In this document: in pieces, positions 1-64,000 of the stretch | Numbering within the stretch: the first letter of the stretch is position 1 | How the letters are laid out: each line of letters opens with the position of its first letter | From: Escherichia coli | Lineage (GTDB): Bacteria > Pseudomonadota > Gammaproteobacteria > Enterobacterales > Enterobacteriaceae | NCBI RefSeq assembly: GCF_003334765.1 | Contig: NZ_QOWT01000007.1 | Length of the DNA: 64,000 bases | Reading direction: 5' to 3' (one strand) | Notes under the pieces: generated by a model | Seen by the model: the letters and a program-made list of their open reading frames with translations, nothing else | Database searches by the model: none | Told to the model about the DNA's origin: nothing | Position numbers and translations under genes: made by a program

Positions 1-61
1 AATCCGCCGCGAGAAAAAAATTCAGCAGTTGACAGTGGCATAAACGTAACTGGTGACTTTT

Positions 62-87
62 GCCCGGCATGACGCCGGGCTTTTTTT
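62..87 (+). terminator. Rho-independent terminator hairpin between convergent genes (upstream plus-strand gene lies outside the window; uhpT by K-12 synteny)
   Basis: GCCCGGC-atgac-GCCGGGC stem followed by T7 run, directly after the ade stop on the other strand. Confidence 0.55.
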
Positions 88-88
88 A

Positions 89-1855
89 TTATTCCGTGAC
101 TTCCAGCGTAGTGAAGGCAAACTTCTCGCCATCAAATAGCCCCTGACTGGTTAGTTTTAGCGCGGGGATCACTGGCAGAGAAAGAAACGCCATCTGAATA
201 AACGGCTCATCGGGTAACGGACCGCATTCACGGGCGGCGGCTTTCAAGGCGTCAATTTGTTCCGCCAGCGACTGCGCCGTGTCGGTGCTCATCAGCCCGG
301 CAATGGGTAACGGCAGATGACTTTGTACCTGGCCGTTACGTACCACGCACAGCCCGCCGCCATCCTGAATCACCTGATTGACCGCCAGCGCCATCTCTTC
401 GGCACTGCGACCGATCACCACAATATTATGGCTGTCATGGCTGACCGTCGCAGCCAGCGCACCTTCATTCAGTCCAAAGCCGCCAAGCAAACCACAAGCC
501 GGAGCCAGCCGTTGCCCGTAACGCTCAAGTACGGCAATAAAGCTCACATCATCGCGATCAAAACCATTTTCGCTGTAGACGCTGGAGTGGGAGTGCGTAA
601 TCAATTCGTTATGGATGACGTCAATGACCCGATAGCGTTTTCCGGGCGTAAATTGCAGGGCAAAGTCGCTGGCGGAAACTGGCTGGCGGGCAATGGTGTT
701 GCCATATGGCGGAGCGGATTGTGCCAGTCTCGCCGACTCTTCCGCCTGTAAGGTTTGCGCATCAATCGGCTCGCCTTTCACCAGTACCTGCTGCACCGTG
801 ACCTTACGCGCATCGCTCAACAGGACGATATCGGCCTGCTTGCCGGGTGCCAGTAAGCCGAGGTGATTCAGACCAAAGTGGCGCGCCGTCGACCAGCTGG
901 CGACGCGATATGCCACATGCAGCGGCACATTGTGTTGTTCGATCAGGCGGCGAATTAAGGCATCGATGTGTCCTTCATGGGCGATCTCCCACGGGTTACG
1001 GTCATCGGTACAGAGCATGCATTGCGGGCTGTTAAATTCGTTGATCAACGGTGCCAGCGCGTTGAGATTGCGGGCAGCGGACCCTTCGCGGATCATCAAC
1101 GACATGCCGAGTTGTAATTTCCGGCGTCCTTCTTCCAGCTGATAACTTTCGTGGCAGTTTTCAATACCCGCAGTAATATAGGCGTTAAGTTCTTTACCAC
1201 CCAAACCCGGGCAGTGACCGTCCAGCGTCAGGTGGCGAAATGCATCCAGTTTATCGAGCAGCGCATTCTGCCCGCTAATTACGCCAGGGTAGTCCATCAT
1301 TTCTGCAAGGCCGGTAACCTGCGGATGGTCCCGCCAGGCGAGCATCTGTTCAAGGGTAAAACTGGCACCGTTAACATCGCAGCCTTCCAGGGCGGGTACG
1401 CAAGAGCTGACCTGTAAGTACTGGTTTTGCCTTGCCTGTTCGGCACAGCGGGCAAACCAGGCGAATCCGGCTTCGCCCATCACGTTGACGATTTCATGAG
1501 GGTCGCAAATAACGGTCGTCAGGCCGCGCGGCAGGGTAGCGGTTTCAAAAGTGACCGGCGTCATCATGCTGGATTCAATATGCAGGTGAGCATCAATAAA
1601 CCCTGGCACCGCCGTTGCGCCGCGAGCATCAATCCGCTGCAAAGCCGGAGCATCAGTGTATTCTGCGCCAACACCGGCAATGTAACGTCCTTTAATCACA
1701 ATTGGGCCGGAAATTTCTCCGCCATTGATCAGGTCGAGAATAGAGACATTATCAATAATATAATCGGCAACAGCGTCGCCACGGGAAACGGCTAACAATT
1801 CCTGGTATTCAGCCCGGCTAATGTGATGAAATTTATGGTTAATAGAATTATTCAT
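89..1855 (-). CDS. ade: adenine deaminase
   Basis: 588 aa ORF; N-terminus [21 protein letters not shown] and metal-dependent hydrolase motifs ([12 protein letters not shown]) recognised as E. coli Ade. Confidence 0.9.
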
Positions 1856-2029
1856 ATTTTTCTCATTTTGATTTTATCAATTTGATTATTATTTATCATA
1901 AAGAAACGTCGCGAGATTATTAAAGAATATCCATTAATGTGCAATTGAAATGTGATAATTATCACTGAACCGTTGTTGTCATTTGTTTTACAAAAGCAAG
2001 GGATTAAATCTCCTCCAATGGACAAAAAA

Positions 2030-3364
2030 ATGAATAATGACAATACCGATTACGTGAGTAATGAATCAGGGACGCTTTCGCGATTATTTAAACTACCTCA
2101 GCATGGGACCACCGTCCGCACAGAATTGATTGCGGGGATGACCACTTTTTTAACCATGGTGTACATCGTTTTTGTGAACCCGCAAATCCTCGGCGCGGCA
2201 CAAATGGACCCGAAAGTGGTGTTTGTTACCACCTGTTTGATTGCCGGTATCGGCAGTATTGCGATGGGGATATTTGCTAACTTACCCGTGGCGCTGGCTC
2301 CGGCAATGGGGCTGAACGCCTTCTTTGCCTTCGTGGTCGTGGGGGCGATGGGCATCTCCTGGCAGACCGGGATGGGCGCAATATTCTGGGGCGCAGTTGG
2401 ACTATTTTTGCTCACGCTGTTTCGTATCCGGTACTGGATGATCTCCAACATTCCCTTAAGTTTACGTATTGGTATCACCAGCGGAATTGGATTATTTATC
2501 GCCTTAATGGGATTAAAAAATACTGGCGTTATTGTCGCCAATAAAGACACGCTGGTGATGATTGGCGATTTAAGTTCTCACGGCGTGTTGTTAGGTATTT
2601 TAGGGTTTTTTATTATAACCGTGTTGTCATCACGTCATTTTCATGCCGCGGTGCTGGTTTCTATTGTGGTGACGTCTTGCTGTGGATTATTTTTCGGTGA
2701 TGTTCATTTTAGCGGCGTCTATTCCATTCCGCCTGATATTAGCGGCGTCATTGGTGAAGTAGATTTGAGCGGCGCGTTAACACTTGAACTCGCCGGTATC
2801 ATTTTCTCCTTTATGCTGATCAACCTATTTGATTCATCAGGAACATTAATTGGTGTAACTGATAAAGCGGGCTTAATAGATGGTAACGGTAAATTCCCCA
2901 ATATGAATAAGGCGCTGTATGTTGATAGCGTCAGTTCGGTGGCGGGTGCGTTTATCGGCACCTCGTCTGTTACTGCCTATATTGAAAGTACTTCTGGTGT
3001 GGCAGTCGGTGGCCGCACGGGGCTGACTGCGGTTGTGGTTGGCGTTATGTTCCTGTTGGTTATGTTCTTCTCACCGCTGGTGGCGATAGTTCCTCCTTAC
3101 GCAACCGCCGGAGCGTTAATCTTTGTTGGCGTGCTGATGACTTCGAGCCTGGCGCGCGTTAACTGGGATGATTTTACCGAATCGGTGCCTGCGTTTATTA
3201 CCACGGTGATGATGCCCTTTACTTTCTCGATCACCGAAGGGATTGCACTCGGCTTTATGTCGTACTGCATCATGAAAGTATGCACCGGGCGCTGGCGCGA
3301 TCTGAACCTGTGTGTGGTGGTGGTCGCAGCTCTGTTTGCACTGAAGATTATTCTGGTGGATTAG
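2030..3364 (+). CDS. adeQ: adenine permease (NCS2/AzgA family)
   Basis: ORF 1952..3364; start placed at MNNDNTDYV (444 aa), divergent from ade. Confidence 0.85.
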   Translation: MNNDNTDYVSNESGTLSRLFKLPQHGTTVRTELIAGMTTFLTMVYIVFVNPQILGAAQMDPKVVFVTTCLIAGIGSIAMGIFANLPVALAPAMGLNAFFAFVVVGAMGISWQTGMGAIFWGAVGLFLLTLFRIRYWMISNIPLSLRIGITSGIGLFIALMGLKNTGVIVANKDTLVMIGDLSSHGVLLGILGFFIITVLSSRHFHAAVLVSIVVTSCCGLFFGDVHFSGVYSIPPDISGVIGEVDLSGALTLELAGIIFSFMLINLFDSSGTLIGVTDKAGLIDGNGKFPNMNKALYVDSVSSVAGAFIGTSSVTAYIESTSGVAVGGRTGLTAVVVGVMFLLVMFFSPLVAIVPPYATAGALIFVGVLMTSSLARVNWDDFTESVPAFITTVMMPFTFSITEGIALGFMSYCIMKVCTGRWRDLNLCVVVVAALFALKIILVD

Positions 3365-3416
3365 TAACTGGCGAGGGTTTCCAGATATCATGAGTTCTGA
3401 TTACGCAGGAGAACTC

Positions 3417-3869
3417 ATGATCTGGATAATGCTCGCCACGCTGGCGGTAGTGTTTGTGGTTGGTTTTCGGGTGCTGACATCCGGGGCCAGAAAAGCGATT
3501 CGCCGTCTCAGCGATCGGCTGAACATCGATGTCGTACCCGTGGAGTCGATGGTCGATCAAATGGGAAAGTCAGCTGGTGACGAATTTTTACGTTATTTGC
3601 ATCGTCCGGATGAGTCGCACCTGCAAAACGCCGCGCAGGTGTTGCTCATCTGGCAAATTGTCATTGTCGATGGTAGCGAACAGAACCTGCTGCAATGGCA
3701 TCGGATTTTACAAAAAGCTCGCCTCGCCGCGCCGATTACCGACGCTCAGGTCAGGCTGGCGCTAGGTTTTCTGCGCGAAACCGAACCTGAAATGCAGGAT
3801 ATTAATGCTTTTCAGATGCGCTATAACGCGTTCTTTCAGCCTGCCGAGGGCGTTCACTGGTTGCATTGA
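3417..3869 (+). CDS. yicN: DUF1198 family small membrane protein
   Basis: ORF 3390..3869; single N-terminal hydrophobic segment; start at MIWIM gives 150 aa; upstream in-frame ATG at 3390 also possible. Confidence 0.65.
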   Translation: MIWIMLATLAVVFVVGFRVLTSGARKAIRRLSDRLNIDVVPVESMVDQMGKSAGDEFLRYLHRPDESHLQNAAQVLLIWQIVIVDGSEQNLLQWHRILQKARLAAPITDAQVRLALGFLRETEPEMQDINAFQMRYNAFFQPAEGVHWLH

Positions 3870-4079
3870 AACCGTTTCGTCTTATCAGCCTACAGACCGC
3901 GCCTGACCTGTCGGGTGGATAAGACGTTCACGCCGCATCCGGTAATCTTTGCCCTGTTCCGTTTCGATCTTAACTCCAGCTCAAGCAACACCGTAAAAGT
4001 TGCAAAAACGTTAAATGCGTCACACATTTCAATGTTAAAGTGGTCGGCTTTTCCCCTGAAACATGCCACGGGTAACACC

Positions 4080-5270
4080 ATGAGTGAATTTATTGCCGAA
4101 AACCGCGGCGCGGATGCCATCACCCGACCGAACTGGTCAGCCGTTTTCTCGGTGGCGTTTTGTGTCGCCTGTCTGATTATCGTTGAGTTTTTGCCCGTCA
4201 GTTTGTTGACGCCAATGGCCCAGGATTTAGGCATTTCGGAAGGGGTTGCCGGGCAATCGGTGACCGTGACCGCCTTTGTGGCAATGTTTGCCAGTTTGTT
4301 TATTACCCAGACAATTCAGGCTACTGACCGCCGCTACGTTGTTATTTTGTTTGCCGTTTTGCTGACGCTCTCCTGCTTGCTGGTTTCCTTTGCTAACTCA
4401 TTCAGTTTGCTTTTAATCGGTCGTGCCTGTCTGGGGCTGGCGCTGGGCGGGTTCTGGGCGATGTCGGCGTCGCTGACCATGCGTCTGGTGCCGCCGCGTA
4501 CGGTGCCGAAGGCGCTGTCGGTGATCTTCGGCGCGGTTTCTATTGCGCTGGTGATTGCCGCGCCGTTGGGCAGTTTTTTAGGCGAGCTTATCGGTTGGCG
4601 CAATGTCTTTAATGCGGCGGCGGTGATGGGCGTGCTGTGTATTTTCTGGATTATCAAATCATTGCCTTCACTGCCAGGCGAACCCTCGCATCAGAAACAA
4701 AATACTTTCCGCTTATTACAACGTCCGGGTGTGATGGCAGGGATGATCGCCATCTTCATGTCTTTCGCCGGGCAGTTTGCTTTCTTCACGTATATTCGCC
4801 CGGTGTATATGAACCTGGCGGGATTCGGCGTGGATGGCTTAACGCTGGTGCTGTTGAGTTTTGGTATCGCCAGCTTTATTGGTACGTCGCTTTCGTCGTT
4901 CATTCTTAAACGTTCGGTAAAACTGGCCTTAGCAGGCGCGCCGTTAATACTGGCTGTGAGTGCGTTGGTACTGACGTTGTGGGGAAGCGATAAAATCGTT
5001 GCTACCGGCGTGGCGATTATCTGGGGGCTAACTTTTGCATTGGTTCCCGTCGGCTGGTCAACGTGGATCACCCGCTCGCTGGCCGATCAGGCAGAAAAAG
5101 CCGGGTCTATTCAGGTGGCGGTTATTCAGCTTGCTAATACCTGTGGCGCGGCAATCGGCGGTTATGCGCTGGATAATATTGGTCTGACTTCGCCGTTGAT
5201 GTTGTCCGGCACATTGATGTTGCTGACTGCATTGTTGGTTACTGCAAAGGTGAAAATGAAGAAATCCTGA
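4080..5270 (+). CDS. nepI: MFS purine ribonucleoside efflux pump
   Basis: ORF 3915..5270; start placed at [10 protein letters not shown] (396 aa); multi-TM MFS pattern. Confidence 0.85.
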
Positions 5271-5310
5271 TATCAGGTAAAGAAGCGTTGGTCAGTAGTT
5301 GTTGCTGTTC

Positions 5311-5604
5311 TTACATATCCGGGCATTCTACCTTACCCAACGCTTCCCAATAATTGCTCTGATTATTACGTTCCATCGCCACGATGGCCTCGCGTATATG
5401 TTGTTTATTGTTTTCATCTGACAACATTAACTTTTCCCACGCTTCATCTGATAATGACGCCTGTGGCGTGCAAATTTTACGTAAATCTTGTAATACCGTG
5501 GTTTTCTCTTTTGCGGACTGCAGTGAGCTAAAAGGCGACTCGGCGTATACGATGCCTGGCATAGCGAAAAAAGTGAAAATAAGCAGTAGTGTCGTTGGTT
5601 TCAT
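5311..5604 (-). CDS. yicS: secreted small protein of unknown function
   Basis: 97 aa ORF with N-terminal signal peptide MKPTTLLLIFTFFAMPGIVYA. Confidence 0.75.
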   Translation of the reverse strand: MKPTTLLLIFTFFAMPGIVYAESPFSSLQSAKEKTTVLQDLRKICTPQASLSDEAWEKLMLSDENNKQHIREAIVAMERNNQSNYWEALGKVECPDM

Positions 5605-5825
5605 GGATTCAACCTTTTACAAATGTGTATCGAATGAAGCATAAGTGTAGTTTGCTTTCATCGCTCTCATCATGCTGTACGAAACGCGCTTGCGTGGTCA
5701 GTAAGAAGTGCCAGACTTTATATTCCACTTTTATTCCTTTTTATTCTTATCGATAGCGTTTCGTTTTTTAAACCGCAGCGACCTTACCGCTATAGTCAGG
5801 TAATCATTAATAAAAGGATAAAAAA

Positions 5826-6644
5826 ATGAAACTGACAACACATCATCTACGGACAGGGGCCGCATTATTGCTGGCCGGAATTCTGCTGGCAGGTTGCGAC
5901 CAGAGTAGCAGCGATGCAAAACACATTAAAGTTGGCGTTATAAATGGCGCAGAACAAGATGTCGCGGAAGTCGCTAAAAAGGTGGCAAAAGAGAAATATG
6001 GCCTCGATGTTGAACTGGTAGGATTTAGCGGTTCGTTGCTACCGAACGATGCGACAAATCATGGCGAACTTGATGCGAATGTCTTCCAGCATCGACCCTT
6101 TCTTGAACAAGATAATCAGGCGCATGGTTATAAACTGGTAGCGGTGGGAAATACGTTTGTCTTCCCTATGGCGGGTTATTCCAAAAAAATCAAAACCGTG
6201 GCGCAAATAAAAGAAGGCGCGACAGTGGCGATCCCCAACGACCCGACCAACCTTGGTCGCGCACTTTTACTGTTGCAAAAAGAGAAGCTAATTACTCTGA
6301 AAGAGGGAAAAGGGTTATTACCTACCGCGCTGGATATAACCGATAATCCTCGTCATTTGCAGATTATGGAACTCGAGGGGGCGCAGCTCCCGCGCGTACT
6401 GGATGATCCCAAAGTTGATGTAGCGATTATCAGCACCACTTACATTCAGCAGACCGGGCTTTCTCCGGTGCACGACAGCGTATTTATTGAAGATAAGAAT
6501 TCGCCGTATGTGAATATTTTGGTGGCACGGGAAGATAATAAGAATGCAGAAAACGTGAAGGAATTTCTGCAATCTTATCAATCACCCGAAGTCGCTAAAG
6601 CGGCAGAAACCATTTTTAACGGTGGCGCGGTGCCTGGCTGGTAA
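5826..6644 (+). CDS. nlpA: lipoprotein-28, methionine-binding NlpA family lipoprotein
   Basis: 272 aa; lipobox LLAGC after signal peptide; MetQ/NlpA-like sequence. Confidence 0.9.
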   Translation: MKLTTHHLRTGAALLLAGILLAGCDQSSSDAKHIKVGVINGAEQDVAEVAKKVAKEKYGLDVELVGFSGSLLPNDATNHGELDANVFQHRPFLEQDNQAHGYKLVAVGNTFVFPMAGYSKKIKTVAQIKEGATVAIPNDPTNLGRALLLLQKEKLITLKEGKGLLPTALDITDNPRHLQIMELEGAQLPRVLDDPKVDVAIISTTYIQQTGLSPVHDSVFIEDKNSPYVNILVAREDNKNAENVKEFLQSYQSPEVAKAAETIFNGGAVPGW

Positions 6645-6647
6645 TTC

Positions 6648-7571
6648 TCACTTATGCCGCGCCGGACGATTTATTTTTCTGGCGCGGCGACGGGAATCCA
6701 TTGAAATCAAAATCACCGATGACAGAATCAGCAGCGTTCCCAGCCAGTCCGGTAATGTGAACGTGATCCCCAGCAACAGCAAAGAGAGTAGCGCGCTACT
6801 TAATGGTTCTGCACAGCTCAAAATGCTGGCTTTTGGACCGCCAATTAATTGTGCTCCTTTCAGGTACAGACTAAATGTCAGGGACGTACCAATGACCACC
6901 AAATAAAAAAACGCCAGAATCAAACTGCCGTTAACGACAAAGTTTGTTCCTTGTCTGGCATAAAAAGGCAACAGAATCAGACCGCCAATCAGCATACTCC
7001 AGCCGACGACTGGTAACGTGCCATAGCGGGCAATTAGCGTTGAGGGATAGGTGGTATAGAATGCAGCAGCAAATGCCGAGGCAATGCCCCAGAACAACGC
7101 GGCAGGAGAGATCGATAATGACGTCGGATTACCGTGTGTCACCAATAAAAAAGTCCCGACCAGCGATGTCAAAATAGCGCAGAAAACCAGAATGCCCGGG
7201 CGCGATTTACGCACCAGTGAGAACCAGGCGACGATAATCGTCGGTGAGAGGAATTGCAGCACCGTTGCCGTGGCTGCGTTCGATTTTTCGATGGTTAGCA
7301 AAAAAGTGAGCTGTACAGTTAGCGCGCCAACCACGGAAAAAATCAGCAGGCTAATGGCATCTTTATGATTGTTAATAATAGAAAAGATTTTATCGCCATG
7401 AACAAATGACAGCGTCAGTAGAATCAAACCGGCGAATATCAAACGCGTCATAGTCAAAAACTGCGACGACATCTGGCTTTGCTCCATGATGTATTGCGCG
7501 CAGACCCCTGAACTTCCCCACAACACGGCGGCAATCAGAACGTTCAGCATCCCCTTTCTGGTGGAACCCAT
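6648..7571 (-). CDS. yicL: EamA/DMT family inner membrane transporter
   Basis: 307 aa polytopic membrane protein; position between nlpA and setC. Confidence 0.8.
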
Positions 7572-7681
7572 TTTTCCCTCTGCATACTGTTTTGTCGTTT
7601 ATGTATGCAGGCATGATAGCAAAAATGGCGAGGATGGCTCTGTTTGCGCCACGCCGATTTTTCTTAGCCCAGACTGGTGAG

Positions 7682-8866
7682 CTAAATATCTTTAATAAAC
7701 AGCAGGCAAATCATCGCAATACCCAACATCCCTATCGCCAGCCAGAACAACGCATGGTAGCTCCAGATTTCAACCATAATTCCGTCAACAGAGCCGGCGA
7801 TAATCCAGCCGACGCGTGAAGTATTTGCATATAACGTTGTCGCAGAGCCTATTTTTTCAGGCATCAAGTCCTGAAAATAAAGCATGCCGATACCACAGAG
7901 AATACCAAGGAAGATGGCATTAAGAATTTGCAATTCCAGCTCAACCGCCGGAGTCGTCGCCATGAGTACGCTGGCGTAAAAACACATTCCACTCACGATA
8001 GCAATGAGCATTAATAGTCGCTTGCCAATACGTTTCATGTAATAGCCTGCGATTAACATCATCGGAATTTCCAGACCGGCAGCGATACCAATCATTTCTC
8101 CAGCCAGTTTATCGGTTAGATGCAGTTCATCAATAATAAATAGCGGCATATTTATCATGTAGAGATTATTCGCCGCCCACATCATTGAACAGACCACAAA
8201 AAGTAGCCGCGTATCCCGCTTCCTGTGGGTGGAGGGTAAAATTTCTACGGGTTGGGTAACGACAGGAATATTTCTTTGTATTGATGGCAAAAACAACCAG
8301 ACTATCAGTCCGCAAACAACAAATGCGATGGCAGCGGTGAGATACATCACTTTAAAACTAAATCCCATTGCCAGTTCATAAGCGAGCGGTGGCCCGATAA
8401 CCCAGGCAAGCGAGATCTGAGCACGTAAAAATGTACTGAACATGACCGTCTCACGGCCTGTTCTGTCGGCGTGTTCACGGGCGAGGGCGAACATTTGCGG
8501 GTTTGCGGTGGAAGCAAAACTACTCAGAAGTACGCCCGTTGAGAGGAGAATGAAGTAGTTGCGATTCCACGCAAAAAGCGTGCAGGCCAGCACTCCAAAT
8601 AAGCAACATAGCAGAATCAGTAATTTACGGTCGCCTTGTTTATCGGAGTGCCTTGCCAGAAATTGACTGACCAGAATTCCCATAATAGCGCTACCGGTGA
8701 AGAAAAAACCTACCATTATAGGACGGGCTTTCAGTTCATCTGCGAGGAATATACTTAGGGTAGGAGTCTGAAGAGCGCCCGCAATACCCGTCAGAAAGGC
8801 GACAAGTAAAAATGCCGCGGCAGTGAGATCAAGTATTTTTGATGGAGTGGTAGCCGTTTTTTGCAT
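7682..8866 (-). CDS. setC: MFS sugar efflux transporter SetC
   Basis: 394 aa MFS protein adjacent to selC. Confidence 0.85.
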   Translation of the reverse strand: MQKTATTPSKILDLTAAAFLLVAFLTGIAGALQTPTLSIFLADELKARPIMVGFFFTGSAIMGILVSQFLARHSDKQGDRKLLILLCCLFGVLACTLFAWNRNYFILLSTGVLLSSFASTANPQMFALAREHADRTGRETVMFSTFLRAQISLAWVIGPPLAYELAMGFSFKVMYLTAAIAFVVCGLIVWLFLPSIQRNIPVVTQPVEILPSTHRKRDTRLLFVVCSMMWAANNLYMINMPLFIIDELHLTDKLAGEMIGIAAGLEIPMMLIAGYYMKRIGKRLLMLIAIVSGMCFYASVLMATTPAVELELQILNAIFLGILCGIGMLYFQDLMPEKIGSATTLYANTSRVGWIIAGSVDGIMVEIWSYHALFWLAIGMLGIAMICLLFIKDI

Positions 8867-9502
8867 TCTTCTGAATCACCGGGCGAAAAAATATAACTGA
8901 GTTACAAATAAGTACCAGTCGAATGAGTATTGTATTAAGAATTTTTGAGTATCGCTGATACAACCAGAAAGCAATGCTAGCGCAATATTATAGGGCCAGC
9001 AATTGAGATTATTAGTAAAAGCATGTTAAGAATTAATTACCGAATTTATATATTAATTATAGTAAGGCAATGAGCTATTTTTGATAGTAAAAATAAAACA
9101 AGTTGATTTGATATATTAAATGAACAAATTAATCTTGATGGCAGTCTGATTATTGGTGAAGTTTATAGTCAGTTTTTTTCGCCAGCGGTTAAAGAAATAG
9201 AATAGTCGTATAAAAAAGGGTGTTCTGGGGCGAGTAAAACAACATCTTCACCTTAATGGCGATACAGTTGGCTGAGAGTCAGCAGGGGGGCAAATCACCT
9301 GCAAATAAACACGGCGCATACTGGCGTGAATATCGCGGATGCGTTCGAGGACAGAAGAACCGACAGGCGGATTCTTCAGCCGCTCATCGTCCATCACAAA
9401 ACCTTAGACCAGGTATTCCTGAAGCCGATTGAATATTGAGCAGTAGAAAATATCTGGATTGACAGTATTACAAGGGGTTGGAGAACGTCAGGAGAGGCAT
9501 TT

Positions 9503-9597
9503 TGGCGGAAGATCACAGGAGTCGAACCTGCCCGGGACCGCTGGCGGCCCCAACTGGATTTGAAGTCCAGCCGCCTCACCGGAGACGACGATCTTCC
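9503..9597 (-). tRNA. selC: tRNA-Sec (selenocysteine tRNA)
   Basis: Minus strand reads GGAAGATCGTCGTCTCCGGTGAGGCGGCTGGACTTCAAATCCAGTTGGGGCCGCCAGCGGTCCCGGGCAGGTTCGACTCCTGTGATCTTCCGCCA, the 95-nt selC sequence with long extra arm and UCA anticodon. Confidence 0.95.
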
Positions 9598-9889
9598 GCG
9601 CCTCGATTGCTACATGGAGGCGGGGCGCATTATAGCTACTTCCTTGAGTTTCTACATCCCCCAGATCAGTTTTTTCCGCCTAATACACGCAGCGTATTAT
9701 CACGAAAGCATTATAGTTCATATAAAATCCATATTTTACAATGATATATGAGCGGAATTAACGCTACCACGATCACATAAAACAAGAATCATAAATTAAT
9801 AACCAGATATCGGAATATTCGCTCTCACAGGGATGGTTTACAAAATGCGTTATCGGTCTCAGCACCCCTATAGCATCAAGGAAAAGTAG

Positions 9890-11272
9890 ATGAAGAGTGA
9901 AGTGTTGTCCGTTAAAGAGAAAATTGGTTATGGCATGGGAGACGCCGCCAGCCACATTATTTTCGATAACGTAATGTTATATATGATGTTCTTTTATACC
10001 GATATTTTTGGCATTCCTGCCGGATTTGTCGGAACCATGTTTTTGGTCGCTCGTGCACTGGATGCGATTTCCGATCCTTGCATGGGGTTGTTGGCCGATC
10101 GAACGCGCTCTCGCTGGGGTAAATTTCGTCCGTGGGTACTGTTTGGCGCACTGCCATTTGGGATCGTCTGTGTACTGGCCTATAGCACGCCAGATCTCAG
10201 TATGAACGGAAAAATGATTTATGCAGCAATTACTTACACCCTACTTACCTTACTTTATACCGTCGTCAATATCCCTTACTGCGCATTGGGTGGTGTAATC
10301 ACCAATGACCCGACTCAGCGTATCTCGCTGCAATCCTGGCGTTTTGTGCTGGCGACCGCGGGAGGCATGCTTTCTACGGTTCTGATGATGCCACTGGTTA
10401 ATTTAATTGGTGGTGATAATAAACCACTCGGTTTCCAGGGTGGTATCGCGGTCCTTTCCGTGGTGGCATTCATGATGCTGGCATTCTGTTTCTTCACCAC
10501 TAAAGAACGCGTTGAAGCACCACCTACAACGACGTCTATGCGGGAAGATTTACGTGATATCTGGCAAAACGACCAGTGGCGGATTGTCGGTTTACTAACC
10601 ATTTTCAATATCCTGGCGGTGTGCGTACGCGGTGGAGCGATGATGTATTACGTCACATGGATTTTGGGTACGCCGGAAGTGTTTGTCGCTTTTCTCACCA
10701 CTTATTGCGTGGGTAACCTGATTGGTTCCGCTCTGGCAAAACCGCTGACCGACTGGAAATGTAAAGTCACTATTTTCTGGTGGACGAACGCCCTGCTGGC
10801 AGTGATTAGCCTCGCGATGTTCTTTGTTCCCATGCAGGCCAGCATCACTATGTTTGTCTTCATCTTCGTGATTGGTGTGTTGCATCAACTGGTGACACCT
10901 ATCCAGTGGGTAATGATGTCCGATACCGTCGACTACGGCGAGTGGTGCAATGGTAAACGCCTGACCGGGATCAGTTTTGCTGGCACGCTGTTTGTGCTCA
11001 AACTGGGGTTGGCCTTCGGCGGCGCTCTTATCGGCTGGATGCTGGCTTATGGCGGATATGATGCGGCAGAAAAAGCGCAGAACAGCGCCACGATTAGCAT
11101 CATTATTGCGCTATTCACGATTGTTCCGGCGATCTGTTATTTGCTGAGCGCGATTATCGCTAAACGCTACTACTCACTCACGACGCACAATCTGAAAACC
11201 GTTATGGAACAGCTGGCCCAGGGCAAACGCCGTTGCCAGCAACAATTCACCTCTCAAGAAGTGCAGAACTAA
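9890..11272 (+). CDS. yicJ: GPH-family (MelB-like) sugar:cation symporter
   Basis: 460 aa; GPH family N-terminal pattern (LSVKEKIGYGMGD); followed 10 bp later by yicI. Confidence 0.85.
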   Translation: MKSEVLSVKEKIGYGMGDAASHIIFDNVMLYMMFFYTDIFGIPAGFVGTMFLVARALDAISDPCMGLLADRTRSRWGKFRPWVLFGALPFGIVCVLAYSTPDLSMNGKMIYAAITYTLLTLLYTVVNIPYCALGGVITNDPTQRISLQSWRFVLATAGGMLSTVLMMPLVNLIGGDNKPLGFQGGIAVLSVVAFMMLAFCFFTTKERVEAPPTTTSMREDLRDIWQNDQWRIVGLLTIFNILAVCVRGGAMMYYVTWILGTPEVFVAFLTTYCVGNLIGSALAKPLTDWKCKVTIFWWTNALLAVISLAMFFVPMQASITMFVFIFVIGVLHQLVTPIQWVMMSDTVDYGEWCNGKRLTGISFAGTLFVLKLGLAFGGALIGWMLAYGGYDAAEKAQNSATISIIIALFTIVPAICYLLSAIIAKRYYSLTTHNLKTVMEQLAQGKRRCQQQFTSQEVQN

Positions 11273-11281
11273 GGAACGGCA

Positions 11282-21307: not shown

Positions 21308-23416
21308 TTAATTTCGGTTTCGGGTGACTTTAATCACGTCTGGCATCACGCGGATTTTGCGCATGATATTCGCCAGATGCACACGGTCACGAGCGGTCAG
21401 ACGAATAAAGGCGCTGTAGACGCGACCATCTTTCTCTTCCGTATTCAAACTTTGAATATTCGAGGTCGTGGTGTTAATTGCCGCCGTCAGGTTTGCCAGC
21501 GCACCCTGATGATTGAACATCTCCACCTTGATTTCGGTGATGAATTCCTGCGCCGTCTCTTTATCCCATTCCACAGCCATAAACTTCTCTGGCTCTTTCT
21601 GGTAGCCACGGATGTTACGGCAGGATTCATGGTGGATCACCAGACCTTTACCGGGGCTGACGTGGGCGATAATCGGGTCGCCAGGAATAGGGCGGCAGCA
21701 TTTCGCAAAGGTGATCAGCACGCCATCGGCACCTTTAATTGGCAGATGTCCGTGACTTTGGGTTGCCGGTGGAATGGAGGCGTCCCCATGTTGTAGATTT
21801 TTCGCGACCACCACGCTCATTGCGTTACCAAGGCCGATTTCAGCCAGCAGATCGTCAAGCGTTGCCAGCTTCATGCGATCCAGCTCGCGCTGAATATTTT
21901 CCTGCGGGATTTCATTCAGCTTACGGCTACCACCCAAAGCATGGTTGAGCAGACGACGGCCCAGGCTTACAGAATCATCACGCTTGAGGTTTTTCAGCAA
22001 CTGACGAATTTTGGCGCGCGCTTTTGAGCTAACGACAAAGTTCAGCCACGCGGCATTCGGGCGAGCGCCCGGTGCGGTAATGATTTCAACGGTTTGACCG
22101 CTGGTAAGCGGCTGCGACAGCGGGTAAGGCTGGCGGTCAACGCGTGCGCCCACGCAGGCATGACCGATATCGGTATGCACTGCATAAGCGAAGTCGACGG
22201 GCGTTGCACCGGCAGGCAGCTCGACAATGCGCCCTTCCGGTGTGAAAACGTAAATCTCATCCGGGAAGAGATCGGATTTAACGCTCTCGATAAATTCAAA
22301 CGAACTACCGGCGCTCTGTTGCAGCTCCAGCAGGCTTTGCATCCAGCGCTGGGCGCGGATTTGTGCGGTAGTACTGGTTTCGCCGTGCTCTTTATAAGCC
22401 CAGTGCGCGGCAACACCCATCTCCGCCATCTGATCCATATCTTCGGTACGGATCTGGACCTCAACCGGCACGCCGTGCGGGCCAATCATCGAGGTGTGCA
22501 AAGACTGATAGCCGTTCGCTTTTGGAATGGCGATATAGTCTTTCACGCGGCCCGGACGCGGCTTGTACAGGCTGTGCATCTGGCCCAGCACGCGATAACA
22601 GGTGTCAGAATCATTGACGATCACGCGGAAAGCGTAGATGTCCATGATTGAGTGAAAACGCTGCTCTTTGAGCACCATTTTGCAGTAAATCGAATAAAGA
22701 TGCTTTTCGCGACCACTGACGCGGCACGGTATTCCCGCTTCCTGCAAACGCCCTTCGATTTCAGAAAGAATCTTCTGGATCATCTCTTTACGGTTGCCGC
22801 GCGCGGCTTTCACCACTTCTTTGATTACGCGATAACGGTTGGGATACAGCGCCTCAAAACCCAGCTCTTCGAGTTCGGTTTTAATGTGGTGGATACCTAA
22901 ACGGTGCGCCAGCGGGCTGTAAATTTCGAGAGTTTCACGGGCGATGCGGCGACGTTTGTCCGGGCGAAGTGAGCCCAGCGTGCGCATGTTGTGGGTACGG
23001 TCGGCAAGTTTGATGAGGATGACGCGGATATCCTGCACCATCGCCATAATCATCTTGCGAAAGTTTTCGGCCTGCGCCTCTTTCTTATCGCGGAACTTGA
23101 GTTTATCAAGTTTCGACACCCCCTCTACCAGCTCGGCGACGCTTTTACCAAAAAGCTGTTCCATATCCTGGTAGGTGGCGGGAGTATCTTCAATCACGTC
23201 ATGCAGCAGCGCCGCCATCAGCGTTTCATAGTCGAGTTTCATCTCGGCCAGAATGCAGGCAACCGCTACCGGGTGCGTGATATAGGGTTCACCGCTTGAA
23301 CGTGTTTGCCCCTCGTGAGCATCACGTGCAACGAGATACGCCTGCCGCAGACGCTTGATTTGGTCTTCCGGCAGGTAGGTTTGAATCAGTTGATTCAGGC
23401 TTTCAAACAGATACAA
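21308..23416 (-). CDS. spoT: bifunctional (p)ppGpp synthetase/hydrolase SpoT
   Basis: 702 aa; HD domain (HDVIEDT), RelA/SpoT synthetase, TGS and ACT regions. Confidence 0.95.
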   Translation of the reverse strand: MYLFESLNQLIQTYLPEDQIKRLRQAYLVARDAHEGQTRSSGEPYITHPVAVACILAEMKLDYETLMAALLHDVIEDTPATYQDMEQLFGKSVAELVEGVSKLDKLKFRDKKEAQAENFRKMIMAMVQDIRVILIKLADRTHNMRTLGSLRPDKRRRIARETLEIYSPLAHRLGIHHIKTELEELGFEALYPNRYRVIKEVVKAARGNRKEMIQKILSEIEGRLQEAGIPCRVSGREKHLYSIYCKMVLKEQRFHSIMDIYAFRVIVNDSDTCYRVLGQMHSLYKPRPGRVKDYIAIPKANGYQSLHTSMIGPHGVPVEVQIRTEDMDQMAEMGVAAHWAYKEHGETSTTAQIRAQRWMQSLLELQQSAGSSFEFIESVKSDLFPDEIYVFTPEGRIVELPAGATPVDFAYAVHTDIGHACVGARVDRQPYPLSQPLTSGQTVEIITAPGARPNAAWLNFVVSSKARAKIRQLLKNLKRDDSVSLGRRLLNHALGGSRKLNEIPQENIQRELDRMKLATLDDLLAEIGLGNAMSVVVAKNLQHGDASIPPATQSHGHLPIKGADGVLITFAKCCRPIPGDPIIAHVSPGKGLVIHHESCRNIRGYQKEPEKFMAVEWDKETAQEFITEIKVEMFNHQGALANLTAAINTTTSNIQSLNTEEKDGRVYSAFIRLTARDRVHLANIMRKIRVMPDVIKVTRNRN

Positions 23417-23434
23417 GGGCGACCCGCTTTGTGA

Positions 23435-23710
23435 TTAACGACGACCTTCAGCAATAGCGGTAACGGCTTGTAATTCAGCGGCTTCCTGCTCTTGCTGTTC
23501 CTGGCGTTCGCGAACGTCGAGGATCTGGTTGTTGATCAGACCTTCTTCGATTTCGCGCAGCGCGATTACAGTGGTTTTATCGTTTTCTTCCGGTACCAGC
23601 GGATCCTTTCCGCCTACCTGCATCTGACGAGCGCGACGCGCGGCGACCAGTACCAGGTCAAAACGGTTACCAATTTTCTCTACAGCGTCCTGAACAGTTA
23701 CGCGTGCCAT
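23435..23710 (-). CDS. rpoZ: RNA polymerase omega subunit
   Basis: 91 aa [29 protein letters not shown]. Confidence 0.95.
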
Positions 23711-23764
23711 ACTTAAAAAGCTCCACAGGTGAAGAAATGACTGGGCATGATACTGAAATCAGGT

Positions 23765-26942
<3,178 letters not shown>

Positions 26943-27233
26943 GGTTCTCTCCCTAAAAATCTGTCTGGCAGGGTAGCGATTTGTGCGTATTGTCACGATT
27001 GAGATTTTTTAAGGTGAGAGGAAATTGATAACTTGTAGTTATGTGAAATCGCTATTTTCTGTAGCGTAGATGCATTCTTCTGACTTCTTGTCTGAGAAAA
27101 TGCATAAGAAAAAATAGGTTAAAATTGAGGGGTGGAAAAGAAAGGTGCAATGTTTAGCCATTGTGTTCACCGCACCTGGACTTTGGCTTACGCATCGGGT
27201 ATCTCAATCAACAAAAAGAGTTTTTAGTTTCTG

Positions 27234-28058
27234 CTATTTCTTCTCTGTAATTTTTACACTGTTTTCCAACTGCTTGATGCTGACCTGCGGGGTCGGCAAC
27301 TCCTCAGGCATGGTTCCGCCAAGTTCCTGAATGGTTTGCATCACCTTGCTACCCACGTCAAAGTGTGTGGTATTAGCTTGCTGTTTTGAATTCACGCCAT
27401 CCCGCTTGAGTTTTTCTTCTGTTTGGGTAGCTCGAAAGAGATTAGCCGCCAGTTCTGTTGAACCCATATGATCCAGGATCTTCTGATTCTTTTTCAGCCC
27501 CTTCCGCTGATGAATAGCTTTCTGATCTAATCCACCATACAGCCCCTGGTAACCATGATTCTGAAATATGGCGAAATCAGTAGCTGTCGCTACCCCAGCT
27601 TGCTGTGCTGCCTCAACCAATTGTTTGTTATGTTCTTTCAACTCATTTCTCAGAAACAGACGCTTTTCGTCTTCACGAAGTTGCTTAAATGCTTCATCGT
27701 CAGCAAGCTCCTGCCGTCGGGTCTGGATAGCAAAATAAGTCTGCCCTGCCGCAATGACCGGTTTCGCAGGGTCGCCGTTTTGTACTACCAGGTAACAGGC
27801 ATAGCGGGAGAGTACGATGTCTTTTAATGCTCTTTTGGCATTTGAGCCAATTTTGACCATATCGAGGATCTCCTCGAAATGGTCATCAATTGTGTGACCA
27901 CTGTTCTCACAGGCTTCTTTGGCGCGCGTTAATACAGGTATAAAGTGACGATACTCTGAATAACCCAGTAGTTTCCCAAGTTGTCTTGCTGACCATTGTT
28001 CTGCTCCGTTTGCATTAATCAGTTTTATCTCTTCAAAAGGTTGATGATGTTCGTTCAT
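27234..28058 (-). CDS. dinD: DNA damage-inducible protein D, with Bro-N-like N-terminal domain
   Basis: ORF 27234..28070; start placed at MNEHHQPFEEIKL (274 aa); LexA box upstream. Confidence 0.85.
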   Translation of the reverse strand: MNEHHQPFEEIKLINANGAEQWSARQLGKLLGYSEYRHFIPVLTRAKEACENSGHTIDDHFEEILDMVKIGSNAKRALKDIVLSRYACYLVVQNGDPAKPVIAAGQTYFAIQTRRQELADDEAFKQLREDEKRLFLRNELKEHNKQLVEAAQQAGVATATDFAIFQNHGYQGLYGGLDQKAIHQRKGLKKNQKILDHMGSTELAANLFRATQTEEKLKRDGVNSKQQANTTHFDVGSKVMQTIQELGGTMPEELPTPQVSIKQLENSVKITEKK

Positions 28059-28103
28059 TGCCCACTCCATGTGATATCAATTGCAAAGAAAGTAAATCTG
28101 TAA

Positions 28104-28119
28104 CTGTATTTATATACAG
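28104..28119. promoter_or_regulatory. LexA (SOS) operator upstream of dinD
   Basis: CTGT-atttatat-ACAG, the canonical CTGT-N8-ACAG box, about 45 bp upstream of the dinD start. Confidence 0.8.
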
Positions 28120-28279
28120 TTGTGAGTATCTCACGTTCTCAGTGTGCTGGGCAAAAAAACATCGCAAAATCTGGAGCAGGCACGAAAAACAGAATTGAAA
28201 GTTGCGGGGAAGAAAAATGCCGCTCTGTTTGAGTGGGCGGCATTTGTGAAGGCTGAAAAGTAAGAATTGGCGTTACGAG

Positions 28280-29143
28280 TTATTCAATATTCTGAATCTG
28301 CTCGCGCATCTGCTCAATCAACACTTTCAGCTCAATCGCGGAGTTTGTCACTTCGGCATTGATAGACTTCGACGCAAGAGTGTTCGACTCGCGGTTGAAC
28401 TCCTGCATCATAAAGTCCAGACGACGACCAACGGCTTCTTTTTTCTTCAGAATGTTGTAGGTCTCTTTGACATGCGCTTCGAGGCGGTCCAGTTCTTCGG
28501 CAACGTCAATTCGTTGTGCCAGCAGAACCAACTCCTGCTCCAGACGGTTGTTTTCCAACTGAACCTGAGCATCTTCCAGCTTCGCGACCAAGCGTTCACG
28601 CTGCCATTGCAGGATTTCCGGCATATGGGAGCGGACTTTGACCACTTCGGCGGTGACGCCTTCCAGACGCTGCTCGATCAATGCTTTCAGTGCCTGACCT
28701 TCGGTTTCGCGCGCGACAATAAAGTCGTCCAGCGTACCATCCAGCGCCGCGAGAATTTCAGCGGCAATGGCGTCAAGATCCTGCTCCTGGGCTGCCATCA
28801 CGCCCGGCCAGCGTAGAATATCAACCGGGTTGATTTCCCCTTCGTCACTCTGCATTTTTACCCAGTTCGCGGCAGTTACCAGCTGTTTAGCCAGTTTTTC
28901 GTTGAGGATCAGCTCACCTTGCGCGCTAACATCTGGCTCATAGCGCAGGGTACATTCCACTTTACCGCGCGTCAGGCGAGAACGAATACGCTCGCGAACG
29001 ACAGGTTCAAGGCTACGGAACTGCTCCGGCAGACGAAAGTAAGTTTCCAGATAACGCTGGTTTACCGAGCGCATTTCCCAGGTTGCGCTCCCCCATTCAC
29101 CCTTGATTTCACGCCGGGCGTAGGCGGTCATACTGCGGATCAT
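28280..29143 (-). CDS. yicC: YicC-family (UPF0701) protein
   Basis: 287 aa MIRSMTAYARREIKGEWGSATWEMRSVN; divergent from rph. Confidence 0.85.
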   Translation of the reverse strand: MIRSMTAYARREIKGEWGSATWEMRSVNQRYLETYFRLPEQFRSLEPVVRERIRSRLTRGKVECTLRYEPDVSAQGELILNEKLAKQLVTAANWVKMQSDEGEINPVDILRWPGVMAAQEQDLDAIAAEILAALDGTLDDFIVARETEGQALKALIEQRLEGVTAEVVKVRSHMPEILQWQRERLVAKLEDAQVQLENNRLEQELVLLAQRIDVAEELDRLEAHVKETYNILKKKEAVGRRLDFMMQEFNRESNTLASKSINAEVTNSAIELKVLIEQMREQIQNIE

Positions 29144-29269
29144 AGACGTTCCTGTTTATAAAAGGAGAGGTGGAAGGATTATAGCCATCGATGCCTTGTC
29201 AGGATAGGAATAACCGCCGGAAGTCCGTATAATGCGCAGCCACATTTGTTTCAAGCCGGAGATTTCAAT

Positions 29270-29986
29270 ATGCGTCCAGCAGGCCGTAGCAATAATCAGG
29301 TGCGTCCCGTTACCCTGACTCGTAACTATACAAAACATGCAGAAGGCTCGGTGCTGGTCGAATTTGGCGATACCAAAGTGTTGTGTACCGCCTCTATTGA
29401 AGAAGGCGTGCCGCGCTTCCTGAAAGGTCAGGGCCAGGGCTGGATCACCGCAGAGTACGGCATGCTGCCACGTTCTACCCACACCCGTAACGCTCGTGAA
29501 GCGGCGAAAGGTAAGCAGGGTGGACGCACAATGGAAATCCAGCGTCTGATCGCCCGTGCGCTTCGCGCGGCAGTAGATTTGAAAGCGCTGGGTGAGTTCA
29601 CCATTACGCTGGACTGCGACGTGCTTCAGGCTGATGGTGGCACGCGTACCGCTTCGATTACGGGTGCCTGTGTGGCGCTGGCAGATGCGCTACAGAAGCT
29701 GGTGGAAAACGGCAAGCTGAAAACCAACCCGATGAAAGGGATGGTAGCCGCGGTTTCTGTCGGGATTGTGAACGGCGAAGCGGTTTGCGATCTGGAATAC
29801 GTTGAAGACTCTGCCGCAGAGACCGACATGAACGTAGTGATGACCGAAGACGGGCGCATCATTGAAGTGCAGGGGACGGCAGAAGGCGAGCCGTTCACCC
29901 ATGAAGAGCTACTCACCTTGTTGGCGCTGGCCCGAGGGGGAATCGAATCCATTGTAGCGACGCAGAAGGCGGCGCTGGCAAACTGA
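29270..29986 (+). CDS. rph: ribonuclease PH, full-length wild-type allele
   Basis: ORF 29246..29986; start at [10 protein letters not shown] (238 aa); C-terminus ...[13 protein letters not shown] intact. Confidence 0.9.
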
Positions 29987-29994
29987 TTTTTAAG

Positions 29995-30018
29995 GCGACT
30001 GATGAGTCGCTTTTTTTT
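29995..30018 (+). promoter_or_regulatory. pyrE attenuator (intrinsic terminator in the rph-pyrE leader)
   Basis: GCGACT-gatg-AGTCGC hairpin plus T8 run, 9 nt after the rph stop and about 32 nt before the pyrE ATG. Confidence 0.8.
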
Positions 30019-30050
30019 GTCTGTAGAAAAGTAAGATGAGGAGCGAAGGC

Positions 30051-30692
30051 ATGAAACCATATCAGCGCCAGTTTATTGAATTTGCGCTTAGCAAGCAGGT
30101 GTTAAAGTTTGGCGAGTTTACGCTGAAATCCGGGCGTAAAAGCCCCTATTTCTTCAACGCCGGGCTGTTTAATACCGGGCGCGACCTGGCACTGTTAGGC
30201 CGTTTTTACGCTGAAGCATTGGTGGACTCCGGCATTGAGTTCGATCTGCTGTTTGGCCCTGCTTACAAAGGGATCCCGATTGCCACCACAACCGCCGTGG
30301 CGTTGGCGGAGCATCATGACCTGGACCTGCCGTACTGCTTTAACCGCAAAGAGGCAAAAGACCACGGTGAAGGCGGCAATCTGGTTGGTAGCGCGTTACA
30401 AGGACGCGTAATGCTGGTAGATGATGTGATCACCGCCGGAACGGCGATTCGTGAGTCGATGGAAATTATTCAGGCCAATGGCGCGACGCTTGCTGGCGTG
30501 TTGATTTCGCTCGATCGTCAGGAACGGGGGCGCGGCGAGATTTCGGCGATTCAGGAAGTTGAGCGTGATTACAACTGCAAAGTGATCTCTATCATCACCC
30601 TGAAAGATCTGATTGCTTACCTGGAAGAGAAGCCGGAAATGGCGGAACATCTGGCGGCGGTTAAGGCCTATCGCGAAGAGTTTGGCGTTTAA
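30051..30692 (+). CDS. pyrE: orotate phosphoribosyltransferase
   Basis: ORF 30036..30692; start at [13 protein letters not shown] (213 aa); PRPP-binding motif [13 protein letters not shown]. Confidence 0.95.
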
Positions 30693-30700
30693 AGAAACTC

Positions 30701-30722
30701 GCCGGATGAAAATTCATCCGGC
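30701..30722. terminator. bidirectional terminator hairpin between convergent pyrE and slmA
   Basis: GCCGGATGAA-aatt-TTCATCCGGC inverted repeat. Confidence 0.6.
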
Positions 30723-30728
30723 GTCATA

Positions 30729-31325
30729 TTACTGCAACTGCGCGGCAATTAGCGGCCAGCGGGCGTCAAAATCATCCGTCGGGCGGTATTTAAATTCGCT
30801 GCGGACAAAACGTGACAGCATACCTTCACAGAAGGCCAGGATCTGGCTTGCCAGCAGGGTTTCATCGGTGGTGTAACCTTCACCCTCACGCATTCTCTTT
30901 TCACGCAATACCTGGCGCAGCTGCGCTTCAATACGCTCGAACAGCTGGTTGATGCGCCCTTGCAGGCGATCCTGTTCAAACATTAGCGCATGACCAGTGA
31001 GGATGCGGGTCAGGCCAGGATTACGCTCACCAAAACCGAGAAGCAGCAACACAATCAGACGCAGGCGCGCTGTGGTGTCTTTCTCATCTTTCAGAATCAG
31101 ATTGATGCGAGTAATCAGGCTATCTTCGATAAACTCAATCAGGCTATCGAACATGCGGGTCTTACTGGGGAAGTGGCGATACAGTGCCGCTTCGGAAACG
31201 CCGACAGAGGCGGCCAGTTTTGCCGTCGTGATACGTTGGCTTCCATCGCTGGATTCCAGCATCAGCGCCAGAGACTGAAGTATTTCCTCGCGACGGTTCC
31301 TTTTCGCAGTTTGTTTTTCTGCCAT
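30729..31325 (-). CDS. slmA: nucleoid occlusion factor SlmA (TetR family)
   Basis: ORF 30729..31367; start placed at [16 protein letters not shown] (198 aa); TetR-type HTH. Confidence 0.9.
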
Positions 31326-31431
31326 GTTACAAAATACCCCTGAAAATAAGCACTTGCCAGGCGGCACCCACGCTATGACCGCAAACGAAATGTTTGCGGC
31401 TATGTTATGACGTTATTCGGATGCGTATGTG

Positions 31432-31890
31432 TTACTGACGACCAGAGTGACCAAAGCCGCCTTCACCGCGGTCGGTGGCGTCGAAATCTTCCACCAGATT
31501 AAATTCAGCCTGTACTACCGGAACAAAAATCATCTGGGCGATGCGTTCGCCAGGTTGAATGGTGAAGCTGTCCTGACCACGGTTCCACACGGAAATCATC
31601 AACTGGCCCTGATAGTCGGAATCGATCAATCCTACCAGGTTACCAAGCACGATACCGTGCTTATGTCCCAATCCGGAGCGCGGCAGCATCATTGCCGCCA
31701 GTGAAGGATCGGCAATATGAATCGCCAGCCCGGTCGGAACCAGCGTAGTGTCACCCGGAGCCAGTTCTACGGCGTCGTCGAGACAGGCACGCAGGTCAAG
31801 TCCGGCAGAGCCAGAGGTGGCATAAGTCGGGAGCGGAAATTCCTTCCCAACGCGCGGGTCCAGAATCTTAACGTCGATTTTTTTCATCAT
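31432..31890 (-). CDS. dut: dUTP diphosphatase
   Basis: 152 aa [35 protein letters not shown]; true start may be the second Met. Confidence 0.95.
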
Positions 31891-33088
31891 AACGGGTCAC
31901 GATCTCGTCGAGTAATAATTGGCCAAGGAGCTCTTTGCGCTCAAGCGGTAAGACTTTATCTCCGTCCTGCCAGAAAAGGTGTAATGCGTTGTTGTCGCTG
32001 TTAAATCCTTGAGTTGGCTGGGAAACATCGTTCGCGCAGATCAGATCAAGGTTTTTACGGATACGTTTTTGCCGGGCGTATTCTTCCACATTATTTGTTT
32101 CGGCGGCAAATCCAACGACGTAGGGTCGATGGTCTTTTAGTGCGGCAACGCCTGCGACGATATCGGGGTTTTTAACCATTTTTATTGTTAATTCATCACC
32201 CTGCGTGGCCTGCTTTTTGATTTTTTCTGGGGCCACGGTAGCTGCGCGATAATCCGCCACGGCGGCGCAGCCGATAAAAATATTTTGCTGCTGTACAGAA
32301 GCATTCACGGCGGCTTCCATTTCCAGCGCGGTCATCACATCAACACGTTTAACAAACGGTGGCGTCGGTAGTGAAACCGGACCTGATACCAGCGTGACGT
32401 TCGCGCCACGACGGGCAGCGGCGGCGGCGATAGCAAAACCCATCTTGCCGGAGCTGTGATTAGAGATATAACGCACCGGATCGAGCGGTTCACGCGTCGG
32501 ACCGGCGGTAATCATAATGTTCAGATGTTTCAGGTCGTTGACGGGCGAAAAATGCGCCACCGCCATATCCACAATGGTTAACGGATCGAGCATTCGCCCA
32601 GGACCGATATCACCACAAGCCTGACTGCCACTGTCTGGCCCCCAGATGAGCAAACCACGGGAAGCAAGCACCTCTAAATTATGCTGCGTGGCAGCGGCAC
32701 GGTACATCTGCTGGTTCATGGCGGGGAGCACGGCTACAGGCGCAGGTGTAGCCAGACAAATCGTCGATACCAGGTCATTCGCCATTCCGGCAGCAACACG
32801 GGCAATCAAATCTGCCGTGGCAGGGGCGAGAATCACTAAATCAGCCCATTTACCCAGCTCAATATGGCCCATAGCGGCTTCGGCTGCCGGGTCCAGCAAA
32901 CTGTCGGAAACGGGATAACCAGAAACCGCCTGCAAGCTAAGTGGGGTGATAAAGGCTTTTGCCGCTTCGGTCATGGCTACGCGGACGTCGGCCCCGCGAT
33001 CGCGCAAACGACGCACCAGTTCAGGGGTTTTATAGGCAGCAATACCGCCGCTAACGCCGAGAACGATTTTTTTACCGGCCAGGCTCAT
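31868..33088 (-). CDS. coaBC: bifunctional phosphopantothenoylcysteine decarboxylase/synthetase
   Basis: ORF 31868..33160; start placed at [20 protein letters not shown] (406 aa). Confidence 0.9.
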
Positions 33089-33253
33089 GATGATTTTTCC
33101 TGTTGGGTGACACCAGAAGTTGGCGATTTTATCACAATACTTTTGTTGTCGTGCCTTCACCTGAGAATCACTTTGCGAGGCGCTTTCCAGGATTGAAAAC
33201 TGGCCGTCGATTTAACGGAACGGCTATGACAGGATGCGAGCACCACAAAGGAG

Positions 33254-33928
33254 GTGAAGGTGAAAAACAATTCACAGCTGTTGATGCCGCGCGAAAAAAT
33301 GCTGAAGTTTGGTATTAGCGCCTTAACGGATGTCGAGCTGCTGGCGCTATTTCTGCGTACCGGAACGCGCGGTAAAGATGTATTAACCCTGGCAAAAGAG
33401 ATGCTGGAGAATTTCGGCTCTCTTTATGGCTTGTTAACCTCTGAATATGAACAATTTAGTGGCGTTCATGGAATTGGCGTGGCGAAATTTGCCCAGTTAA
33501 AGGGGATTGCTGAACTGGCGCGGCGTTACTACAACGTGCGGATGCGTGAAGAAAGCCCTTTACTCAGCCCGGAGATGACGCGGGAATTTTTACAAAGCCA
33601 GCTCACGGGTGAGGAGCGGGAGATCTTTATGGTGATCTTTCTCGACTCACAACACCGGGTTATAACGCATAGCCGTCTTTTTTCCGGCACGCTAAACCAT
33701 GTTGAAGTCCATCCTCGGGAAATTATCCGCGAAGCGATAAAAATAAACGCCTCGGCGCTGATCCTTGCACATAATCACCCTTCGGGTTGTGCTGAACCCA
33801 GTAAAGCGGATAAACTCATTACTGAACGGATAATAAAGAGTTGTCAGTTCATGGATTTACGCGTGCTCGACCATATCGTGATTGGGCGTGGAGAGTATGT
33901 TTCTTTTGCCGAACGCGGTTGGATTTAA
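33254..33928 (+). CDS. yicR: UPF0758 / RadC-like JAB-domain protein
   Basis: 224 aa; JAMM-like motif HNHPSG; start may lie a few codons downstream. Confidence 0.85.
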
Positions 33929-34123
33929 CCCGCTATGCGCGATCCTTCGGGATCTTTGTCTGTTCGGGACTTGAGCACATCGCTGAGTCAGCGTATACTA
34001 CGCCACCTTTGAGAATCTCGGGTTTGGCATTTGGGCCTGGCAATCGAGAGTTCACATAGAACTGCGATGACCGGGCTGTAAAGCCTGACGAGGCGCCAAT
34101 ACCCCATACGAAGCTCGAGCTAA

Positions 34124-34381
<258 letters not shown>

Positions 34382-34398
34382 GTACTTAGAGGAAATAA

Positions 34399-34569
<171 letters not shown>

Positions 34570-34593
34570 TTCTCGCTTTGATGTAACAAAAAA

Positions 34594-34615
34594 CCTCGCT
34601 CCGGCGGGGTTTTTT
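34594..34615 (+). terminator. intrinsic terminator after rpmBG
   Basis: A6 run, CCTCGC-tccg-GCGGGG stem (one G-U pair), T6 run. Confidence 0.6.
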
Positions 34616-34666
34616 GTTATCTGCTTGCCCCCATATTGACTGCATCTGTTCATTCCTGGAGATGCT

Positions 34667-35476
34667 ATGCCTGAATTACCCGAAGTTGAAACCAGCCGCC
34701 GCGGCATAGAACCGCATCTCGTTGGTGCAACCATTCTTCATGCAGTGGTGCGCAACGGACGCTTGCGCTGGCCGGTTTCAGAAGAGATCTACCGTTTAAG
34801 CGACCAACCAGTGCTTAGCGTGCAGCGGCGGGCTAAATATCTGCTGCTGGAGCTGCCTGAGGGCTGGATTATCATTCATTTAGGGATGTCTGGCAGCCTG
34901 CGCATCCTTCCAGAAGAACTTCCCCCTGAAAAGCATGACCATGTGGATTTGGTGATGAACAACGGCAAAGTGCTGCGCTACACCGATCCGCGCCGCTTTG
35001 GTGCCTGGCTGTGGACCAAAGAGCTGGAAGGGCATAATGTGCTGGCCCATCTTGGACCGGAGCCGCTTAGCGACGATTTCAATGGTGAGTATCTGCATCA
35101 GAAGTGCGCGAAGAAAAAAACGGCGATCAAACCGTGGCTGATGGATAACAAGCTGGTGGTAGGCGTAGGGAATATCTATGCCAGCGAATCTCTGTTTGCG
35201 GCGGGGATCCATCCGGATCGGCTGGCGTCATCACTGTCGCTGGCGGAGTGCGAATTGCTGGCTCGGGTGATTAAAGCGGTGTTGCTGCGTTCGATTGAGC
35301 AGGGCGGTACAACGCTAAAAGATTTTCTGCAAAGCGACGGTAAACCGGGCTATTTCGCGCAGGAATTGCAGGTTTACGGGCGAAAAGGTGAGCCGTGTCG
35401 GGTGTGCGGTACGCCGATTGTGGCGACTAAACATGCGCAGCGGGCAACGTTTTATTGTCGGCAGTGCCAGAAGTAA
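34667..35476 (+). CDS. mutM: formamidopyrimidine-DNA glycosylase (Fpg)
   Basis: 269 aa; N-terminal MPELPEVE catalytic proline, C-terminal zinc finger CRVCGTPI...CRQCQ. Confidence 0.95.
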
Positions 35477-35485
35477 TTCATGCGC

Positions 35486-35507
35486 GCCGGATGGCATACC
35501 ATCCGGC
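35486..35507. terminator. hairpin between convergent mutM and coaD
   Basis: GCCGGATGG-cata-CCATCCGGC perfect 9-bp stem. Confidence 0.5.
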
Positions 35508-35514
35508 ATAAACG

Positions 35515-37279
<1,765 letters not shown>

Positions 37280-37626
37280 AATAAATAGCTGACTTATGGA
37301 TGTGCTGGGGATTCTATGTATTTAGCACCGGGTTTGCCATTACTTTTCCTTTTTTTGACTTAATTAGCCTCTGTTTGAGCTGATCTGCCGCTAGATCTTC
37401 ATTTTTTTTGTATTTTTATGCGATTCATTGAATTTCAGCCAGGATTGCAGCTTTACATCGACAATATCTGGATTCTCGAGTATGCAAAATTTTATCTCTA
37501 TGATTTTTATAATTAAAACATATTTTGTGTATAAAAATCATTCGGGTCGGATTGCTGCGAAAGAAATGATACACTAGCGCGTCAAAGTAAGTGCGTTATC
37601 AGTATTCGGGTAGCTGTTGAGCCTGG

Positions 37627-37638
37627 GGCGGTAGCGTG
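37627..37638 (+). promoter_or_regulatory. ops element (RfaH recruitment site, JUMPStart region) in the waaQ leader
   Basis: Exact GGCGGTAGCGTG followed by a T run, about 50-85 nt upstream of the waaQ start. Confidence 0.8.
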
Positions 37639-37721
37639 CTTTTTTCTGCTTAACTTAACCAGACAATCACACAAAAGAGTCGCTAGTGGAAAAGCCATTT
37701 CGAAAAATCCTGGTCATAAAG

Positions 37722-38756
37722 ATGCGATATCACGGAGATATGTTATTAACTACTCCTGTAATCAGTACACTCAAGCAGAATTATCCCGACGCAAAAATCG
37801 ATATGCTGCTTTACCAGGATACAATTCCGATTTTATCTGAAAACCCAGAAATTAATGCACTCTATGGTATAAGCAATAAAGGTACGGGAACATTCGATAA
37901 AATTAAAAATGCACTTTCACTGATAAAAACTCTGCGTGCGAATAATTACGACCTGGTCATTAATCTTACGGATCAGTGGATGGTGGCCCTGCTGGTACGT
38001 TGTTTACCTGCTCGTATGAAAATATCGCAGCTTTATGGTCATCGGCAGCATGGCATTTGGAAAAAAAGCTTTACACACTTAGCGCCTATACACGGTACAC
38101 ATATTGTTGAGCGTAATTTGTCGGTCCTTGAGCCATTAGGTATTACCGATTTTTATACTGAAACAACCATGAGTTACGCCGAGGATTGCTGGAAGAAAAT
38201 GCGCCAGGAATTAGATGCACTGGGCGTGAAAGATCATTATGTCGTCATCCAGCCGACAGCCAGACAGATATTTAAGTGCTGGGACAACGATAAATTTTCT
38301 ATGGTTATCGATGCGTTGCAACATCGTGGTTATCAGGTTGTGCTGACTTGTGGCCCTTCGGCAGATGATCTCGCTTGCGTAGATGAAATTGCACGAGGCT
38401 GCCAAACAAAACCTATTACCGGCCTTGCCGGTAAAACACGTTTTCCTGAACTGGGCGCATTAATTGATCATGCAGTGCTCTTTATTGGTGTGGATTCTGC
38501 GCCGGGGCATATTGCAGCGGCTGTGAAGACGCCAGTTATTAGCCTGTTTGGGGCCACTGATCATGTATTCTGGCGTCCATGGACCGAGAATATTATTCAG
38601 TTCTGGGCGGGGAATTATCAAAAAATGCCTACCCGGCACGAACTTGACCGCAACAAAAAATATCTTTCTGTTATTCCAGCGGAAGATGTCATTGCCGCTA
38701 CGGAAAAGCTGTTGCCAGAAGATGCACCTTCAGCTGACAGGAATGCGCAATTATGA
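37722..38756 (+). CDS. waaQ: LPS heptosyltransferase III
   Basis: GT9 heptosyltransferase; start placed at MRYHGDMLLTTPV (344 aa); in-frame GTG at 37686 is an alternative. Confidence 0.85.
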   Translation: MRYHGDMLLTTPVISTLKQNYPDAKIDMLLYQDTIPILSENPEINALYGISNKGTGTFDKIKNALSLIKTLRANNYDLVINLTDQWMVALLVRCLPARMKISQLYGHRQHGIWKKSFTHLAPIHGTHIVERNLSVLEPLGITDFYTETTMSYAEDCWKKMRQELDALGVKDHYVVIQPTARQIFKCWDNDKFSMVIDALQHRGYQVVLTCGPSADDLACVDEIARGCQTKPITGLAGKTRFPELGALIDHAVLFIGVDSAPGHIAAAVKTPVISLFGATDHVFWRPWTENIIQFWAGNYQKMPTRHELDRNKKYLSVIPAEDVIAATEKLLPEDAPSADRNAQL

Positions 38757-39877
38757 TCGTGGCATTTTGCTTATATAAATATTTTCCATTTGGTGGGCTA
38801 CAGCGTGACTTTATGCGTATTGCCTCAACAGTTGCCGCACGGGGCCACCATGTTCGGGTATATACACAGTCGTGGGAAGGCGATTGCCCGGAAGCATTTG
38901 AGCTTATTCGCGTACCGGTTAAATCCCATACTAACCATGGACGTAATGCAGAATATTATGCCTGGGTTCAAAACCATCTGAAGGCACATCCCGCTGATCG
39001 CGTTGTTGGCTTTAATAAGATGCCTGGGCTGGATGTTTATTTTGCCGCCGATGTCTGTTATGCCGAGAAAGTGGCGCAAGAAAAGGGATTTTTCTATCGT
39101 TTAACATCGCGCTATCGCCATTATGCTGCATTCGAGCGAGCGACTTTCGAACATGGTAAATCGACGAAACTTATGATGTTGACCGATAAGCAAATCGCCG
39201 ATTTTCAGAAGCATTACCAAACTGAACCAGAACGTTTTCAAATTCTTCCCCCTGGTATCTATCCTGACAGAAAATACAACGCGCAAATCCCAAACAGTCG
39301 TGAAATTTATCGCCAGAAAAATGGCATCACTGAACAACAAAACTTATTGCTGCAGGTTGGTTCAGATTTTGGTCGTAAAGGTGTGGATCGCTCAATTGAA
39401 GCTTTGGCATCGTTACCAGAATCGTTACGCCATAATACGTTGTTGTTTGTTGTTGGCCAGGATAAACCGCGTAAATTTGAAGTGCTGGCAGAAAAACTCG
39501 GTGTGCGTAGTAAAGTGCATTTCTTTTCCGGGCGGAATGATGTGTCTGAATTAATGGCAGCCGCTGATTTATTAATGCATCCCGCTTATCAGGAGGCTGC
39601 AGGTATTGTTCTCCTTGAGGCAATTGCCGCGGGATTACCTGTGTTGACGACTGCGGTATGCGGATACGCACACTATATCACAGATGCTAATTGTGGAACG
39701 GTCATCGCTGAACCTTTCTCCCAGGAACAATTAAATGACGTTTTACGTAAAGCGTTAACTCAATCTCCATTGCGCATGGCCTGGGCGGAGAATGCTCGGT
39801 ATTACGCCGATACTCAGGATTTATACAGCCTGCCGGAGAAAGCGGCAGATATCATTACAGGTGGTTTAGATGGTTGA
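38753..39877 (+). CDS. waaG: LPS glucosyltransferase I (GT4)
   Basis: 374 aa [24 protein letters not shown]; 4-nt ATGA overlap with waaQ. Confidence 0.9.
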
Positions 39878-40667
39878 ATTAGAAGAGCCACTTGCCACAC
39901 TCTGGCGTGGTAAAGATGCCTTTGCAGAAGTTAAAAAACTGAATGGCGAGGTCTTCCGTGAACTGGAGACGCGTCGCACATTACGCTTTGAACTGGCCGG
40001 CAAAAGTTATTTCCTCAAATGGCACAAAGGGACGACCCTAAAGGAGATTATAAAAAATCTGCTCTCATTGCGGATGCCCGTTTTAGGTGCAGACAGAGAG
40101 TGGCACGCTATTCATCGACTGCATGATGTCGGTGTTGATACGATGCACGGAATAGGATTTGGTGAAAAAGGGTTAAATCCATTAACTCGCACATCATTTA
40201 TTATTACCGAAGATCTCACTCCCACAATTAGCCTTGAAGATTATTGTGCAGATTGGGCGGTCAACCCGCCTGATGTACATATTAAGCGTATGCTGATCGC
40301 GCGTGTGGCAACCATGGTGCGCAAAATGCATGCAGCAGGGATTAATCACCGTGATTGTTATATCTGCCACTTTTTACTCCATTTGCCATTTACTGGCCGG
40401 GAAGATGAATTAAAAATTTCGGTTATCGATCTGCACCGGGCACAGATACGTGCAAAAGTACCACGTCGTTGGCGGGATAAAGATTTGATTGGTTTATATT
40501 TCTCATCAATGAATATTGGTCTGACGCAGAGAGATATCTGGCGATTTATGAAGGTTTATTTTGGGATGCCTTTACGCGATATTTATAGACTTGAGATTGA
40601 TTTACTTAAAAAGGCAAGGATTAAAGCAGGAAAAATAGAAGCAAGAACAATAAGAAAAAACTTGTAA
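39870..40667 (+). CDS. waaP: LPS core heptose(I) kinase
   Basis: 265 aa; kinase-like HRDCYICHF motif; 8-nt overlap with waaG. Confidence 0.9.
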
Positions 40668-40699
40668 ATAGTATTTTATTACAAAAAGGGATTCTAAAA

Positions 40700-41680
40700 T
40701 TGTTGAAATATAGAAACTTCGTTGCTAAGAAGAAAAATTTATACCAAAACGAAGTGTCGTATGTTAAAAATTTACATATTGCACTATGCTTTGACCGTGA
40801 ATTCATAATGCCAGCGGGTGTTGCATTATATTCAATTATATCCAACAATAGACATATTAACCTTCATTTTCACCTTCTTATATCAGGCATAGAAGAAAAG
40901 GAGTGTTCAGCTTTTTACGAACTAGAAGGTCCTAATACATCAATATCTGTATATTATATAACTGATAAATTTGACATTAATCCGGATACATTAGTTCTTG
41001 GTATTCCTTTATCAACATGTTTACGTTTTTTAATCCCAGAAGTTATTGATGATAAAATAAATAAGATACTTTATCTTGACTGTGATGTCATATGTAATGG
41101 TCCTTTAGATGAACTGGTTGATTATAATTTAAATGCTGATATTGCATGTGTAATTCCAGATTCGCCAGAAATGCAAGAACGTGTAAAAAAATTAGACTAT
41201 GGCATTGAGTTTATTAATTATTTTAATGCCGGGGTTATGTTTATTAATACCAGCGAATGGAAAAAAAATAATATAACACAAAAAGCGTTAGAAATGATCA
41301 ACAGTGGAAAAGTATATAGGTATGCAGATCAGGATGTGCTCAATATTTTACTTAATGGACGAGTGCATTACCTTGATAAGAAGTACAATAATAAGACAAC
41401 ATTGTCAGTACGATGTGATGAAGAACAAAAAAACTTGCCCAACACAATTATAATGCATTATGTTACCCAGAATAAACCATGGTACAAAATATTTAGAGCA
41501 CAAAATTTTGATCATTATTTTTCAAATTCTCCTTGGAAGAACCATAAAAGAAATCTAGCTCCATCATCAAGTGAGATTAGGTTAAAGTCTAAAGTTTTTT
41601 GGCTAGAAGGAAAATATTGTAAAGCCATTTCTTATTATTATAAGTATTTACTTGTTAAATTATTTGGCTTAAAGATTTAG
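40700..41680 (+). CDS. GT8-family LPS core glycosyltransferase at the position K-12 gives to waaS
   Basis: 326 aa; GT8 motifs shared with the two downstream paralogs (LYLDCDVICNG, YFNAGVMFIN, DQDVLN, KPW); low GC. Confidence 0.6.
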   Translation: MLKYRNFVAKKKNLYQNEVSYVKNLHIALCFDREFIMPAGVALYSIISNNRHINLHFHLLISGIEEKECSAFYELEGPNTSISVYYITDKFDINPDTLVLGIPLSTCLRFLIPEVIDDKINKILYLDCDVICNGPLDELVDYNLNADIACVIPDSPEMQERVKKLDYGIEFINYFNAGVMFINTSEWKKNNITQKALEMINSGKVYRYADQDVLNILLNGRVHYLDKKYNNKTTLSVRCDEEQKNLPNTIIMHYVTQNKPWYKIFRAQNFDHYFSNSPWKNHKRNLAPSSSEIRLKSKVFWLEGKYCKAISYYYKYLLVKLFGLKI

Positions 41681-41693
41681 CTGGAATGAAATT

Positions 41694-42773
41694 ATGAAAA
41701 TAGCCTTTATTGGCGAAGCTGTTTCTGGATTTGGCGGCATGGAAACAGTCATTCGTGATGTTATTACTACCTTCAGGCAACAACATATCCAAAGTGAAAT
41801 TTTTTTCTTTTGTCGTAATGACAAAATGGATAAGGGATGGCTGGAAGGTATTAAGTACTCGTGTTCATTTTCCAATATTCGCTTAGGTTTTTTGCGTCGC
41901 GCGAAACATATTCATGCTTTAAGCAAATGGCTTCATGATTATCAGCCAGATGTTGTTATTTGTATTGACGTGATCTCGTGTTTGTATGCGGCCAAAGCTC
42001 GTAAAAAATCGGGGATTGATGTACCTGTATTTTCATGGCCGCATTTTTCTTTAGATCATAAAAAACATGCCGAATATATCACCTGTGCCGACTATCATTT
42101 AGCCATCAGCTCTGGTATTAAACAGCAAATGATTAGCCGGGGTGTACCAGAATCGACAATAAACGTTATTTTTAATCCCGTTGAGGCGAAAAATTCAGTC
42201 ATTCCTGCACCCGGGGAAGGCGAAACGGCAACATTCATTTATGTTGGGCGCATGAAATTTGAAGGCCAAAAGCGCGTAAAAGATCTGCTTGATGGCTTAT
42301 CACAAGTGCAAGGTGACTGGAAACTTCATGTATTGGGAGATGGCTCCGATTTCGAAAAATGCCAGGCTTATGGTAGAGGATTAAATATTGATGATCGAAT
42401 TGTCTGGTATGGTTGGCAACAACATCCCTGGAAATTAGTTCAGCAAGATATTAAAAAAGTGAGTGCATTATTACTCACGTCATCTTTTGAAGGTTTCCCA
42501 ATGACTCTACTTGAAGCCTTGTCGTGGGGGATCCCTTGTATCAGTGCAGATTGTGTCTCCGGGCCTGTTGATATCATTCAGCCTGATGTTAATGGTCATT
42601 TATATCAACCGGGGGATATGACCGGTTTTGTTGCTCTTCTCAATAAATACATAGCCGGTGAAATTCACATCGCACATGAAAAAATTCCGGCGTCGATCGA
42701 TAAATTTTATCAACCGAAATATTACGACAGATTGCAAAAGATAATTATTTCTGTTATTTCCCGGAGGAAATAA
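41694..42773 (+). CDS. waaB: LPS alpha-1,6-galactosyltransferase (GT4)
   Basis: 359 aa MKIAFIGEAVSGFGGMETVI...FFFCRNDKMDK; closely matches recalled WaaB. Confidence 0.8.
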   Translation: MKIAFIGEAVSGFGGMETVIRDVITTFRQQHIQSEIFFFCRNDKMDKGWLEGIKYSCSFSNIRLGFLRRAKHIHALSKWLHDYQPDVVICIDVISCLYAAKARKKSGIDVPVFSWPHFSLDHKKHAEYITCADYHLAISSGIKQQMISRGVPESTINVIFNPVEAKNSVIPAPGEGETATFIYVGRMKFEGQKRVKDLLDGLSQVQGDWKLHVLGDGSDFEKCQAYGRGLNIDDRIVWYGWQQHPWKLVQQDIKKVSALLLTSSFEGFPMTLLEALSWGIPCISADCVSGPVDIIQPDVNGHLYQPGDMTGFVALLNKYIAGEIHIAHEKIPASIDKFYQPKYYDRLQKIIISVISRRK

Positions 42774-43792
42774 TGCAGCAGGTTTTTTTCCAGGAGACTG
42801 AGTTTCTCAATTCGGTTATTGATTATAATCATAAAATAGAAGCAGAAAATCTTTGTCTGGATATTGCTTATGGGACTGACAAAAATTTTCTTTTTGGATG
42901 CGGAATATCGATTGCTTCAATATTAAAATATAATGAAGGAAATCAATTATGCTTTCATATTTTTACTGATTATTTCGGTGATGACGATCGCAAATATTTT
43001 GATGCCCTGGCCAGGCAATATAAAACAAGAATTAAGATATATTTAATTAATGGTGATCGACTCCGTTCATTACCCTGCACCAAGAACTGGACTCATGCTA
43101 TTTATTTTCGTTTTGTTATCGCCGATTACTTTTTTAATAAAGCACCCAAAGTTCTTTATCTGGATGCAGATATTATTTGTCAGGGAACTATAGAACCACT
43201 TATCAATTACACGTTTTCTGAACATACAGTCGCAATGGTTGTTACAGAAGGACAAAAAGACTGGTGGGCAAAACGTGCTCATTCGTTAGGTGTTGCTGGG
43301 ATTGCTAATGGTTACTTTAACTCCGGTTTTTTACTGATTAATACTAATCAATGGACGAATGAGCGGGTTTCTGCACGGGCCATTGCAATGTTAAGTGATC
43401 CAGAGATAGTCAAAAAAATAACACATCCTGATCAGGATGTATTAAATATGTTATTGGCAGACAAACTTGTTTATGCTGATATTAAATATAACACTCAGTT
43501 TAGTTTAAATTATCAACTAAAAGAAAGTTTTAAAAACCCAGTAACTAACGATACAGTTTTTATTCATTATATTGGTCCAACTAAACCCTGGCATGACTGG
43601 GCCTGGGATTATCCAATATCACAAGCTTTTATGGCGGCAAAAAATGCTTCACCATGGAAGGATACTGCGTTATTGAAACCGGTTAATAGTAATCAATTAA
43701 GATACAGTGCTAAACATATGTTGAAAAAAAAGCAATATATCAAAGGATTTGGCAACTATCTTTTGTATTTTATAAAAAAGCTAAAGCATTAA
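42773..43792 (+). CDS. waaO: GT8 LPS outer-core alpha-1,3-hexosyltransferase (WaaI/WaaO-like)
   Basis: 339 aa GT8 paralog; 1-nt overlap with waaB stop. Confidence 0.65.
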   Translation: MQQVFFQETEFLNSVIDYNHKIEAENLCLDIAYGTDKNFLFGCGISIASILKYNEGNQLCFHIFTDYFGDDDRKYFDALARQYKTRIKIYLINGDRLRSLPCTKNWTHAIYFRFVIADYFFNKAPKVLYLDADIICQGTIEPLINYTFSEHTVAMVVTEGQKDWWAKRAHSLGVAGIANGYFNSGFLLINTNQWTNERVSARAIAMLSDPEIVKKITHPDQDVLNMLLADKLVYADIKYNTQFSLNYQLKESFKNPVTNDTVFIHYIGPTKPWHDWAWDYPISQAFMAAKNASPWKDTALLKPVNSNQLRYSAKHMLKKKQYIKGFGNYLLYFIKKLKH

Positions 43793-43802
43793 TACTGATA
43801 AT

Positions 43803-43931
43803 CTATACTCTAAATAATTCGAGTTGCAGGACAAAAAGCCAGTGGCGTTTTGAGGAACGCTTGCGTTGGCCCTGAAATGCCGAGTAACTCGCCGATGCAG
43901 CACATGCAACTTGAAGTATAACGAGTATATA
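43803..43931. repeat. ERIC/IRU-like imperfect palindromic intergenic repeat, variant centre
   Basis: Ends CTATACTCTAAATAATTCGAGTTGCAGG ... GCACATGCAACTTGAAGTATAACGAGTATATA are inverted copies of each other, a sequence class I recognise as ERIC arms; the centre lacks the canonical ERIC core. Confidence 0.45.
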
Positions 43932-43955
43932 AAGTAATGATATAAGGATAGCCTT

Positions 43956-44972
43956 GTGAACTCATTTCCTGCCATAGAGATAGATAAAGTTAAAGCCTGG
44001 GATTTTAGGCTTATTGATGAAAATACTGCTGAAAGTTTAAATGTTGCCTATGGTGTCGATTCCAATTATCTTGATGGTGTAGGTGTTTCCATTACTTCAA
44101 TTGTCATTAATAATCGACATGTTAATCTTGATTTTTATATTATTGCTGATGTTTATAACGACGATTTCTTTCAAAAAGTTGAGAAACTTGCTGAGCAATA
44201 CCAATTAAGAATCACACTTTATAGAATAAATACTGATAATCTTCAGTGCCTGCCTTGTACACAAGTCTGGTCAAGAGCAATGTACTTCCGTTTATTTGCT
44301 TTTCAATTATTGGGAGTAACACTTAATCGTTTGCTTTATCTTGATGCCGATGTAGTTTGTAAGGGAAATATTAGTCAACTATTGCATTTAGAGTTTAATG
44401 GAGCGGTGGCTGCAGTAGTCAGGGATGTAGACCCAATGCAGGAAAAGGCGGTAGTCAGATTATCTGATCCTGAACTTCGGGGGCAGTATTTTAATTCTGG
44501 TGTCGTTTACTTAGACCTAAAAAAATGGACAGAAGCAAAACTAACCGAAAAAGCACTGTCTATTCTTATGAGTAAAGATAGTATTTATAAGTATCCTGAC
44601 CAGGACGTTATGAATGTCCTACTAAAAGGGATGACAATATTCCTGCCACGTGAGTTCAATACTATATATACAATAAAAAGTGAGTTAAAAGATAAAACGC
44701 ATCAAAAATATAAAGAGTTGATAAAAGAGGATACTCTTCTTATTCATTATACTGGGGCCACCAAGCCGTGGCACAAATGGGCAATTTATCCATCGGTAAA
44801 ATACTATAAAATAGCTTTAGAAAGATCCCCCTGGAAAGATGACTCACCACGAGATGCAAAATCAATTATTGAATTCAAAAAAAGATATAAACATCTGTTA
44901 GTGCAACATCATTATATCTCAGGACTCATTGCAGGAGTGTGTTATCTTTGCCGAAAATATTACCGTAAATAA
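43956..44972 (+). CDS. waaJ: GT8 LPS outer-core alpha-1,2-glucosyltransferase
   Basis: 338 aa; N-terminus and body closely match recalled K-12 WaaJ/WaaR (…SFPAIEIDKVKAWDF..., C-terminal HHYISG.IAGVCYLCRKYYRK). Confidence 0.8.
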   Translation: MNSFPAIEIDKVKAWDFRLIDENTAESLNVAYGVDSNYLDGVGVSITSIVINNRHVNLDFYIIADVYNDDFFQKVEKLAEQYQLRITLYRINTDNLQCLPCTQVWSRAMYFRLFAFQLLGVTLNRLLYLDADVVCKGNISQLLHLEFNGAVAAVVRDVDPMQEKAVVRLSDPELRGQYFNSGVVYLDLKKWTEAKLTEKALSILMSKDSIYKYPDQDVMNVLLKGMTIFLPREFNTIYTIKSELKDKTHQKYKELIKEDTLLIHYTGATKPWHKWAIYPSVKYYKIALERSPWKDDSPRDAKSIIEFKKRYKHLLVQHHYISGLIAGVCYLCRKYYRK

Positions 44973-44989
44973 CATTTAACTGGTTTAAC

Positions 44990-45688
44990 ATGATTCAGAA
45001 GAATAAAATCAAAGATTTAGTTGTTTTTACCGATGAAAATAACTCAAAGTATCTCAATGTATTAAATGACTTTCTTTCTTATGATATTAATATCATCAAA
45101 GTTTTTCGTTCTATAGATGATACAAAAGTCATGCTTATTGATACCGATTACGGTAAATTGATACTTAAAGTTTTTTCGCCTAAAGTAAAACGCAACGAAC
45201 GTTTCTTTAAATCTCTTTTAAAGGGAGATTATTATGAACGCCTTTTTGAGCATACTCAAAAAGTGCGTAACGAGGGGCTACATTCTCTCAATGATTTTTA
45301 TTTGTTGGCAGAACGGAAAACATTACGTTTTGTCCATACTTATATCATGCTTATCGAATATATCGATGGCGTAGAGTTGTGTGATATCCCCGATATTGAT
45401 GAAACTTTAAAAAATAAAATTCAACAATCAATTCGTTCATTACACGAACACGGTATGGTATCTGGTGATCCTCACCGCGGTAATTTTATTATTGAAAATG
45501 GTGAAGTACGCATTATTGATCTTTCAGGAAAACGGGCATCTGCACAACGTAAAGCGAAAGATCGTATTGATTTAGAGCGACATTATGGTATTAAGAATGA
45601 GGTTAAAGATCTCGGTTATTATCTTTTAGTTTATCGTAAAAAAATACGTAATCTTATGCGGCGTTTGAAAGGGAAGCCAGCACGATAA
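44990..45688 (+). CDS. waaY: LPS core heptose(II) kinase
   Basis: 232 aa, kinase-like; position after waaJ. Confidence 0.85.
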   Translation: MIQKNKIKDLVVFTDENNSKYLNVLNDFLSYDINIIKVFRSIDDTKVMLIDTDYGKLILKVFSPKVKRNERFFKSLLKGDYYERLFEHTQKVRNEGLHSLNDFYLLAERKTLRFVHTYIMLIEYIDGVELCDIPDIDETLKNKIQQSIRSLHEHGMVSGDPHRGNFIIENGEVRIIDLSGKRASAQRKAKDRIDLERHYGIKNEVKDLGYYLLVYRKKIRNLMRRLKGKPAR

Positions 45689-45759
45689 AGTAAAAGTCTT
45701 ACATTTAAACGTCTTCGTCAGGACATTTCTATGCGGAGTTCTTATTTCACAGGTTTATC

Positions 45760-46569
45760 ATGAAGAATATTAGATACATTGACAAAAAAGATGTTGAAAA
45801 CCTGATAGAAAGTAAAACGTCTGATGATGTTATTATTTTTCTTTCCGGCCCCACATCGCAAAAAACACCATTGTCAGTGCTGCAGACAAGGGATGTTATT
45901 GCTGTCAATGGTTCTGCACAATATCTATTAAGTCATAATATTATTCCCTATATTTATGTACTTACCGATGTTCGCTTTTTACATCAACGGCGTGATGATT
46001 TTTATAAATTTAGCCAGAGAAGTCGTTATACCATCGTAAATGTTGACGTTTATGAACATGCTTCTGAAGAAGATAAGCGGTACATCCTTCAAAACTGCCT
46101 GGTACTACGTTCATTTTACCGCAGAGAAAAAGGTGGATTGATCAAGAAGATCAAGTTTAATATTTTGAGCCGAATTCATAAAGAGCTCCTGATCTCTGTA
46201 CCTTTTTCTAAAAAAGGTCGTCTGGTTGGCTTTTGCAAGGATATTAACCTCGGTTATTGTTCATGCCATACCGTTGCTTTTGCTGCAATCCAAATAGCCT
46301 ATTCGCTGAAGTATGCTCGTATTATCTGTTCAGGCCTTGATTTAACGGGTAGCTGTTCGCGTTTCTATGATGAAGATAAGAATCCTATGCCCTCAGAGTT
46401 GATTCGGGATTTATTCAAAATTTTACCATTTTTCCGTTTTATGCGTGAAAATATAGAAGATATCAATATTTATAATTTATCCGACGATACTGCAATTCAA
46501 TATGATATTATTCCCTATATGAAAATATCCGAAATTGAAGAGCCGTGTGTTTATGAAAAAATAAGCTAA
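45760..46569 (+). CDS. waaZ: LPS core biosynthesis protein WaaZ (KdoIII-associated)
   Basis: 269 aa; position and similarity to recalled WaaZ; low GC. Confidence 0.7.
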   Translation: MKNIRYIDKKDVENLIESKTSDDVIIFLSGPTSQKTPLSVLQTRDVIAVNGSAQYLLSHNIIPYIYVLTDVRFLHQRRDDFYKFSQRSRYTIVNVDVYEHASEEDKRYILQNCLVLRSFYRREKGGLIKKIKFNILSRIHKELLISVPFSKKGRLVGFCKDINLGYCSCHTVAFAAIQIAYSLKYARIICSGLDLTGSCSRFYDEDKNPMPSELIRDLFKILPFFRFMRENIEDINIYNLSDDTAIQYDIIPYMKISEIEEPCVYEKIS

Positions 46570-46621
46570 TATTTTATATGTGTTTATTACGTGTTATAAA
46601 TTATATTGGAGTTGGCTAATA

Positions 46622-47764
46622 ATGATTAAAAAAATAATATTTACCGTCACACCAATATTTTCTATACCGCCAAAAGGAGCTGCAGCGGTTGAAACATGGA
46701 TTTATCAGGTCGCAAAAAGACTTTCGATTCCAGTAACTATCGCCTGTATTCGAAACGAAGGTTACCCAACCTACACAAAAGTAAATGATCACTGTGATAT
46801 TCACTACATTGGTTTTAGTCGAGTCTATAAACGACTTTTCCAAAAGTGGACTCGACTTGATCCTGTGCCATATTCTCAGCGTATTTTAAATACCCAACCT
46901 AAAAACACTGATCCGAAAGACTCTGTTATTGTTATCCACAATAGCATGAAGCTGTATAAACAGATTCGTAGCAGAAGCCCTCACGCGCAGCTAGTTATGC
47001 ATCTTCATAATGCTTTCGAGCCAGGTGAGTTAGACAAAAATGCAAAGATAATTGTTCCTAGCCAGTTTCTTTTCGATTTCTATTCGGAAAAAATGCCTGA
47101 TGCAAATATTGCTATTGTGCCTAATGGTTTTTGTTCTGAATCGTATGAACAAAATAATACTGAAGATTTGAGGCAGAAACTGAACATTGATGCAAATGAT
47201 ACCGTGTTATTATTTGCAGGAAGGATATCACCAGATAAAGGTTGCCTGATGCTTATGGAGGCTTTTAATCAGCTGAATAAGATACAAGATAACCTCAAAC
47301 TGGTGATTGTCGGAGATCCTTTTGCCAGTAAAAAAGGCGAAAAAGCTGAATATCAGAAAAAAGTTCTGGATGCAGCGAAAGCTATTGGAGCGCAATGCAT
47401 TATGGCGGGTGGACAGCCTCCAGAGCAGATGCATAACTATTACCGTTTAGCAGATTTAGTTGTTGTTCCTTCTCAGGTAGAAGAAGCTTTTTGTATGGTA
47501 GCTGTTGAAGCGATGGCGGCAGGTAAACCAGTGCTTGCCAGTCAAAAAGGTGGAATTAGTGAGTTTGTTCTGGAAGGAATTACAGGCTATCACCTTGCAG
47601 AGCCTATGACATCTGAAAGTATTCTCGCGGATATTAAGCGCGTTTTGGCGGATGCTGACAGAGCTCAAATTGCTAAAAATGCCCGAAATTTTGTTTTCTC
47701 AAAATATAGCTGGGAACATGTTACTCAGCGTTTTGAAGCACAAATACAAGACTGGTTTGGTTAA
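46622..47764 (+). CDS. waaK: GT4 glycosyltransferase, WaaK-like (GlcNAc transferase in Salmonella and R2 cores)
   Basis: ORF 46580..47764; start at MIKKIIFTV with GGAG Shine-Dalgarno (381 aa); GT4 EX7E-type C-terminal domain; not a GT9 heptosyltransferase like K-12 WaaU. Confidence 0.65.
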   Translation: MIKKIIFTVTPIFSIPPKGAAAVETWIYQVAKRLSIPVTIACIRNEGYPTYTKVNDHCDIHYIGFSRVYKRLFQKWTRLDPVPYSQRILNTQPKNTDPKDSVIVIHNSMKLYKQIRSRSPHAQLVMHLHNAFEPGELDKNAKIIVPSQFLFDFYSEKMPDANIAIVPNGFCSESYEQNNTEDLRQKLNIDANDTVLLFAGRISPDKGCLMLMEAFNQLNKIQDNLKLVIVGDPFASKKGEKAEYQKKVLDAAKAIGAQCIMAGGQPPEQMHNYYRLADLVVVPSQVEEAFCMVAVEAMAAGKPVLASQKGGISEFVLEGITGYHLAEPMTSESILADIKRVLADADRAQIAKNARNFVFSKYSWEHVTQRFEAQIQDWFG

Positions 47765-47782
47765 AAATTATTGGATTTGAAG

Positions 47783-47819
47783 AGCCTGCCTGAACTTAAT
47801 GTCAGGCAGGCTTTTTTTT
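47783..47819 (+). terminator. intrinsic terminator at the end of the waaQ operon, overlapping the waaL stop
   Basis: AGCCTGCCTGA-acttaatg-TCAGGCAGGCT 11-bp stem followed by T8. Confidence 0.75.
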
Positions 47820-49035
47820 ATTTATTCCGCATTGCTAACAGTAAACCAACAATCAAGCCAATTGGTTTGAGATCAACTTCCTCGAAGTTACCTCGAATAA
47901 TATAAAAGCTTACAAGCGTTAAAAATAGTAGTAATTGACCATTATAAGGAGTGACGACAACTGTTTTAAACGTTGCATTAGCTGTCTCTTTGATAATAGA
48001 GCCATACAGATAAAGTAAAGCGAGTAGTCCAGCCAAACCCGCTGCAAACCAAATTGACAAAACAACGTTGTGTGGCCCAATGGATTGCCTGAACTTCCAT
48101 GACGGAAAATCTACAACACGCTTATTATATATTGCATGGTAAATATCATCGCCGTAGCCATATCCCTTAAGAGGATTTTCCATAATTAATGTCCACGCCG
48201 TACCTTGAGTACCATTGGTATAGCGATAAGAACTGTCGGTCTGTTGAAGTTTATAAATAAGCCTGTCTTTACCAGCATGATCACCTTTATAGGTAAATAC
48301 ACCCACTGCGGCAACAGAAATAACGATGGAAGTCAGCATCAATAATTTCCACTGACGATTTAAGATTAACCATAGCAGAGTCACTATGAATACTGCCAGC
48401 CATGCACCACGAGACAGCGTTCCTAATAGCAGAAATAAGAAAACTGCACTAAAAATTACGAATGCTATTTTATAAGAGGTTTTCTTGATAAGCCAAAGGT
48501 TTAATAATGCTGGAAACAGAAACACCATTGAATCGGAAATACTACGGTGTTCATAGGTGGAAAATGGCATTATTCCTTTATTATAATCCTGAATATAAAG
48601 AATAAGTTCAACAAGACAACGTAAGCCAAGTCCGGTAACTAATGAGTATAGTACAATTTTACCAATGCTTTCATTATCTTCATCTTTTAATAATGCAGGT
48701 ATAAGTAAACTATAGGCCAAAAATCCTTTAAGTACCGTATTACTGAATTCTTTAAAACTGATTTTCAGATCAGGTGATATAAAAGTAGCATATAAAAGAA
48801 TGAGTGATAGTGCCAGGACACTATAAAAAAGATTATTTTTATAGAGTACTTTAAATGTTCCCGGAGCACGAGAAACTTGATAGATTACCGTAATAATCAT
48901 TAGTATAGATATGATGTGTTTATAACGGGTTATACCATCAAGGAAAAAGGTTGCAATAAAGAGGAATACCAACGCTTTATTCCAGTACGGTTTCCACTTT
49001 TCTTTATTACGTAGCGCCAGCGAGGCTGTTAACAT
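47818..49035 (-). CDS. waaL: O-antigen ligase
   Basis: 405 aa polytopic protein, N-terminus MLTASLALRNKEKWKPYWNKALVFLF; resembles the Salmonella-type WaaL I recall, not K-12 WaaL. Confidence 0.8.
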   Translation of the reverse strand: MLTASLALRNKEKWKPYWNKALVFLFIATFFLDGITRYKHIISILMIITVIYQVSRAPGTFKVLYKNNLFYSVLALSLILLYATFISPDLKISFKEFSNTVLKGFLAYSLLIPALLKDEDNESIGKIVLYSLVTGLGLRCLVELILYIQDYNKGIMPFSTYEHRSISDSMVFLFPALLNLWLIKKTSYKIAFVIFSAVFLFLLLGTLSRGAWLAVFIVTLLWLILNRQWKLLMLTSIVISVAAVGVFTYKGDHAGKDRLIYKLQQTDSSYRYTNGTQGTAWTLIMENPLKGYGYGDDIYHAIYNKRVVDFPSWKFRQSIGPHNVVLSIWFAAGLAGLLALLYLYGSIIKETANATFKTVVVTPYNGQLLLFLTLVSFYIIRGNFEEVDLKPIGLIVGLLLAMRNK

Positions 49036-49073
49036 TGCTTCTCCACCATCTTAAATAATATATAACGTATTAA

Positions 49074-50030
49074 TCAGGAATTGATTTTATTAAATACCGT
49101 TTCTGCAGTCAGATGAGCAAGATCTTTATCTGGTGCCCTACAAACCACCTGATTCTTCCCATATCCGCCAATTAATCCCGGATCGGTTGGTCCATAAACC
49201 GTGATATTCGGTCGATCCAGTGCTGCAGTTAAATGACTTAACCCAGTGTCTACCGATACCACGAATTTCGCTCCGGCCAGCACACGGGCAACACCTTCCA
49301 GACTCATCTTCGGCAATACTTCAACATAAGCAAATCCTTCCGCCAGTCGTTTCGCCCGTTTTTCCTCATGCGGCGCACCCCACGGAAGTTTAATGCGAAT
49401 CCCTGAATCTGCCAGTAAACCAATCAATTCTCGCCAGTGTTCTTCCGGCCAGTGTTTATCATCACGGGTCGTCGCATGAAGAAATACGGCATATTCGCCA
49501 GCATCTGTAGGCAGGTTCGTCAGAAAATGCTGTGCGATAGCATAATCGCCCTGGGTTTGCGGTTTGCTATAGCCCAGACTTTTGGCAAAAAGTTCGCGGA
49601 TGCGTTCTACGGCGTGCTGCTGTTTTGCAATATGATGTTTACGATTGTAAAACAGGCTGGCTAAAGGTTCGCGAGCGGTTTGCCAGTCCATTCCATGCTT
49701 TACGCCATGCGCCAGACGCGTCACCAGCGCCGCGCTTTTTACCAGCCCCTGAGCATCGATAACTGCGTCATAGTTCTCTGCTTGTAGCGCTTCACGAAAC
49801 GCTTTGCGTTCAGCTTTTATGGGGGCCGAGAACCAGGCTTTACGCCAGCGACGTATTGCCACAGGAATAACTCGCTCAACGGCGGCGTGCCAGGAAGGAA
49901 TCTGTGCGAACCCTTCTTCCACCACCCAGTCAAACTTAATCCCTGGGATTGCCTGCTGGGCATCAGTGAGTGCGGGCAACGTATGGAGAACATCGCCCAT
50001 CGACGATGTTTTAACGATCAAAACCCGCAT
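49074..50030 (-). CDS. waaC: LPS heptosyltransferase I
   Basis: 318 aa MRVLIVKTSSMGDVLHTLPALTDA, GT9. Confidence 0.9.
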   Translation of the reverse strand: MRVLIVKTSSMGDVLHTLPALTDAQQAIPGIKFDWVVEEGFAQIPSWHAAVERVIPVAIRRWRKAWFSAPIKAERKAFREALQAENYDAVIDAQGLVKSAALVTRLAHGVKHGMDWQTAREPLASLFYNRKHHIAKQQHAVERIRELFAKSLGYSKPQTQGDYAIAQHFLTNLPTDAGEYAVFLHATTRDDKHWPEEHWRELIGLLADSGIRIKLPWGAPHEEKRAKRLAEGFAYVEVLPKMSLEGVARVLAGAKFVVSVDTGLSHLTAALDRPNITVYGPTDPGLIGGYGKNQVVCRAPDKDLAHLTAETVFNKINS

Positions 50031-50033
50031 CCG

Positions 50034-51080
50034 TCAGGCTTCCTCTTGTAACAATAGAGAGTTGAGTTCTTCCAGCACGCGCTGGGGAGTAATGTCGATC
50101 AAGCTCTGGTGATAACCTTCTGCGGCGTCGCCTTTGCGTACTTTGTGATAGCCGGTAATCAGGCGGATCACGCGCGCTTTATGGGATAGCGGCGGTGTGA
50201 AGTCCGGGCTACTCGGACCATACAGGGCAACCAGCGGACGATTGAGCGCCGCCGCAACGTGCATCAGGCCAGAATCGTTAGTGACAATGGCTTTACAGGC
50301 TGCAATCAGGATAACCGCTTGATCAAGCTGTGTTTCCCCCGCCAGGTTCCGGCACCATGCCTGCTGCTCGGTATTTAAAGCGGCAAGAATCTCATTGCCC
50401 GCTTCATGATCTTTCGCCGAGCCAAACAGAACCACTTGATAACCTTCATCAATCAGTTGCTTTGCCAGTTCCGCATAGTGGTAGTGTGGCCAGCGTTTTG
50501 CCGGACCAAACTCCGCACCCGGGCAAAAACCAATCATTGGACGTTCTGATGAAAGCGAAAATTGATTACAGGTATATGATTTTTCACCTTCGCTCACCTG
50601 CAACTGCGGCCATAACAATGGCTGCGGCAGATCTTGTGCGGTACGCATAATACCTTTGTCATAGGCCAGCGCCACATAGCGTTCCACCATCAGCGGCCAG
50701 GCTTCTTTATCCAGCACACGCACATCGTTGAGTAAACCGTAGCGCATTTCGCCGCGCCAGCCGGTGCGATGAGGAATACCCGCGAAGAAAGGCACTAATG
50801 CGGATTTGAAGGAGTTGGGTAAAACGTAGGCGCGGTCGTAACGTTTTTCGCGCAGGCTATGACCCAGCTTGCGGCGTTCGCCAATTTCCAGCGCCCCGTG
50901 ACCAAGCGGCATAGGAATGGCTTCGTTAACTTCCGGCATCCGCGATAATAATGGACGGCACCATGCCGGTGCCATCACGTCGATTATCGCCTGGGGATAG
51001 CGCGCCTGGAGCGTGCGATAGAGACTTTGCGACATCATCATGTCGCCAACCCATGACGGGCCGATCACCAATATTTTCAT
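50034..51080 (-). CDS. waaF: LPS heptosyltransferase II
   Basis: 348 aa MKILVIGPSWVGDMMMSQSLYRTLQ, GT9. Confidence 0.9.
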   Translation of the reverse strand: MKILVIGPSWVGDMMMSQSLYRTLQARYPQAIIDVMAPAWCRPLLSRMPEVNEAIPMPLGHGALEIGERRKLGHSLREKRYDRAYVLPNSFKSALVPFFAGIPHRTGWRGEMRYGLLNDVRVLDKEAWPLMVERYVALAYDKGIMRTAQDLPQPLLWPQLQVSEGEKSYTCNQFSLSSERPMIGFCPGAEFGPAKRWPHYHYAELAKQLIDEGYQVVLFGSAKDHEAGNEILAALNTEQQAWCRNLAGETQLDQAVILIAACKAIVTNDSGLMHVAAALNRPLVALYGPSSPDFTPPLSHKARVIRLITGYHKVRKGDAAEGYHQSLIDITPQRVLEELNSLLLQEEA

Positions 51081-51207
51081 TCACTTCATCCTTCAAGCTG
51101 TCTCTGCGGCGGCTGCCTGCGTTCACTCCGGTCACTTACTTTTGTAAGCTCCCGGAGATTCACTTAGCTGCTGCCTTGATACCGCTCGAATGATTTTGTG
51201 AATTTAC
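51081..51207. repeat. ERIC (IRU) element between hldD and waaF
   Basis: Gene-strand core GTGAATCTCCGGGAGCTTACAAAAGTAAGTGACCGGAGTGAACG (plus 51120..51163) matches the ERIC1R-complement/ERIC2 primer sequence GTGAATCCCCAGGAGCTTACATAAGTAAGTGACTGGGGTGAGCG with compensatory stem changes; about 127 bp. Confidence 0.7.
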
Positions 51208-52140
51208 GTTGATGTCGCGATTCAGCCAGGCCATGTATTCCGTTACGCCTTCGGCAACGGTTTTGAACGGTTTGTCATAACCCGCCGCGCGCAGATTCGT
51301 CAGATCTGCCTGCGTGAATGCCTGATAGCGGCCTTTCAGTTTATCCGGGAACGGAATGTATTCGATCTGGCCTTTCTTGTGATAAGCAAGCGTTGCATCG
51401 GCTACCGCCTGGAAGGATTCCGCACGACCAGTACCGAGGTTGAAGATGCCGGAAACGCCATTTTCCAGGAACCACAGGTTTACATCTGCCACGTCGCCAA
51501 CATAGACGAAGTCGCGTTTAAAGTTCTCGCTACCTTCGAACAGCTTCGGTGATTCACCGTTATTAAGCTGGGTGTTGAGATGGAAAGCGACGCTCGCCAT
51601 GCTGCCTTTATGGCCTTCACGCGGTCCATAAACGTTGAAATAACGGAAGCCAACAATCTGTGAGTTTGCTTCCGGCAGAATTTGACGAACATATTCATCA
51701 AACAGGAATTTCGAGTAACCGTAGACGTTCAACGGTTTTTCGTACTCGCGGGATTCAATAAAGTCGGAAGTGCGACCGCCGTAAGTGGCTGCGGATGAAG
51801 CGTACAGGAACGGGATTTCACGCTCCAGGCAGTAGTGCAGCAGCTCCTTGGAGTATTGATAGTTGTTATCCATCATATACTTGCCGTCCCACTCGGTGGT
51901 GGAAGAGCACGCGCCTTCGTGGAAAATCGCTTCGACATCGCCGAACTCTTCGCCAGCCATAATCTGGATCAGGAAGTCTTCCTTATCCATATAGTCTGCG
52001 ATATTCAGGTCCACCAGGTTCACAAACTTGGTGCCGTCTTTCAGGTTGTCCACCACCAGAATATCGGTGATGCCTTTGTCATTCAGGGCTTTAACGATGT
52101 TGCTGCCGATAAAGCCCGCGCCGCCGGTAACGATGATCAT
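51160..52140 (-). CDS. hldD: ADP-L-glycero-D-manno-heptose 6-epimerase, open frame extended into the ERIC element
   Basis: 326-aa ORF; residues 1-309 read as HldD ([23 protein letters not shown] ... EYMAWLNRD), then 17 extra residues [17 protein letters not shown] encoded by the repeat; recalled K-12 protein ends ...WLNRDA at 310 aa. Confidence 0.85.
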
Positions 52141-52353
52141 AACTGTAACCTTCGAATTGTGGAGTCAGAGACAATCTCAGACACGAATACTTCTATCATA
52201 TCACTACACGGCGCTGGCTACAGCCATTCACCGAAAGTGGTATGCCTGAGCGTGATTTATGCTTATTTTTTGACAAGTACAAATGCTTCATCTCGTATCA
52301 ACCTATGGCTTTCGGTAATATGTGCTGAAATTTGCCCAGTCTGGAGAATCGCG

Positions 52354-53550
52354 ATGCGTGGAGATTTTTATCAGCAGTTAGCCAACGATCTGGAAACCGC
52401 TCGTGCGGAAGGATTGTTTAAAGAAGAGCGCATTATCACATCCGCTCAACAAGCGGATATCACTGTGGCGGATGGTAGCCACGTCATTAACTTTTGTGCC
52501 AATAACTACCTGGGGCTGGCGAACCACCCGGAACTGATTGCGGCAGCAAAAGCGGGAATGGATTCTCATGGTTTCGGCATGGCTTCGGTGCGTTTTATTT
52601 GTGGCACTCAGGACAGCCACAAAGAGCTTGAGCAGAAGCTGGCTGCATTCCTGGGGATGGAAGATGCGATTCTCTACTCTTCCTGCTTTGATGCTAACGG
52701 TGGCCTGTTTGAAACACTGCTGGGTGCGGAAGACGCCATTATCTCCGACGCACTGAACCACGCGTCTATTATTGATGGTGTGCGTCTGTGTAAAGCTAAA
52801 CGCTATCGCTATGCCAACAACGATATGCAGGAGCTTGAAGCTCGTCTGAAAGAAGCGCGTGAAGCCGGTGCGCGTCATGTGCTGATTGCCACCGATGGTG
52901 TGTTCTCGATGGACGGCGTGATTGCCAATCTGAAGGGCGTTTGCAATCTGGCAGATAAATACGATGCCCTGGTGATGGTAGACGACTCCCACGCGGTCGG
53001 TTTTGTCGGTGAAAACGGTCGTGGTTCCCATGAATACTGCGATGTGATGGGCCGGGTCGATATTATCACCGGTACGCTTGGTAAAGCGCTGGGCGGGGCT
53101 TCTGGTGGTTATACCGCGGCGCGCAAAGAAGTGGTTGAGTGGCTACGCCAGCGTTCTCGTCCGTACCTGTTCTCCAACTCGCTGGCACCAGCGATTGTCG
53201 CCGCTTCCATCAAAGTGCTGGAGATGGTTGAAGCGGGCAGCGAGCTACGTGACCGTTTGTGGGCGAACGCGCGTCAGTTCCGTGAGCAAATGTCGGCGGC
53301 GGGCTTTACCCTGGCGGGAGCCGATCACGCCATTATTCCGGTCATGCTTGGCGATGCGGTAGTGGCGCAGAAATTTGCTCGTGAGCTGCAAAAAGAGGGG
53401 ATTTACGTCACCGGTTTCTTCTATCCGGTCGTTCCGAAAGGTCAGGCGCGTATTCGTACCCAGATGTCTGCGGCGCATACCTCTGAGCAAATTACGCGCG
53501 CAGTAGAAGCATTCACGCGTATTGGTAAACAACTGGGCGTTATCGCCTGA
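52354..53550 (+). CDS. kbl: 2-amino-3-ketobutyrate CoA ligase (glycine C-acetyltransferase)
   Basis: ORF 51835..53550 has a stop-free upstream run; start at [14 protein letters not shown] (398 aa); PLP-dependent. Confidence 0.9.
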
Positions 53551-53559
53551 GGATGTGAA

Positions 53560-54585
53560 ATGAAAGCGTTATACAAACTGAAAGCGGAAGAAGGCATCTG
53601 GATGACCGACGTTCCTGAGCCGGAACTGGGTCATAACGATCTGCTGATTAAAATCCGTAAAACAGCCATCTGCGGGACTGACGTTCACATCTATAACTGG
53701 GATGAGTGGTCGCAAAAAACCATCCCGGTGCCGATGGTCGTGGGCCATGAATATGTCGGTGAAGTGGTAGGTATTGGTCAGGAAGTGAAAGGCTTCAAGA
53801 TTGGCGATCGCGTTTCTGGCGAAGGCCATATCACTTGCGGTCACTGTCGCAACTGTCGTGGCGGTCGTACCCATCTGTGCCGCAACACGATCGGCGTCGG
53901 CGTTAACCGCCCGGGCTGCTTCGCCGAATATCTGGTGATTCCGGCGTTCAACGCCTTCAAAATTCCCGACAATATCTCCGACGATCTGGCTTCCATTTTT
54001 GATCCCTTCGGTAATGCCGTGCATACCGCGCTGTCGTTCGATCTGGTTGGCGAGGATGTGCTGGTCTCTGGTGCAGGTCCGATAGGTATTATGGCTGCGG
54101 CGGTGGCGAAACACGTTGGTGCACGCAATGTGGTGATCACGGATGTTAATGAATATCGTCTCGAACTGGCGCGCAAAATGGGTATCACCCGTGCGGTCAA
54201 CGTCGCTAAAGAAAACCTTAATGATGTGATGGCAGAACTGGGTATGACCGAAGGCTTTGATGTCGGTCTGGAAATGTCCGGTGCGCCGCCAGCGTTTCGT
54301 ACCATGCTCGACACCATGAACCACGGCGGTCGTATTGCGATGTTGGGTATTCCACCTTCTGACATGTCGATAGACTGGACAAAAGTGATCTTTAAGGGCT
54401 TGTTCATTAAAGGCATTTACGGTCGTGAGATGTTTGAAACCTGGTACAAGATGGCGGCGCTGATTCAGTCTGGCCTCGATCTCTCGCCGATCATTACCCA
54501 TCGTTTCTCTATCGATGATTTCCAGAAGGGCTTTGACGCTATGCGTTCGGGCCAGTCCGGGAAAGTTATTCTGAGCTGGGATTAA
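53560..54585 (+). CDS. tdh: L-threonine 3-dehydrogenase
   Basis: 341 aa [32 protein letters not shown]; zinc ADH motifs GHEYVGEV and C-x2-C-x2-C. Confidence 0.95.
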
Positions 54586-54594
54586 CACGAACAA

Positions 54595-54616
54595 GGGCTG
54601 GTATTCCAGCCCTTTT
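54595..54616 (+). terminator. intrinsic terminator after kbl-tdh
   Basis: GGGCTGG-tatt-CCAGCCC stem followed by TTTT. Confidence 0.65.
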
Positions 54617-54823
54617 ATCTGAGGATAATCTGTTAAATATGTAAAATCCTGTCAGTGTAATAAAGAGTTCGTAATTGTGCTGATCTCTTATATAGCTGCT
54701 CTCATTATCTCTCTACCCTGAAGTGACTCTCTCACCTGTAAAAATAATATCTCACAGGCTTAATAGTTTCTTAATACAAAGCCTGTAAAACGTCAGGATA
54801 ACTTCAGAGGTCGTCGGTAATTT

Positions 54824-55858
54824 ATGATGAACAGCACCAATAAACTTAGTGTTATTATTCCGTTATATAATGCGGGCGATGATTTCCGCACTTGTATGGA
54901 ATCTTTAATTACGCAAACCTGGACTGCTCTGGAAATCATTATTATTAACGATGGTTCAACGGATAATTCTGTTGAAATAGCAAAGCATTACGCAGAAAAC
55001 TATCCGCACGTTCGTTTGTTGCATCAGGCGAATGCTGGCGCATCGGTGGCGCGTAATCGTGGGATTGAAGTGGCAACGGGCAAATATGTCGCTTTTGTCG
55101 ATGCTGACGATGAAGTCTATCCCACCATGTACGAAACGCTGATGACCATGGCGTTAGAGGACGACCTCGACGTGGCGCAGTGCAACGCTGACTGGTGTTT
55201 TCGTGAAACGGGAGAAACCTGGCAATCCATCCCCACCGATCGCCTTCGCTCAACCGGCGTCTTAACCGGCCCGGACTGGCTGCGGATGGGGCTTTCTTCG
55301 CGCCGTTGGACTCACGTTGTCTGGATGGGGGTTTATCGCCGTGATGTTATTGTTAAAAATAACATTAAATTTATTGCCGGATTACATCATCAGGATATTG
55401 TCTGGACAACAGAATTCATGTTTAACGCGCTGCGTGCGCGATATACCGAGCAATCATTATATAAATATTATCTGCATAATACGTCAGTGAGTCGGTTGCA
55501 TAGACAAGGGAATAAAAACCTTAATTATCAACGTCACTATATTAAGATTACCCGCCTGCTGGAGAAATTAAATCGAAATTATGCCGACAAAATTATGATT
55601 TATCCGGAATTTCATCAGCAAATAACTTACGAGGCATTGCGTGTTTGCCATGCGGTGCGCAAAGAGCCGGATATTCTTACCCGCCAACGGATGATTGCCG
55701 AGATATTTACTTCCGGTATGTATAAGCGCCTGATTACCAATGTGCGCAGCGTGAAGGTCGGTTACCAGGCGTTACTGTGGTCTTTCCGCTTATGGCAATG
55801 GCGCGACAAAACGCGGTCGCACCATCGCATTACGCGTAGCGCCTTTAATTTGCGCTAG
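54824..55858 (+). CDS. waaH: GT2-family glycosyltransferase (LPS glucuronic acid transferase WaaH/YibD)
   Basis: 344 aa; GT2 motifs LSVIIPLYNAGD and VAFVDADDE. Confidence 0.85.
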   Translation: MMNSTNKLSVIIPLYNAGDDFRTCMESLITQTWTALEIIIINDGSTDNSVEIAKHYAENYPHVRLLHQANAGASVARNRGIEVATGKYVAFVDADDEVYPTMYETLMTMALEDDLDVAQCNADWCFRETGETWQSIPTDRLRSTGVLTGPDWLRMGLSSRRWTHVVWMGVYRRDVIVKNNIKFIAGLHHQDIVWTTEFMFNALRARYTEQSLYKYYLHNTSVSRLHRQGNKNLNYQRHYIKITRLLEKLNRNYADKIMIYPEFHQQITYEALRVCHAVRKEPDILTRQRMIAEIFTSGMYKRLITNVRSVKVGYQALLWSFRLWQWRDKTRSHHRITRSAFNLR

Positions 55859-56804
55859 CGTTAAACTTCGCCGCTTCGGGCTGTTTGCCCCAGCCTTGCC
55901 ACTGATGCTGGAAGTAAACGATCAGCGTGCTCTGGCTGATACTTTCGCTTAATACTTCAAAGAAGCGATTAGCATAAACAGGTTCTATCGGTTTCTTCGG
56001 TTTGCACAGCTTCACGCCACGGAACGGATTACGCGGTGCATCAGGCACAGCGTTTTTCGGCGGTGTAGAAGTATCAACCTGCGGTTCATTCAGCAAGCTG
56101 CTGGCTTTCACCAGCGTAATGTCTGGCGGCAGGTTATAAACCATCTGTTGTAGCACGCGTACCGTTGAAGGGTGAGGATGCCCAATGGCAATGGTTGAAC
56201 CGTTGCGACGCGCCAGATCAATTGCGCGATTAAATTGCACACGGATGTCCGCTTCGTTCTGCGAATCGTCGAGGAACACCTTCCGTTTGATCACCTTCAC
56301 GCCAGTACCTTGCGCGGCGCGCATCGCCTGGGTATTACCGATGGTTACGCTGTCGAGGAAGTAAAGATTGTAACGCTCCAGTGCCTGCATCACTTTCTGC
56401 ATACCAAACAGGTTAGAGGTCATCTTGCTACCCATGTGGTTGTTGATCCCCACGGCATAGGGCACGTTATTGACCGCACTACGAATAATGCGCTCAATTT
56501 CGTCGCTGCTCATCTCCGGGCGCAGCGTATTTTTCTCCAGCGGCTGTTTACTCAGTGGTGCCATCGGGAGATGAATCAACACTTCGTGCCCGCTGTTATG
56601 CGCTTTGGTCGCCATCTCTCTGGCGTGCGGTGAATCGGGTAATACAGCGACGGAGATAGCGGAGGGCATCGCCAGCACCTGGTTTTCGTTGTGCGGGCGA
56701 TACCCAAAATCATCAATGACGATGGCAAGTTTGCCAGCAAGTACGGGGGAGGAGAGCACCAACAGAGCGGCAAATGCAAGAACGTTACGACGAAATGGAA
56801 ACAA
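55845..56804 (-). CDS. yibQ: divergent polysaccharide deacetylase family protein
   Basis: 319 aa with signal peptide; 3' end overlaps the waaH 3' end by 14 nt (convergent). Confidence 0.85.
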   Translation of the reverse strand: MFPFRRNVLAFAALLVLSSPVLAGKLAIVIDDFGYRPHNENQVLAMPSAISVAVLPDSPHAREMATKAHNSGHEVLIHLPMAPLSKQPLEKNTLRPEMSSDEIERIIRSAVNNVPYAVGINNHMGSKMTSNLFGMQKVMQALERYNLYFLDSVTIGNTQAMRAAQGTGVKVIKRKVFLDDSQNEADIRVQFNRAIDLARRNGSTIAIGHPHPSTVRVLQQMVYNLPPDITLVKASSLLNEPQVDTSTPPKNAVPDAPRNPFRGVKLCKPKKPIEPVYANRFFEVLSESISQSTLIVYFQHQWQGWGKQPEAAKFNASAN

Positions 56805-56807
56805 AAC

Positions 56808-58067
56808 TTATCTTCCCAACCACGGCTGTGGATTGACCGCCTGACCCTGGCGGCGAATTTCGAAATAGAGTGAAGGCCGACCCTGACCGCCACTGCTGCC
56901 CACCAGTGCAATTGGCTGGCCCGCGCGAACCTGCGAACCAACGCTCACCAGTGCGCTCTGATTATAGCCGTAAAGACTCATGTCGCCTTTACCGTGCTCA
57001 ACCACCACCACCAGACCGTAACCTTGCAGCCAGTCAGCCAGAATCACCCGACCGTCGGCAATCGCTTTAACTTCAGTACCTTCAGAGGCACCGATAACCA
57101 TTCCTTTCCAGCGTAGTTCGCCCTGTAGCTGTTCACCATAGCGATGCAGCGTCGGCCCGCGAACCGGCCAGAATGCCTGACCACGCGGCGCACCCAGACC
57201 ACCGGTACGGGACATCAGCGATTTTTCGCTTTCAGTCGGTTTGTAGGTGGTGCCTTTACGCGTCGCTTCTTTCTGGCGGTCGCGAACCGCCTGGGCCTCA
57301 CGCGCTTCTCGTTCAGCACGCGCTTTCGCCGCGGCTTCCGCACGGGCAATGCTGTTACGCAGACGGGATTCGTTGGCACGCAGTTCACTTAGCTGCTGCT
57401 GACCTTGCTGGATGGAAGATTCCAGCCCCGCCAGCGTCTTTTTACGCTCGTTCAGAGCCTGAGTCAGTTTCGCCTGTTGGGCGCGCTGTTCATATAACAG
57501 CGTTTGTTGCTCGCTTTGTTTCTCTTCCAGTTCAGCACGCTGCATGGCGACTTCTTCACGCGTTTGCTTCAACTGGGCAATGGTTTCTTGTCGCGCCTGG
57601 TTGAGATAGCCGAAATAAGCCTGTAAACGCTGTCCACGCTGGCTTTCTTCACCGCTGAGAATTAGCTGAATACCGGTATGCTCGCCCTGACGGAATGCGG
57701 CATCCAGTTGTGCGGCGAGGCTGCGCTCCTGGGCGGCTTTTTGCTGCTCCAGTTTGGCAATCGACGCGTTCATCTCATCAATCTGTTTATTGAGTTGATT
57801 GAGCGTGTTTTGCGTTTCGCGCAGCTTACGGGTGGCTTCAGAGATCGCTTCTTCCTGCTTTTTCAATTGTGCGAGCAGGCTTGCGCGTTGTTGTTGCTTT
57901 TGGCGTACCGCGCGCTCTTTCGCGGCGATATCGGCCTGAATAGATTTGAGTTGGTCACGCTCATCCGCGTGGGCGGAAAAGGCGCACAACAATACGCCAG
58001 CGCTAAGAACGCTGGCGTAGATGATGGGCCTGATTGCAAACCTGCGCGGTTTCACGGCCCGTGTCAT
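56808..58067 (-). CDS. envC: murein hydrolase activator EnvC (coiled-coil plus LytM domain)
   Basis: ORF 56808..58091; start placed at MTRAVKPRRFAIRP (419 aa); Q/E/A-rich coiled coil, C-terminal LytM. Confidence 0.9.
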   Translation of the reverse strand: MTRAVKPRRFAIRPIIYASVLSAGVLLCAFSAHADERDQLKSIQADIAAKERAVRQKQQQRASLLAQLKKQEEAISEATRKLRETQNTLNQLNKQIDEMNASIAKLEQQKAAQERSLAAQLDAAFRQGEHTGIQLILSGEESQRGQRLQAYFGYLNQARQETIAQLKQTREEVAMQRAELEEKQSEQQTLLYEQRAQQAKLTQALNERKKTLAGLESSIQQGQQQLSELRANESRLRNSIARAEAAAKARAEREAREAQAVRDRQKEATRKGTTYKPTESEKSLMSRTGGLGAPRGQAFWPVRGPTLHRYGEQLQGELRWKGMVIGASEGTEVKAIADGRVILADWLQGYGLVVVVEHGKGDMSLYGYNQSALVSVGSQVRAGQPIALVGSSGGQGRPSLYFEIRRQGQAVNPQPWLGR

Positions 58068-58100
58068 GGTATTAATCGCCTTTCCCCTCATGGGGAGGGA

Positions 58101-64000: not shown

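Follow-up and report, generated by a model that had tools for sequence, protein, structure and literature searches.

A rhuM remnant and an AT-rich promoter island, both probably of foreign origin, flank the free selC site of a K-12-type Escherichia coli locus

The selC-setC region of Escherichia coli K-12 serves as the reference 'empty' selC site in island studies (PMC6174562), and it is by comparison with this flank that LEE, PAI-I and further selC islands are defined. What the flank itself is made of was examined in a stretch of 64,000 nucleotides of E. coli (contig NZ_QOWT01000007.1; hereafter the window), for which an initial annotation had described an unoccupied attachment site next to a 636-bp AT-rich tract. 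With high probability, the tract is a flank of the K-12 type beside a free selC site and combines two sorts of old foreign DNA. Its selC-proximal part, 9211..9487, would be what neutral decay has left of a small rhuM islet; other E. coli (for example, LF82) keep this islet intact, and there an incomplete repeat of the selC end bounds it. The setC-proximal part, 8867..9210, would be the AT-rich and apparently acquired upstream region of setC, acting as a silenced 'promoter island' and not as an ordinary promoter. The flank used as the 'empty' reference appears itself to be a layered remnant, a point worth noting: its layers are a rhuM gene in decay, whose family is now associated with phage defence, an AT-rich block bound by H-NS and a transporter gene that was probably acquired. 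Every element of the tract (the yicT/rhuM pseudogene and the promoter island) is already annotated or published, and the understanding of the locus is thus unchanged; a modestly fresh point is the frequency with which rhuM, whole or broken, lies beside selC without an integrase across Enterobacterales. The features are listed in Table 1.

Table 1. Features of the selC-setC interval, in window coordinates.
Feature	Position	Strand	Evidence or remark
K-12-type yicL-selC haplotype (setC, promoter island and rhuM remnant)	7601..9487		blastn against LF82
setC, 394 aa, MFS sugar-efflux paralogue of setA/setB	7682..8866	-	NCBIfam TIGR00899, 646.7 bits
setC leader with ribosome-binding region	8867..8879	-	precedes the setC ATG at 8866; invariant
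AT-rich 'promoter island' upstream of setC	8880..9210		PMC3661553, Table 1, entry '3834632_331 selC(+)/setC(+) ... A'
Transition between rhuM remnant and AT-rich block, polymorphic with indels	9211..9262		21% variable columns
rhuM pseudogene fragment	9263..9424	-	tblastn against LF82 RhuM; RefSeq; MG1655 yicT
Junction segment, 63 bp, highly polymorphic	9425..9487		separates the rhuM fragment from the att-proximal spacer
15-nt spacer directly 3' of selC	9488..9502		common to all locus types examined
selC, tRNA-Sec, anticodon UCA, intact	9503..9597	-	ARAGORN; Rfam RF01852, 83.8 bits

According to ARAGORN, selC is the sole tRNA gene of the 64-kb window. It is intact, as had been described: the Rfam match agrees, and none of its 95 positions differs from K-12. 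The 3' end of selC points into the tract, and because setC occupies 7682..8866 on the minus strand, the intergenic tract from the selC 3' end to the setC start codon is exactly 8867..9502, 636 bp, in agreement with the limits first drawn for it. The comparison of these positions with K-12 MG1655, which had been proposed at the same time, gave 0 mismatches in 636 and no gap, and the gene order yicL-setC-yicT-selC-yicJ is likewise that of MG1655.

The site had been said to lack both an integrase and a direct repeat of the selC 3' end, and the searches bear this out. A tblastn search for a tyrosine integrase adjoining the selC 3' end, with one integrase family as the query (the P4-type integrase of E22), returned nothing at E <= 1 in 7500..9700 and nothing at 1e-3 across the 64-kb window. 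Pattern searches of the window that tolerated up to 3 mismatches gave no further copy of the selC 3' end, and gapped local alignment of the selC end scored 16, compared to a shuffle mean of 18.2 and a score of 45 for the LF82 positive control. A junction query spanning 9380..9620 is matched without a break in 2490 of the 5426 complete E. coli genomes, and the window falls in this class. A second junction class carries the tract together with 9503..9526, the 3'-terminal 24 nt of selC that are duplicated upon island integration, at the far end of an insertion. The junction-query class 'q109..241' begins at 9488, and at 9487/9488 the homology with the LF82, O157:H7 and 536 locus types breaks; LF82 is 100% identical to the window over 9488..9700 by blastn, and the homology stops beyond. 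Since the last 24 nt of selC and the 15-nt spacer are intact and unduplicated, islands with a P4-type integrase can still enter between selC and the tract. The selC attB is free in the usual sense, but the site is not untouched. As selC and its flank join without interruption, the description of an unoccupied attachment site is upheld, whereas the statement that the site looks empty overlooks the RhuM-family pseudogene discussed below. The same division applies to the traces of a decayed island: neither an integrase fragment nor a repeat was found, but a fragment of a cargo-type gene is present.

The integrase-bearing selC islands share this target. LEE (O157:H7), the E22 island, GIselC17584/1 and PAI-I (536) all use the selC 3' end with a 24-nt repeat; compared to these P4-type islands, the window has no integrase, repeat or cargo. 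A selC repeat of 24 bp, like that of E22, is also described in the literature (PMC6174562). In E22, selC is followed by the integrase and its 26.6-kb island, then by the 24-nt repeat, an unchanged rhuM fragment and setC. Because this island leaves the tract unchanged beyond its repeat, the rhuM remnant is independent of present-day islands. In O157:H7, on the other hand, the LEE-bearing element has replaced the tract and approximately 85% of setC. In the O157:H7 strain OK1, the LEE-bearing element ends beside a 174-bp 3' remnant of setC (locus L128, 5986..6159). Further arrangements were also seen: some strains carry IS1 copies inside the tract (NZ_CM129855.1 and NZ_CP073718.1; locus L005, 12110..14317), and in strain Z142-6 the order is setC, IS1, an integrase fragment, IS1 and selC, which is another kind of decayed island.

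The tract is of atypical composition, with 38.1% GC overall and an AT-rich core of 25-30%, compared to a window average of 49.1%. Its description as strongly AT-rich is correct for the setC-proximal part (25.4% GC in 9000..9200) but not for 9201..9502, where the GC content is 47.0%. The two AT-rich runs that had been quoted, TTAATTATAGTAAGG and ATATATTAAATGAAC, are both present. It is also true that every ORF contained entirely in 8867..9502 is shorter than 60 aa, the longest being at most 58 aa; the listed ORFs of 61 and 88 aa cross the tRNA gene. An Rfam scan at E <= 1 returned selC alone and nothing else in the tract, tandem repeats are absent, and the direct and inverted repeats of 7600..9650 do not exceed what chance would give. 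An imperfect inverted repeat (8869..8898 and 9167..9196; 21 of 30 positions complementary) brackets the AT-rich core, and by a rough estimate it is about what chance would give in 2 kb.

The selC-proximal half of the tract contains the rhuM fragment. In a tblastn search with the RhuM protein of LF82, it corresponds to amino acids 121-185 of 345, with 63% identity and E = 6e-20 (9257..9424 in a second run); at the DNA level, the identity to the LF82 gene is 75%. The fragment contains an in-frame TAG and deletions of 8 codons and 3 codons, and the N-terminal and C-terminal parts are both gone. Homology to the RhuM family (Pfam PF13310) is thus evident, and a complete, uninterrupted coding sequence is not. 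Two annotations agree. A megablast of the tract against the 5426 complete E. coli genomes led to the RefSeq label 'RhuM family protein; internal stop; incomplete' at the fragment, and the MG1655 pseudogene yicT (b4653) corresponds to 9263..9394 of the window. NCBIfam has no model for RhuM, and the literature found under the name 'yicT' consists of unrelated uses of the string. The degree of divergence suggests that the fragment may stem from a rhuM allele other than that of LF82.

The LF82 locus shows what an intact counterpart looks like. In LF82 (B2), a complete rhuM gene of 345 aa begins 52 bp from selC, in a locus without setC. Approximately 110 bp past the rhuM stop codon lies a copy of the selC 3' end that matches in 28 of 32 positions (score 45), and the DNA just inside this repeat is similar to the end of the E22 island. 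Loci of this type, with an intact rhuM directly 3' of selC, were found in 845 of the 5426 complete genomes, LF82 being the example that was inspected. By blastn, the homology between the window and LF82 stops at 7600 and picks up at 9488. As the two are homologous only outside 7601..9487, the whole yicL-selC interval exists as alternative haplotypes, and its presence varies among strains: in LF82-type strains the interval is exchanged for other DNA, namely, a hypothetical gene, the partial selC repeat and the intact rhuM. The hypothetical gene (locus L002, 4324..4821) is AT-rich, encodes 165 aa and is flanked by the selC-end repeat and yicL; neither NCBIfam nor PADLOC yields a match for it.

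The rhuM copy of LF82 and that of the window belong to the same family, lie directly 3' of selC and read away from the tRNA gene. Compared to the LF82 islet, however, the window copy retains 65 of the 345 codons, carries a stop and deletions, and has no bounding repeat. The junction segment 9425..9487 takes the place of approximately 410 bp of rhuM 5' end and leader in LF82, and its sole match elsewhere is a segment with 77% identity in one other Escherichia locus (L051). By analogy with these other strains, we infer that the rhuM remnant would descend from an integrated, att-bounded islet, although the window itself has no repeat.

How often rhuM accompanies selC was examined in species-representative genomes, which were scanned with the 26-mer of the selC 3' end; this gave 120 loci, of which 108 had at least 600 nt of 3' flank and were usable. 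A P4-type integrase is the first gene 3' of selC in 37 of the 108, and RhuM occurs anywhere on the 3' side in 22. In 13 loci (12%), rhuM is the first recognizable gene, at 60-520 bp from selC and with no integrase between them. Of these copies, six are complete or almost complete, six are truncated, and the remaining one is cut by the end of its locus; they are found in Morganella, Hafnia, Erwinia, Photorhabdus, Xenorhabdus, Providencia, Enterobacter, Kosakonia and Pseudescherichia. In Pseudescherichia vulneris, a selC-end repeat lies 111 bp past rhuM (score 35, compared to a null maximum of 27). The att-like repeats of Morganella and of an Erwinia MAG are at the expected position past rhuM, and neither is significant by itself. 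In Escherichia albertii (locus L014, +173..+2680 from selC), an integrase fragment is followed by an intact rhuM that is 87% identical to that of LF82; this tandem order suggests that a newer element was inserted between selC and an older rhuM. Two loci labelled as Bacillota and Sphingobacterium MAGs (L010 and L052) combine a selC 3' end of enterobacterial type with a RhuM that is 78% identical to that of LF82, and they are probably mis-binned or contaminant contigs.

These distributions bear on whether rhuM arrived as island cargo. It could instead be an old chromosomal neighbour of selC that decayed in place, with setC and its AT-rich leader inserted later and no mobile element involved. The 13 integrase-free loci, spread over nine genera, are what such an origin would produce, and a statistically clear selC-end repeat past rhuM was obtained in only 2 full-length cases. 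However, the partial repeats just past rhuM in LF82 and P. vulneris are a signature of site-specific integration, and the DNA just inside the LF82 repeat looks like an island terminus. In addition, a gene that comes first in 12% of the loci is patchily distributed. The presence of rhuM varies within SPI-3, the selC-linked island of Salmonella (PMC3680342); the SPI-3 gene is of the same family and likewise selC-linked, and the window has only a fragment. RhuM-family genes are moreover enriched beside type I restriction, BREX and other mobile defence loci (PMC9881135). Taken together, a decayed old neighbour is considered unlikely, and island cargo is the clearly favoured origin of rhuM.

The family has been connected with phage defence. 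The RhuM protein of LF82 matches Pfam PF13310 (Virulence_RhuM) at 6e-118 and the PADLOC candidate defence family PDC-S05 at 3e-173, and according to a preprint, one distant PDC-S05 protein with a RhuM domain gave approximately 1000-fold protection against T7 and T5. As for Salmonella, the ChIP-mini paper says of rhuM only that a sigma-70 (RpoD) site assigned to it is lost inside macrophages. A more far-reaching idea is that the rhuM islet is an anti-phage cassette of a single gene on selC, att-flanked and integrase-less, mobilized in trans by the P4-type integrases of larger selC islands and repeatedly gained and lost across Enterobacterales, the K-12 tract being its fossil; we regard this as speculative and rather improbable. 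Integrase-less elements flanked by att sites are called CIMEs, or cis-mobilizable elements. The rhuM islets of LF82 and P. vulneris resemble these in that they measure approximately 1.2-1.4 kb, contain one gene, are bounded by selC and a partial repeat, and have no integrase. In contrast to CIMEs, the mobility of the islets is putative, and the window copy has neither the repeat nor most of the gene. In a weaker variant of this idea, the fossil and the AT-rich block may have been kept because they nucleate H-NS beside the hotspot and thereby silence incoming islands in advance.

The other half of the tract is the AT-rich block upstream of setC. With 29.6% GC, 8880..9210 belongs to the lowest 1.2% of 331-bp windows. 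Positions published for K-12 were transferred to the window through the gap-free alignment of all 636 nucleotides and through the offset between the two MG1655 sequence versions, which is 1977 bp. Because the tract is identical to K-12 throughout, the H-NS and polymerase binding data published for K-12 apply to it. Panyukov and Ozoline (2013) list the selC/setC island among 78 promoter islands, score it in K-12 as H-NS-bound 'according to all studies' by ChIP, and associate it with a predicted foreign gene (PMC3661553). Unlike most promoter islands, it does not coincide with any of the long genomic islands that were predicted, both column A and column B of the table being empty (PMC3661553). 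The island is published as bound by RNA polymerase but poorly transcribed, and promoter islands are reported to form open complexes and to produce short RNAs (PMC3661553). In vitro, genomic SELEX with the sigma-S and sigma-H holoenzymes placed peaks at 3834856 and 3834954 in the selC/setC spacer (PMC5493296); these map to approximately 8986 of the window for sigma-S and 8888 for sigma-H, the latter peak being weak.

In the present analysis, a strict sigma-70 consensus scan of 8700..9950 found 1 site compared to 3.1 expected, and this site is on the wrong strand for setC. The published definition of promoter islands uses another algorithm than such a scan; as the scan shows no excess of promoter-like sites, the promoter-island label is that of the publication and not a result of this work. 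With the high-affinity motif of H-NS, 2 matches (2 mismatches allowed) fall in the island, that is, 6.0 per kb compared to 1.4 for the window, numbers too small to be given weight. From the binding reported in K-12, we infer that H-NS would silence setC. The initial annotation had proposed H-NS-bound regulatory DNA or, alternatively, a remnant; the former is right for 8880..9210 (PMC3661553) and the latter for the selC-proximal half with rhuM.

SetC has no match in the 120 selC loci of other species (0 of the 108 usable ones) and is absent from the LF82-type locus. The AT-rich part together with setC has no homologue by blastn in the same 120 loci or in the rest of the window. The setC gene was probably acquired horizontally, together with its AT-rich upstream region.

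The variation among alleles separates the two halves of the tract. Seven alleles were aligned, the window and K-12 being identical across the tract, and the estimates of constraint are those of this small set. Taking setC third codon positions as a neutral proxy (7.6% variable columns), the setC-proximal 200 bp (8867..9066) are less variable (3%), with 0 of 13 variable columns in the setC leader, and the promoter island as a whole shows 5.7%. The value is 9.9% in the rhuM fragment, where alleles differ by 1-nt frameshifting indels and a polymorphic stop, and it reaches 21% in 9211..9262 and 27% in 9425..9487, including a 15-nt deletion in one allele. The selC-proximal 290 bp as a whole vary faster than synonymous sites, with indels. 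For a sample of seven, this pattern fits a mildly constrained setC leader beside neutrally decaying DNA.

It could be argued that the tract is merely the native regulatory region of setC and that the selC site was never occupied, which was the primary reading given initially. The lack of an integrase, a repeat or a long ORF would agree with this, as would the conservation of the setC-proximal 200 bp above that of setC third codon positions and the reported binding of RNA polymerase holoenzyme in the spacer (PMC5493296). It is contradicted, however, by the RhuM match at 9263..9424, which is significant and independently annotated, by the rapid, indel-rich change of the selC-proximal 290 bp, and by the lack of setC and the tract in LF82-type and all sampled other-species loci. 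A solely native regulatory region is therefore very improbable. Even less credit is given to co-option of the remnant, in which a 49-aa ORF (9248..9397, minus strand) or a transcript of the tract would serve as a functional small protein or sRNA. This ORF overlaps yicT, and short RNAs are reported from promoter islands (PMC3661553). On the other hand, 1-nt frameshifts occur within the ORF among alleles, the TAG just upstream is polymorphic, no Rfam family except selC is found even at E <= 1, the sole terminator-like site is weak, and K-12 and RefSeq curation both regard the gene as a pseudogene. The reading retained is that of a decaying rhuM remnant next to the AT-rich setC upstream region.

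Two observations concern the wider window. Other blocks with less than 32% GC are found at 40440..49016 and 1734..2070. By K-12 coordinate mapping, assuming colinearity, the former would be the waa/rfa LPS-core cluster, in which four further promoter islands are listed (PMC3661553). In addition, the window is not K-12 throughout: over 4819..12819, 1 of 4684 nt differs from MG1655 on the setC side of selC, whereas 48 of 3317 nt differ on the yicJ side, the first at 9728. This distribution of mismatches marks an abrupt boundary, due to recombination or to a change of lineage, within 9503..9728, at or just past selC.

Follow-up and report, generated by a model that had tools for sequence, protein, structure and literature searches.

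The dinD locus

The window, a stretch of Escherichia coli DNA of 64,000 nucleotides, carries dinD between yicG and yicC (Table 1). dinD is an already well-known E. coli SOS gene. Its coding sequence extends on the minus strand from 27234 to 28058 (274 residues plus stop) within an open reading frame at 27234..28070 (-), and the annotated start at 28058 is backed by a GGAG motif at 28065-28068, by the RefSeq annotation of identical loci and by the conserved MNEHHQPFEEIK N-terminus. The protein matches the DinD equivalog NF008573 of NCBIfam with 483.5 bits (cutoff 242), residues 1-274 covering positions 6-279 of the 288 in the profile, and is thus a full-length member of this family. Across the 2.8 kb of yicG-dinD-yicC, identity to MG1655 is 98.6% at full coverage, and identity to clinical isolates such as p10A is 100%; the strain is not K-12. 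The three genes are all encoded on the minus strand and do not display the opposite orientation that had been described. The flanks of dinD are AT-rich, as proposed (GC 40-44% versus 50-58% in the adjacent genes), while the suggested lengths of about 230 and 210 bp were imprecise, the yicG-dinD spacer measuring 291 bp (26943-27233) when counted from the annotated start of yicG, and the dinD-yicC spacer 221 bp (28059-28279).

dinD is one of the earliest din genes to have been described (Kenyon and Walker 1980, cited by PMC2577331). It has been described as SOS-inducible and dispensable, and its pcsA68 allele confers a cold-sensitive phenotype that depends on recA (PMC2577331). A stretch of the tisAB RNA was reported to be identical to the 16-nt CAACTGCTTGATGCTG, which is antisense to the 3' end of dinD (PMC2577331). 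A recent review of the SOS response, where dinD is found among the genes with a known SOS box, enters it merely as "DNA-damage-inducible protein" (PMC6590174).

Table 1. Features of the yicG-dinD-yicC region, in window coordinates
Feature	Position	Strand	Basis or remark
yicG CDS, 205 aa, trimeric intracellular cation channel family; conserved flank	26325..26942	-	ORF list; RefSeq annotation of identical loci
yicG-proximal intergenic DNA common to dinD-less genomes	26943..27116	.	Empty-site homology stops at 27116; alignment to ST131 locus L001; multiple alignment A1
Accessory segment, 1163 bp, GC 40-48%; dinD, LexA box and two terminator-like hairpins only	27117..28279	-	Alignments; 77 bp in ST131-type genomes
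Terminator-like hairpin and U-rich tail 3' of dinD (putative); 10-bp stem 27143-27177	27133..27177	-	RNA fold
16-nt CAACTGCTTGATGCTG, tisAB-identical as reported	27267..27282	+	Sequence; PMC2577331
Basic C-terminal helical bundle, codons 129-245; part aligning with the DdrC C-terminal domain	27324..27674	-	Predicted structure
Bro-N domain, codons 10-105; modelled beta-hairpin and winged helix; acidic	27744..28031	-	Pfam; model
Allelic cassette, codons 12-82, K-12 type in the window	27813..28025	-	54% nt and 46% aa identity to EDL933-type; remaining gene 98.4%
GGAG, Shine-Dalgarno-like	28065..28068	-	7 nt 5' of ATG 28058; read from sequence
LexA (SOS) box AACTGTATTTATATACAGTT	28102..28121	.	44 bp 5' of the dinD start codon; conserved in E. 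coli loci L002, L003 and L017
yicC intrinsic-terminator-like hairpin, 9-bp stem then UUUUUCUU	28215..28245	-	RNA fold -12.4 kcal/mol, z=-3.66, 0/200 shuffles as good
yicC CDS, YicC/YloC endoribonuclease; conserved flank	28280..29143	-	ORF list; empty-site homology restarts exactly at the yicC stop codon

Regulatory signals

The CTGT-N8-ACAG LexA box noticed upstream of dinD was confirmed, CTGTATTTATATACAG lying exactly at 28104-28119. The bare pattern is not rare, with 0.57 occurrences expected per window; the 20-mer AACTGTATTTATATACAGTT that surrounds it is, with three mismatches, the sole match to TACTGTATATATATACAGTA at a limit of three or fewer mismatches, and 100 shuffles produced none. 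A LexA box near consensus is therefore present in the promoter region, which, as judged from sequence, would place dinD in the SOS regulon. The box is absent 5' of dinD in the eight non-E. coli loci examined, and SOS control of the gene, in this comparison, thus appears confined to the E. coli lineage, a restriction reported here for the first time.

RNA folding alone revealed two hairpins. The consensus promoter and terminator scan returned no match, and a sigma-70 promoter is not proposed; a search of 26800-28400 against Rfam revealed no RNA family. The hairpin 3' of dinD was missed by the consensus scan because of its 15-nt loop, and the 111-nt region that contains it folds unremarkably as a whole (z=-0.19). 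The terminator-like hairpin of yicC is located between yicC and the dinD promoter, separating the two.

An accessory segment with two alleles

Comparison of the yicG-yicC spacing in dinD-less genomes supported the proposal that dinD is a single-gene insert: ST131-type genomes hold 77 bp in place of the 1163-bp segment. Local alignment of the window with the ST131 locus positions the breakpoints at 27116/27117 and 28279/28280. Of 5426 complete E. coli genomes, 710 (13%) contain the 77-bp empty-site sequence and lack dinD; together with the carriers of the K-12-type (1899) and EDL933-type (2814) alleles they account for 5423. Truncated copies were found in about 408 further genomes, ~9% of those bearing dinD. 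The two E. coli alleles, described here for the first time, differ only in codons 12-82. In the wider family, variants of ~400 residues contain tandem N-terminal domains.

Absence from 13% of genomes, truncation in ~9% of carriers and reported dispensability imply that any housekeeping repair role of dinD is minor. Selection on the protein is nonetheless indicated by its conservation, since 14 invariant and 37 nearly invariant positions persist in sequences down to 39% identity and identity reaches 73-83% across phyla, a strong conservation that points to purifying selection on function; identity at this level across phyla also implies horizontal spread. In addition, LexA box and open reading frame are kept in 4306 genomes, and profile searches detected no nuclease, transposase or homing domain in DinD. 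These observations make it most improbable that dinD is a selfish or neutral passenger, a mobile single-gene cassette maintained by horizontal transfer, in decay in E. coli and serving the host in no way that selection would act on. That explanation would draw on the same absence, truncation and dispensability (PMC2577331), on the methionine at position 240 of the window protein, a site occupied by arginine in EDL933 and in at least 90% of the family, and on single-gene dinD inserts at unrelated sites, after gyrB in Pseudomonas, at ibpB-yidE in Citrobacter and at nrdA-nrdB in a metagenome assembly.

Origin of the segment

Related loci display the mobile elements from which the segment may derive. 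In Pectobacterium a 35-nt direct repeat flanks an integrase and dinD immediately after yicC, while Salmonella and Yersinia have, adjoining yicG-ligB, islands that encode an integrase, AlpA and a primase and in which dinD is the last gene before an att-like sequence. This sequence, CGTGTACACATGGGTGTAC, lies ~25 nt past the dinD stop in all three genera. An integrase with flanking att repeats was thus identified in three related loci (L004, L011 and L013). E. coli EC18 carries, at the same site, a 6.3-kb island with an integrase remnant and flanking repeats containing TGTACAC; its dinD is located outside the resident island. The window itself revealed no integrase, and neither a repeat search nor a search with the Pectobacterium att core found att remnants there, so that the island origin rests on the other genomes. 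GGTGAACACAATGG, within the terminator-like hairpin of dinD, was considered as an att remnant and dropped, as the resemblance was loose and no convincing alignment was obtained. The dinD segment is most likely a relic of an integrase-borne island family that targets DNA just downstream of yicC. The idea of a domesticated phage module is thus upheld as regards a mobile-element origin, with integrase islands elsewhere, and not as regards phages, where full-length homologs are rare while many reside in restriction-modification (R-M) operons.

Domain organisation of DinD

The N-terminus of DinD had been likened to Bro-N/KilA-N domains. Residues 10-105 match Pfam Bro-N (PF02498; E=4.6e-7, 30.8 bits, model positions 1-88 of 96), which establishes membership, while no KilA-N match was obtained at E<=10. 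PF02498 is also precomputed for 120 of 120 homologs among the matches listed. The original prediction was to be abandoned if Bro-N/KilA-N similarity was lacking and dinD was universally present, and neither proved to be the case; as observation it was confirmed in part, and its interpretation is likewise supported in part. Structure prediction returned a beta-hairpin and winged helix for Bro-N. The C-terminal half, previously thought to be coiled-coil-like, is a compact helical bundle at residues 129-245 in the predicted structure (pLDDT 90.7) and resembles DdrC. Pfam searches with residues 106-274 gave nothing beyond noise at E>2, ANT and KilA-C included, such that the "phage antirepressor-like architecture" does not extend to this domain. 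RNA-polymerase-N matches, which appeared in PDB searches with DinD and its profile and as weak Pfam and NCBIfam hits, were set aside as chance.

The Bro-N domain raises the question of whether DinD is a LexA-controlled antirepressor, the SOS-made protein binding and inactivating, through its Bro-N domain, a prophage or satellite repressor, as do Tum of phage 186 and the antirepressors of Gifsy. The strong LexA box would suit such a role, as would the annotation of a truncated copy by PGAP as "BRO family protein" and the LexA-controlled, trans-acting antirepressors of Salmonella prophages (PMC3121763). Homologs are carried on satellite-like islands, and 213 partial actinophage matches, outside residues 8-274, most likely represent Bro-N-only proteins. 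Several observations nevertheless render this role very unlikely. ANT, KilA-C and KilA-N are lacking and the C-terminal two thirds form a conserved DdrC-like bundle. No cognate repressor is linked to dinD in E. coli, its neighbours in the window are yicG and yicC, with no prophage genes present, and homologs in other taxa are devoid of LexA boxes, many residing in R-M operons or as lone chromosomal inserts with no prophage nearby. Javan satellites, moreover, keep the dinD homolog on the integrase/repressor side, with separate "antirepressor" and KilA genes in the divergent operon. Of 50,697 phage records, only 42 contain a full-length homolog, and most of these are Streptococcus satellites; two "Campylobacter phage" records with a 99.3%-identical dinD, probably E. 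coli DNA, were not counted as phage carriage.

Structural similarity to DdrC

A Foldseek search with the DinD model singled out DdrC of the radiation-resistant Deinococcus radiodurans (PDB codes 7qvb, 7udi and 8u0g) as the closest structure along the entire protein and as the one specific match. The top hits were six DdrC chains (E=1e-4 to 1e-2, probability 0.99-1.00, 239-254 aligned columns), followed by a next hit at E=0.6. TM-scores between DinD and DdrC reach only 0.3-0.47 because domain orientations differ. The DinD model displays the two-domain layout of DdrC, comprising a beta-hairpin and winged helix (Dachshund-like in DdrC), a linker helix and a C-terminal helical bundle. In both families the N-terminal domain is acidic and the most variable and the C-terminal domain basic. 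Among the fifty best hits of a fold search in AFDB50 all were DinD-family proteins, and no further related family emerged.

At the level of sequence the relationship is faint. Alignment of the C-terminal domains with hhalign gave P=2.3e-4 (cross-controls P=0.3-0.86), that of the N-terminal domains alone was not significant (P=0.12), and full-length DinD aligned with DdrC at E=0.003 and 10% probability. Invariant or nearly invariant positions coincide at R137/R121, G155/G139, D196/D175, E202/E181, L203/L182, F208/Y187 and H232/H211 (DinD/DdrC). BLASTP returned E=5.6, the DinD profile retrieved no DdrC from the PDB at E<=10, and sequence searches thus do not place DinD in the DdrC family. Pfam searches with 26 DdrC sequences gave no match, Bro-N included, and DdrC is therefore not assignable to Bro-N by sequence. 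The predicted structure suggests that DinD is, over the whole protein, a remote homolog of DdrC, a fold match that was unexpected and whose sequence signal is weak. Literature searches linking DinD with DdrC, or DinD with Bro-N, returned no relevant paper, and the DdrC studies state that homologs do not exist outside Deinococcus and refer to its lesion recognition as a novel mechanism (PMC9303277, PMC11347143). A credible fold link to DinD would place the supposedly Deinococcus-specific DdrC in a large family.

Links to restriction-modification and defence

Residues 2-274 of DinD match the PADLOC defence candidate PDC-S13 (PDLC04919) at 8e-120. The first 267 positions of a 717-position "Specificity_I" model correspond to DinD, PDC-S05 has the N-terminal domain in common with it, and a Bibersteinia fusion protein of 717 residues (AFDB W0R9F0) matches the DinD model at E=1e-29. 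In Limnobacter and in a Chlorobiaceae genome dinD resides within an hsdM-hsdS-hsdR operon, together with SMODS/SLATT and RhuM, respectively; an hsdS-dinD fusion in Bibersteinia and dinD/RhuM coding sequences between hsd genes have been described in the literature. In Streptococcus satellites the homolog adjoins the integrase, on the side that is co-transcribed with a repressor-like DNA-binding gene, and the Pectobacterium dinD adjoins AbiEii. The embedding of homologs in R-M operons and satellites and the PDC-S13 match are reported here for the first time.

These contexts, the horizontal spread implied by 73-83% identity across phyla, the two deeply diverged N-terminal alleles of E. coli and the tandem N-terminal domains of the ~400-residue variants would agree with DinD being primarily an anti-phage defence protein or R-M accessory, such as a sensor of foreign or broken DNA working with type I R-M systems or satellites. 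The E. coli copy would then be a stand-alone, SOS-wired version, its N-terminal cassette serving in the recognition of phage or partner proteins and diversifying in an arms race. We regard this as possible yet doubtful. Placement in defence loci is guilt by association, the E. coli gene stands alone and far from hsd genes, and LexA control and the in-vitro effects on RecA suit a role in DNA damage. Literature searches on PDC-S13, or on DinD and defence, yielded no relevant paper, no phage-protection test and no experimental defence phenotype, and papers on defence islands and hotspots do not mention dinD. That dinD is an insert, has two N-terminal alleles and is linked to R-M operons and satellites suggests that this "repair" gene comes from the mobile or defence gene pool, an origin that would alter the interpretation of dinD reporters and of delta-dinD phenotypes in different E. 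coli strains.

Proposed function

The interpretation we favour, with moderate confidence, is that the window carries a self-contained, LexA-repressed accessory dinD segment, a probable island relic, encoding a two-domain, DdrC-like, DNA-binding modulator of RecA. From yicC onwards the segment would comprise the yicC terminator, the promoter region with its LexA box, dinD and a terminator-like hairpin, integrase and att sites having presumably been lost. LexA cleavage would allow DinD to build up. The protein, probably a dimer, may bind DNA through its basic C-terminal bundle, which is more conserved than the acidic, fast-evolving and exchangeable Bro-N domain; its target could be duplex or, by analogy with DdrC, nicked or broken DNA. 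On duplex (postsynaptic) DNA it would destabilise or block RecA, in keeping with the in-vitro literature, where DinD is reported to inhibit postsynaptic RecA filaments (Uranga 2011, as cited in PMC4849656 and PMC10602874). Contact with a protein partner would fall to the variable N-terminal cassette. In sum, DinD probably modulates RecA as a dimeric DNA-binding protein induced in the SOS response.

A broader proposal, advanced here tentatively, unites DinD and DdrC in one pan-bacterial superfamily of dimeric nick and break sensors spread by integrase islands, satellites and type I R-M operons, in which Bro-N cassettes would set partner specificity. The E. coli copy would have been domesticated under LexA and the Deinococcus copy under DdrO/IrrE, the ancestral role lying in mobile-element conflict, in the sensing of breaks made by restriction or phages, rather than in repair.

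Comparison with known systems

DinD (PcsA) of E. coli K-12 is the product of this very gene, at this locus, with the same LexA box and the N-terminal allele found in the window. RecX and DinI are LexA-regulated small proteins reported, like DinD, to be modulators of RecA filaments (PMC4849656). They are core genes, whereas dinD is accessory, horizontally mobile and present as two alleles. The folds of RecX and DinI are not known to be related to that of DinD.

Phage BRO/Bro-N antirepressors, such as Tum of 186 and those of Gifsy, have in common with DinD the Bro-N domain and, in E. coli, also the upstream LexA box. They differ in their unrelated ANT/KilA-C C-terminus, full-length DinD being rare in phages and devoid of a linked repressor. 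DinD of the window matches the PDC-S13 model over the full length, and DinD modules also occur inside type I R-M systems or joined to them, as in the HsdS-DinD of Bibersteinia Btr190I. In contrast, the dinD of the window is a stand-alone gene with no hsd gene nearby and a LexA box that is absent in the sampled R-M-embedded homologs.

DdrC and DinD are both induced by DNA damage, DdrC being described as under the control of the DdrO/IrrE system and not of LexA. The DdrC family is confined to Deinococcota (131 clusters), in contrast with the relatives of DinD, which comprise ~8000 clusters in many phyla. DdrC forms a dimer, compacts DNA and binds it at nicks and breaks (PMC9303277, PMC11347143). 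Its domain-swapped asymmetric dimer and its lesion binding are features of DdrC that, by analogy, become candidate properties of DinD, and the link thereby provides DinD with a concrete biochemical hypothesis, namely that a DinD dimer binds nicks and breaks.

The dinD gene and its neighbourhood

The gene order of the window, gmk-ligB-yicG-dinD-yicC-rph-pyrE-slmA-dut, is that of the E. coli region. Over the 2.8 kb from yicG to yicC, several clinical isolates match it at 100% identity and K-12 MG1655 at 98.6%. The rph ORF reaches its full-length C-terminus (...ATQKAALAN), which suggests that this strain does not have the rph-1 frameshift of K-12 MG1655. As a genome feature dinD is already known, and its identification was correct: against the NCBIfam DinD equivalog the protein reaches 483.5 bits (cutoff 242). 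The longest ORF starts at 28070; the annotated start, 28058, has a GGAG ahead of it and yields MNEHHQPFEEIK, the N-terminus conserved in the family. The minus strand carries all three genes yicG, dinD and yicC, so the opposite orientation described in the original prediction is wrong. The flanking spacers are AT-rich as proposed (GC ~40-44% versus 50-58% in neighbouring genes), but measure 291 and 221 bp rather than ~230 and 210 bp. At residue 240 the window encodes methionine, whereas EDL933 and at least 90% of a diverse set of 40 family members have arginine; the single-base change (ATG for AGG) might weaken the protein. A 16-nt stretch at the 3' end is reported to be common to the tisAB RNA, which is antisense to dinD mRNA there, with no effect on dinD mRNA detected in that study (PMC2577331).

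Features of the dinD region and adjacent rph in the window
Feature	Coordinates	Strand	Description
dinD CDS	27234-28058	minus	274 aa
LexA box	28104-28119		CTGTATTTATATACAG
LexA 20-mer	28102-28121		AACTGTATTTATATACAGTT
Hairpin between yicC and dinD promoter region	28215-28245		9-bp stem, then UUUUUCUU; z = -3.66
Hairpin downstream of dinD	27133-27177		10-bp, U-rich tail; RNA folding
tisAB-shared stretch	27267-27282		CAACTGCTTGATGCTG
dinD codon 240	27340-27342		Met
dinD-yicC intergenic region	~28059-28279		
rph ORF	29246-29986		

SOS control

The LexA box is located where it had been claimed. Although its 8-base pattern by itself is expected 0.57 times per window, the 20-mer is the only window site within 3 mismatches of the LexA consensus, and none occurred in 100 shuffles; dinD is also among the genes listed with a known SOS box (PMC6590174). 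The box is retained in other E. coli dinD alleles, including a truncated one. In contrast, the 300 nt upstream of dinD in eight non-E. coli loci (from Pectobacterium, Pseudomonas, Limnobacter, Chlorobiaceae, Salmonella, Yersinia and a metagenome assembly) contained no CTG-N10-CAG, and every site there differed from the consensus at 8 or more positions. Among the few loci compared, SOS control of dinD is thus specific to E. coli. An Rfam search of the dinD region gave no family match. An ISL3-family element (ISKox3 or ISEc53) is present in the yicG-yicC stretch of several E. coli genomes otherwise 100% identical to the window, with NZ_CP026199.1, NZ_CP148385.1 and NZ_CP027205.2 among those cited for the dinD-yicC intergenic region. 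In NZ_CP027205.2 and NZ_CP018109.1 the element inside this region is ISKox3; dinD could there be cut off from its LexA-box promoter.

Alternative alleles in E. coli

The dinD flanks were found in 5425 of 5426 complete E. coli genomes surveyed. The empty-site sequence is present in 710 and the dinD C-terminal part in 4714, with coverage below 80% in ~408 of the latter, reflecting internal deletions or remnants such as the truncated dinD of locus L002. Comparison with dinD-less genomes of ST131 type gave a yicG-yicC distance of 251 bp. Homology between the window and this site ends at 27116 and restarts at 28280, exactly at the yicC stop codon, revealing that a 1163-bp segment is replaced by 77 unrelated bases. 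The proposal that dinD is an insert therefore holds, although the 77 bp, which contain an inverted repeat and lie just downstream of yicC (positions 2293-2369 of the ST131 locus, L001), identify the two states as alternative alleles rather than products of clean insertion or excision. No plasmid copy and no second copy of dinD occurred in this collection. Four chromosome-sized records are filed as plasmids in PLSDB (NZ_CP141089.1, 4.94 Mb; NZ_OL790696.1, 4.80 Mb; CP125156.1, 5.37 Mb; NZ_CP119140.1, 2.17 Mb), thus inflating apparent plasmid carriage of dinD.

Two forms of dinD were identified, the K-12 type, which is that of the window (1899 genomes), and the EDL933 type (2814 genomes); together with the 710 empty sites they account for 5423 of the 5426 genomes. 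Differences are confined to codons 12-82 (54% nucleotide and 46% amino acid identity, versus 98.4% identity over the remaining gene), a span that takes in the greater part of the Bro-N domain. Across the family, too, conservation is lowest here (mean pairwise identity 38%, versus 48-55% elsewhere). Variants of ~400 aa (L015:8001-9218, from a metagenome assembly, and proteins P0063, P0108, P0011 and P0014) have a pair of unlike Bro-N N-terminal domains in tandem, followed by a single C-terminal domain. One such gene has nrdA and nrdB, which encode ribonucleotide reductase, directly on either side, a typical position of selfish mobile genes. Given the allele split, the low N-terminal conservation and the tandem variants, the N-terminal domain behaves as an exchangeable cassette.

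Domain structure and similarity to DdrC

Pfam places Bro-N at residues 10-105 (E = 4.6e-7), in agreement with the predicted N-terminal resemblance, and reveals nothing credible after residue 105. The proposed KilA-N similarity was not recovered, neither KilA-N nor ANT giving a Pfam match. No solved structure was detectable by sequence search. AlphaFold2, given an alignment of 40 sequences, produced a model (mean pLDDT 90.7) in which an N-terminal β-hairpin and winged helix are joined by a long linker helix to a helical bundle at the C-terminus, in place of the coiled-coil-like half previously suggested. Structural comparison with the PDB using Foldseek revealed that the best six matches are six chains of DdrC, the Deinococcus DNA-break-binding protein (E = 1e-4 to 1e-2, probability 0.99-1.00, over 239-254 aligned columns), while the seventh match had an E of 0.6 and a probability of 0.06.

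DdrC orthologs were found through a published cloning primer, confirmed at E = 1e-96 to PDB entry 7udi, and aligned (26 sequences). In hhalign, full-length DinD and DdrC aligned collinearly, DinD 133-243 on DdrC 117-222 (E = 0.003, 10% probability). The C-terminal domains alone gave P = 2.3e-4 (44% probability), compared with P = 0.12 for the N-terminal domains and P = 0.3-0.86 for crossed N-terminal versus C-terminal controls. Invariant or nearly invariant positions coincide (DinD/DdrC): R137/R121, G155/G139, D196/D175, E202/E181, L203/L182, F208/Y187 and H232/H211. DinD and DdrC are very probably remote homologs sharing the same two-domain plan.

Family distribution and genomic contexts

The DinD family (~8000 clusters at 50% identity matching at E ≤ 1e-3, 611 at E ≤ 1e-30) is distributed over many phyla. 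E. coli DinD is 73-83% identical to homologs from Pectobacterium, Yersinia, Aeromonas, Pseudomonas, Limnobacter and a Chlorobiaceae genome, which between such taxa indicates horizontal transfer.

Three contexts were observed. The first comprises integrase-bearing islands in the same chromosomal neighbourhood as E. coli dinD. A tyrosine integrase gene and dinD come after yicC in Pectobacterium, and a 35-nt direct repeat on either side of the pair delimits a 3.2-kb unit. The Salmonella island carries integrase, AlpA, Bro-N, ASH and primase genes, with dinD at its end, separated from yicG-ligB by a few genes; of the Yersinia island, the stretch sampled contains a primase gene and again has dinD at the end, adjoining yicG-ligB in locus L013. 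All three genera share CGTGTACACATGGGTGTAC ~25 nt past the dinD stop. Seventeen E. coli genomes hold a 6.3-kb island with an integrase remnant between yicC and dinD, with TGTACAC-containing repeats at its flanks and a yicC-proximal end homologous to the Pectobacterium junction. The window contains no integrase gene, and repeat and att-core searches found no att remnant in it; we infer from these relatives that E. coli dinD is probably a relic of a yicC-targeting island.

The second context is type I R-M operons, seen in Limnobacter, where SMODS/SLATT accompanies dinD, and in a Chlorobiaceae genome, where RhuM does. Published examples are a fusion of hsdS to dinD and hsd genes that have dinD/RhuM genes lying between them. 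This association explains the PADLOC matches, to the defence candidate PDC-S13 (8e-120) and to a Specificity_I model in which DinD makes up the first 267 positions. RhuM genes lie alongside dinD in the Chlorobiaceae operon (L009:11132-12146), E. coli EC18 has a RhuM-family pseudogene beside tRNA-Sec (L017:2251-2585), and CDSs combining dinD and RhuM domains are reported, together pointing to a recurrent DinD-RhuM association. The third context is lone inserts at unrelated sites, after gyrB (Pseudomonas), at ibpB-yidE (Citrobacter) and at nrdA-nrdB.

Full-length homologs are uncommon among phage records, occurring in only 42 of 50,697, mostly Streptococcus satellites, where the gene lies between integrase and repressor-like genes, and separate "antirepressor" and KilA genes occupy a divergent operon. 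Two unannotated 174-kb records named Campylobacter phage A18a and A11a (MG065686.1, MG065691.1) contain a dinD 99.3% identical to that of E. coli, most likely E. coli DNA within the records. The main rival reading, drawn from gene context, is that the family would serve primarily in conflicts involving phages or mobile elements, assisting type I R-M systems and satellites. A classical antirepressor, the architecture first envisaged, is disfavoured by the DdrC-like C-terminal bundle, by the contexts of the homologs and by the missing LexA boxes at the eight loci outside E. coli.

Functional implications

dinD is a LexA-box-controlled, self-contained accessory gene encoding a DdrC-like two-domain protein. 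It is reported to be SOS-inducible and dispensable, and its pcsA68 allele confers a recA-dependent cold-sensitive phenotype (PMC2577331); two papers cite DinD as a protein that removes or inhibits RecA on postsynaptic (duplex) filaments (PMC4849656, PMC10602874). No paper of the searchable library contains the link between DinD and DdrC at the level of the fold, the N-terminal cassette in two alleles, the evidence that the gene came from a yicC-targeting island, or the apparently E. coli-specific SOS wiring. Two papers on the DdrC structure report that homologs are absent outside Deinococcus, and neither DinD nor Bro-N is named in them (PMC9303277, PMC11347143).

DdrC dimerises and uses basic surfaces to bind nicked and broken DNA; its acidic winged helix has been proposed as the site where a partner binds. 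By analogy, the C-terminal bundle of DinD would bind DNA and its variable N-terminal cassette would contact a protein. In both DinD and DdrC the N-terminal domain is acidic and the C-terminal domain basic.

Follow-up and report, generated by a model that had tools for sequence, protein, structure and literature searches.

We describe the rph-pyrE region of a 64,000-nt stretch of Escherichia coli DNA, hereafter the window, which very probably carries the wild-type bicistronic operon of a non-K-12 strain, with pyrE expressed by read-through of an attenuator and with the coupling geometry between the end of rph and that attenuator intact. The attenuator hairpin shares its 5' arm and loop with that of the K-12 rph-pyrE operon, and neither the T8 tract nor the ribosome-binding site of pyrE differs, whereas the 3' arm is one C shorter and the bottom pair is G.U instead of G-C. 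An earlier note on this DNA had read the attenuator coupling as intact. That reading stands for the distance between stop codon and hairpin but needs qualification for the hairpin itself, which has a 1-nt deletion relative to the majority allele of E. coli. In all other respects this is an intact E. coli rph-pyrE operon in its normal state, a textbook system that is already known.

Background

In the pyrBI leader attenuator of E. coli, a ribosome following close behind a UTP-starved polymerase blocks the terminator hairpin. The logic of the pyrE attenuator is the same, except that pyrBI uses a dedicated short leader peptide and here the ribosome is the one finishing full-length rph. According to PMC2784333 and PMC11148124 (citing Bonekamp et al. 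1984 and Jensen 1993), termination at the pyrE attenuator is modulated by UTP, because transcription there is coupled to the ribosome that completes rph. The same papers state that the rph-1 frameshift uncouples transcription from translation and lowers PyrE.

On this model, pyrE in the window would be expressed by read-through of an intrinsic terminator starting 5-8 nt after the rph stop. With UTP plentiful, RNA polymerase would outrun the ribosome on the end of rph, the hairpin would form, and transcription would stop at the U tract. With UTP scarce, the polymerase would lag, the leading ribosome would stand at the TGA with its footprint over the 5' arm of the hairpin, and read-through into pyrE would follow. 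In rph-1, the ribosome would stop 29 nt earlier, leaving the hairpin unmasked and pyrE starved. UTP dependence, ribosome masking and the effect of the missing C are drawn from the literature or from inference, whereas the identity of the genes, the lack of the rph-1 deletion, the spacing, the hairpin with its conservation and the frequency of its allele come from the sequence analysis.

Results

A complete rph gene followed by pyrE

The features of the operon and of its surroundings are collected in Table 1. Both direct reading and the list of open reading frames start rph with the ATG at 29270 and give it a length of 717 nt, made up of 238 codons and the stop; its translation ends in ...ATQKAALAN. 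The earlier note had described a full 238-aa RNase PH, with which reading frame, translation and C-terminal sequence all agree, and its placement of the stop codon matches both the direct reading and the list. In a profile search, the rph product scored 380.8 bits with the NCBIfam model TIGR01966 (RNasePH; cut-off 141.5), and residues 2-236 covered profile positions 1-235 of 236, which is a full-length match. The protein is identical to WP_001247093.1, a common E. coli RNase PH allele that is annotated as the rph product in each of three E. coli strains examined, 28RC1, C 691-04A and M217. From this identity, the window RNase PH would be expected to have phosphorolytic 3'-5' exoribonuclease activity.

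The pyrE product matched TIGR00336 with 240.6 bits (cut-off 106.8), and a spacer of 64 nt (29987..30050) separates the two genes. The rph-pyrE locus was found in 5425 of 5426 complete E. coli genomes; all 30 of the 30 RefSeq matches sampled are annotated as rph or as rph plus pyrE. Downstream, the G/C-rich hairpin between the convergent pyrE and slmA genes is likely the terminator that ends the rph-pyrE operon.

Table 1. Features of the rph-pyrE operon and its genomic surroundings in the window
Feature	Position	Strand	Basis
tRNA-Sec (selC)	9507..9597	-	Rfam, 83.8 bits
TATAAT, candidate -10 of the rph-pyrE promoter, 37 nt upstream of the rph ATG	29228..29233	+	direct reading; promoter role putative
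rph, full-length RNase PH (238 aa + TGA)	29270..29986	+	ORF, translation, TIGR01966
G5 run, site of the rph-1 one-base deletion, intact in the window	29936..29940	+	alignment with MG1655
rph stop codon TGA	29984..29986	+	direct reading, ORF list, translation
T5 run between rph stop and hairpin	29987..29991	+	direct reading
pyrE attenuator hairpin, 9 bp (AAGGCGACT / AGTCGCTTT), loop GATG	29992..30013	+	RNAfold, terminator scan
Junction with one C missing relative to MG1655 (GTCGC/TTTTTTTT against GTCGCC/TTTTTTTT)	30010..30011	+	alignment with MG1655
T8 tract of the attenuator, its first three T able to pair with AAG in the 5' arm	30011..30018	+	direct reading, terminator scan
pyrE Shine-Dalgarno GAGGAG, 7 nt before the ATG	30038..30043	+	direct reading
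pyrE, orotate phosphoribosyltransferase (213 aa)	30051..30692	+	TIGR00336, ORF
10-bp G/C-rich hairpin between convergent pyrE and slmA	30700..30723	.	terminator-like site in scan
JUMPstart element upstream of waaQ, in keeping with a waaQ operon leader	37600..37638	+	RF01707, 53.1 bits
GT8-type glycosyltransferase	40700..41680		weak match to waaO-type galactosyltransferases
WaaK-type LPS N-acetylglucosaminyltransferase at the waaU position	46622..47764		NF012028, 724 bits, cut-off 618
waaL, different from K-12	47818..49035	-	waa locus comparison
htrL-less interval between rfaD (hldD) and kbl, about 100 bp	52188..52290		comparison with MG1655 (1.3 kb with htrL there)

The window is rph+

The rph-1 allele has lost one G from a run of five and encodes a 228-aa product ending in ...ARGESNPL. 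The earlier note had called for an alignment with MG1655 in which to look for this deletion. In that alignment, the window reads GAGGGGGAATC and MG1655 reads GAGGGGAATC, five G against four at the rph-1 site, so that the 1-bp deletion is absent from the window, and there is no frameshift. Because the G5 run is retained where rph-1 has G4, the window is rph+, with a product of 238 aa. The rph gene of MG1655 is annotated as 'truncated RNase PH' and translates to 228 aa ending in ...LALARGESNPL; its stop codon (TAG) ends 36 nt before the GGCGAC stem, compared with 7 nt for the TGA of the window. The locus is otherwise the same as that carrying the rph-1 allele of MG1655 and W3110 (Jensen 1993), at 98.8-98.9% identity.

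A 75-nt query for the exact rph-1 allele matched 167 of 5426 complete E. coli genomes. Among the matches listed, 60 of 60 were K-12 derivatives (MG1655, W3110, BW25113, J53, HMS174, MFDpir and lines evolved from them) or laboratory lines. The retained G5 run, the 238-aa product and the scarcity of the rph-1 allele support the claim, made in the earlier note, that the window comes from a non-rph-1 background. The note was also right that MG1655 carries the truncating frameshift, and W3110, which it had named as well, is among the rph-1 matches listed. The rph+ state of the window is unsurprising, being typical of ~97% of complete E. coli genomes. Taken alone, it does not exclude a K-12 origin, because the K-12 derivatives DH1 and JM83 (the latter in PMC11148124) are rph+. 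Compared with DH1, the RNase PH of the window differs at A138V and T216I.

Across other species, a G run of at least five is kept at the rph-1 site in 96 of 115 loci. Kluyvera genomosp. 3 YDC799 (CP022114.1) reads GCCCGAGGGGAATC (G4), its rph G run being short of one base exactly as in E. coli rph-1. The G4 region lies ~90-130 nt upstream of pyrE, the product ends in ...ARGESNPL, and its TAG stop is found 93 nt before pyrE. Either the frameshift arose again, independently, in a homopolymer prone to slippage, or it reflects a sequencing error in the G run.

The rph stop codon lies directly before the attenuator hairpin

By direct reading, the hairpin has a 6-bp stem, GCGACT/AGTCGC, with arms at 29995..30000 and 30005..30010 and the loop GATG between them. 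One G.U and two A-U pairs lengthen this G/C-rich core (29995..30010) to 9 bp, and the longer form was given both by the terminator scan and by RNAfold as the minimum-energy structure. From the rph stop onwards, the spacer reads TTTTT AAGGCGACT GATG AGTCGCTTT TTTTTG. A G/C-rich hairpin with a U tract is therefore present between rph and pyrE. The rph stop is no further from the 5' arm than a ribosome footprint reaches: 5 nt separate it from the first paired base, 7 from the first G of GGCGAC and 8 from the 6-bp core. The earlier note had put the stop 9 nt before the hairpin, which holds when the coordinates are subtracted (29986 from 29995), and direct reading bears out the hairpin that it had placed at 29995..30010 with T8 following. 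A ribosome whose A site holds a stop codon covers roughly 12-15 nt downstream; one that has reached the TGA at 29984..29986 would accordingly cover the 5' arm at 29992..30000.

An Rfam scan of the whole window at gathering threshold gave no family over the attenuator, its sole matches being tRNA-Sec and JUMPstart. The T5 run between stop and hairpin has a counterpart, of at least four T, in the spacer of 63 of 95 distinct sequences from other species. It might be a candidate UTP-sensitive pause site, or it might have no role.

Conservation of the hairpin in the Enterobacterales

A collection of species-representative genomes was scanned with a degenerate pattern for the pyrE N-terminus, which yielded 120 loci; in 112 of these rph ends just upstream. 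A hairpin follows directly after the rph stop in 112 loci of other Enterobacterales species, far beyond chance. The GCGAC core starts 6-8 nt after the stop in 85 of 95 distinct sequences of other species (8 nt in the window), and this offset is held even where the spacer downstream of the hairpin measures 100-200 nt. At each of the five pairs of the core, 99-100% of sequences have a canonical combination. The pair equivalent to the G.U of the window is G-C in 83 of the 95 distinct sequences, A-T in 7, with both sides changed, and G.T in 5. Furthermore, the pyrE Shine-Dalgarno sequence is kept as (G)AGGAG in nearly all species loci. Predicted hairpin stability across the 112 loci was -14.1 ± 1.6 kcal/mol, the strongest hairpin reaching -19.6 and the weakest -10.3.

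When 54 species sequences were aligned with plain MAFFT and analysed with RNAalifold, the consensus was a poor one of 6 pairs, in which loop-length differences had misaligned the 3' arms. This result was replaced by a tabulation anchored on the GCGAC/GTCGC core and, for the pair counts, by an arm-only alignment. In the latter, which is anchored on the stem core and hence fitted to the structure, a caveat on all of its covariation figures, 93% of cells were paired and both-side changes occurred at 4 of the 9 pairs. Cells with both sides changed numbered 23, against 9.2 ± 2.4 after shuffling; none of 500 shuffles reached 23, and the slid controls all fell far below the observed covariation. In this stem-anchored alignment, then, the structure is conserved in relatives with compensatory changes.

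Some species depart from the common arrangement. In Budvicia diplopodorum and several others, the spacer between attenuator and pyrE is longer, at 100-200 nt, and contains additional hairpin-like sequence. The post-stop hairpin region of B. diplopodorum has no obvious U tract, and the attenuator of this species may be altered.

A minority hairpin allele with one C missing

The 3' arm reads GAGTCGC-T8 in the window. In MG1655 it is GAGTCGCC-T8, as in 84% of complete E. coli genomes, and O157-related, DH1, B and O6 strains have this longer arm too. As a 78-nt sequence, the canonical allele (GTCGCC then T8), which is not that of the window, had an exact match in 4580 of 5416 genomes. The bottom pair, G29994 with T30011, is a G.U wobble in the window and G-C in most E. 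coli. The predicted free energy of the window hairpin is about -11.6 kcal/mol (-11.5 to -11.6) compared with -14.3 for the majority allele, a drop of 2.7 kcal/mol. At -11.5 kcal/mol, it is weaker than the hairpins of 109 of the 112 species loci, yet within their range.

For the 77-nt allele of the window, the class of at least 99% identity comprises 486 of 5425 genomes, and full-length exact matches are estimated at ~409-486 (~8-9%) from rows sampled at even steps down the ranking. Over 921 nt, 363-543 genomes match the window at 100% identity, with the next-best class at 99.1%; the C-less allele therefore marks a single haplotype. Over 977 nt, two more carriers, SC516 (chicken, China) and L16-131 (lake, Philippines), have exactly the sequence of the window. 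The haplotype is also common to the window and strain M217, a member of the ST167 clone (PMC7193042), whose assembly was made from PacBio reads, with MiSeq reads mapped onto it (PMC5598989). Length variants of the T tract after GTCGCC exist in other complete E. coli genomes, T9 in EC19 and T7 in O157:H7 Z1835 and 2017.15.01CC; these may be real alleles or homopolymer errors.

Judged from its sequence, the attenuator with the missing C is probably still functional, and the modelled energies suggest that termination would most likely be somewhat leakier than at the majority allele. A stronger effect, in which the missing C largely disables the attenuator, so that pyrE is near-constitutive in this lineage and the coupling is intact in appearance only, appears unlikely to us. 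It would fit the loss of 2.7 kcal/mol, the fact that only 3 of the 112 species loci have a weaker hairpin, and the position of the lost G-C pair, which adjoins the U tract; in intrinsic terminators, the pair beside the U tract matters for transcript release. Against it, folding still predicts the 9-bp hairpin as the minimum-energy structure, this hairpin passes the terminator scan, and other species have the same G.U pair (5 of 95 distinct sequences) or A-T in place of G-C (7 of 95). The species range also extends to -10.3 kcal/mol, and the allele persists on a haplotype of several hundred genomes. GTCGC-T8 could, tentatively, be a natural regulatory allele, present on one haplotype in ~8-9% of complete E. 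coli genomes, M217 among them, that may measurably weaken termination and thereby raise basal pyrE expression or shift the UTP set-point of pyrimidine synthesis in the lineage.

Probable expression of pyrE from the rph transcript

Any gene end may carry an intrinsic terminator, and the hairpin with T8 could in principle be the plain terminator of a monocistronic rph, with pyrE uncoupled and expressed from a promoter of its own. We regard this as very improbable. A promoter scan of the spacer (29987..30050) gave no promoter-like site. The scan is insensitive, and its negative outcome is weak evidence, since it missed the rph promoter as well; there, the consensus scan made no call, with no adequate -35 at 16-18 nt. 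The reading is also opposed by the distance of 6-8 nt from stop to hairpin core in 85 of 95 distinct sequences, held even where the downstream spacer is long, and by the genetics of rph-1, which lowers pyrE expression and whose suppressors restore the proximity of the stop (PMC2784333, PMC4166923). Laboratory evolution recurrently selects an 82-bp rph-pyrE deletion that returns the stop to a place next to the hairpin (PMC2784333). Similarly, in engineered rph-1 mutants selected for growth, the rph stop codon was shifted in all, which the authors read as bringing the stop nearer to the attenuator (PMC4166923).

An error of sequencing or assembly as the source of the one-base difference, which a short C run beside the T8 homopolymer and the T7 and T9 tracts of other complete genomes, some possibly homopolymer errors, might suggest, has a negligible probability and was rejected in view of the ~409-486 independent complete genomes with the exact 77-nt allele, the distinct haplotype over 921 nt, the 977-nt identity of the chicken and lake isolates and the PacBio and MiSeq reads behind the M217 assembly.

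Genomic context and strain background

The closest genome found for the window is that of the ST167 strain M217, with which it is collinear from adeD to lldD at 99.6-99.96% identity, except for one copy of ISKox3. This 1.3-kb element of the ISL3 family lies between dinD and yicC in M217; the window has the empty site at 28108..28115, and in M217 those 8 bp are duplicated on either side of the element. Beside selC, a short rhuM pseudogene fragment is annotated in M217 and equals 9263..9424 of the window; it could be the remnant of an element once integrated at selC.

A K-12 origin of the window was rejected on the 98.8-98.9% identity of rph-pyrE, the diverged waa locus and the absence of htrL. 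The earlier note had called the waa locus non-K-12, and the comparison with MG1655 agrees: sequence identity in the waaB-waaZ segments is 87-88%, and no match was found in the window (40577..41693 and 46524..49125) for waaS and waaU/waaL of K-12. The waa gene set of the window presumably fits an R2-type core. The absence of htrL, likewise noted earlier, is borne out by an interval of about 100 bp where MG1655 has ~1.3 kb. On these sequence comparisons, it is the divergence of the flanking sequence, and not the rph state, that excludes a K-12 origin.

Discussion

The window has the genes, gene order and spacing from stop to hairpin of the E. coli rph(orfE)-pyrE operon with its UTP-modulated attenuator (Poulsen, Bonekamp and Jensen 1984, as cited in PMC2784333). 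The difference from rph-1 of MG1655 can be put in three figures: G5, 238 aa and 7 nt from stop to stem in the window, against G4, 228 aa and 36 nt. The 82-bp deletion of evolved MG1655 (PMC2784333, PMC3203608, PMC4166923) and the window have in common that the end of rph translation is placed beside the attenuator, the condition for normal pyrE expression. The deletion, however, is a suppressor in an rph-1 background in which RNase PH is still inactive, whereas rph is complete in the window and its arrangement with pyrE is the native one.

As a strain marker, the locus identifies the window as rph+, non-K-12 E. coli. Judging by the locus, its strain, unlike MG1655, W3110 and their derivatives, should have active RNase PH and normal regulation of pyrE. 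Additionally, the minority hairpin allele would provide a natural test of the stem stability that the pyrE attenuator needs.

Follow-up and report, generated by a model that had tools for sequence, protein, structure and literature searches.

An exact ops 12-mer within a full JUMPstart element as the very probable RfaH loading site of an Escherichia coli LPS-core operon, with a possible attenuator in the waaQ leader

In E. coli the 5′ UTR of waaQ carries the ops sequence together with the JUMPstart element and needs RfaH (PMC6358824). RfaH occupancy of the rfa operon was found by ChIP in both CFT073 and K-12 (PMC9765446, PMC5449661) and, precisely, the waa operon of CFT073 is occupied by RfaH in ChIP-seq data and is coated by H-NS/StpA (PMC9765446). 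The waa operon is a validated RfaH target, and when RfaH is missing it is subject to Rho/NusG-dependent polarity (PMC5449661). At ops, RNA polymerase pauses at C9 and U11, with T11-G12 driving the pause; the non-template ops strand forms a hairpin (C3:G8) in which T6 is flipped into a pocket of RfaH, and the bases G4, G5, A7 and G8 are essential for RfaH recruitment (PMC5995543). [quoted passage not shown]

The waaQ leader with RfaH, ops, JUMPstart and RirA is therefore textbook knowledge. This element licenses full LPS-core synthesis, on which depend the integrity of the outer membrane, resistance to detergents and antibiotics and the structure of phage receptors; all of this is known already both from E. 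coli K-12 and from pathogenic strains. We analysed a 64-kb stretch of E. coli DNA (hereafter the window, meaning the whole stretch) in which an earlier note had reported ops between waaA and waaQ. What is gained for the window is the confident annotation of promoter, transcription start, RirA, JUMPstart, ops, GTG start and terminator; minor gains are a correction of the K-12-style waaQ start codon and a modestly supported hypothesis of an attenuator in the waaQ leader. The features considered are the following.

36002..37279, minus strand: waaA (kdtA), the divergent upstream gene (ORF; NF004385 at 905.8 bits; RefSeq annotation of an identical strain).
37567..37575, plus strand: putative extended -10 promoter motif TGaTACACT (TG at 37567-8, hexamer at 37570-5), read from the sequence.
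37582..37654, plus strand: RirA-equivalent sRNA, the first 73 nt of the waaQ mRNA, by alignment to MG1655 rirA (b4760).
37589..37641, plus strand: predicted long RNA hairpin, from MFE folds of the leader and of the RirA-equivalent RNA.
37600..37638, plus strand: JUMPstart element (Rfam RF01707), of which ops is the 3′ end.
37607-37611 paired with 37621-37625, plus strand: JUMPstart stem-loop (RF01707).
37627..37638, plus strand: ops 12-mer GGCGGTAGCGTG, an exact match, unique in the window.
37630-37633, plus strand: ops bases G4-A7, the loop contacted by RfaH, with T6 at 37632 and the pause base U11 at 37637 (roles from PMC5995543).
37640..37645, plus strand: run of six T, read from the sequence, separated from ops by C37639 and overlapping the base of the long hairpin.
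37675..37679, plus strand: weak Shine-Dalgarno-like AAGAG, 6 nt upstream of GTG 37686.
37686..38756, plus strand: waaQ (rfaQ) CDS with a GTG start (PGAP; NF007742).
37686..47764, plus strand: body of the waa operon, ten genes (waaQ, rfaG, rfaP, a GT8 gene, waaB, waaO, rfaJ, rfaY, waaZ and a GlcNAc transferase).
43804..43929, no strand assigned: ERIC-armed imperfect palindrome of 126 bp, inserted in the 163-bp waaO-rfaJ gap.
47779..47816, plus strand: strong intrinsic terminator closing the operon (very strong hairpin of 15 pairs, 7 of them G-C, then a T run).

The earlier note had placed an exact ops 12-mer, followed by a T run, in the waaA-waaQ divergent region, and both were found there. GGCGGTAGCGTG is the sole match with 0 or 1 mismatch in the 64-kb window, where an exact 12-mer is expected by chance about 0.008 times on both strands (our own arithmetic). 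On the coding, non-template strand it matches the required 12-mer GGCGGTAGnnTG exactly, down to the T11-G12 that induce the pause, and all the bases with reported roles in RfaH recruitment or pausing are wild-type in the window. When up to 2 mismatches were allowed, 7 ops-like matches were found in the window against 5.2 ± 2.2 in shuffled sequences, which is not significant; loose matches are uninformative, and what carries the case is therefore the exact match together with the covariance-model match. The latter covers model positions 1-38 of 38 of RF01707 and scores 53.1 bits, where the gathering score is 35 (E = 2.6e-9 over the whole window), the only other Rfam match above threshold in the window being tRNA-Sec. 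Compared with the JUMPstart family described for rfb/O-antigen, kps, hly, tra and similar leaders, the full-length match, the 5-bp stem and the terminal ops are common to both, whereas the element of the window has one extra base in the loop.

For the transcription start we relied on MG1655, whose ncRNA rirA (b4760, RefSeq) spans 3808166..3808238 on the minus strand (73 nt), its ends being those of the RefSeq feature and of reviews. It is identical to 37582..37654 of the window at 72 of 73 positions, the sole difference being A to G at 37609, so that a 73-nt sequence with JUMPstart and ops would stand at the 5′ end of the waaQ mRNA also here. Because the rirA 5′ end, which is that of the waaQ mRNA, maps to 37582, the transcription-start equivalent is, on this alignment, 45 nt upstream of ops, and not downstream of the 12-mer, the position that the earlier note had named as contrary to its proposal. 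The extended -10 motif lies 7 nt upstream of the transferred 5′ end and has no recognisable -35 for this promoter; among the loci listed in the comparative scan described below, its form TGnTAYAMT is kept in the waaQ leaders of Escherichia, Citrobacter, Pluralibacter, Cedecea, Shimwellia, Kosakonia and Silvania. A consensus sigma-70 scan of 37200..37800 called no plus-strand promoter and no terminator. This scanner requires a -35 hexamer and a simple hairpin, and since it needs a -35 it missed the extended -10; we considered the scan uninformative here and hence not as negative evidence. The putative waaQ promoter is called on three grounds, namely the extended -10, the conservation of this motif and the 5′ end transferred from MG1655, and the transferred start together with the conserved extended -10 places ops and JUMPstart in a transcribed 5′ leader, between the start site and the first gene.

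As for the first gene, the NF007742 (RfaQ/WaaQ) profile matches it with 680 bits, residues 1-350 falling on profile positions 1-350 of 352. The AAGAG motif is kept in the leaders of other genera, with AAGGA in Pectobacterium and AAGGG in C. youngae and Citrobacter sp. Cu233. An in-frame GTG preceded by AAGAG occurs 47-49 nt after ops in nearly all the waaQ leaders among the loci listed, and 35-45 nt after ops in four other genera (again among the loci listed). The N-terminal WaaQ peptide VEKPFRKILVIK is conserved through synonymous changes, as (V-E/D-K-P-F-R-K-)I-L-V-I-K, and Pectobacterium has Leu, not Met, where K-12 WaaQ has its supposed start Met. On this comparative evidence the real waaQ start is GTG 37686, not the MG1655-style ATG 37722 (344 aa), and the MG1655 waaQ annotation appears 12 codons short. 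The intergenic region is therefore 37280..37685 (406 bp) and the 5′ UTR 37582..37685 (104 nt). The location of the feature in the waaA-waaQ divergent region, as proposed earlier, stands, but its end at 37721 does not, since it assumed ATG 37722. Conservation over at least 8 genera extends to the promoter, to JUMPstart and ops, to the distance from there to the GTG, and to the Shine-Dalgarno-like motif.

The leader heads ten co-oriented LPS-core genes (37686..47764), annotated by transfer from a record of an identical strain (L001) at an offset of +24199, with the ORFs confirmed in the window. This operon body is about 10 kb long and has 32-39 % GC (over 40000..49000) against about 50 % in the flanks, which bears out the description of a long, AT-rich waaQ operon. 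The hairpin 47779..47816 separates the last waa gene from rfaL, which is convergent to it, and probably serves as terminator for both. Relative to the K-12 MG1655 leader with rirA, locus, promoter motif, ops, T run and spacing are the same and the sequence is nearly identical from promoter to start codon; the A to G change at 37609 makes an A-U pair of the JUMPstart stem G.U here. The intergenic sequence at about 37370..37520 differs from MG1655, and the operon is of another core type: it has a GT8 gene where MG1655 has rfaS, carries the ERIC insertion and ends in a GlcNAc transferase gene.

The 601 bases around ops/JUMPstart are 100 % identical to E. coli strains 167 and MLI104K2. In 5426 complete E. 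coli genomes, leader identity was ≥99 % in 481, 90-95 % in 461 and 80-90 % in 4470, and the two sampled representatives of these classes fit different LPS-core types (the 91 % example is K-12-type, the 81.6 % example R1-type). Three core types are nearly invariant over the segment 37527..37645, whereas what lies further upstream is divergent; on these alignments the core-type cassette seems to have its recombination boundary inside the waaA-waaQ intergenic region and not at a gene edge.

We consider it nearly certain that this leader serves the E. coli LPS-core operon as its RfaH loading site. The RfaH-dependent antitermination of the waaQ operon predicted earlier is supported by a full JUMPstart and ops in a transcribed leader, on the coding strand, and by the published dependence in K-12 and CFT073. 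Transcription would start at about 37582 from the extended -10 promoter and, after 45 nt, RNA polymerase would transcribe JUMPstart and ops, pausing at ops U11. In the paused complex the non-template GGCGGTAG would fold into a small DNA hairpin with T6 flipped out; RfaH would bind this ops DNA hairpin, switch fold, remain on the polymerase and exclude NusG. It would also recruit a ribosome to the weak GTG start and suppress pausing and Rho-dependent polarity along 10 kb of an operon that is AT-rich and bound by H-NS, as far as the terminator 47779..47816. A second form of the leader's first 73 nt would be the ops-containing sRNA RirA, an excess of which would antagonise RfaH. Pausing, RfaH binding, anti-polarity and RirA activity are taken here from the literature, and features, positions, conservation and near-identity to K-12 were computed by us; that this strain behaves like K-12 and CFT073 we infer by analogy. 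From the E. coli map, the rfaH gene itself is expected outside this 64-kb window.

The MFE folds of the leader and of the RirA-equivalent RNA predict a longer hairpin, in which 37589..37600 pairs with 37630..37641 (ops bases 4-12 plus CUU) as a lower stem of 12 bp, with the JUMPstart stem-loop at the tip and the stem running straight into the T run. The fold energies are unexceptional (z = -1.5 for the leader and z = -1.6 for the RirA-equivalent RNA), so thermodynamics alone gives no support to this hairpin, and we used comparative pair counts. The comparative scan took one genome per species, with a pattern made of the JUMPstart stem and the ops core only, and gave at least 120 loci; among the loci listed, at least 17 were waaQ leaders, with a waaQ homolog 64-94 nt downstream. 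In an alignment of 18 leaders among the loci listed, the JUMPstart stem pair 37608/37624 covaries across genera (AU 9, GU 5, GC 2, UA 2). In the same alignment of listed loci, 88.9 % of cells were paired against 33-52 % with the partners slid, controls that overstate the support because the structure was derived from the window, the ops arm is invariant, bases of the T run take part in 2 of the 12 pairs and the leaders share common ancestry.

In the lower stem, 84.7 % of cells were paired in the 18 leaders (among the loci listed), 6 pairs having changed on a single side and 2 on both. The changes in the 5′ arm stay complementary to the invariant ops (G.U to A-U, U.G to C-G, and one G-C to A-U double change), and one lower-stem position is unpaired in 11 of the 18 leaders among the loci listed. 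Four or more consecutive T within the 12 nt that follow ops were found in 12 of 17 waaQ leaders against 14 of 103 other JUMPstart loci (among the loci listed). The listed leaders with no adjacent T run (Pectobacterium, C. youngae, Kosakonia) retain 5-9 of the 12 stem pairs against 10-12 elsewhere, and stem retention goes with the T run (rho 0.62, p 0.006, among the loci listed). Compared with the other 103 JUMPstart loci listed, waaQ leaders add an ops-complementary upstream segment and a T run after ops, both uncommon elsewhere. Among the loci listed, most Enterobacteriaceae waaQ leaders have this module; those of Pectobacterium, C. youngae and Kosakonia lack it, and so do most of the other JUMPstart operons.

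The ERIC-like hairpin that the earlier note had placed at 43800..43930 is a genuine ERIC-armed repeat in the waaO-rfaJ gap, with 25-nt inverted arms (43804..43828 and 43905..43929) and a strong RNA fold, -44.6 kcal/mol for the gap (z = -2.8). The K-12-type gap measures 39 bp and does not contain it. Of 5426 complete E. coli genomes, only about 498 (about 9 %) have the element here, and the insertion is specific to this core type. A single-copy status, suggested by megablast, was rejected as a word-size artefact: sensitive blastn shows a dispersed family, present in every genome at a median of 5 places. In a copy between yeiS and preT of strain H2, the sequences that we take to be the ERIC primer sites were found, ERIC2 exactly and ERIC1R with one mismatch. 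The arms of the window element are near-identical (one mismatch) to both arms of the H2 copy and the central ~65 bp differ, with neither the ERIC1R nor the ERIC2 primer site of the canonical core in these central bases. Thus, like the ERIC/IRU repeats of Enterobacteriaceae, the element is a 126-bp imperfect palindrome with conserved terminal arms, intergenic, transcribed and dispersed (about 5 detectable places per genome), but its central ~65 bp are unlike the canonical core. No terminator-like site was called at 43804..43929 and no U tract comes after it, and the plus-strand terminator-like matches inside the operon are weak (10 in total, no excess over the 7.8 ± 3.0 of shuffles).

Against the reading of the leader as RfaH loading site, the ops 12-mer could be a functionless chance occurrence, as matches with up to 2 mismatches are no commoner than in shuffles; this is scarcely credible for an exact match within a covariance-model match over all 38 positions, and the presence of ops at the same spacing before waaQ in many genera refutes it by conservation. 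The 72 of 73 identities to MG1655 rirA would also suit a region whose main role is to be the gene for a trans-acting sRNA, RirA, that titrates RfaH, with cis antitermination secondary. We regard this as unlikely: RirA phenotypes were seen on overexpression, ChIP and genetic evidence speak for the cis role, as does the fact that unrelated RfaH operons have a conserved ops in their leaders, and the two roles are not mutually exclusive. That the ERIC-armed hairpin is an intra-operon pause or polarity site that RfaH must override, the side question of the earlier note, is in our judgement improbable. An untranslated gap of 163 bp where Rho could load, the strong fold and the absence of the element from the K-12-type operon are in its favour. 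Against it, the element is followed by no U tract and gave no terminator-like call, a Shine-Dalgarno (AAGGA) and a GTG start belonging to rfaJ itself come directly after it, and the operon shows no decay in the roughly 9 % of E. coli genomes where the element is fixed. The effects most often ascribed to ERIC transcripts concern the stability or processing of mRNA.

The attenuator would refine the main RfaH explanation, not replace it. On the folding model, the ops hairpin followed by the six T might act as a terminator-like attenuator, at which polymerases without RfaH terminate and release RirA and RfaH-modified ones read through; we consider this tentative, though possible. In its favour, ops lies in the 3′ arm of a 12-bp lower stem ending in a T run, the 5′ arm stays complementary to ops across genera, T runs are enriched in the waaQ leaders listed, the stem is lost along with the T run, and the annotated RirA 3′ end (37654) comes shortly after this run. 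On the other side, that end is 13 nt past the stem base, beyond the 7-9 nt usual for intrinsic terminators, and, of the GC-rich hairpin and U tract that define such terminators, a hairpin and U6 are present but the terminator scanner made no call; the fold z values are modest, one stem position is unpaired in most of the leaders listed, and the kinship of the sequences and the window-derived structure overstate the pairing support. Should the attenuator exist, 37589..37600 would be kept complementary to ops in waaQ leaders as part of an RfaH-gated device that sets the ratio of RirA to waaQ mRNA, a self-limiting feedback loop that we put forward as somewhat doubtful. A hairpin sequestering ops, followed by a T run and possibly working as an RfaH-sensitive attenuator that generates RirA, is the point with some research value here.

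Some JUMPstart loci classed as non-waaQ (such as L097 of Cedecea davisae, L019, L028 and L040) also have T runs after ops. The L097 leader resembles the waaQ leader of Enterobacter sp. Ag1 and may be a waaQ leader that was missed, the locus being short; the other three form a separate conserved leader family with CGTGCCTTTTTTACACACAA in common.

In the waaA-waaQ intergenic region, the upstream half (37370..37520) is highly divergent between core types. The RefSeq record of the otherwise identical strain MLI104K2 has, at the equivalent of 37438/37439, a block of 584 bp annotated as 'hypothetical protein'. We rejected it as an insertion with a gene: it starts IS1-like, with what we take to be the end of IS1, and continues with poly-C, so it is an assembly artefact, irrelevant to the window, and looks like an IS insertion garbled by assembly. 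MarA is reported to bind the kdtA regulatory region with no regulatory effect (PMC12052159).

Within the operon, the position of K-12 rfaS is taken at 40700..41680 by a GT8-family glycosyltransferase gene, with a TTG start in the ORF list. No similarity between its product and RfaS was detectable (BLASTP E = 1.8), and therefore the operon is not simply K-12-like with a different last gene.

Elsewhere in the window, Rfam matches to istR, Leu_leader and RNAI at 34512..34617 were below threshold and we rejected them, as they merely reflect the hairpin-plus-U tract AAAAAACCTCGCTCCGGCGGGGTTTTTT (34542..34617) after rpmG, which is most simply read as the rpmBG terminator. The tRNA-Sec gene (selC), a classic integration hotspot for pathogenicity islands, lies at 9507..9597 on the minus strand (Rfam, 83.8 bits).

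Follow-up and report, generated by a model that had tools for sequence, protein, structure and literature searches.

Which lipopolysaccharide (LPS) core does a waa locus of Escherichia coli encode when part of its genes resemble those of K-12 and part those of Salmonella, and what is the glycosyltransferase gene that it carries where K-12 has waaS? We analysed a window of 64,000 nucleotides (GCF_003334765.1, NZ_QOWT01000007.1), to which all coordinates refer. Taken as a whole, the results are best explained if this E. coli strain has an R2-type LPS core, among the five textbook core types of the species, and the region is its chromosomal waa locus, with wabA as the first GT8 gene, placed in the waaS slot. 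We hold this reading with high confidence.

Layout and affinities of the waa locus

Open reading frames and protein comparison identify positions 37686-52140 as the E. coli waa (LPS core) locus. A JUMPstart element lies in the leader 5' of waaQ (37600..37638, plus strand; 53.1 bits to Rfam RF01707, gathering score 35), and transcription of the waaQ operon would read through from it. On the same strand follow the genes for heptosyltransferase III (waaQ, 37686..38756, 98% amino acid identity to K-12, with the RefSeq annotation of the identical locus of strain NCTC9087), glucosyltransferase I (waaG, 38753..39877, 96%) and the HepI kinase (waaP, 39870..40667, 91%). Next comes wabA (40700..41680), which starts with TTG and encodes a GT8 protein of 326 amino acids. 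The operon continues with the alpha-1,6-galactosyltransferase gene waaB (41694..42773, 359 amino acids, 92% to K-12; 593 bits to NF007396, cut-off 385), the GT8 gene waaO for the second outer-core hexose (42773..43792, 339 amino acids, 88%; 572 bits to NF011718, cut-off 461), the GT8 alpha-1,2-glucosyltransferase gene waaJ, also named waaR (43956..44972, 338 amino acids), the HepII kinase gene waaY (44990..45688, 232 amino acids, 92%, above the NF007684 cut-off), the KdoIII transferase gene waaZ (45760..46569, 269 amino acids, 89%; 547 bits to NF007333, cut-off 473) and the GT4 gene waaK (46622..47764). The opposite strand encodes the O-antigen ligase WaaL (47818..49035, 405 amino acids, N-terminus MLTASLALRNKEKWKPYWNK), heptosyltransferase I (waaC, 49074..50030, 95%), heptosyltransferase II (waaF, 50034..51080, 99%) and HldD (RfaD, 51160..52140).

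The reading frames listed in an earlier sequence-only reading, from the 326-residue GT8 protein through waaB, the 339- and 338-residue GT8 proteins, waaY, waaZ and the GT4 gene to the 405-residue WaaL, were recovered at the same positions. The GT4 assignment stood, with a correction of length: the protein has 380 amino acids from the RefSeq ATG, or 394 from an upstream GTG, rather than 381. The AT-rich block described there is also real, as the GC content is 0.30-0.40 in the variable block (0.30-0.39 in 1-kb windows over 40500-49000) versus 0.50-0.55 in the flanks, with wabA the lowest among the genes (0.297).

Compared with the K-12 locus, waaQ, waaG, waaP, waaB, waaO, waaJ, waaY, waaZ, waaC and waaF are orthologous (88-99% amino acid identity) and share their order; for the orthologs from waaQ to waaZ, wabA aside, the range is 88-98%. 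K-12 differs in having waaS, which encodes an unrelated protein, in the slot held here by wabA, and the GT9 gene waaU in the slot held here by the GT4 gene waaK. No WaaK ortholog was found in the K-12 cluster, the sole match being WaaG (26% identity over 182 amino acids), and waaL does not match K-12 waaL at an E-value of 1e-3. Both WaaK and WaaL exceed the cut-offs of NCBIfam models, those of the LPS N-acetylglucosaminyltransferase (NF012028, 724 bits, cut-off 618) and of the RfaL ligase (NF012031, 651 bits, cut-off 277), respectively.

A Salmonella enterica locus that carries a wabA ortholog (L003) shares the full gene order, including the GT8 gene between waaP and waaB. Identities to this locus are 66% for WabA, 74% for WaaK and 66% (full-length) for WaaL, compared with 63% for WaaB, 55% for WaaO/I and 58% for WaaJ, and these middle genes are far closer to K-12. 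The sequence-only reading had proposed a hybrid K-12/Salmonella, R2-like core with a WaaK-like GT4 enzyme instead of WaaU and a Salmonella-type WaaL, and these comparisons bear it out on all three points. It had also called the last GT8 protein near-identical to K-12 WaaJ; the two are indeed orthologous, but at 89.6% amino acid identity.

Typing and distribution of the R2 cluster

R2 typing relies on R2-specific primers across the waaZ-waaK junction, which give a 610-bp product (PMC13293308, Table 2). Both primers match the window with 0 mismatches, R2-R within waaZ (46106-46126, plus strand) and R2-F within waaK (46695-46715, minus strand), and span 610 bp, the published size. Based on open reading frames, RefSeq annotation and NCBIfam scores, the gene content is that of R2 (waaQGP-wabA-waaB-waaO-waaJ/R-waaY-waaZ-waaK plus waaL), with Salmonella-type WaaK and WaaL in place of the K-12 WaaU and WaaL. 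The typing study names waaK, waaL and wabA as R2 genes, with wabA taking the place of waaS (PMC13293308). R2 has been described as a K-12/Salmonella hybrid (Heinrichs 1998, J Biol Chem 273:8849, as cited in PMC13293308), a description that the per-gene identities fit, with K-12-like genes from waaQ to waaZ and Salmonella-like WaaK and WaaL.

A search of 5,426 complete genomes of E. coli found at least 80% of the block at 37600-49100 in 501 (about 9%), and 480 of these 501 match at 99% identity or more. Many sequenced genomes carry the locus at 100% identity, among them NCTC9087, whose RefSeq annotation has the same gene order. The R2 identity is thus supported by the exact primer matches and their 610-bp span, the 501 genomes, the gene order of NCTC9087, the named R2 genes, the per-gene identities and the NCBIfam equivalog scores. 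By the R2 primers and the identity with about 500 genomes, the cluster corresponds in each of its genes to a core type characterised before; it is a known and ordinary R2-type cluster, and its K-12/Salmonella hybrid nature was published earlier.

A sensitive blastn search of the complete E. coli genomes detected wabA in every R2-type genome seen (n=503), and its matches were limited to these 503 genomes. The R1 and R3 loci examined are without wabA, waaS, waaZ and waaB. The first GT8 gene, which had struck the sequence-only reading as unexpected, is therefore a regular constituent of R2 loci, the wabA of the typing literature (PMC13293308).

We detected no difference from the R2 prototype strain F632, in a comparison that covered the primers, the gene order and the described hybrid nature. 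The prototype shares the order waaQ-G-P-wabA-B-O-J/R-Y-Z-K, with waaL on the other strand, Salmonella-like WaaK and WaaL, and K-12-like remaining genes. The lineage of R2 in the window carries two small ERIC-like insertions, one in the spacer between waaO and waaJ, the other where hldD adjoins waaF. The insertion in the spacer (43804..43929, approximately 124 bp) has 25-nt terminal inverted repeats with ERIC/IRU-like ends; it is present in 484 genomes, and both K-12 and the R2 variant locus of strain MB53 lack it. The other replaces the 3' end of hldD, as seen by alignment to K-12, so that the open reading frame encodes 326 instead of 310 amino acids, and ERIC primer-site matches are found at 51120-51163. 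The ERIC core is found in the hldD-waaF insertion only. The two have no detectable mutual similarity, and copies of one element were rejected as an explanation.

WabA, the GT8 protein in the waaS slot

The NCBI label of the first GT8 gene is just 'glycosyltransferase family 8 protein'. Full-text searches located wabA only in the typing study from 2025 and in its preprint, and found no assigned product. The protein belongs to GT8, whose members are retaining, metal-dependent enzymes, with a strong match to PF01501 (E-value 1.6e-49) and a weak one to PF08437, the GT8 C-terminal domain (E-value 6.5e-6). Its motifs are LDCDV at residue 126, YFNAGV at 174, DQDV at 210 and HYVTQNKPW at 253; the DxD, DQD and H-x5-K motifs are intact, and the catalytic motifs are kept across genera. 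The GT8 domain aligns to that of LgtC, the Neisseria alpha-1,4-galactosyltransferase (PDB 1ga8, 1ss9; E-value 6e-17), with the DxD, YFNAG, DQD and H-x5-K motifs in register. The two proteins are nevertheless distant (65 bits by phmmer) and differ in acceptor, and the C-terminal tail of WabA is of the enterobacterial core GT8 type.

WabA is 26-31% identical to the other core GT8 proteins (WaaO, WaaI, WaaJ, WaaT, WaaW) and forms its own clade in the tree. It scores 183.6 bits against the NCBIfam WaaO/WaaI equivalog NF011718, below the cut-off of 461, and no curated NCBIfam model claims it. K-12 WaaS, as the sequence-only reading had stated, is not a recognisable GT8 protein: it has zero Pfam matches and no GT8 domain. 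BLASTP returned no similarity between WaaS and the product of 40700..41680 (best E-value 1.8), let alone a full-length alignment, and together with the absence of a Pfam domain in WaaS this rules out WabA as a diverged WaaS.

Comparison of wabA among E. coli variants and Citrobacter gives a dN/dS of 0.12-0.24, which resembles that of the neighbour genes, and all 503 carrier genomes have the gene at full length. As far as its sequence goes, WabA is shown here to be an intact GT8 enzyme of a separate clade under purifying selection. We judge that it is very probably functional because of the GT8 assignment, the kept motifs, the low dN/dS and the full length in all carriers.

Donor and acceptor of WabA

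Among the GT8 relatives of WabA, the variable position of the YFN[A/S]G motif is Ala in galactosyltransferases (WaaI of Salmonella and R3, WaaT and WaaW of R1, and LgtC) and Ser in glucosyltransferases (WaaO of K-12, R2 and R1, and WaaJ/R of K-12, R2, Salmonella and R3), a rule drawn from approximately 13 enzymes, several of whose specificities are taken from annotation strings or as background. The same position thus separates Salmonella WaaI (Ala) from R2 WaaO (Ser, in the motif YFNSG). Ala is found throughout the WabA clade, and the motif predicts UDP-Gal as the donor. A point against this prediction is that the enzymes of the comparison show relaxed donor specificity in vitro.

For the acceptor, the position of the gene is informative. 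It lies directly 3' of waaP both in loci with waaK (R2, Salmonella) and in loci with a GT9 waaU-like gene (an E. coli hybrid, Citrobacter, Pseudocitrobacter); waaZ is present in all of these loci, and waaB is absent from one. The totals in E. coli genomes are 1,533 for waaZ, 1,031 for waaS and 503 for wabA (1,031 + 503 = 1,534); as totals, and not per-genome overlap, they fit one of waaS or wabA per waaZ locus. These counts could also reflect a common locus architecture instead of a common function. R2 LPS may carry an alpha-Gal on Kdo; our literature searches found no text stating the nature of the R2 inner-core substituent. The K-12 enzymes WaaS and WaaZ both target the Kdo region (PMC6358824).

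From these observations we infer that WabA may transfer a minor, non-stoichiometric alpha-Gal from UDP-galactose onto the inner-core Kdo region of R2. In the R2 reading of the locus, the inner core is built by WaaQ, WaaP, WaaY and WaaZ, and the outer-core Glc-Glc-Glc backbone by WaaG, WaaO and WaaJ/R. WaaB supplies the Gal branch and WaaK the terminal GlcNAc, and the Salmonella-like WaaL then ligates the O antigen. WabA would modify the Kdo region in the way that WaaS does with rhamnose in K-12.

WabA might instead be an outer-core enzyme that places an extra alpha-hexose on an outer-core sugar or heptose in a minor glycoform. Its characterised waa-locus relatives (WaaO/I, WaaJ/R/T and WaaW) all act on outer-core hexoses, according to annotations and the tree, and its weak PF08437 match is to a domain common to outer-core GT8 enzymes. 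However, the position of wabA is constant across loci that differ in their distal outer-core genes and in the one that lacks waaB. The published R2 outer core is also not known to hold an unassigned hexose, which counts against this role. Mass spectrometry of R2 core glycoforms after mild acid hydrolysis gave Glc3-GlcNAc-Gal-Hep3-Kdo (PMC7504096), a composition fully explained by WaaG, WaaO, WaaJ, WaaK and WaaB, and we regard an outer-core WabA as unlikely.

The low GC content of wabA, its TTG start, its place outside the curated family models and the fact that the searched literature assigns it no product would suit a paralog that is decaying or silent and no longer takes part in LPS assembly. 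The dN/dS values, the conservation of catalytic motifs across genera and the intact length in every carrier make such decay very improbable. The many 'partial' WabA proteins in Salmonella had raised a suspicion of pseudogenes, but the single case checked is cut by a contig end. As for the locus itself, R2/K-12 hybrids do exist: we found one in which a K-12-like cluster combines waaU with a wabA of 81% identity, and further hybrids have been described (PMC13293308). The waaZ-waaK junction in the window, on the other hand, is that of R2 and holds exact primer sites, the waaK-waaL pair is also the R2 one, and many genomes including NCTC9087 are fully identical; a core type not described before, or a hybrid of recent origin separate from R2, is scarcely credible.

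A more far-reaching reading, somewhat less likely than not, is that WabA would be an alpha-galactosyltransferase acting on the Kdo region of R2-type inner cores, and of some in Salmonella and Citrobacter, as a functional counterpart of the unrelated K-12 WaaS. Its clade would include stand-alone and prophage-adjacent copies in Hafnia that could alter LPS on lysogeny, and the one Ala/Ser position in YFNxG would predict a Gal or Glc donor in enterobacterial core GT8 enzymes.

The set of O antigens that can be ligated depends on the core type, which also influences recognition by phages and antibodies; given these practical uses, the R2 typing of the window is a useful annotation rather than a discovery. 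With an assigned function for WabA, the enzyme-to-linkage map of the R2 core would be complete.

The waa locus and its core type

The E. coli waa locus spans 37686-52140 of the window. On the plus strand it comprises waaQ (37686-38756), waaG (38753-39877), waaP (39870-40667), wabA (40700-41680, 326 aa), waaB (41694-42773), waaO (42773-43792, a GT8 ORF of 339 aa), waaJ (43956-44972, a GT8 ORF of 338 aa), waaY (44990-45688), waaZ (45760-46569) and waaK (46622-47764, a GT4 ORF); waaL (47818-49035) is on the minus strand, together with waaC, waaF and hldD. The sequence-only reading had placed a GT8 gene first after waaP, within an AT-rich block, and both points were borne out. WabA matches the Pfam GT8 family (PF01501, E 1.6e-49; the match to the GT8 C-terminal domain is weak), and GC content in 1-kb windows falls to 0.30-0.39 across 40500-49000 compared with 0.50-0.55 in the flanks, wabA being the lowest gene (0.297). 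The GT4 product, read as 381 aa, has 380 aa when counted from the annotated start codon (ATG).

R2-specific primers located in waaZ and waaK give a 610-bp product, and wabA is, with waaK and waaL, an R2-specific gene (2025 LPS core-typing paper, PMC13293308). Both primers match the window with 0 mismatches, at 46106-46126 (+) and 46695-46715 (-), and span exactly 610 bp. By megablast, the whole block (37600-49100) is present in 501 of 5,426 complete E. coli genomes, a frequency of about 9%; identity is at least 99% in 480 of the 501, and many are at 100%. The chromosome of strain NCTC9087 is collinear with the window (100% over the left 34.7 kb and the waa block, 99.97% over the right 13 kb). 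The locus is thus the E. coli R2 core type, which is already known.

R2 has been described as a K-12/Salmonella hybrid (Heinrichs et al. 1998, as cited in PMC13293308), and judged by protein identity this description holds for each gene. We compared the products with K-12 MG1655 and with a Salmonella locus (L003), the latter reached via a protein that NCBI names Salmonella enterica subsp. salamae. Identities to K-12 and Salmonella are, respectively, 98% and 79% for WaaQ, 96% and 86% for WaaG, 91% and 82% for WaaP, 92% and 63% for WaaB, 88% and 55% for WaaO (WaaI in Salmonella), 90% and 58% for WaaJ, 92% and 67% for WaaY, 89% and 69% for WaaZ, 95% and 84% for WaaC, and 99% and 93% for WaaF. WabA and WaaK have no K-12 ortholog (29-31% to the paralogs WaaO and WaaJ, and 26% to WaaG, respectively) and WaaL has no significant K-12 match, while their Salmonella identities are 66%, 74% and 66%. 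WaaK scores 724 bits against the NCBIfam LPS N-acetylglucosaminyltransferase model (cut-off 618) and WaaL 651 bits against the RfaL ligase model (cut-off 277). The primers and the per-gene identities agree with the hybrid, R2-like core proposed from sequence; what does not survive is any departure from characterised core types, as the locus matches R2 gene for gene. The last GT8 does match K-12 WaaJ, at 89.6% identity, short of the near-identity claimed.

At 43804-43929, the waaO-waaJ spacer is interrupted by about 124 bp of inserted DNA bounded by terminal inverted repeats of 25 nt. K-12 and strain MB53, which has a variant R2 locus, lack this insertion; found in 484 genomes, it marks the main R2 lineage. 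Its ends, but not its centre, match the ERIC/IRU repeat consensus, and, lying within the operon transcript, it might affect expression of downstream genes. At the hldD-waaF junction (51085-51210) an ERIC-like element (ERIC core 51120-51163) replaces the final one or two hldD codons, so that HldD has 326 aa rather than 310 and a new C-terminal tail of 17 residues; RefSeq also annotates this long form in NCTC9087. The glucuronic acid transferase gene for HepIII, waaH (54824-55858; 3777-4811 in the NCTC9087 locus L012), is found just beyond the locus on the downstream side of kbl-tdh, an arrangement shared with K-12. The tRNA-Sec gene selC, a frequent integration site of genomic islands, is on the minus strand at 9503-9597, and in this strain nothing more than a short remnant of a rhuM pseudogene (9263-9424) adjoins it; these coordinates are from the NCTC9087 annotation and equal those of the window by collinearity.

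Relatives and distribution of WabA

Databases hold wabA without a specific name. WabA is 26-31% identical to all other core GT8 proteins assembled (WaaO and WaaJ of K-12 and R2, WaaI and WaaJ of Salmonella and R3, and WaaO, WaaT and WaaW of R1) and forms a separate clade; its score against the WaaO/WaaI equivalog model is 184 bits, below the cut-off of 461. A relationship to WaaS, which occupies the same slot in K-12, was ruled out (best E 1.8), and no Pfam domain was found in K-12 WaaS.

The wabA ORF has a TTG start (40700), and no ATG stands at the conserved N terminus of its orthologs either. In Salmonella (L003 9824-10873), the annotated product of 290 aa begins at an internal Met; it would lack the GT8 domain's first strand and is therefore probably too short. 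Many Salmonella assemblies break within the very AT-rich wabA, leaving 'partial' proteins.

Orthologs with 58-66% identity lie directly after waaP in one Salmonella, one Citrobacter and one Pseudocitrobacter locus, the first with waaK and the other two with a GT9 waaU-like gene; the Pseudocitrobacter locus is without waaB. One E. coli cluster that resembles K-12 and has waaU carries an 81%-identical variant. All of these loci contain waaZ. From the R1 and R3 loci inspected, waaZ, waaS, wabA and waaB are all absent. Among E. coli genomes, waaZ is found in 1,533, waaS in 1,031 and wabA in 503. The last two sum to 1,534, nearly the same as the waaZ figure; as collection-wide totals, these counts are consistent with a slot after waaP that, in each waaZ-type locus, holds either of two unrelated genes.

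At 43-47% identity, more remote relatives lie in a lipooligosaccharide gene cluster of Gilliamella and, as genes standing alone, in Hafnia. One of these, in Hafnia paralvei (CP014031.2; L008 10001-10969, 46%), adjoins the tail-fibre and tail-fibre-assembly genes of a P2-like prophage, the usual site of lysogenic-conversion cargo; in L017, a related stand-alone copy is found at that chromosomal position with no prophage alongside.

Predicted role of WabA

WabA looks like an active enzyme from its sequence. All orthologs retain the DxD, DQD and H-x5-K motifs, which in alignment coincide with the catalytic site of LgtC, a galactosyltransferase, and wabA is full length in every one of the 503 E. 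coli genomes where it occurs. That wabA is silent is unlikely, as the selection signal speaks against it: comparison with three diverged orthologs gives a dN/dS of 0.12-0.24, much as for the genes around it.

In an alignment of 13 enzymes, the core GT8 proteins fall into two groups by donor sugar at the motif YFN[A/S]G, the donor specificities being taken partly from annotation strings and partly from the literature. Alanine occurs in the galactosyltransferases (WaaI of Salmonella and R3, WaaT and WaaW of R1, and LgtC) and serine in the glucosyltransferases (WaaO of K-12, R2 and R1, and WaaJ/R of K-12, R2, Salmonella and R3). The split includes orthologous pairs that differ in donor, such as K-12 WaaO and Salmonella WaaI, and the residue is possibly a single-residue marker of donor choice. 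Alanine is found throughout the WabA clade, the motif lying at residues 174-178 of WabA, and this rule predicts UDP-Gal as the donor.

In K-12, WaaZ adds a third Kdo and WaaS puts rhamnose onto the Kdo region (PMC6358824). The presence and position of wabA are independent of the distal outer-core genes and of waaB, and it always occurs with waaZ, which suggests that its product acts on the inner, conserved portion of the core. The R2 inner core reportedly has a non-stoichiometric alpha-Gal on Kdo, described by Vinogradov et al. in 1999. We tentatively propose WabA as the candidate enzyme for this addition, a reading that falls somewhat short of probable. The main rival, in which WabA would add an extra hexose to the outer core or to a heptose, seems to us rather unlikely.

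Follow-up and report, generated by a model that had tools for sequence, protein, structure and literature searches.

The stretch of DNA analysed here (the window) covers 64,000 nucleotides of Escherichia coli and contains an R2-type waa (LPS core) locus, judged by the annotated strain M217, which is 100% identical. The genes of this locus follow the order waaQ-G-P, a family-8 glycosyltransferase, waaB, waaO, waaJ, waaY, waaZ and a GlcNAc transferase. A spacer of 163 bp lies between the stop codon of the waaO/waaI-like gene (43790-43792) and the GTG start codon of waaJ (43956); this length had already been read from the sequence alone, and the open reading frame limits and the RefSeq calls in M217 agree with it. 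The same sequence-only reading took the entire spacer, 43793-43955, for an ERIC-like palindromic element, ERIC (also called IRU or RU-1) being the enterobacterial repetitive intergenic consensus. An ERIC-type repeat is indeed located inside the spacer, but the repeat proper occupies only 43804-43929, beginning 11 nt past the stop codon and ending 14 nt short of the waaJ Shine-Dalgarno sequence. The coordinates of all features are collected in Table 1. An open reading frame of 64 aa on the minus strand (43781-43975) runs antisense through the whole element; crossing the palindrome and being absent from the RefSeq annotation, it was treated as spurious. ERIC-borne open reading frames have been noted earlier (Delihas 2007, PMC2759123).

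Table 1. Features of the waaO-waaJ spacer and its borders (coordinates of the window)
Feature	Coordinates	Strand	Basis or remark
Stop codon TAA of the waaO/waaI-like glycosyltransferase gene	43790..43792	+	11 nt 5' of the element
Core-less ERIC-family miniature inverted-repeat element	43804..43929	+	126 bp including both TA copies
Left copy of the duplicated TA target	43804..43805	.	K-12/R2 alignment
Left terminal inverted repeat TATACTCTAAATAATTCGAGTTGCAGGA	43804..43831	+	SeRU-1 positions 100-127, 28/28 identity
Hairpin module replacing the canonical ERIC core	43832..43888	+	homologous to ~70-80-nt insertions in full-length ERICs
First module hairpin CAAAAAGCC-AGT-GGCGTTTTG	43832..43852	+	predicted fold
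Right inner segment and right terminal inverted repeat (..GCAGCACATGCAACTTGAAGTATAACGAGTATA)	43889..43929	+	
Right copy of the duplicated TA target	43928..43929	.	K-12/R2 alignment
waaJ Shine-Dalgarno sequence AAGGA (43944-43948) and GTG start codon	43944..43958	+	outside the element; conserved with the K-12-type locus

The ends of the element were compared with SeRU-1, the 127-nt consensus printed in Table 1a of Delihas 2007 (PMC2759123). The two inverted termini on which the sequence-only reading had relied are both present, and alignment to the consensus matches the arms and leaves the centre unmatched. Besides the left arm, which agrees with SeRU-1 throughout (Table 1), positions 43897-43929 are identical to SeRU-1 positions 1-33 at 32 of 33 nucleotides. 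The outermost 25 nt on each side (43804-43828 and 43905-43929) are 80% complementary to each other, and the number of matches to a 25-nt arm expected in shuffled sequences is 0, placing the arms far beyond chance. Individual ERICs also resemble the element at its ends: the left arm is identical to that of the ERIC upstream of gyrA, and the right segment shows 92.7% identity over 41 nt to the ERIC between cusF and cusC of K-12.

Comparison with other E. coli waa loci, which had been suggested along with the ERIC assignment, revealed a clean empty site. In K-12-type loci, represented by MG1655 and the ST131-like strain U12A, the waaO-waaJ spacer lacks the element and measures 39 bp, compared with 163 bp in the R2 type. 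Alignment of the junctions gives a net 124-bp insertion in the R2 type with TA at both limits, a pairwise comparison that would look the same after precise excision. The empty junction of K-12 reads ..GGGAAAC-TA-TAAAGTAATG.., and the filled junction of R2 reads ..GATAATC-TA-[TACTC...GAGTA]-TA-TAAAGTAATG... The TA is single in the former and duplicated in the latter, as is characteristic of ERICs, whose mobility is reportedly marked by integration at a TA and doubling of that dinucleotide (De Gregorio et al. 2005, via PMC2229807 and PMC10969869).

The full spacer was found in about 487 of 5,426 complete E. coli genomes, 478 of which carry it at 99% identity or higher, while the empty junction of the K-12 type occurs in about 1,040 genomes. 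Since waaK, the R2-specific GlcNAc-transferase gene, is present in about 500 complete E. coli genomes, the carriers of the element roughly equal the set of R2 core types, and the element is essentially fixed in the R2 lineage. The sequences flanking the element are 85.3% (upstream) and 87.0% (downstream) identical to those of K-12. Because divergence is similar on both sides, the element is not a recombination breakpoint, and it was rejected as the boundary of a 'hybrid' R2 locus.

The centre of the element is of a different nature from its ends. The central ~66 nt do not match the SeRU-1 consensus, the ERIC2 primer/core sequence is absent from 43804-43929 and occurs in the window only at 51120-51141 (in the copy between hldD and waaF), and the cusF-cusC ERIC of K-12 (L005) aligns with the waa element at its two ends only. 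The earlier remark that the centre is not the canonical ERIC core is borne out by these comparisons. A BLAST search of the spacer against E. coli genomes returned partial relatives that include the centre. For example, the ERIC between pepB and iscX (L003) has an insertion of ~71 nt directly after its left arm (..GCAGGA followed by CAAAACGCATTGCGTTTTGAACAGCGCTTGCGCTGGCCCC..) and then continues with a normal core. The ERIC upstream of gyrA (L004) has two insertions, and the right-hand one is homologous to the waa centre (CAAATCCGCATGGAGCGGATTTGAACGCTGCTTGCAGCGGCCCC..CCGAATAACC) and joins the right inner segment at a junction identical to that of the waa element. Alignment sets the waa centre onto the modules of both ERICs, the waa module being shortened by 18 alignment columns. 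As judged from these alignments, the waa centre is an ERIC-internal hairpin module of the ~60-80-nt type, not random sequence. The RU-3 repeat of Delihas was also considered as the identity of the centre and rejected; its peptide and its sequence are REP-like.

Two longer elements illustrate how such modules are placed. Over its first ~75 nt, the waa element shows ~93% identity to the left arm plus left-site module of an element in E. albertii (L016) and of another in E. coli SCPM-O-B-8794 (L034). Both of these elements are about 280 bp long, and in both of them homologous modules flank the core on either side as direct repeats. The 3' part of the waa element corresponds to what follows the right module in L016 and L034. 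In addition, 107 copies of the module were compared, and their first hairpin takes 27 different stem forms that show compensatory changes, with stem pairs such as CAAAACG/CGTTTTG, CAAATTCGT/ACGAATTTG, CAAATCTGC/GCAGATTTG and CAAACCTGCC/GGCAGGTTTG. Since these variants stay complementary, hairpin formation in the module is maintained.

The layout of two arms enclosing a module with no core is found at other loci and in other species. A second core-less copy in E. coli lies between uhpA and a DUF6708 pseudogene / ilvN in ST131-like strains (L002, 2500-2624); it is 125 bp long, 80% identical to the waa element, and shares with it the gap of 18 alignment columns that sets both apart from the 141-bp form described below. 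The arms of the uhpA-ilvN copy are more decayed than those of the waa copy, its predicted fold is poor (z = -1.6), and it occurs in only part of the species. Other species were scanned with the module pattern CGTTTTGARNRRCGCTTGC, taking one genome per species and covering at least 120 loci. Many of the matches were chance occurrences in unrelated phyla, and those in Enterobacterales were flanked by ERIC arms. Among the matches listed, Citrobacter amalonaticus S646 (L055-L087) has 29 complete copies with a module, of which 28 are core-less, and 18 of the 22 copies in Serratia marcescens keep the core beside the module, ratios whose comparison between species is biased by ascertainment through the module pattern. 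Core-less copies are likewise present in C. youngae, Pectobacterium and Serratia. In S. marcescens, an ERIC often contains two or three modules, of differing types.

The core-less copies of C. amalonaticus S646, at least 28 at distinct positions, range from 121 to 145 bp with a mode of 141 bp, and 250 kb sampled from this genome contained 35 arm pairs against only 4 core matches. Such copy numbers, with many core-less copies and few canonical cores in the sampled DNA, suggest that the core-less form multiplied in a burst in C. amalonaticus. A profile built with 32 core-less copies from outside E. coli (nhmmer) has one match in the 64-kb window, at 43805-43929 (E = 2.1e-23), and this match spans profile positions 2-141, the full length of the model. 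The nearest relatives of the waa element among the matches listed are short C. amalonaticus copies, with 81-82% identity. The occurrence of the core-less layout at many unrelated loci argues that arm, module and arm without a core form a propagating ERIC sublineage, not a one-off product. Furthermore, the 18-column gap shared by both E. coli copies argues for descent from a copy that was already core-less and already had the short module.

Taken as a whole, the waa element is very probably a non-autonomous, core-less ERIC MITE composed of a left arm, one hairpin module and a right arm. As its architecture suggests, such an element could have originated from an ERIC of the L016 and L034 kind, whose core is flanked by two directly repeated modules, if a deletion between these modules removed the core. 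The core-less form would then have spread in this state, mobilised in trans by a transposase for which the arms would be the recognition sequence and TA the target. The R2-type lineage would have received such a copy, already core-less and short in its module, between waaO and waaJ, and the copy would have become fixed there. The element would be co-transcribed within the long waaQ operon and fold into a closed hairpin, which would hold the upstream stop codon and the ribosome-binding site of waaJ at about the distance of the empty spacer. Any effect would be one on segmental mRNA stability, with the hairpin acting as an exonuclease barrier or as a substrate of RNase III or RNase E, as reported for Yersinia ERICs.

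The sequence-only reading had called for RNA folding of the spacer, and the sense strand of the element does give a stable predicted structure (-41.8 kcal/mol, z = -3.98), with none of 200 shuffled sequences folding as well. The antisense strand reaches -34.8 kcal/mol (z = -2.3), a canonical ERIC -52.4 kcal/mol (z = -7.8) and the 141-nt Citrobacter copy -63.6 kcal/mol (z = -6.9). In the predicted sense fold, the arms close the stem and the first module hairpin is kept; in the Citrobacter copy, the arm stem is predicted to close four small hairpins. The evidence on folding consists of these single-sequence folds and the direct count of hairpin stem variants; the RNAalifold consensus on the core-less alignment, in which the centre varies in length, is weak (-13 kcal/mol).

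How such a hairpin might act within the operon depends on its surroundings. No terminator-like site was found on the plus strand from 43300 to 44400, and the stem is followed by TAAAGTAATG and not by a U-tract. An intrinsic terminator or attenuator was thus rejected, the pattern of a GC-rich stem and U-tract being absent from this interval, and without a terminator-like tail, polarity through transcription termination at the element is unlikely. A promoter inside the element was rejected as well: one weak 9/12 match lies at 43789-43818, and the number of promoter-like matches, 8, is within what chance gives (5.1 +/- 2.2). When the hairpin is folded, 11 + 26 nt would be left between the stop codon and the waaJ start, as against 39 nt in the empty K-12 spacer. 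The element is expected to affect polarity and waaJ translation little, because there is no U-tract, the waaJ Shine-Dalgarno sequence lies outside the element and the folded spacing is close to that of K-12. Whether it exerts any measurable regulatory effect is rather doubtful, and a near-neutral mobile-element insertion is the most likely status of the element.

The likeliest of the alternatives is that the hairpin is a selected regulatory RNA which, by governing processing or stability of the waaQ operon transcript, would make the amount of the waaQGP-S-B-O segment independent of that of waaJYZK in R2-type strains. The sense fold, stable and better than the antisense one, would fit such a role, as would the location of the element just past one gene and just before the Shine-Dalgarno sequence of the next, and the compensatory changes that preserve module hairpins. 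The element is also nearly invariant in ~480 genomes, but the genes on either side vary just as little, as recent common ancestry would lead one to expect. A precedent comes from Yersinia, where ERICs near stop codons were reported to lower upstream transcripts via an exposed RNase E site in the 3' arm, an effect limited to one ERIC orientation (PMC2229807, PMC10969869). In the waa transcript, the AU-rich arm is on the 5' side. Going by the sequence orientation in Delihas 2007 and by the 2024 review, we infer that the waa element is A-like in the A/B orientation classes of De Gregorio et al. and opposite to the orientation of the Yersinia RNase E model, which counts against the regulatory role. 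For this other orientation, only a possible stabilising role was reportedly proposed. Moreover, K-12-type strains, with their empty 39-bp spacer, have an identical Glc-Glc-Glc main chain, and the element is therefore not needed for it. A selected regulatory hairpin thus seems unlikely.

A bolder combination of ideas would have the core-less lineage transposing independently as an uncatalogued family that ERIC-PCR and searches based on the core would miss, with its dozens of copies in Citrobacter amalonaticus showing the core to be dispensable for mobility, and at the same time have the hairpin of the R2 waa operon set the ratio of inner and early-outer to later outer-core enzymes; all of this together is quite improbable. 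Equally little can be said for the possibility that a canonical ERIC was inserted at the waaO-waaJ site first, and that gain of the module and loss of the core happened in situ as a local accident. ERIC internal insertions and palindrome-induced deletions are both documented phenomena, and intermediates with a module and a core exist. However, the same layout, junctions and short-module gap are seen at uhpA-ilvN and in short C. amalonaticus copies, and the presence of at least 28 core-less copies at different loci of a single genome speaks for spread of the core-less form itself. In addition, a canonical ERIC at this position was seen in none of the R2-type loci among the complete E. coli genomes searched. 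Lastly, the notion that the centre is a canonical core diverged by point mutation, or that the palindrome is a chance or terminator-like feature of the spacer, can appeal to a length (126 bp) almost equal to that of a canonical ERIC (127 bp) and to a weak, arm-driven Rfam match (V_AS5, 16.5 bits), but its probability is close to nil and it is refuted by the module-family alignments and the profile match: the centre aligns column by column with a recurrent module family and not with the core, nearly perfect arms make heavy divergence confined to the centre implausible, a U-tract is missing, and 0 arm matches are expected in shuffles.

The waaO-waaJ element is one of several ERIC-related sequences in the window. 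The sequence-only reading had located a second ERIC at hldD-waaF and concluded that the LPS core locus was colonised twice by this repeat family, with the waaO-waaJ copy in variant form; both points hold, as the sequence at 51086-51198 matches the published consensus with 78% identity over 113 nt (E = 5e-23). The stretch 51081-51213, where the genes are on the minus strand, is a degenerate full-length ERIC that overlaps the 3' end of hldD and adjoins the start codon of waaF. At this position K-12 has 15 nt (GCATAAGAGCTCTGC), compared with ~133 nt in the window. HldD has 310 aa in K-12, with ..AWLNRDA immediately before the stop, and 326 aa in the window, the 16-residue longer tail being encoded by the ERIC. 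The full hldD-waaF ERIC stretch is present in ~480 E. coli genomes, about as many as the R2 type, and by their distribution both copies appear to be specific to the R2-type locus. Elsewhere in the window, the yibN-grxC spacer (60324-60427) contains a strongly degenerate ERIC that aligns with 108 nt of the consensus at 69% identity (E = 5e-4) and in which a remnant of the core, CCCCAGCGACTTATTGTTATAAGCTTCTGGGGA, can be recognised. The gltS-recG spacer (17070-17123) contains a 54-bp mini-palindrome made of two ERIC ends, ATACCCGTCATAGTTCA ... TGAAGTATGACGAGTAT, with almost nothing between them. It resembles an ERIC from which everything between the ends has been deleted, as happens in palindrome-induced deletion.

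These results explain the odd 163-bp spacer of the R2 type as a mobile-element insertion, with a comparison of filled and empty sites. They also depict ERIC as a modular element whose arms, core and hairpin modules are separable, and in which a lineage would need no more than arms and a module to multiply, so that fewer features are left for an eventual ERIC transposase to recognise. Because neither ERIC-PCR primers nor annotation based on the core will pick up core-less copies, the number of ERICs may be underestimated in some genera such as Citrobacter. Should mRNA decay indeed be altered by the hairpin, the R2 and K-12 core types would differ naturally in waa operon expression. The element is ordinary genome litter, yet a tidy example of ERIC family evolution, and its practical value is modest.

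As for family membership, ERIC / IRU was reportedly described by Sharples and Lloyd in 1990 and by Hulton et al. in 1991, and De Gregorio et al. in 2005 are said to have treated ERIC as a MITE. The waa element shares with this family near-identical terminal inverted repeats, TA ends with TA duplication, and a size of ~126-127 bp. It is also ERIC-like in its intergenic site within an operon, between co-oriented genes of waaQ, in its hairpin-forming predicted transcript and in being multi-copy in Enterobacterales. Tested feature by feature, it was found to have the terminal repeats, the TA duplication with filled and empty sites, and a hairpin palindrome of ~127 bp, although its fold is weaker than that of a canonical copy. 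What differs is the conserved core: the central inverted repeat, target of the ERIC1R/ERIC2 primers, is replaced by ~57 nt of different sequence, and no match to the core lies within 43804-43929. Because the core is missing, we file the waa element as an ERIC-derived core-less variant, not as a canonical ERIC. The core belonged to the original family definition, and membership is here carried by the arms, the target duplication and the intermediates. Placement in the core-less sublineage agrees with the full-length match to the profile from outside E. coli and with the copies at multiple unrelated loci.

Rfam, which has no ERIC family as such, offers RF02818 V_AS5 (Vibrio RNA AS5) as the sole family that recognises ERIC-like sequence, and this family is evidently built on a Vibrio ERIC-like repeat. 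The cusF-cusC ERIC of K-12 (L005, 1413-1532) aligns with the whole 129-position V_AS5 model at 44.5 bits (E = 7e-9). Membership of the waa element (43803-43921) in V_AS5 was rejected, with 16.5 bits and E = 4.3 from the arms only against a gathering score of 96 bits. No Rfam family recognised the waa element at threshold, and the 44.5 bits of the canonical ERIC are likewise below the gathering score. A literature search for ERIC together with waaJ or the R2 core found nothing relevant.

The internal modules and the central deletions of ERIC both appear already in the literature of 1996-97. Internal insertions that keep a well-folded RNA were reportedly described by Sharp in 1997 ('Insertions within ERIC sequences') and by Cromie, Collins and Leach in 1997, and palindrome-induced loss of the ERIC centre is said to have been described by Sharp and Leach in 1996; all three papers are cited in PMC3696847. 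Compared with ERICs carrying internal ~70-nt insertions, the waa element has a homologous module, a left junction like that of the pepB-iscX ERIC and a right junction like that of the gyrA-upstream ERIC; these two keep a canonical core beside the module, whereas the waa element has a shortened module only. Compared with ERICs that lost their central palindrome, the arms are kept and the centre is gone in both, the extreme case being the gltS-recG sequence, but the waa element retains a module and the product recurs at many loci in a lineage-like manner. The 121-145-bp copies of C. amalonaticus S646 have the same layout as the waa element from end to end. The modal Citrobacter copy, with its 141 bp, has four central hairpins, and the E. 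coli copies differ from it in lacking the third and fourth.

Follow-up and report, generated by a model that had tools for sequence, protein, structure and literature searches.

ERIC elements at the ends of enterobacterial genes

ERIC elements, which also go by the names IRU and RU-1, are repeats of the Enterobacteriaceae that were reportedly described by Sharples & Lloyd in 1990, by Hulton, Higgins & Sharp in 1991 and by Wilson & Sharp in 2006, and the last of these is said to list strain-specific ERIC loci. The ERIC copy between hldD and waaF that is the subject of this report was not found in the literature searched, the locus list of Wilson & Sharp 2006 lying outside that search. With the rest of the family it shares a length of about 126 bp, an imperfectly palindromic sequence, a core matched by the ERIC primers, multicopy and dispersed occurrence, a position in a transcribed intergenic region of an operon, and presence or absence according to strain. 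By contrast with typical ERICs, however, it is 82% identical to its best paralog, carries TTCAC/GTGAA instead of TACAC/GTGTA at its ends, has three mismatches to each primer, shows no clean TA duplication and is partly coding.

Fusions of RU-1 (ERIC) elements to the 3' ends of genes, in which the stop codon is removed and the C-terminus of the protein is extended, have already been described, for example for the amidase ECA3499 and the threonine dehydrogenase ECA0168 of Erwinia carotovora (Pectobacterium) (Delihas, 2007; PMC2759123). The hldD-waaF junction is a further case of this published class: as in those examples, the normal stop is lost or replaced, and the extension lies outside the conserved domain and is missing from orthologs, while the RU-1 peptide frame reported there (YTRHTSSC...) resembles the frame of the hldD tail (...HSS... 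motif). The hldD fusion differs from the earlier ones in having orthologs in several genera and varying within one species, and in that the ribosome-binding site of the following gene in the operon lies in the element too. Furthermore, selective constraint, which the earlier survey did not address, is evidenced for the hldD-waaF copy.

In the rpmI-rplT pair of the E. coli infC operon and in the coat-replicase pair of MS2, translation of two cistrons is coupled by ribosomes that melt an inhibitory mRNA structure. In both, the downstream Shine-Dalgarno (SD) sequence and AUG are sequestered by sequence of the upstream ORF, as is predicted for hldD-waaF; by contrast, the structure at hldD-waaF was donated by a mobile repeat instead of having evolved in place, and its mechanism is a predicted one. 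ERICs are co-transcribed with their neighbours, and in the model developed for Yersinia the 3' terminal repeat contains an RNase E site that is laid open when the ribosome unfolds the ERIC, and mRNA levels respond according to the orientation of the element (De Gregorio, 2005, as summarized in PMC2229807 and PMC10969869). To the extent that these summaries describe them, the Yersinia operon ERICs resemble the hldD-waaF copy, with its predicted hairpin, in placing such a structure between cistrons, but the 3' terminal repeat at hldD-waaF doubles as the waaF initiation region.

The hldD-waaF junction and its ERIC

The window, i.e. the entire 64-kb stretch of E. coli DNA that was analysed, contains the gene string hldD-waaF-waaC-waaL of the heptose/LPS-core operon, in which waaF codes for a heptosyltransferase, with an ERIC copy inside it (Table 1), and its LPS core gene content looks like that of the K-12/R2/Salmonella group. 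Codons 1-309 of hldD (51214-52140) encode a sequence that is 100% identical to the K-12 enzyme of PDB entry 1EQ2 (phmmer against the PDB), and the K-12 protein of the crystal structure is 310 aa long. In the window A310 is replaced by a tail of 17 residues, which ends at a TGA at the edge of the ERIC core. The resulting protein of 326 aa corresponds to RefSeq WP_000587765.1 ('MULTISPECIES [Escherichia]') and is found in identical form on 926 contigs; strain H3 has the identical sequence.

Table 1. Features of the hldD-waaF junction (positions are those of the window)
Feature	Position	Strand	Basis and remarks
hldD (rfaD) CDS, 326 aa + TGA stop	51160..52140	-	ORF list; RefSeq annotation of identical sequence
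9-nt linker ATCAACGTA, codons 310-312 (I-N-V)	51205..51213	-	Non-ERIC, between D309 and ERIC; ortholog alignment
ERIC/IRU element, ~126 bp	51082..51207	-	Left arm in hldD tail, right arm toward waaF
ERIC-encoded HldD tail, codons 313-326 + TGA (51160-51162)	51160..51204	-	Hairpin left arm; translation
ERIC central core GTGAATCTCCGGGAGCTTACAAAAGTAAGTGACCGGAGTGAACG (gene strand), ERIC1R-complement + ERIC2 region	51120..51163	-	Apical hairpin with compensated CTCCGG/CCGGAG stem; apical stem in MFE fold
waaF SD AAGGA	51089..51093	-	From ERIC right arm; 8 nt upstream of ATG; paired with hldD-tail codons in hairpin
Right terminal inverted repeat GTGAAT	51079..51084	-	Complements ATTCAC at 51198-51203; last two bases are A and T of waaF ATG
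waaF (rfaF) CDS, 348 aa	50034..51080	-	ORF list; RefSeq annotation; start codon overlaps ERIC right end

The initial annotation of this DNA had proposed that hldD loses its usual stop and reads 17 codons into an ERIC, giving 326 instead of 310 aa, and that an ERIC hairpin thereby comes to lie in the hldD-waaF junction, all of which was borne out. The spacer of about 127 bp given there has to be replaced by two figures, namely a gap of 79 nt from the hldD stop to the waaF ATG (51081-51159), and a stretch of 133 bp (51081-51213) by which the filled allele differs from the 15 bp of E. coli B, a net gain of 118 bp. The filler consists of the 9-nt linker and the ERIC of about 126 bp. The empty alleles of E. 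coli B and HCM-27C-1 instead read ...WLNRDA-TAA, followed by 9 nt and the waaF ATG.

The feature is almost certainly a genuine miniature inverted-repeat element of the ERIC (IRU/RU-1) type, an assessment made jointly with the evolutionary history outlined below. Filler positions 7-132 (126 bp) align with the 127-bp ERIC between hsdM and hsdR of K-12 (81.9% identity, E = 5e-25), which is the best E. coli paralog, and since this copy is also the best ERIC match of K-12, K-12 has no ERIC at hldD-waaF. In a family alignment with the copies of five other loci, among them queA-acpH, puuR-puuC, yeiL-psuT and rhlB-gppA, the mean column identity is 77%, flanks included. The family is multicopy, with 47,957 places in 5,426 complete E. 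coli genomes (blastn, E <= 1e-3), a median of 10 per genome and copies in every genome. The terminal repeats and the right arm are strongly conserved throughout the ERIC family, and waaF expression need not be the reason; a host-factor site or a signal once used in transposition might account for it.

The core matches the complement of ERIC1R (51142-51163) and ERIC2 (51120-51141) at 19 of 22 positions each. Scores as high as these occur nowhere else in the 64-kb window, and no second ERIC was found there; both the match scores and the claim that the palindrome is preserved agree with the initial annotation. Indeed, CCCCAG has become CTCCGG and CTGGGG has become CCGGAG, i.e. two substitutions on each side, and the 6-bp palindrome is still perfect. 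On folding, a check that had been suggested for the spacer RNA, the element forms one long stem-loop with an MFE of -63.1 kcal/mol (z = -5.8; none of 200 shuffles folds as well). The Rfam family RF02818 (V_AS5) matches the element over its full length (51082-51205) with 29.4 bits (E = 7e-4), below the 96-bit gathering threshold, and all canonical ERICs tested match it with 28-48 bits, likewise under the threshold; the hldD-waaF ERIC is therefore a related repeat that lies outside this Vibrio family. The terminal inverted repeat comprises 6 bp (ATTCAC/GTGAAT), and the canonical TA...TA positions read AA...TG. A TA is located 2 nt further left in E. coli and in one ortholog only, and a clean TA target-site duplication is not recognisable at this ERIC. 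No promoter-like or terminator-like signal is present in the element, and a role as promoter or intrinsic terminator was rejected for this reason.

Distribution and origin of the filled allele

The filled allele is a minority allele of E. coli, present in 480 of the 5,426 complete genomes (8.8%), and is linked to one waaL/core-type haplotype: the waaL allele of the window occurs in 501 genomes, and these strains overlap with the filled ones. In strain Z1323CEC0014 the same linker and ERIC lie inside a B-like flank, short-tract recombination having moved the filled allele into another flanking haplotype. Wholesale import of hldD-waaF from another genus was rejected, because the flanks in the window share 93-99% identity with E. 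coli B, as against 72-93% with the other genera.

ERICs with the same site, orientation, frame and right junction are found in Raoultella planticola and R. ornithinolytica, where HldD likewise has 326 aa, in a Phytobacter-like and a Klebsiella-like lineage, where it has 314 aa, in an 'Enterobacter sp.' MAG and in two further assemblies; several of these taxon names come from metagenome or Logan assemblies and are provisional. In all filled orthologs the right junction is identical and the linker constant at 9 nt, and no linker indel occurs in nine lineages. The orthologs share the derived terminal repeats TTCAC/GTGAA, whereas the E. coli paralogs have TACAC/GTGTA. Salmonella, E. cloacae and Cronobacter have empty junctions and an HldD of 310 aa ending in ...NRDA. 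The initial annotation had named two findings that would speak against it, namely the same spacer and a 326-aa HldD in K-12 and most E. coli, or an insignificant ERIC match. K-12 and most E. coli are without the allele, however, and the match is significant. Its view of the remodelling as an uncommon event, on the other hand, does not hold: besides the 480 filled genomes and the 926 contigs with the RefSeq protein, there is an orthologous, old insertion in Raoultella and other lineages, and the class of fusion had been described before (PMC2759123).

On the sequence comparisons, the ERIC arrangement is one that several enterobacterial genera have retained. From length and position only, we infer a single ancient insertion of the ERIC where stop and start stood close together, in a junction like that of Salmonella/Enterobacter (GAC GCG TAA GT ATG). 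The old hldD stop would have been lost, so that hldD now runs through the 9-nt linker and the left arm of the ERIC to the TGA, giving 326 aa. The linker could be a relic of GCG-TAA-GTA, which has the same length in the empty Salmonella/Enterobacter junction, but this is speculation, since the sequences match at 1-4 of 9 positions, no better than chance. Two simpler origins were rejected. A plain TA-target insertion into the present empty junction of E. coli does not fit, because the 15 bp GCATAAGAGCTCTGC are missing from the filled allele and 9 unrelated nt stand at the left junction. Nor is the empty allele an internally deleted ERIC, as suggested by a MAFFT alignment that placed GAGCT on the core; this is a 5-nt chance match, because Salmonella and E. 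cloacae have only GT between stop and ATG.

Probable constraint on the element

In all 15 lineage pairs the divergence K of the ERIC is 0.02-0.33, compared with 0.46-0.76 at third codon positions of waaF, i.e. the element diverges 2-30 times slower than neighbouring third codon positions. Identity between lineages amounts to 73-98% for the ERIC and, in all ortholog pairs, to 40-45 of 45 positions (89-100%) for its right arm, as against 2-6 of 9 for the linker, which is almost saturated. Pairing is maintained as well: 98.3% of the stem cells are paired in the nine orthologs, compared with 24-46% when the partners are slid, and the basal helix (columns 14-19/134-139) is 100% paired in all nine. 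Double changes are found at four stem pairs, and the covarying columns include 61/91, 62/90 and 64/88 of the core. A basal pair has changed from C-G to U-A in exactly the two lineages in which the C-to-T change creates an earlier TAA stop. Among wobble cells, G-U (29) by far exceeds A-C (2), and in each of the nine orthologs the sense RNA is the more stable strand by 6-15 kcal/mol, which points to constraint at the level of the mRNA. Taken at the level of sequence evolution, purifying selection probably acts on the ERIC element.

The explanation that competes best with constraint is that the ERIC is a neutral hitch-hiker, a tolerated selfish MITE with an idle tail and hairpin whose frequency follows the linked core-type haplotype. 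While its tight linkage to one waaL allele (480 versus 501 genomes) and its absence from most E. coli and Salmonella are what such an element would show, the slow divergence in every pair, directly beside a saturated linker, is not. Similarly, an unaltered HldD sequence at residues 1-309, a tail for which no structure is predicted (in a poor model) and the abundance of ERIC-ORF fusions, mostly without a known function (PMC2759123), are all in keeping with a passenger, but the compensatory changes preserve the stem, including the pair hit by the stop-creating mutation, the wobble asymmetry favours the sense strand, and the ERIC supplies the waaF SD in every filled allele. We consider neutrality unlikely, although it deserves to be kept in mind. 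Any benefit of the element would be small or dependent on context, given that most E. coli, Salmonella and E. cloacae get by well with an empty junction.

It is improbable that the similarity of the ERIC between genera reflects recent patch transfer, gene conversion or homogenisation by other copies instead of selection. The linker is identical at only 2-6 of 9 positions between lineages, so that the breakpoints of transfer would need to hit the edge of the ERIC exactly every time, and flank divergence of the genus level reaches right to the junction. This holds although the waa locus is a mosaic, the 3' end of hldD and the 5' end of waaF are 91-97% identical between genera in the adjacent 150-nt window, which is enough for recombination, and short-tract transfer of linker and ERIC is directly visible in Z1323CEC0014. 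Conversion by other copies is further contradicted by the terminal repeats shared among the orthologs and by the identity of only 82% to the best paralog.

The reading frame of the ERIC in the hldD tail is the same in the orthologs, but the linker residues vary freely (INV, RDI, NAT, TDA, NGT, NHA and SDT), and AlphaFold2 gives no secondary structure for the hydrophilic, low-complexity tail (a poor model, from a 21-sequence alignment and with a mean pLDDT of 60). Judging from these comparisons and the model, the most likely reading of the 17-residue tail is that of a by-product, unstructured and tolerated, rather than of a functional domain. That the extended C-terminus alters the activity, oligomerisation, stability or localisation of HldD is highly improbable. 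It is true that E. coli, Raoultella and two other lineages share both frame and length (326 aa) and that the linker shows no indels, yet in two lineages an earlier stop leaves only 4 residues of the tail (314 aa), accompanied by a compensating change in the RNA stem, and the residues are set by the ERIC consensus in that frame. HldD had also been called essential, which is not strictly so in E. coli, where rfaD/htrM nulls are viable, deep-rough and temperature-sensitive.

Initiation of waaF and its possible coupling to hldD

Two aspects had been missed in the initial annotation, namely that the right end of the ERIC is the ribosome-binding site of waaF, and the apparent purifying selection. 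The right end carries the waaF SD and adjoins the ATG, so that every filled allele depends on the ERIC for its waaF SD, and both SD and AUG fall in helices 1-2 of the hairpin. The predicted probability that the SD is unpaired is 0.26 in the free mRNA and >0.9 when a ribosome footprint is placed on tail codons 313-321, and the predicted opening energy is 14.9 kcal/mol in the filled compared with 4.3 kcal/mol in the empty allele. With a ribosome paused at the TGA the basal helices are uncovered and the predicted accessibility of the SD is back to 0.26, so that any unmasking would be transient.

In the mechanism that we propose, the ERIC hairpin in the hldD-waaF mRNA would bury the SD and AUG of waaF against the strand coding for the HldD tail, ribosomes translating the tail would melt the basal helices and briefly expose the waaF initiation region, and waaF translation would stay coupled to hldD translation despite the 118 nt inserted. 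An RNase E site in the right terminal repeat could become accessible through this opening as well, along the lines put forward for the Yersinia ERICs, and its exposure would set the relative stability of the hldD and the waaF-waaC-waaL segments of the mRNA. That hldD translation opens waaF initiation, an RNase E site, or both, is a tentative reading of the modelled folds, possible but short of probable. At rhlB-gppA the right end of the ERIC also adjoins a start codon, and there the upstream ORF stops before the ERIC, indicating that a gene downstream of an ERIC does not in general need read-in to be expressed. The broader account, in which an old ERIC is under constraint and serves in coupling or processing at the junction, is the one we are inclined to accept. 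Its strongest form, modelled as a domesticated ERIC that would have taken over intercistronic control in the heptose operon, hiding the waaF ribosome-binding site so that only hldD-translating ribosomes open it, selected across genera and segregating with one E. coli core type, appears rather doubtful.

Implications

A 326-aa HldD should not be handled as an error by annotators. The filled allele can serve as an inexpensive marker for one waa haplotype, and the ERIC-PCR primers mismatch this copy at three positions each. ERICs are widely used for strain typing, while evidence on their cellular role is thin, and hldD-waaF offers a natural, isogenic-like comparison, with filled and empty alleles in one species and orthologs in other genera. 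Start codons also adjoin the right end of the ERIC at gppA and acpH, which raises the possibility that this end is a portable translation-initiation cassette. The locus is a convenient test case for two questions: can a MITE be recruited for coupling or processing between cistrons, and do LPS core types differ in their hldD:waaF expression ratio?

Anatomy of the hldD-waaF junction

On the minus strand of the window kbl, hldD, waaF, waaC and waaL follow each other in the usual order, and the RefSeq annotation of strain H3, which has the same sequence, is identical. In E. coli B, 15 bp lead from the D309 codon of hldD to the ATG of waaF (GCA TAA gagctctgc). Since the window carries a 133-bp filler in their place, hldD lacks a stop codon where K-12 has its own and, as the initial annotation had proposed, reads into a repeat, running on via Ile-Asn-Val (the 9-nt linker) and 14 further residues until it meets a TGA (51160-51162). 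Over residues 1-309 the protein shows 100% identity to the K-12 enzyme of known crystal structure (1EQ2), which ends at 310 aa. The spacer, earlier put at about 127 bp, measures 79 nt from the hldD stop to the waaF ATG, with which the final bases of the right ERIC arm (the side facing waaF) overlap; calling HldD “essential” was overstated.

Features of the hldD-waaF junction and of comparable ERIC ends
Feature	Position	Strand	Remarks
hldD (rfaD)	51160-52140	minus	326 aa
waaF (rfaF)	50034-51080	minus	
Filler	51081-51213	minus	133 bp (linker and ERIC)
ERIC core, 44 nt	51120-51163	minus	matches ERIC1R complement and ERIC2, 19/22 each
waaF Shine-Dalgarno (SD), AAGGA	51089-51093	minus	8 nt from ATG, within ERIC right arm
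ERIC right end at ATG, window	51078-51093		waaF
ERIC right end at ATG, L009	~400-421		rhlB-gppA, O157:H7
ERIC right end at ATG, L006	~408-429		queA-acpH

ERIC/IRU elements are classical repeats, and the element at this junction is one of them: the core matches, full-length alignment and hairpin fold all bear out the earlier assignment. A search with the 133-bp filler, which does not rely on the primer sequences, found dispersed relatives in all 5,426 complete E. coli genomes (median 10 places per genome). Filler positions 7-132 align with the 127-bp ERIC of K-12 hsdM-hsdR (81.9%, E = 5e-25), a multiple alignment with ERIC copies of five other loci is collinear end to end, and the RNA folds into a single long hairpin (-63.1 kcal/mol, z = -5.8). 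No comparable second ERIC-primer-like site occurs elsewhere within the 64-kb window. A clean TA target duplication is the sole family feature that could not be confirmed at the filler. Rfam lacks a dedicated ERIC family; its Vibrio family V_AS5 (RF02818) matches the element over its full length at 51082-51205 (29.4 bits, below threshold), as it does every enterobacterial ERIC tested (loci L004, L006-L009 and L015; 28-48 bits, all under the 96-bit threshold). V_AS5 is in effect based on a Vibrio ERIC, consistent with the approximately 97 copies that V. cholerae is reported to carry (PMC2267715).

Orthologs and origin

Searching with the C-terminal peptide of HldD recovered HldD fragments that have ...SQNHSS... 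in common and differ at the junction. Their DNA shows the ERIC between hldD and waaF in eight lineages besides E. coli: Raoultella planticola and R. ornithinolytica (HldD of 326 aa), a Phytobacter-like and a Klebsiella-like lineage (314 aa, owing to an earlier TAA that lies in the left terminal repeat), three further assemblies and a MAG labelled “Enterobacter sp.” All nine agree in site, orientation and frame, the linker is constantly 9 nt long, and the right junction is identical (...GAAGGATGAAGTGA followed by ATG). Salmonella, the E. cloacae complex and Cronobacter have an empty junction and a 310-aa HldD, with hldD joined directly to waaF by TAA-GT-ATG in the first two, which indicates that the empty state is ancestral and the ERIC a derived insertion, probably gained in a single event. 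Up to the junction, hldD and waaF of the window share 93-99% identity with E. coli B, compared with 72-93% for the other genera. The 90%-identity cluster with the 326-aa HldD also holds Klebsiella RfaF proteins (339-352 aa, with a 352-aa representative), which points either to a quirk of the clustering or to some entry in which hldD and waaF form one fused or misjoined ORF.

Evidence for constraint

Divergence of the ERIC (K = 0.02-0.33) lies far below that at third codon positions in the adjacent waaF (K = 0.46-0.76) in every one of the 15 lineage pairs. Between lineages 40-45 of 45 positions are identical in the right arm and 36-47 of 48 in the left arm, with the apical part more variable, while the adjacent linker is essentially saturated (2-6 of 9). 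The derived TTCAC/GTGAA terminal repeats, which the orthologs share and the E. coli paralogs lack, speak against homogenisation by other ERIC copies. The consensus hairpin is 98.3% paired in the orthologs, compared with 24-46% after shifting the partners by 1-3 columns, and four stem pairs show changes on both sides. The clearest is the basal pair, where the C-to-T change that creates the early TAA in two lineages (TTCAC to TTCAT) is accompanied in both by G-to-A in the right terminal repeat (GAAGTG to GAAATG). Wobble pairs in the stem are strongly skewed, with 29 G-U against 2 A-C cells, counts that are biased because the structure was predicted on the sense strand; per-sequence energies, which are free of that bias, favor the sense over the antisense RNA by 6-15 kcal/mol in nine of nine copies. 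From this asymmetry and the predicted stabilities, constraint seems to act at the level of the hldD-waaF mRNA.

Frequency and haplotypes in E. coli

The filled junction occurs in 480 of 5,426 complete E. coli genomes (8.8%), 478 of them at at least 99% identity, from humans, livestock, frogs, vegetables and water. Hence “uncommon,” as the initial annotation had it, is apt for an allele of about 9% and not for a singular event. Most filled genomes have the HldD tail ...KAATK, and the ...KAAAK of the window represents a minor subtype. RefSeq already lists the identical 326-aa protein as “MULTISPECIES [Escherichia]”, and it is seen on 926 contigs. The waaL allele of the window (47818-49035), 2 kb from the ERIC, is present in 501 of the 5,426 genomes, nearly the same set, so that the ERIC allele marks one LPS core-type haplotype. 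The waa cluster at 38000-50000 (GlcNAc-transferase, waaZ, rfaY, rfaJ, waaO, waaB, an extra GT8, rfaP, rfaG and rfaQ) resembles, in gene content, core types of the K-12/R2/Salmonella group.

E. coli Z1323CEC0014 (L021) carries the same linker and ERIC inside B-like flanks, with the nearest differences at 51242 and 51081, which shows short-tract recombination of the patch within E. coli. At the equivalent of 51081 it reads GTGCATG instead of GTGAATG; as the C also occurs in the empty allele (TGCATG), the breakpoint seemingly lies at most 1-2 nt from the ERIC end. Upstream of hldD (~52240-52310), an approximately 70-bp segment of the kbl-hldD intergenic region exists as two substitution-dense haplotypes, one in both filled genomes examined (window, Z1323CEC0014) and the other in both empty ones (B, HCM-27C-1); promoter-region and junction alleles possibly co-vary, at two genomes against two.

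Proposed mechanism and implications

In the predicted fold the waaF SD and ATG lie in two basal helices, paired with HldD tail codons 313-319. The SD is predicted to be unpaired at 26% in the free filled mRNA versus 72% in the empty allele, and opening the initiation region would cost 14.9 versus 4.3 kcal/mol. A ribosome footprint anywhere on codons 313-321 raises predicted SD accessibility above 0.9, whereas a ribosome on the TGA does not. On this basis, ribosomes translating the tail within the ERIC are proposed to expose the waaF initiation region transiently, which would keep the coupling once given by the ancestral stop/start juxtaposition; where HldD ends at 314 aa, termination would place the ribosome right on the basal helices. 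In the model published for Yersinia, ribosomes unfold the ERIC and thereby bare an RNase E site within its 3' terminal repeat (De Gregorio 2005, as related in PMC2229807 and PMC10969869). This model is compatible with the proposed waaF unmasking and may operate alongside it. The ERIC contains no promoter or terminator signals. Within the waaF coding sequence (50954-50976, minus strand) a GC-rich terminator-like hairpin precedes a T-rich run; the scan count is within chance (1 found, 0.7 expected). The tail itself is hydrophilic, varies freely in its linker residues, is shortened in two lineages and has no predicted secondary structure, in a model of the 326-aa HldD that is poor overall; it is regarded as a tolerated by-product.

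Delihas (2007; PMC2759123) catalogued RU-1 (ERIC) fusions in which a gene loses its stop codon and gains a longer C-terminus, one with a repeat frame similar to that of the HldD tail, and reviews mention intragenic copies as well as strain-specific loci in E. coli (PMC10969869). No mention of an ERIC at hldD/rfaD-waaF/rfaF was found in the literature searched, a search outside which Wilson and Sharp (2006) falls. The class of ERIC 3' fusions is thus already known, and this member is new or, at the least, has no visible record in the literature searched.

At three of six ERIC loci sampled the right end, ...TTGAAGGATGAAG(T/A)GTAT, continues directly into the ATG of waaF, gppA or acpH, thereby donating an SD (AAGGA) at near-optimal spacing; the ERIC may be a portable translation-initiation cassette. 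To the initial annotation are added orthology across genera, evidence for selection, a ribosome-binding site that is donated and, by prediction, sequestered, and linkage to a core-type haplotype. It is a tentative and rather unlikely reading that a MITE was domesticated here for coupling or processing between cistrons, the ERIC right end being generally a portable ribosome-binding site.

Follow-up and report, generated by a model that had tools for sequence, protein, structure and literature searches.

The compact, htrL-free hldD-kbl interval at the edge of the Escherichia coli waa locus: a common and probably ancestral arrangement

Beside the O-antigen cluster, the flanking housekeeping gene gnd hitch-hikes with the polysaccharide locus. 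At the edge of the waa locus, the nearest point of comparison is E. coli K-12 (BW25113), in which the order is rfaD (hldD, minus strand), yibB/htrL (plus strand) and kbl (plus strand), with a spacer of 1435 bp between hldD and kbl. The gene htrL/yibB was listed among the variable genes of the waa cluster in a pangenome study (PMC8303582), the spacer between htrL and hldD of K-12 figures among listed H-NS sites (PMC3946193), and transcription of the gmhD(htrM)-waaF-waaC operon is heat-induced in K-12 (cited in PMC8745692). As for kbl, a promoter-up mutation at -60 from the gene, "in the -35 element", was described in Salmonella, together with Lrp sites upstream of the kbl -35 element (PMC6593847).

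The window studied here, i.e., the whole stretch of 64,000 nucleotides of E. coli DNA, lacks htrL at this place. A first-pass annotation had read this absence, together with an ERIC insertion at the other end of hldD, as the mark of a recombination-prone edge of the waa region. The observation itself is real, ordinary and already known from genome annotation and pangenome work; its interpretation is reconsidered below.

The hldD-kbl interval of the window compared with K-12

The features that delimit the interval are as follows.

51160-52140, minus strand: hldD (rfaD), coding sequence of 326 aa, first gene of the hldD-waaF-waaC(-waaL) operon (open reading frame list and RefSeq annotation of E. 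coli M217)
52141-52353: divergent hldD-kbl spacer without htrL, 213 bp
52354-53550, plus strand: kbl, glycine C-acetyltransferase (same two sources)
51084-51205: ERIC-type insertion between waaF and hldD, about 120 bp

The coordinates of the 213-bp gap were borne out by the open reading frame list and by the annotation of M217, which, like other E. coli genomes, contains a sequence 100% identical to 51800-52700 (megablast) and in which the RefSeq gene starts match. Downstream of kbl lie tdh (53560-54585), then waaH and yibQ. The claimed absence of htrL held as well, no HtrL-like sequence being found in 52141-52353, where BLAST against the K-12 spacer gave, for the cassette part, only chance matches of 9-21 bp. 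The K-12 arrangement had also been stated correctly: htrL (yibB) was seen between kbl and hldD in BW25113, and direct adjacency of kbl and hldD is not the case there.

The K-12 region (MG1655/BW25113) resembles the window in its flanking genes and their orientation, and hldD is 97% identical to K-12 rfaD at the DNA level. In pairwise BLAST, positions 51800-52188 were 99.2% identical to K-12, including the first 48 bp upstream of hldD (99%), after which 1284 bp in K-12 stand against 62 bp in the window. Homology resumes at 52251, 103 bp upstream of kbl; about 105 bp upstream of kbl are homologous in both, at only about 88% identity. The K-12 segment, an htrL cassette of about 1.28 kb, encodes a PF09612/TIGR02192 protein of unknown function, and a PDB sequence search with HtrL returned chance-level matches only. 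Its GC content (about 27-40%, roughly 36%) compares with about 50% in the flanks; over the whole spacer, GC is 36.6% in K-12 and 38.9% in Enterobacter sp. Ag1, another htrL-bearing genome.

The other boundary of hldD likewise differs from K-12, and the statement that both flanks of the heptose operon are unlike K-12 therefore stands, with htrL absent on one side and the ERIC element present on the other. The ERIC core palindrome was seen in 51084-51205, where K-12, O157 and R1 strains, which lack it, show a gap of about 120 bp. The consensus used for this comparison, which we take to be GTGAATC.CC.GGAGCTTAC...GTAAGTGAC.GG.GTGA, has a central imperfect palindrome and a length of about 120 bp. 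The insertion takes the place of the hldD stop codon, so that HldD gains 16 residues at its C-terminus and grows from 310 to 326 aa. The region also gave a weak match to the Rfam family V_AS5 (29 bits, below the gathering score). The ERIC junction was found in 480 of 5426 complete E. coli genomes.

Two conserved halves and a variable linker

Conservation within the spacer was read from an alignment of 24 enterobacterial spacers (22 species loci and two E. coli), in which the following elements were located, from hldD toward kbl.

52145-52156, minus strand: putative hldD ribosome-binding region, TTCGAAGGTTAC on the hldD strand, with a conserved AAGG core
52164-52182, minus strand: hairpin in the hldD 5' leader, GUCUGAGA-UUG-UCUCUGAC, with one U-U mismatch
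52195-52203, minus strand: putative extended -10 element of the hldD promoter, TGATATGAT on the hldD strand (TG-n-TATGAT)
52216-52233, minus strand: conserved upstream block, CGGTGAATGGCTG(A/T)AGCC, covering the -35 position, with a presumed promoter role
52232-52249: non-conserved linker of 18 bp, the position of the htrL cassette in K-12, O157 and Enterobacter sp. Ag1
52250-52275, plus strand: conserved kbl-upstream block, GCGTGATTTATGC... (alignment block ...CGTGATTTATGCTGCAAAA), candidate Lrp-binding or upstream promoter region
52288-52325, plus strand: putative kbl-tdh core promoter, TCATCTCGT (-35 region) and GGTAATATGTGC (-10)
52342-52349, plus strand: putative kbl ribosome-binding region, TGGAGAAT, near-invariant

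The hldD-proximal half, of about 95 bp, would thus comprise a short leader with a hairpin, TGnTATGAT and the conserved upstream block, and the extended -10 promoter and 5' hairpin may serve hldD-waaFC(L). The conserved block on this side reads CGGTGAATGGCTGAAG in the 24-spacer alignment, and TATGAT was present in 24 of the 24 spacers as well as in K-12, O157 and Enterobacter sp. Ag1, the complete TGnTATGAT being kept in K-12. The putative -35 hexamer of hldD is CTGTAG in the window (52218-52223) and CTGAAG in most species; both CTGTAG and the putative kbl -35 hexamer, CTCGTA, match TTGACA poorly. No convincing instance of the sigma-32 motif CTTGAA-N13-15-CCCCATnT, or of a sigma-E motif, was seen by eye in the compact spacer. 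When 51900-52600 was scanned, the single consensus sigma-70 match overlapped the hldD start codon, at chance level, and was not credible; a weak terminator-like match over the kbl start, also at chance level, was discarded.

The kbl-proximal half, of about 105 bp, would consist of a promoter and its upstream block, with conserved elements CGTGATTTATGC..., TCATCTCGT, GGTAATATGTGC and TGGAGAAT in the same alignment, and an Lrp-controlled promoter would here serve kbl-tdh. The putative -35 hexamer (CTCGTA, 52292-52297) lies 18 bp upstream of the -10 hexamer TAATAT (52316-52321). Position -60 from kbl is 52294 and the adjacent G is 52295, both within CTCGTA. By analogy with Salmonella, the kbl-upstream block is probably bound by Lrp.

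Between these halves, the linker of about 18 bp appears neutral, and insertions would therefore be tolerated there. When compact and htrL-bearing spacers were aligned together (MAFFT), the large gap opened after TTCAGCCATTCACC and closed before CGT(G/T)ATTTAT. Homology of K-12 and O157 on the hldD side extends up to the upstream block at 52216-52233, with lower identity through the -10 region, and ends after TTCAGCC(A/C)TT(C/T)AC, about 95 bp upstream of the hldD start. Unlike the window, K-12 carries htrL/yibB (PF09612) and an AT-rich, H-NS-listed region in place of the 18-bp linker.

The strong blockwise conservation of the spacer could also be taken to mean that a functional gene has escaped annotation there, one that codes for a small protein or an sRNA and substitutes for htrL. 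Mechanical ORF calling did find one frame of at least 30 aa lying fully inside the spacer, at 52196-52291 on the minus strand (31 aa). This frame, however, matched no NCBIfam family, crosses the non-conserved linker and overlaps both promoter halves, while conservation is limited to promoter- and leader-type blocks and the indels would disrupt the reading frame; an Rfam scan of the spacer gave no family match either. A hidden gene is therefore most improbable.

The leader hairpin deserves separate consideration. Across 19 enterobacterial leaders, RNAalifold gave seven pairs, five of them with compensatory changes. With 90.2% of the cells paired, none of 500 shuffles reached its covariation score and slid controls were far lower, for a structure that was derived from the same alignment. 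In E. coli alone the hairpin is weak (-6.4 kcal/mol, z +1.06), its stability not exceeding that of shuffled sequences, and 52164-52182 corresponded to no Rfam family. We tentatively suggest that this hairpin could act in cis in the hldD-waaFC mRNA, as a so far undescribed RNA element that controls how stable the message is or how well it is translated, and that it might contribute to the known heat induction of the operon. Separately and equally tentatively, the linker could be a place where accessory LPS-core genes have docked repeatedly, in several genera.

Compact and htrL-bearing spacers in E. coli and other Enterobacterales

The state of the population, rather than chance, was taken as the relevant null, and 5426 complete E. 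coli genomes were used as the comparison set. The compact junction was present in one piece in 3466 of them (64%), and the 1284-bp K-12-specific segment in 1959 (about 36%); these two classes together account for 5425 of the 5426 genomes. The view that a missing htrL marks an unusual or rearranged locus was thus not borne out, this synteny check giving the compact form in 64% of E. coli. Individual strains were distributed as follows.

ATCC 25922 and B (R1 core): htrL absent, spacer of 213 bp
O157:H7 (R3 core): htrL present, spacer as in K-12
B36 and AVS0744 (K-12-type waaU/waaL, ST131-like): htrL absent, spacer of 213 bp

Core-specific segments were found in 1032 genomes for the K-12 type, 1364 for R3, 1833 for R1 and about 500 for R2 (waaZ-waaK block, 491-501), while 694 genomes gave partial R1 matches (R4-like). 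A strict tie between htrL and the K-12 and R3 cores was considered and rejected, since these two types add up to 2396 genomes and outnumber the 1959 that bear htrL; it is also contradicted by B36 and AVS0744, two strains with a K-12-type core and no htrL. It follows from the counts that htrL is an accessory gene, common in K-12 and R3 backgrounds and unbound to core type. The two strains, whose waaU and waaL are 96.9% identical to those of K-12, likewise indicate that htrL is neither required by nor bound to that type of outer core.

Outgroups were examined by scanning one genome per species for HldD and searching the 5-kb flanks for Kbl and HtrL by tblastn, which yielded 80 Enterobacterales loci, Salmonella not being among them. 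In this set, all loci from Escherichia and its close relatives among the Enterobacteriaceae genera had kbl divergent from hldD, and in 20 of these loci the gap was 212-217 bp. These included a cryptic Escherichia lineage, E. albertii (213 bp), Citrobacter (214 bp), Enterobacter (215 bp), Kosakonia, Kluyvera, Pluralibacter, Pseudescherichia and others. Most kbl-bearing loci of Erwiniaceae, Yersiniaceae and Pectobacteriaceae (Erwinia, Pantoea, Yersinia, Serratia, Pectobacterium) and of Photorhabdus had gaps of 228-280 bp, those of Yersinia and Serratia being of about 240 bp. A single locus of the 80, that of Enterobacter sp. Ag1, carried htrL in the hldD-kbl interval (L026, 3562-5000; 81% amino acid identity), within a spacer that is collinear with that of K-12 (73% DNA identity over 1161 bp) and has a GC content of 39%.

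The window spacer shows the traits of the compact type, namely adjacent divergent genes, a length in the 212-217-bp range and conserved blocks on both sides. Compact R1 E. coli (ATCC 25922, B), E. albertii, Citrobacter and Enterobacter share this same architecture, with spacers of 213-215 bp and the same conserved blocks. No IS remnant, inverted repeat or truncated gene was found at the window junction, and the spacer aligns end to end with the outgroup spacers. Since the compact layout prevails in the outgroups, the compact spacer is read as ancestral and the insertion in K-12 and O157 as derived. We accordingly give a probability of about 0.85 to the reading in which these 213 bp are not a deletion scar but an ancestral region where the promoters of two divergent operons lie back to back.

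A precise secondary loss of the cassette from an htrL-bearing ancestor would produce the same gene order. Changes of state within E. coli do occur, the K-12-type core being found both with and without htrL, and deletions are known at this site, such as the IS1-associated loss of htrL, kbl and tdh in strain PKF8. However, the compact spacer is base-for-base collinear with those of E. albertii, Citrobacter and Enterobacter, their lengths being within 3 bp, and holds no htrL remnant. The base composition of the cassette is foreign, and the 40-odd bp beside the hldD leader in K-12 are a different, Ag1-like allele, which fits the import of a whole segment. Taken together, these elements make a secondary deletion unlikely. 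Given presence/absence data alone, ancestral polymorphism with many independent losses of htrL may also be envisaged.

In strain PKF8 (L088, 3453-4675), an IS1 adjoins the upstream region of hldD, and a deletion has removed htrL, kbl, tdh and the greater part of waaH. This strain keeps just the first 218 bp of the K-12-type spacer, and its waaH is truncated.

With the compact interval taken as ancestral, the direction and mechanism of cassette gain are inferred from sequence comparison. A low-GC cassette, made of htrL/yibB and its own AT-rich promoter region, would have been placed in the linker, leaving both native promoter halves intact. It was probably acquired through homologous recombination in the flanks, with DNA of a lineage in which the cassette was already present, an htrL-bearing donor being suggested because Enterobacter sp. 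Ag1 has the same architecture. The K-12 allele at 48-95 bp upstream of hldD is closer to that of Enterobacter sp. Ag1 than to that of compact E. coli, in line with the import of flank plus cassette by homologous recombination. One crossover may have occurred near window position 52188, cassette and flank being imported together.

Other accessory genes were observed at the same place. Citrobacter sp. Cu233 (L010, 3546-4697) and C. youngae carry, at the hldD-kbl site and in the orientation of kbl, a gene for a WaaB-like GT4 glycosyltransferase, with a score of 381 bits for NCBIfam PRK09922 (cutoff 385). This insert and the htrL of Enterobacter sp. Ag1 have in common the same site, the orientation of kbl and a low GC content, whereas the window holds no accessory insert, unlike Ag1 and the two Citrobacter strains. 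Accessory LPS genes have entered the hldD-kbl site on more than one occasion.

A distant homologue of HtrL (51% amino acid identity) was also seen in Providencia sp. (L071, 8115-8960), downstream and not upstream of hldD. It may lie in an LPS core cluster, which would be consistent with an LPS-related role of the family.

The divergent spacer and kbl 5' allele of the window

52189-52700: divergent allele patch, probably R2-linked, comprising the spacer and the first 350 bp or so of kbl

The sequence of the window spacer departs from that of other E. coli: its identity is 84% with R1 E. coli and 86% with Citrobacter. The first 347 bp of kbl are 91-92% identical to all the other E. coli alleles sampled, and spacer and kbl 5' patch together are 83-92% identical to them (8-17% divergence), whereas these other alleles are at least 99% identical to one another over the first 200 bp of the kbl 5' stretch. 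The derived states GTGATTTATGCTT, CGTATCAAC and CTGAAATTTGCCCAG, close to kbl, are common to the window allele and Citrobacter. Compact R1 spacers lack these Citrobacter-shared states and differ from the window at the putative hldD -35 element, with CTGAAG against CTGTAG. The divergent allele was found, at 99% identity or more, in 479 of the 5426 genomes (479-483).

The kbl-proximal half of the spacer and the first 350 bp or so of kbl look as if they had come from some more remote enterobacterial source. Selection acting in situ, relaxed or diversifying, could be invoked instead, as promoter regions evolve fast and the neighbouring waa locus is under diversifying selection. Yet the divergence, of 8-11%, reaches about 350 bp into the kbl coding sequence and then drops to 3-4%, and over the same 200 bp the other E. 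coli alleles all agree with one another at 99% identity or more. The derived states shared with Citrobacter, and an allele shared at 99% identity or more by about 480 genomes, also have the pattern of a discrete import, so that in situ divergence appears very unlikely.

The genome identical to the window over this region, M217, carries the R2 set of genes, with waaZ and waaK (LPS GlcNAc-transferase) beside waaL, upstream of hldD-waaFC. By comparison with the gene sets of the core types, that of the window is taken here to be R2. Among the 5426 genomes, the waaZ-waaK block was present in 491-501 (491 at 99% identity or more). The near-equal counts of the spacer allele (479-483), the ERIC junction (480) and this block (491-501) suggest that the three belong to one R2-linked haplotype, which would cover outer-core genes, hldD and the beginning of kbl.

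Along the region, identity to other E. coli forms a mosaic, with 83-95% in 52140-52735 and 89-95% in 53936-54335, while 54536-56134, across waaH, is 100% identical to both K-12 and B. Such a mosaic across kbl, tdh and waaH is as expected from recombination at the edge of a variable polysaccharide locus. The first-pass description of the site as a recombination-prone edge of the waa region can thus be retained in part: it is supported by the mosaic identity and by the divergent spacer and kbl 5' allele, but the absence of htrL does not count as a sign of it, being a common ancestral state. The situation is like that of gnd and the O-antigen cluster in that a housekeeping flank shows elevated mosaic divergence, with alleles linked to polysaccharide type. 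It differs in that the flank is here kbl-tdh, beside the waa core, and in that the linked tract is short and ends within kbl.

In a patch covering part of tdh (53736-54335), the window is 89-94% identical to K-12, and the divergence between K-12 and O157 is itself 7-8% there.

These results correct a K-12-centred expectation: the reference strain is the exception, and a locus without htrL should not be reported as rearranged. From this standpoint, htrL/yibB is an accessory gene, carried by about 36% of complete E. coli genomes and not tied to a single core type. The R2 core haplotype appears to run past hldD into the first 350 bp or so of kbl, together with an ERIC-extended HldD of 326 aa. For work that compares the regulation of hldD or kbl-tdh across strains, it should be noted that at least three spacer alleles exist. 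Of more modest interest are the covarying hairpin of the hldD leader and the repeated landing of accessory LPS genes in the hldD-kbl linker.
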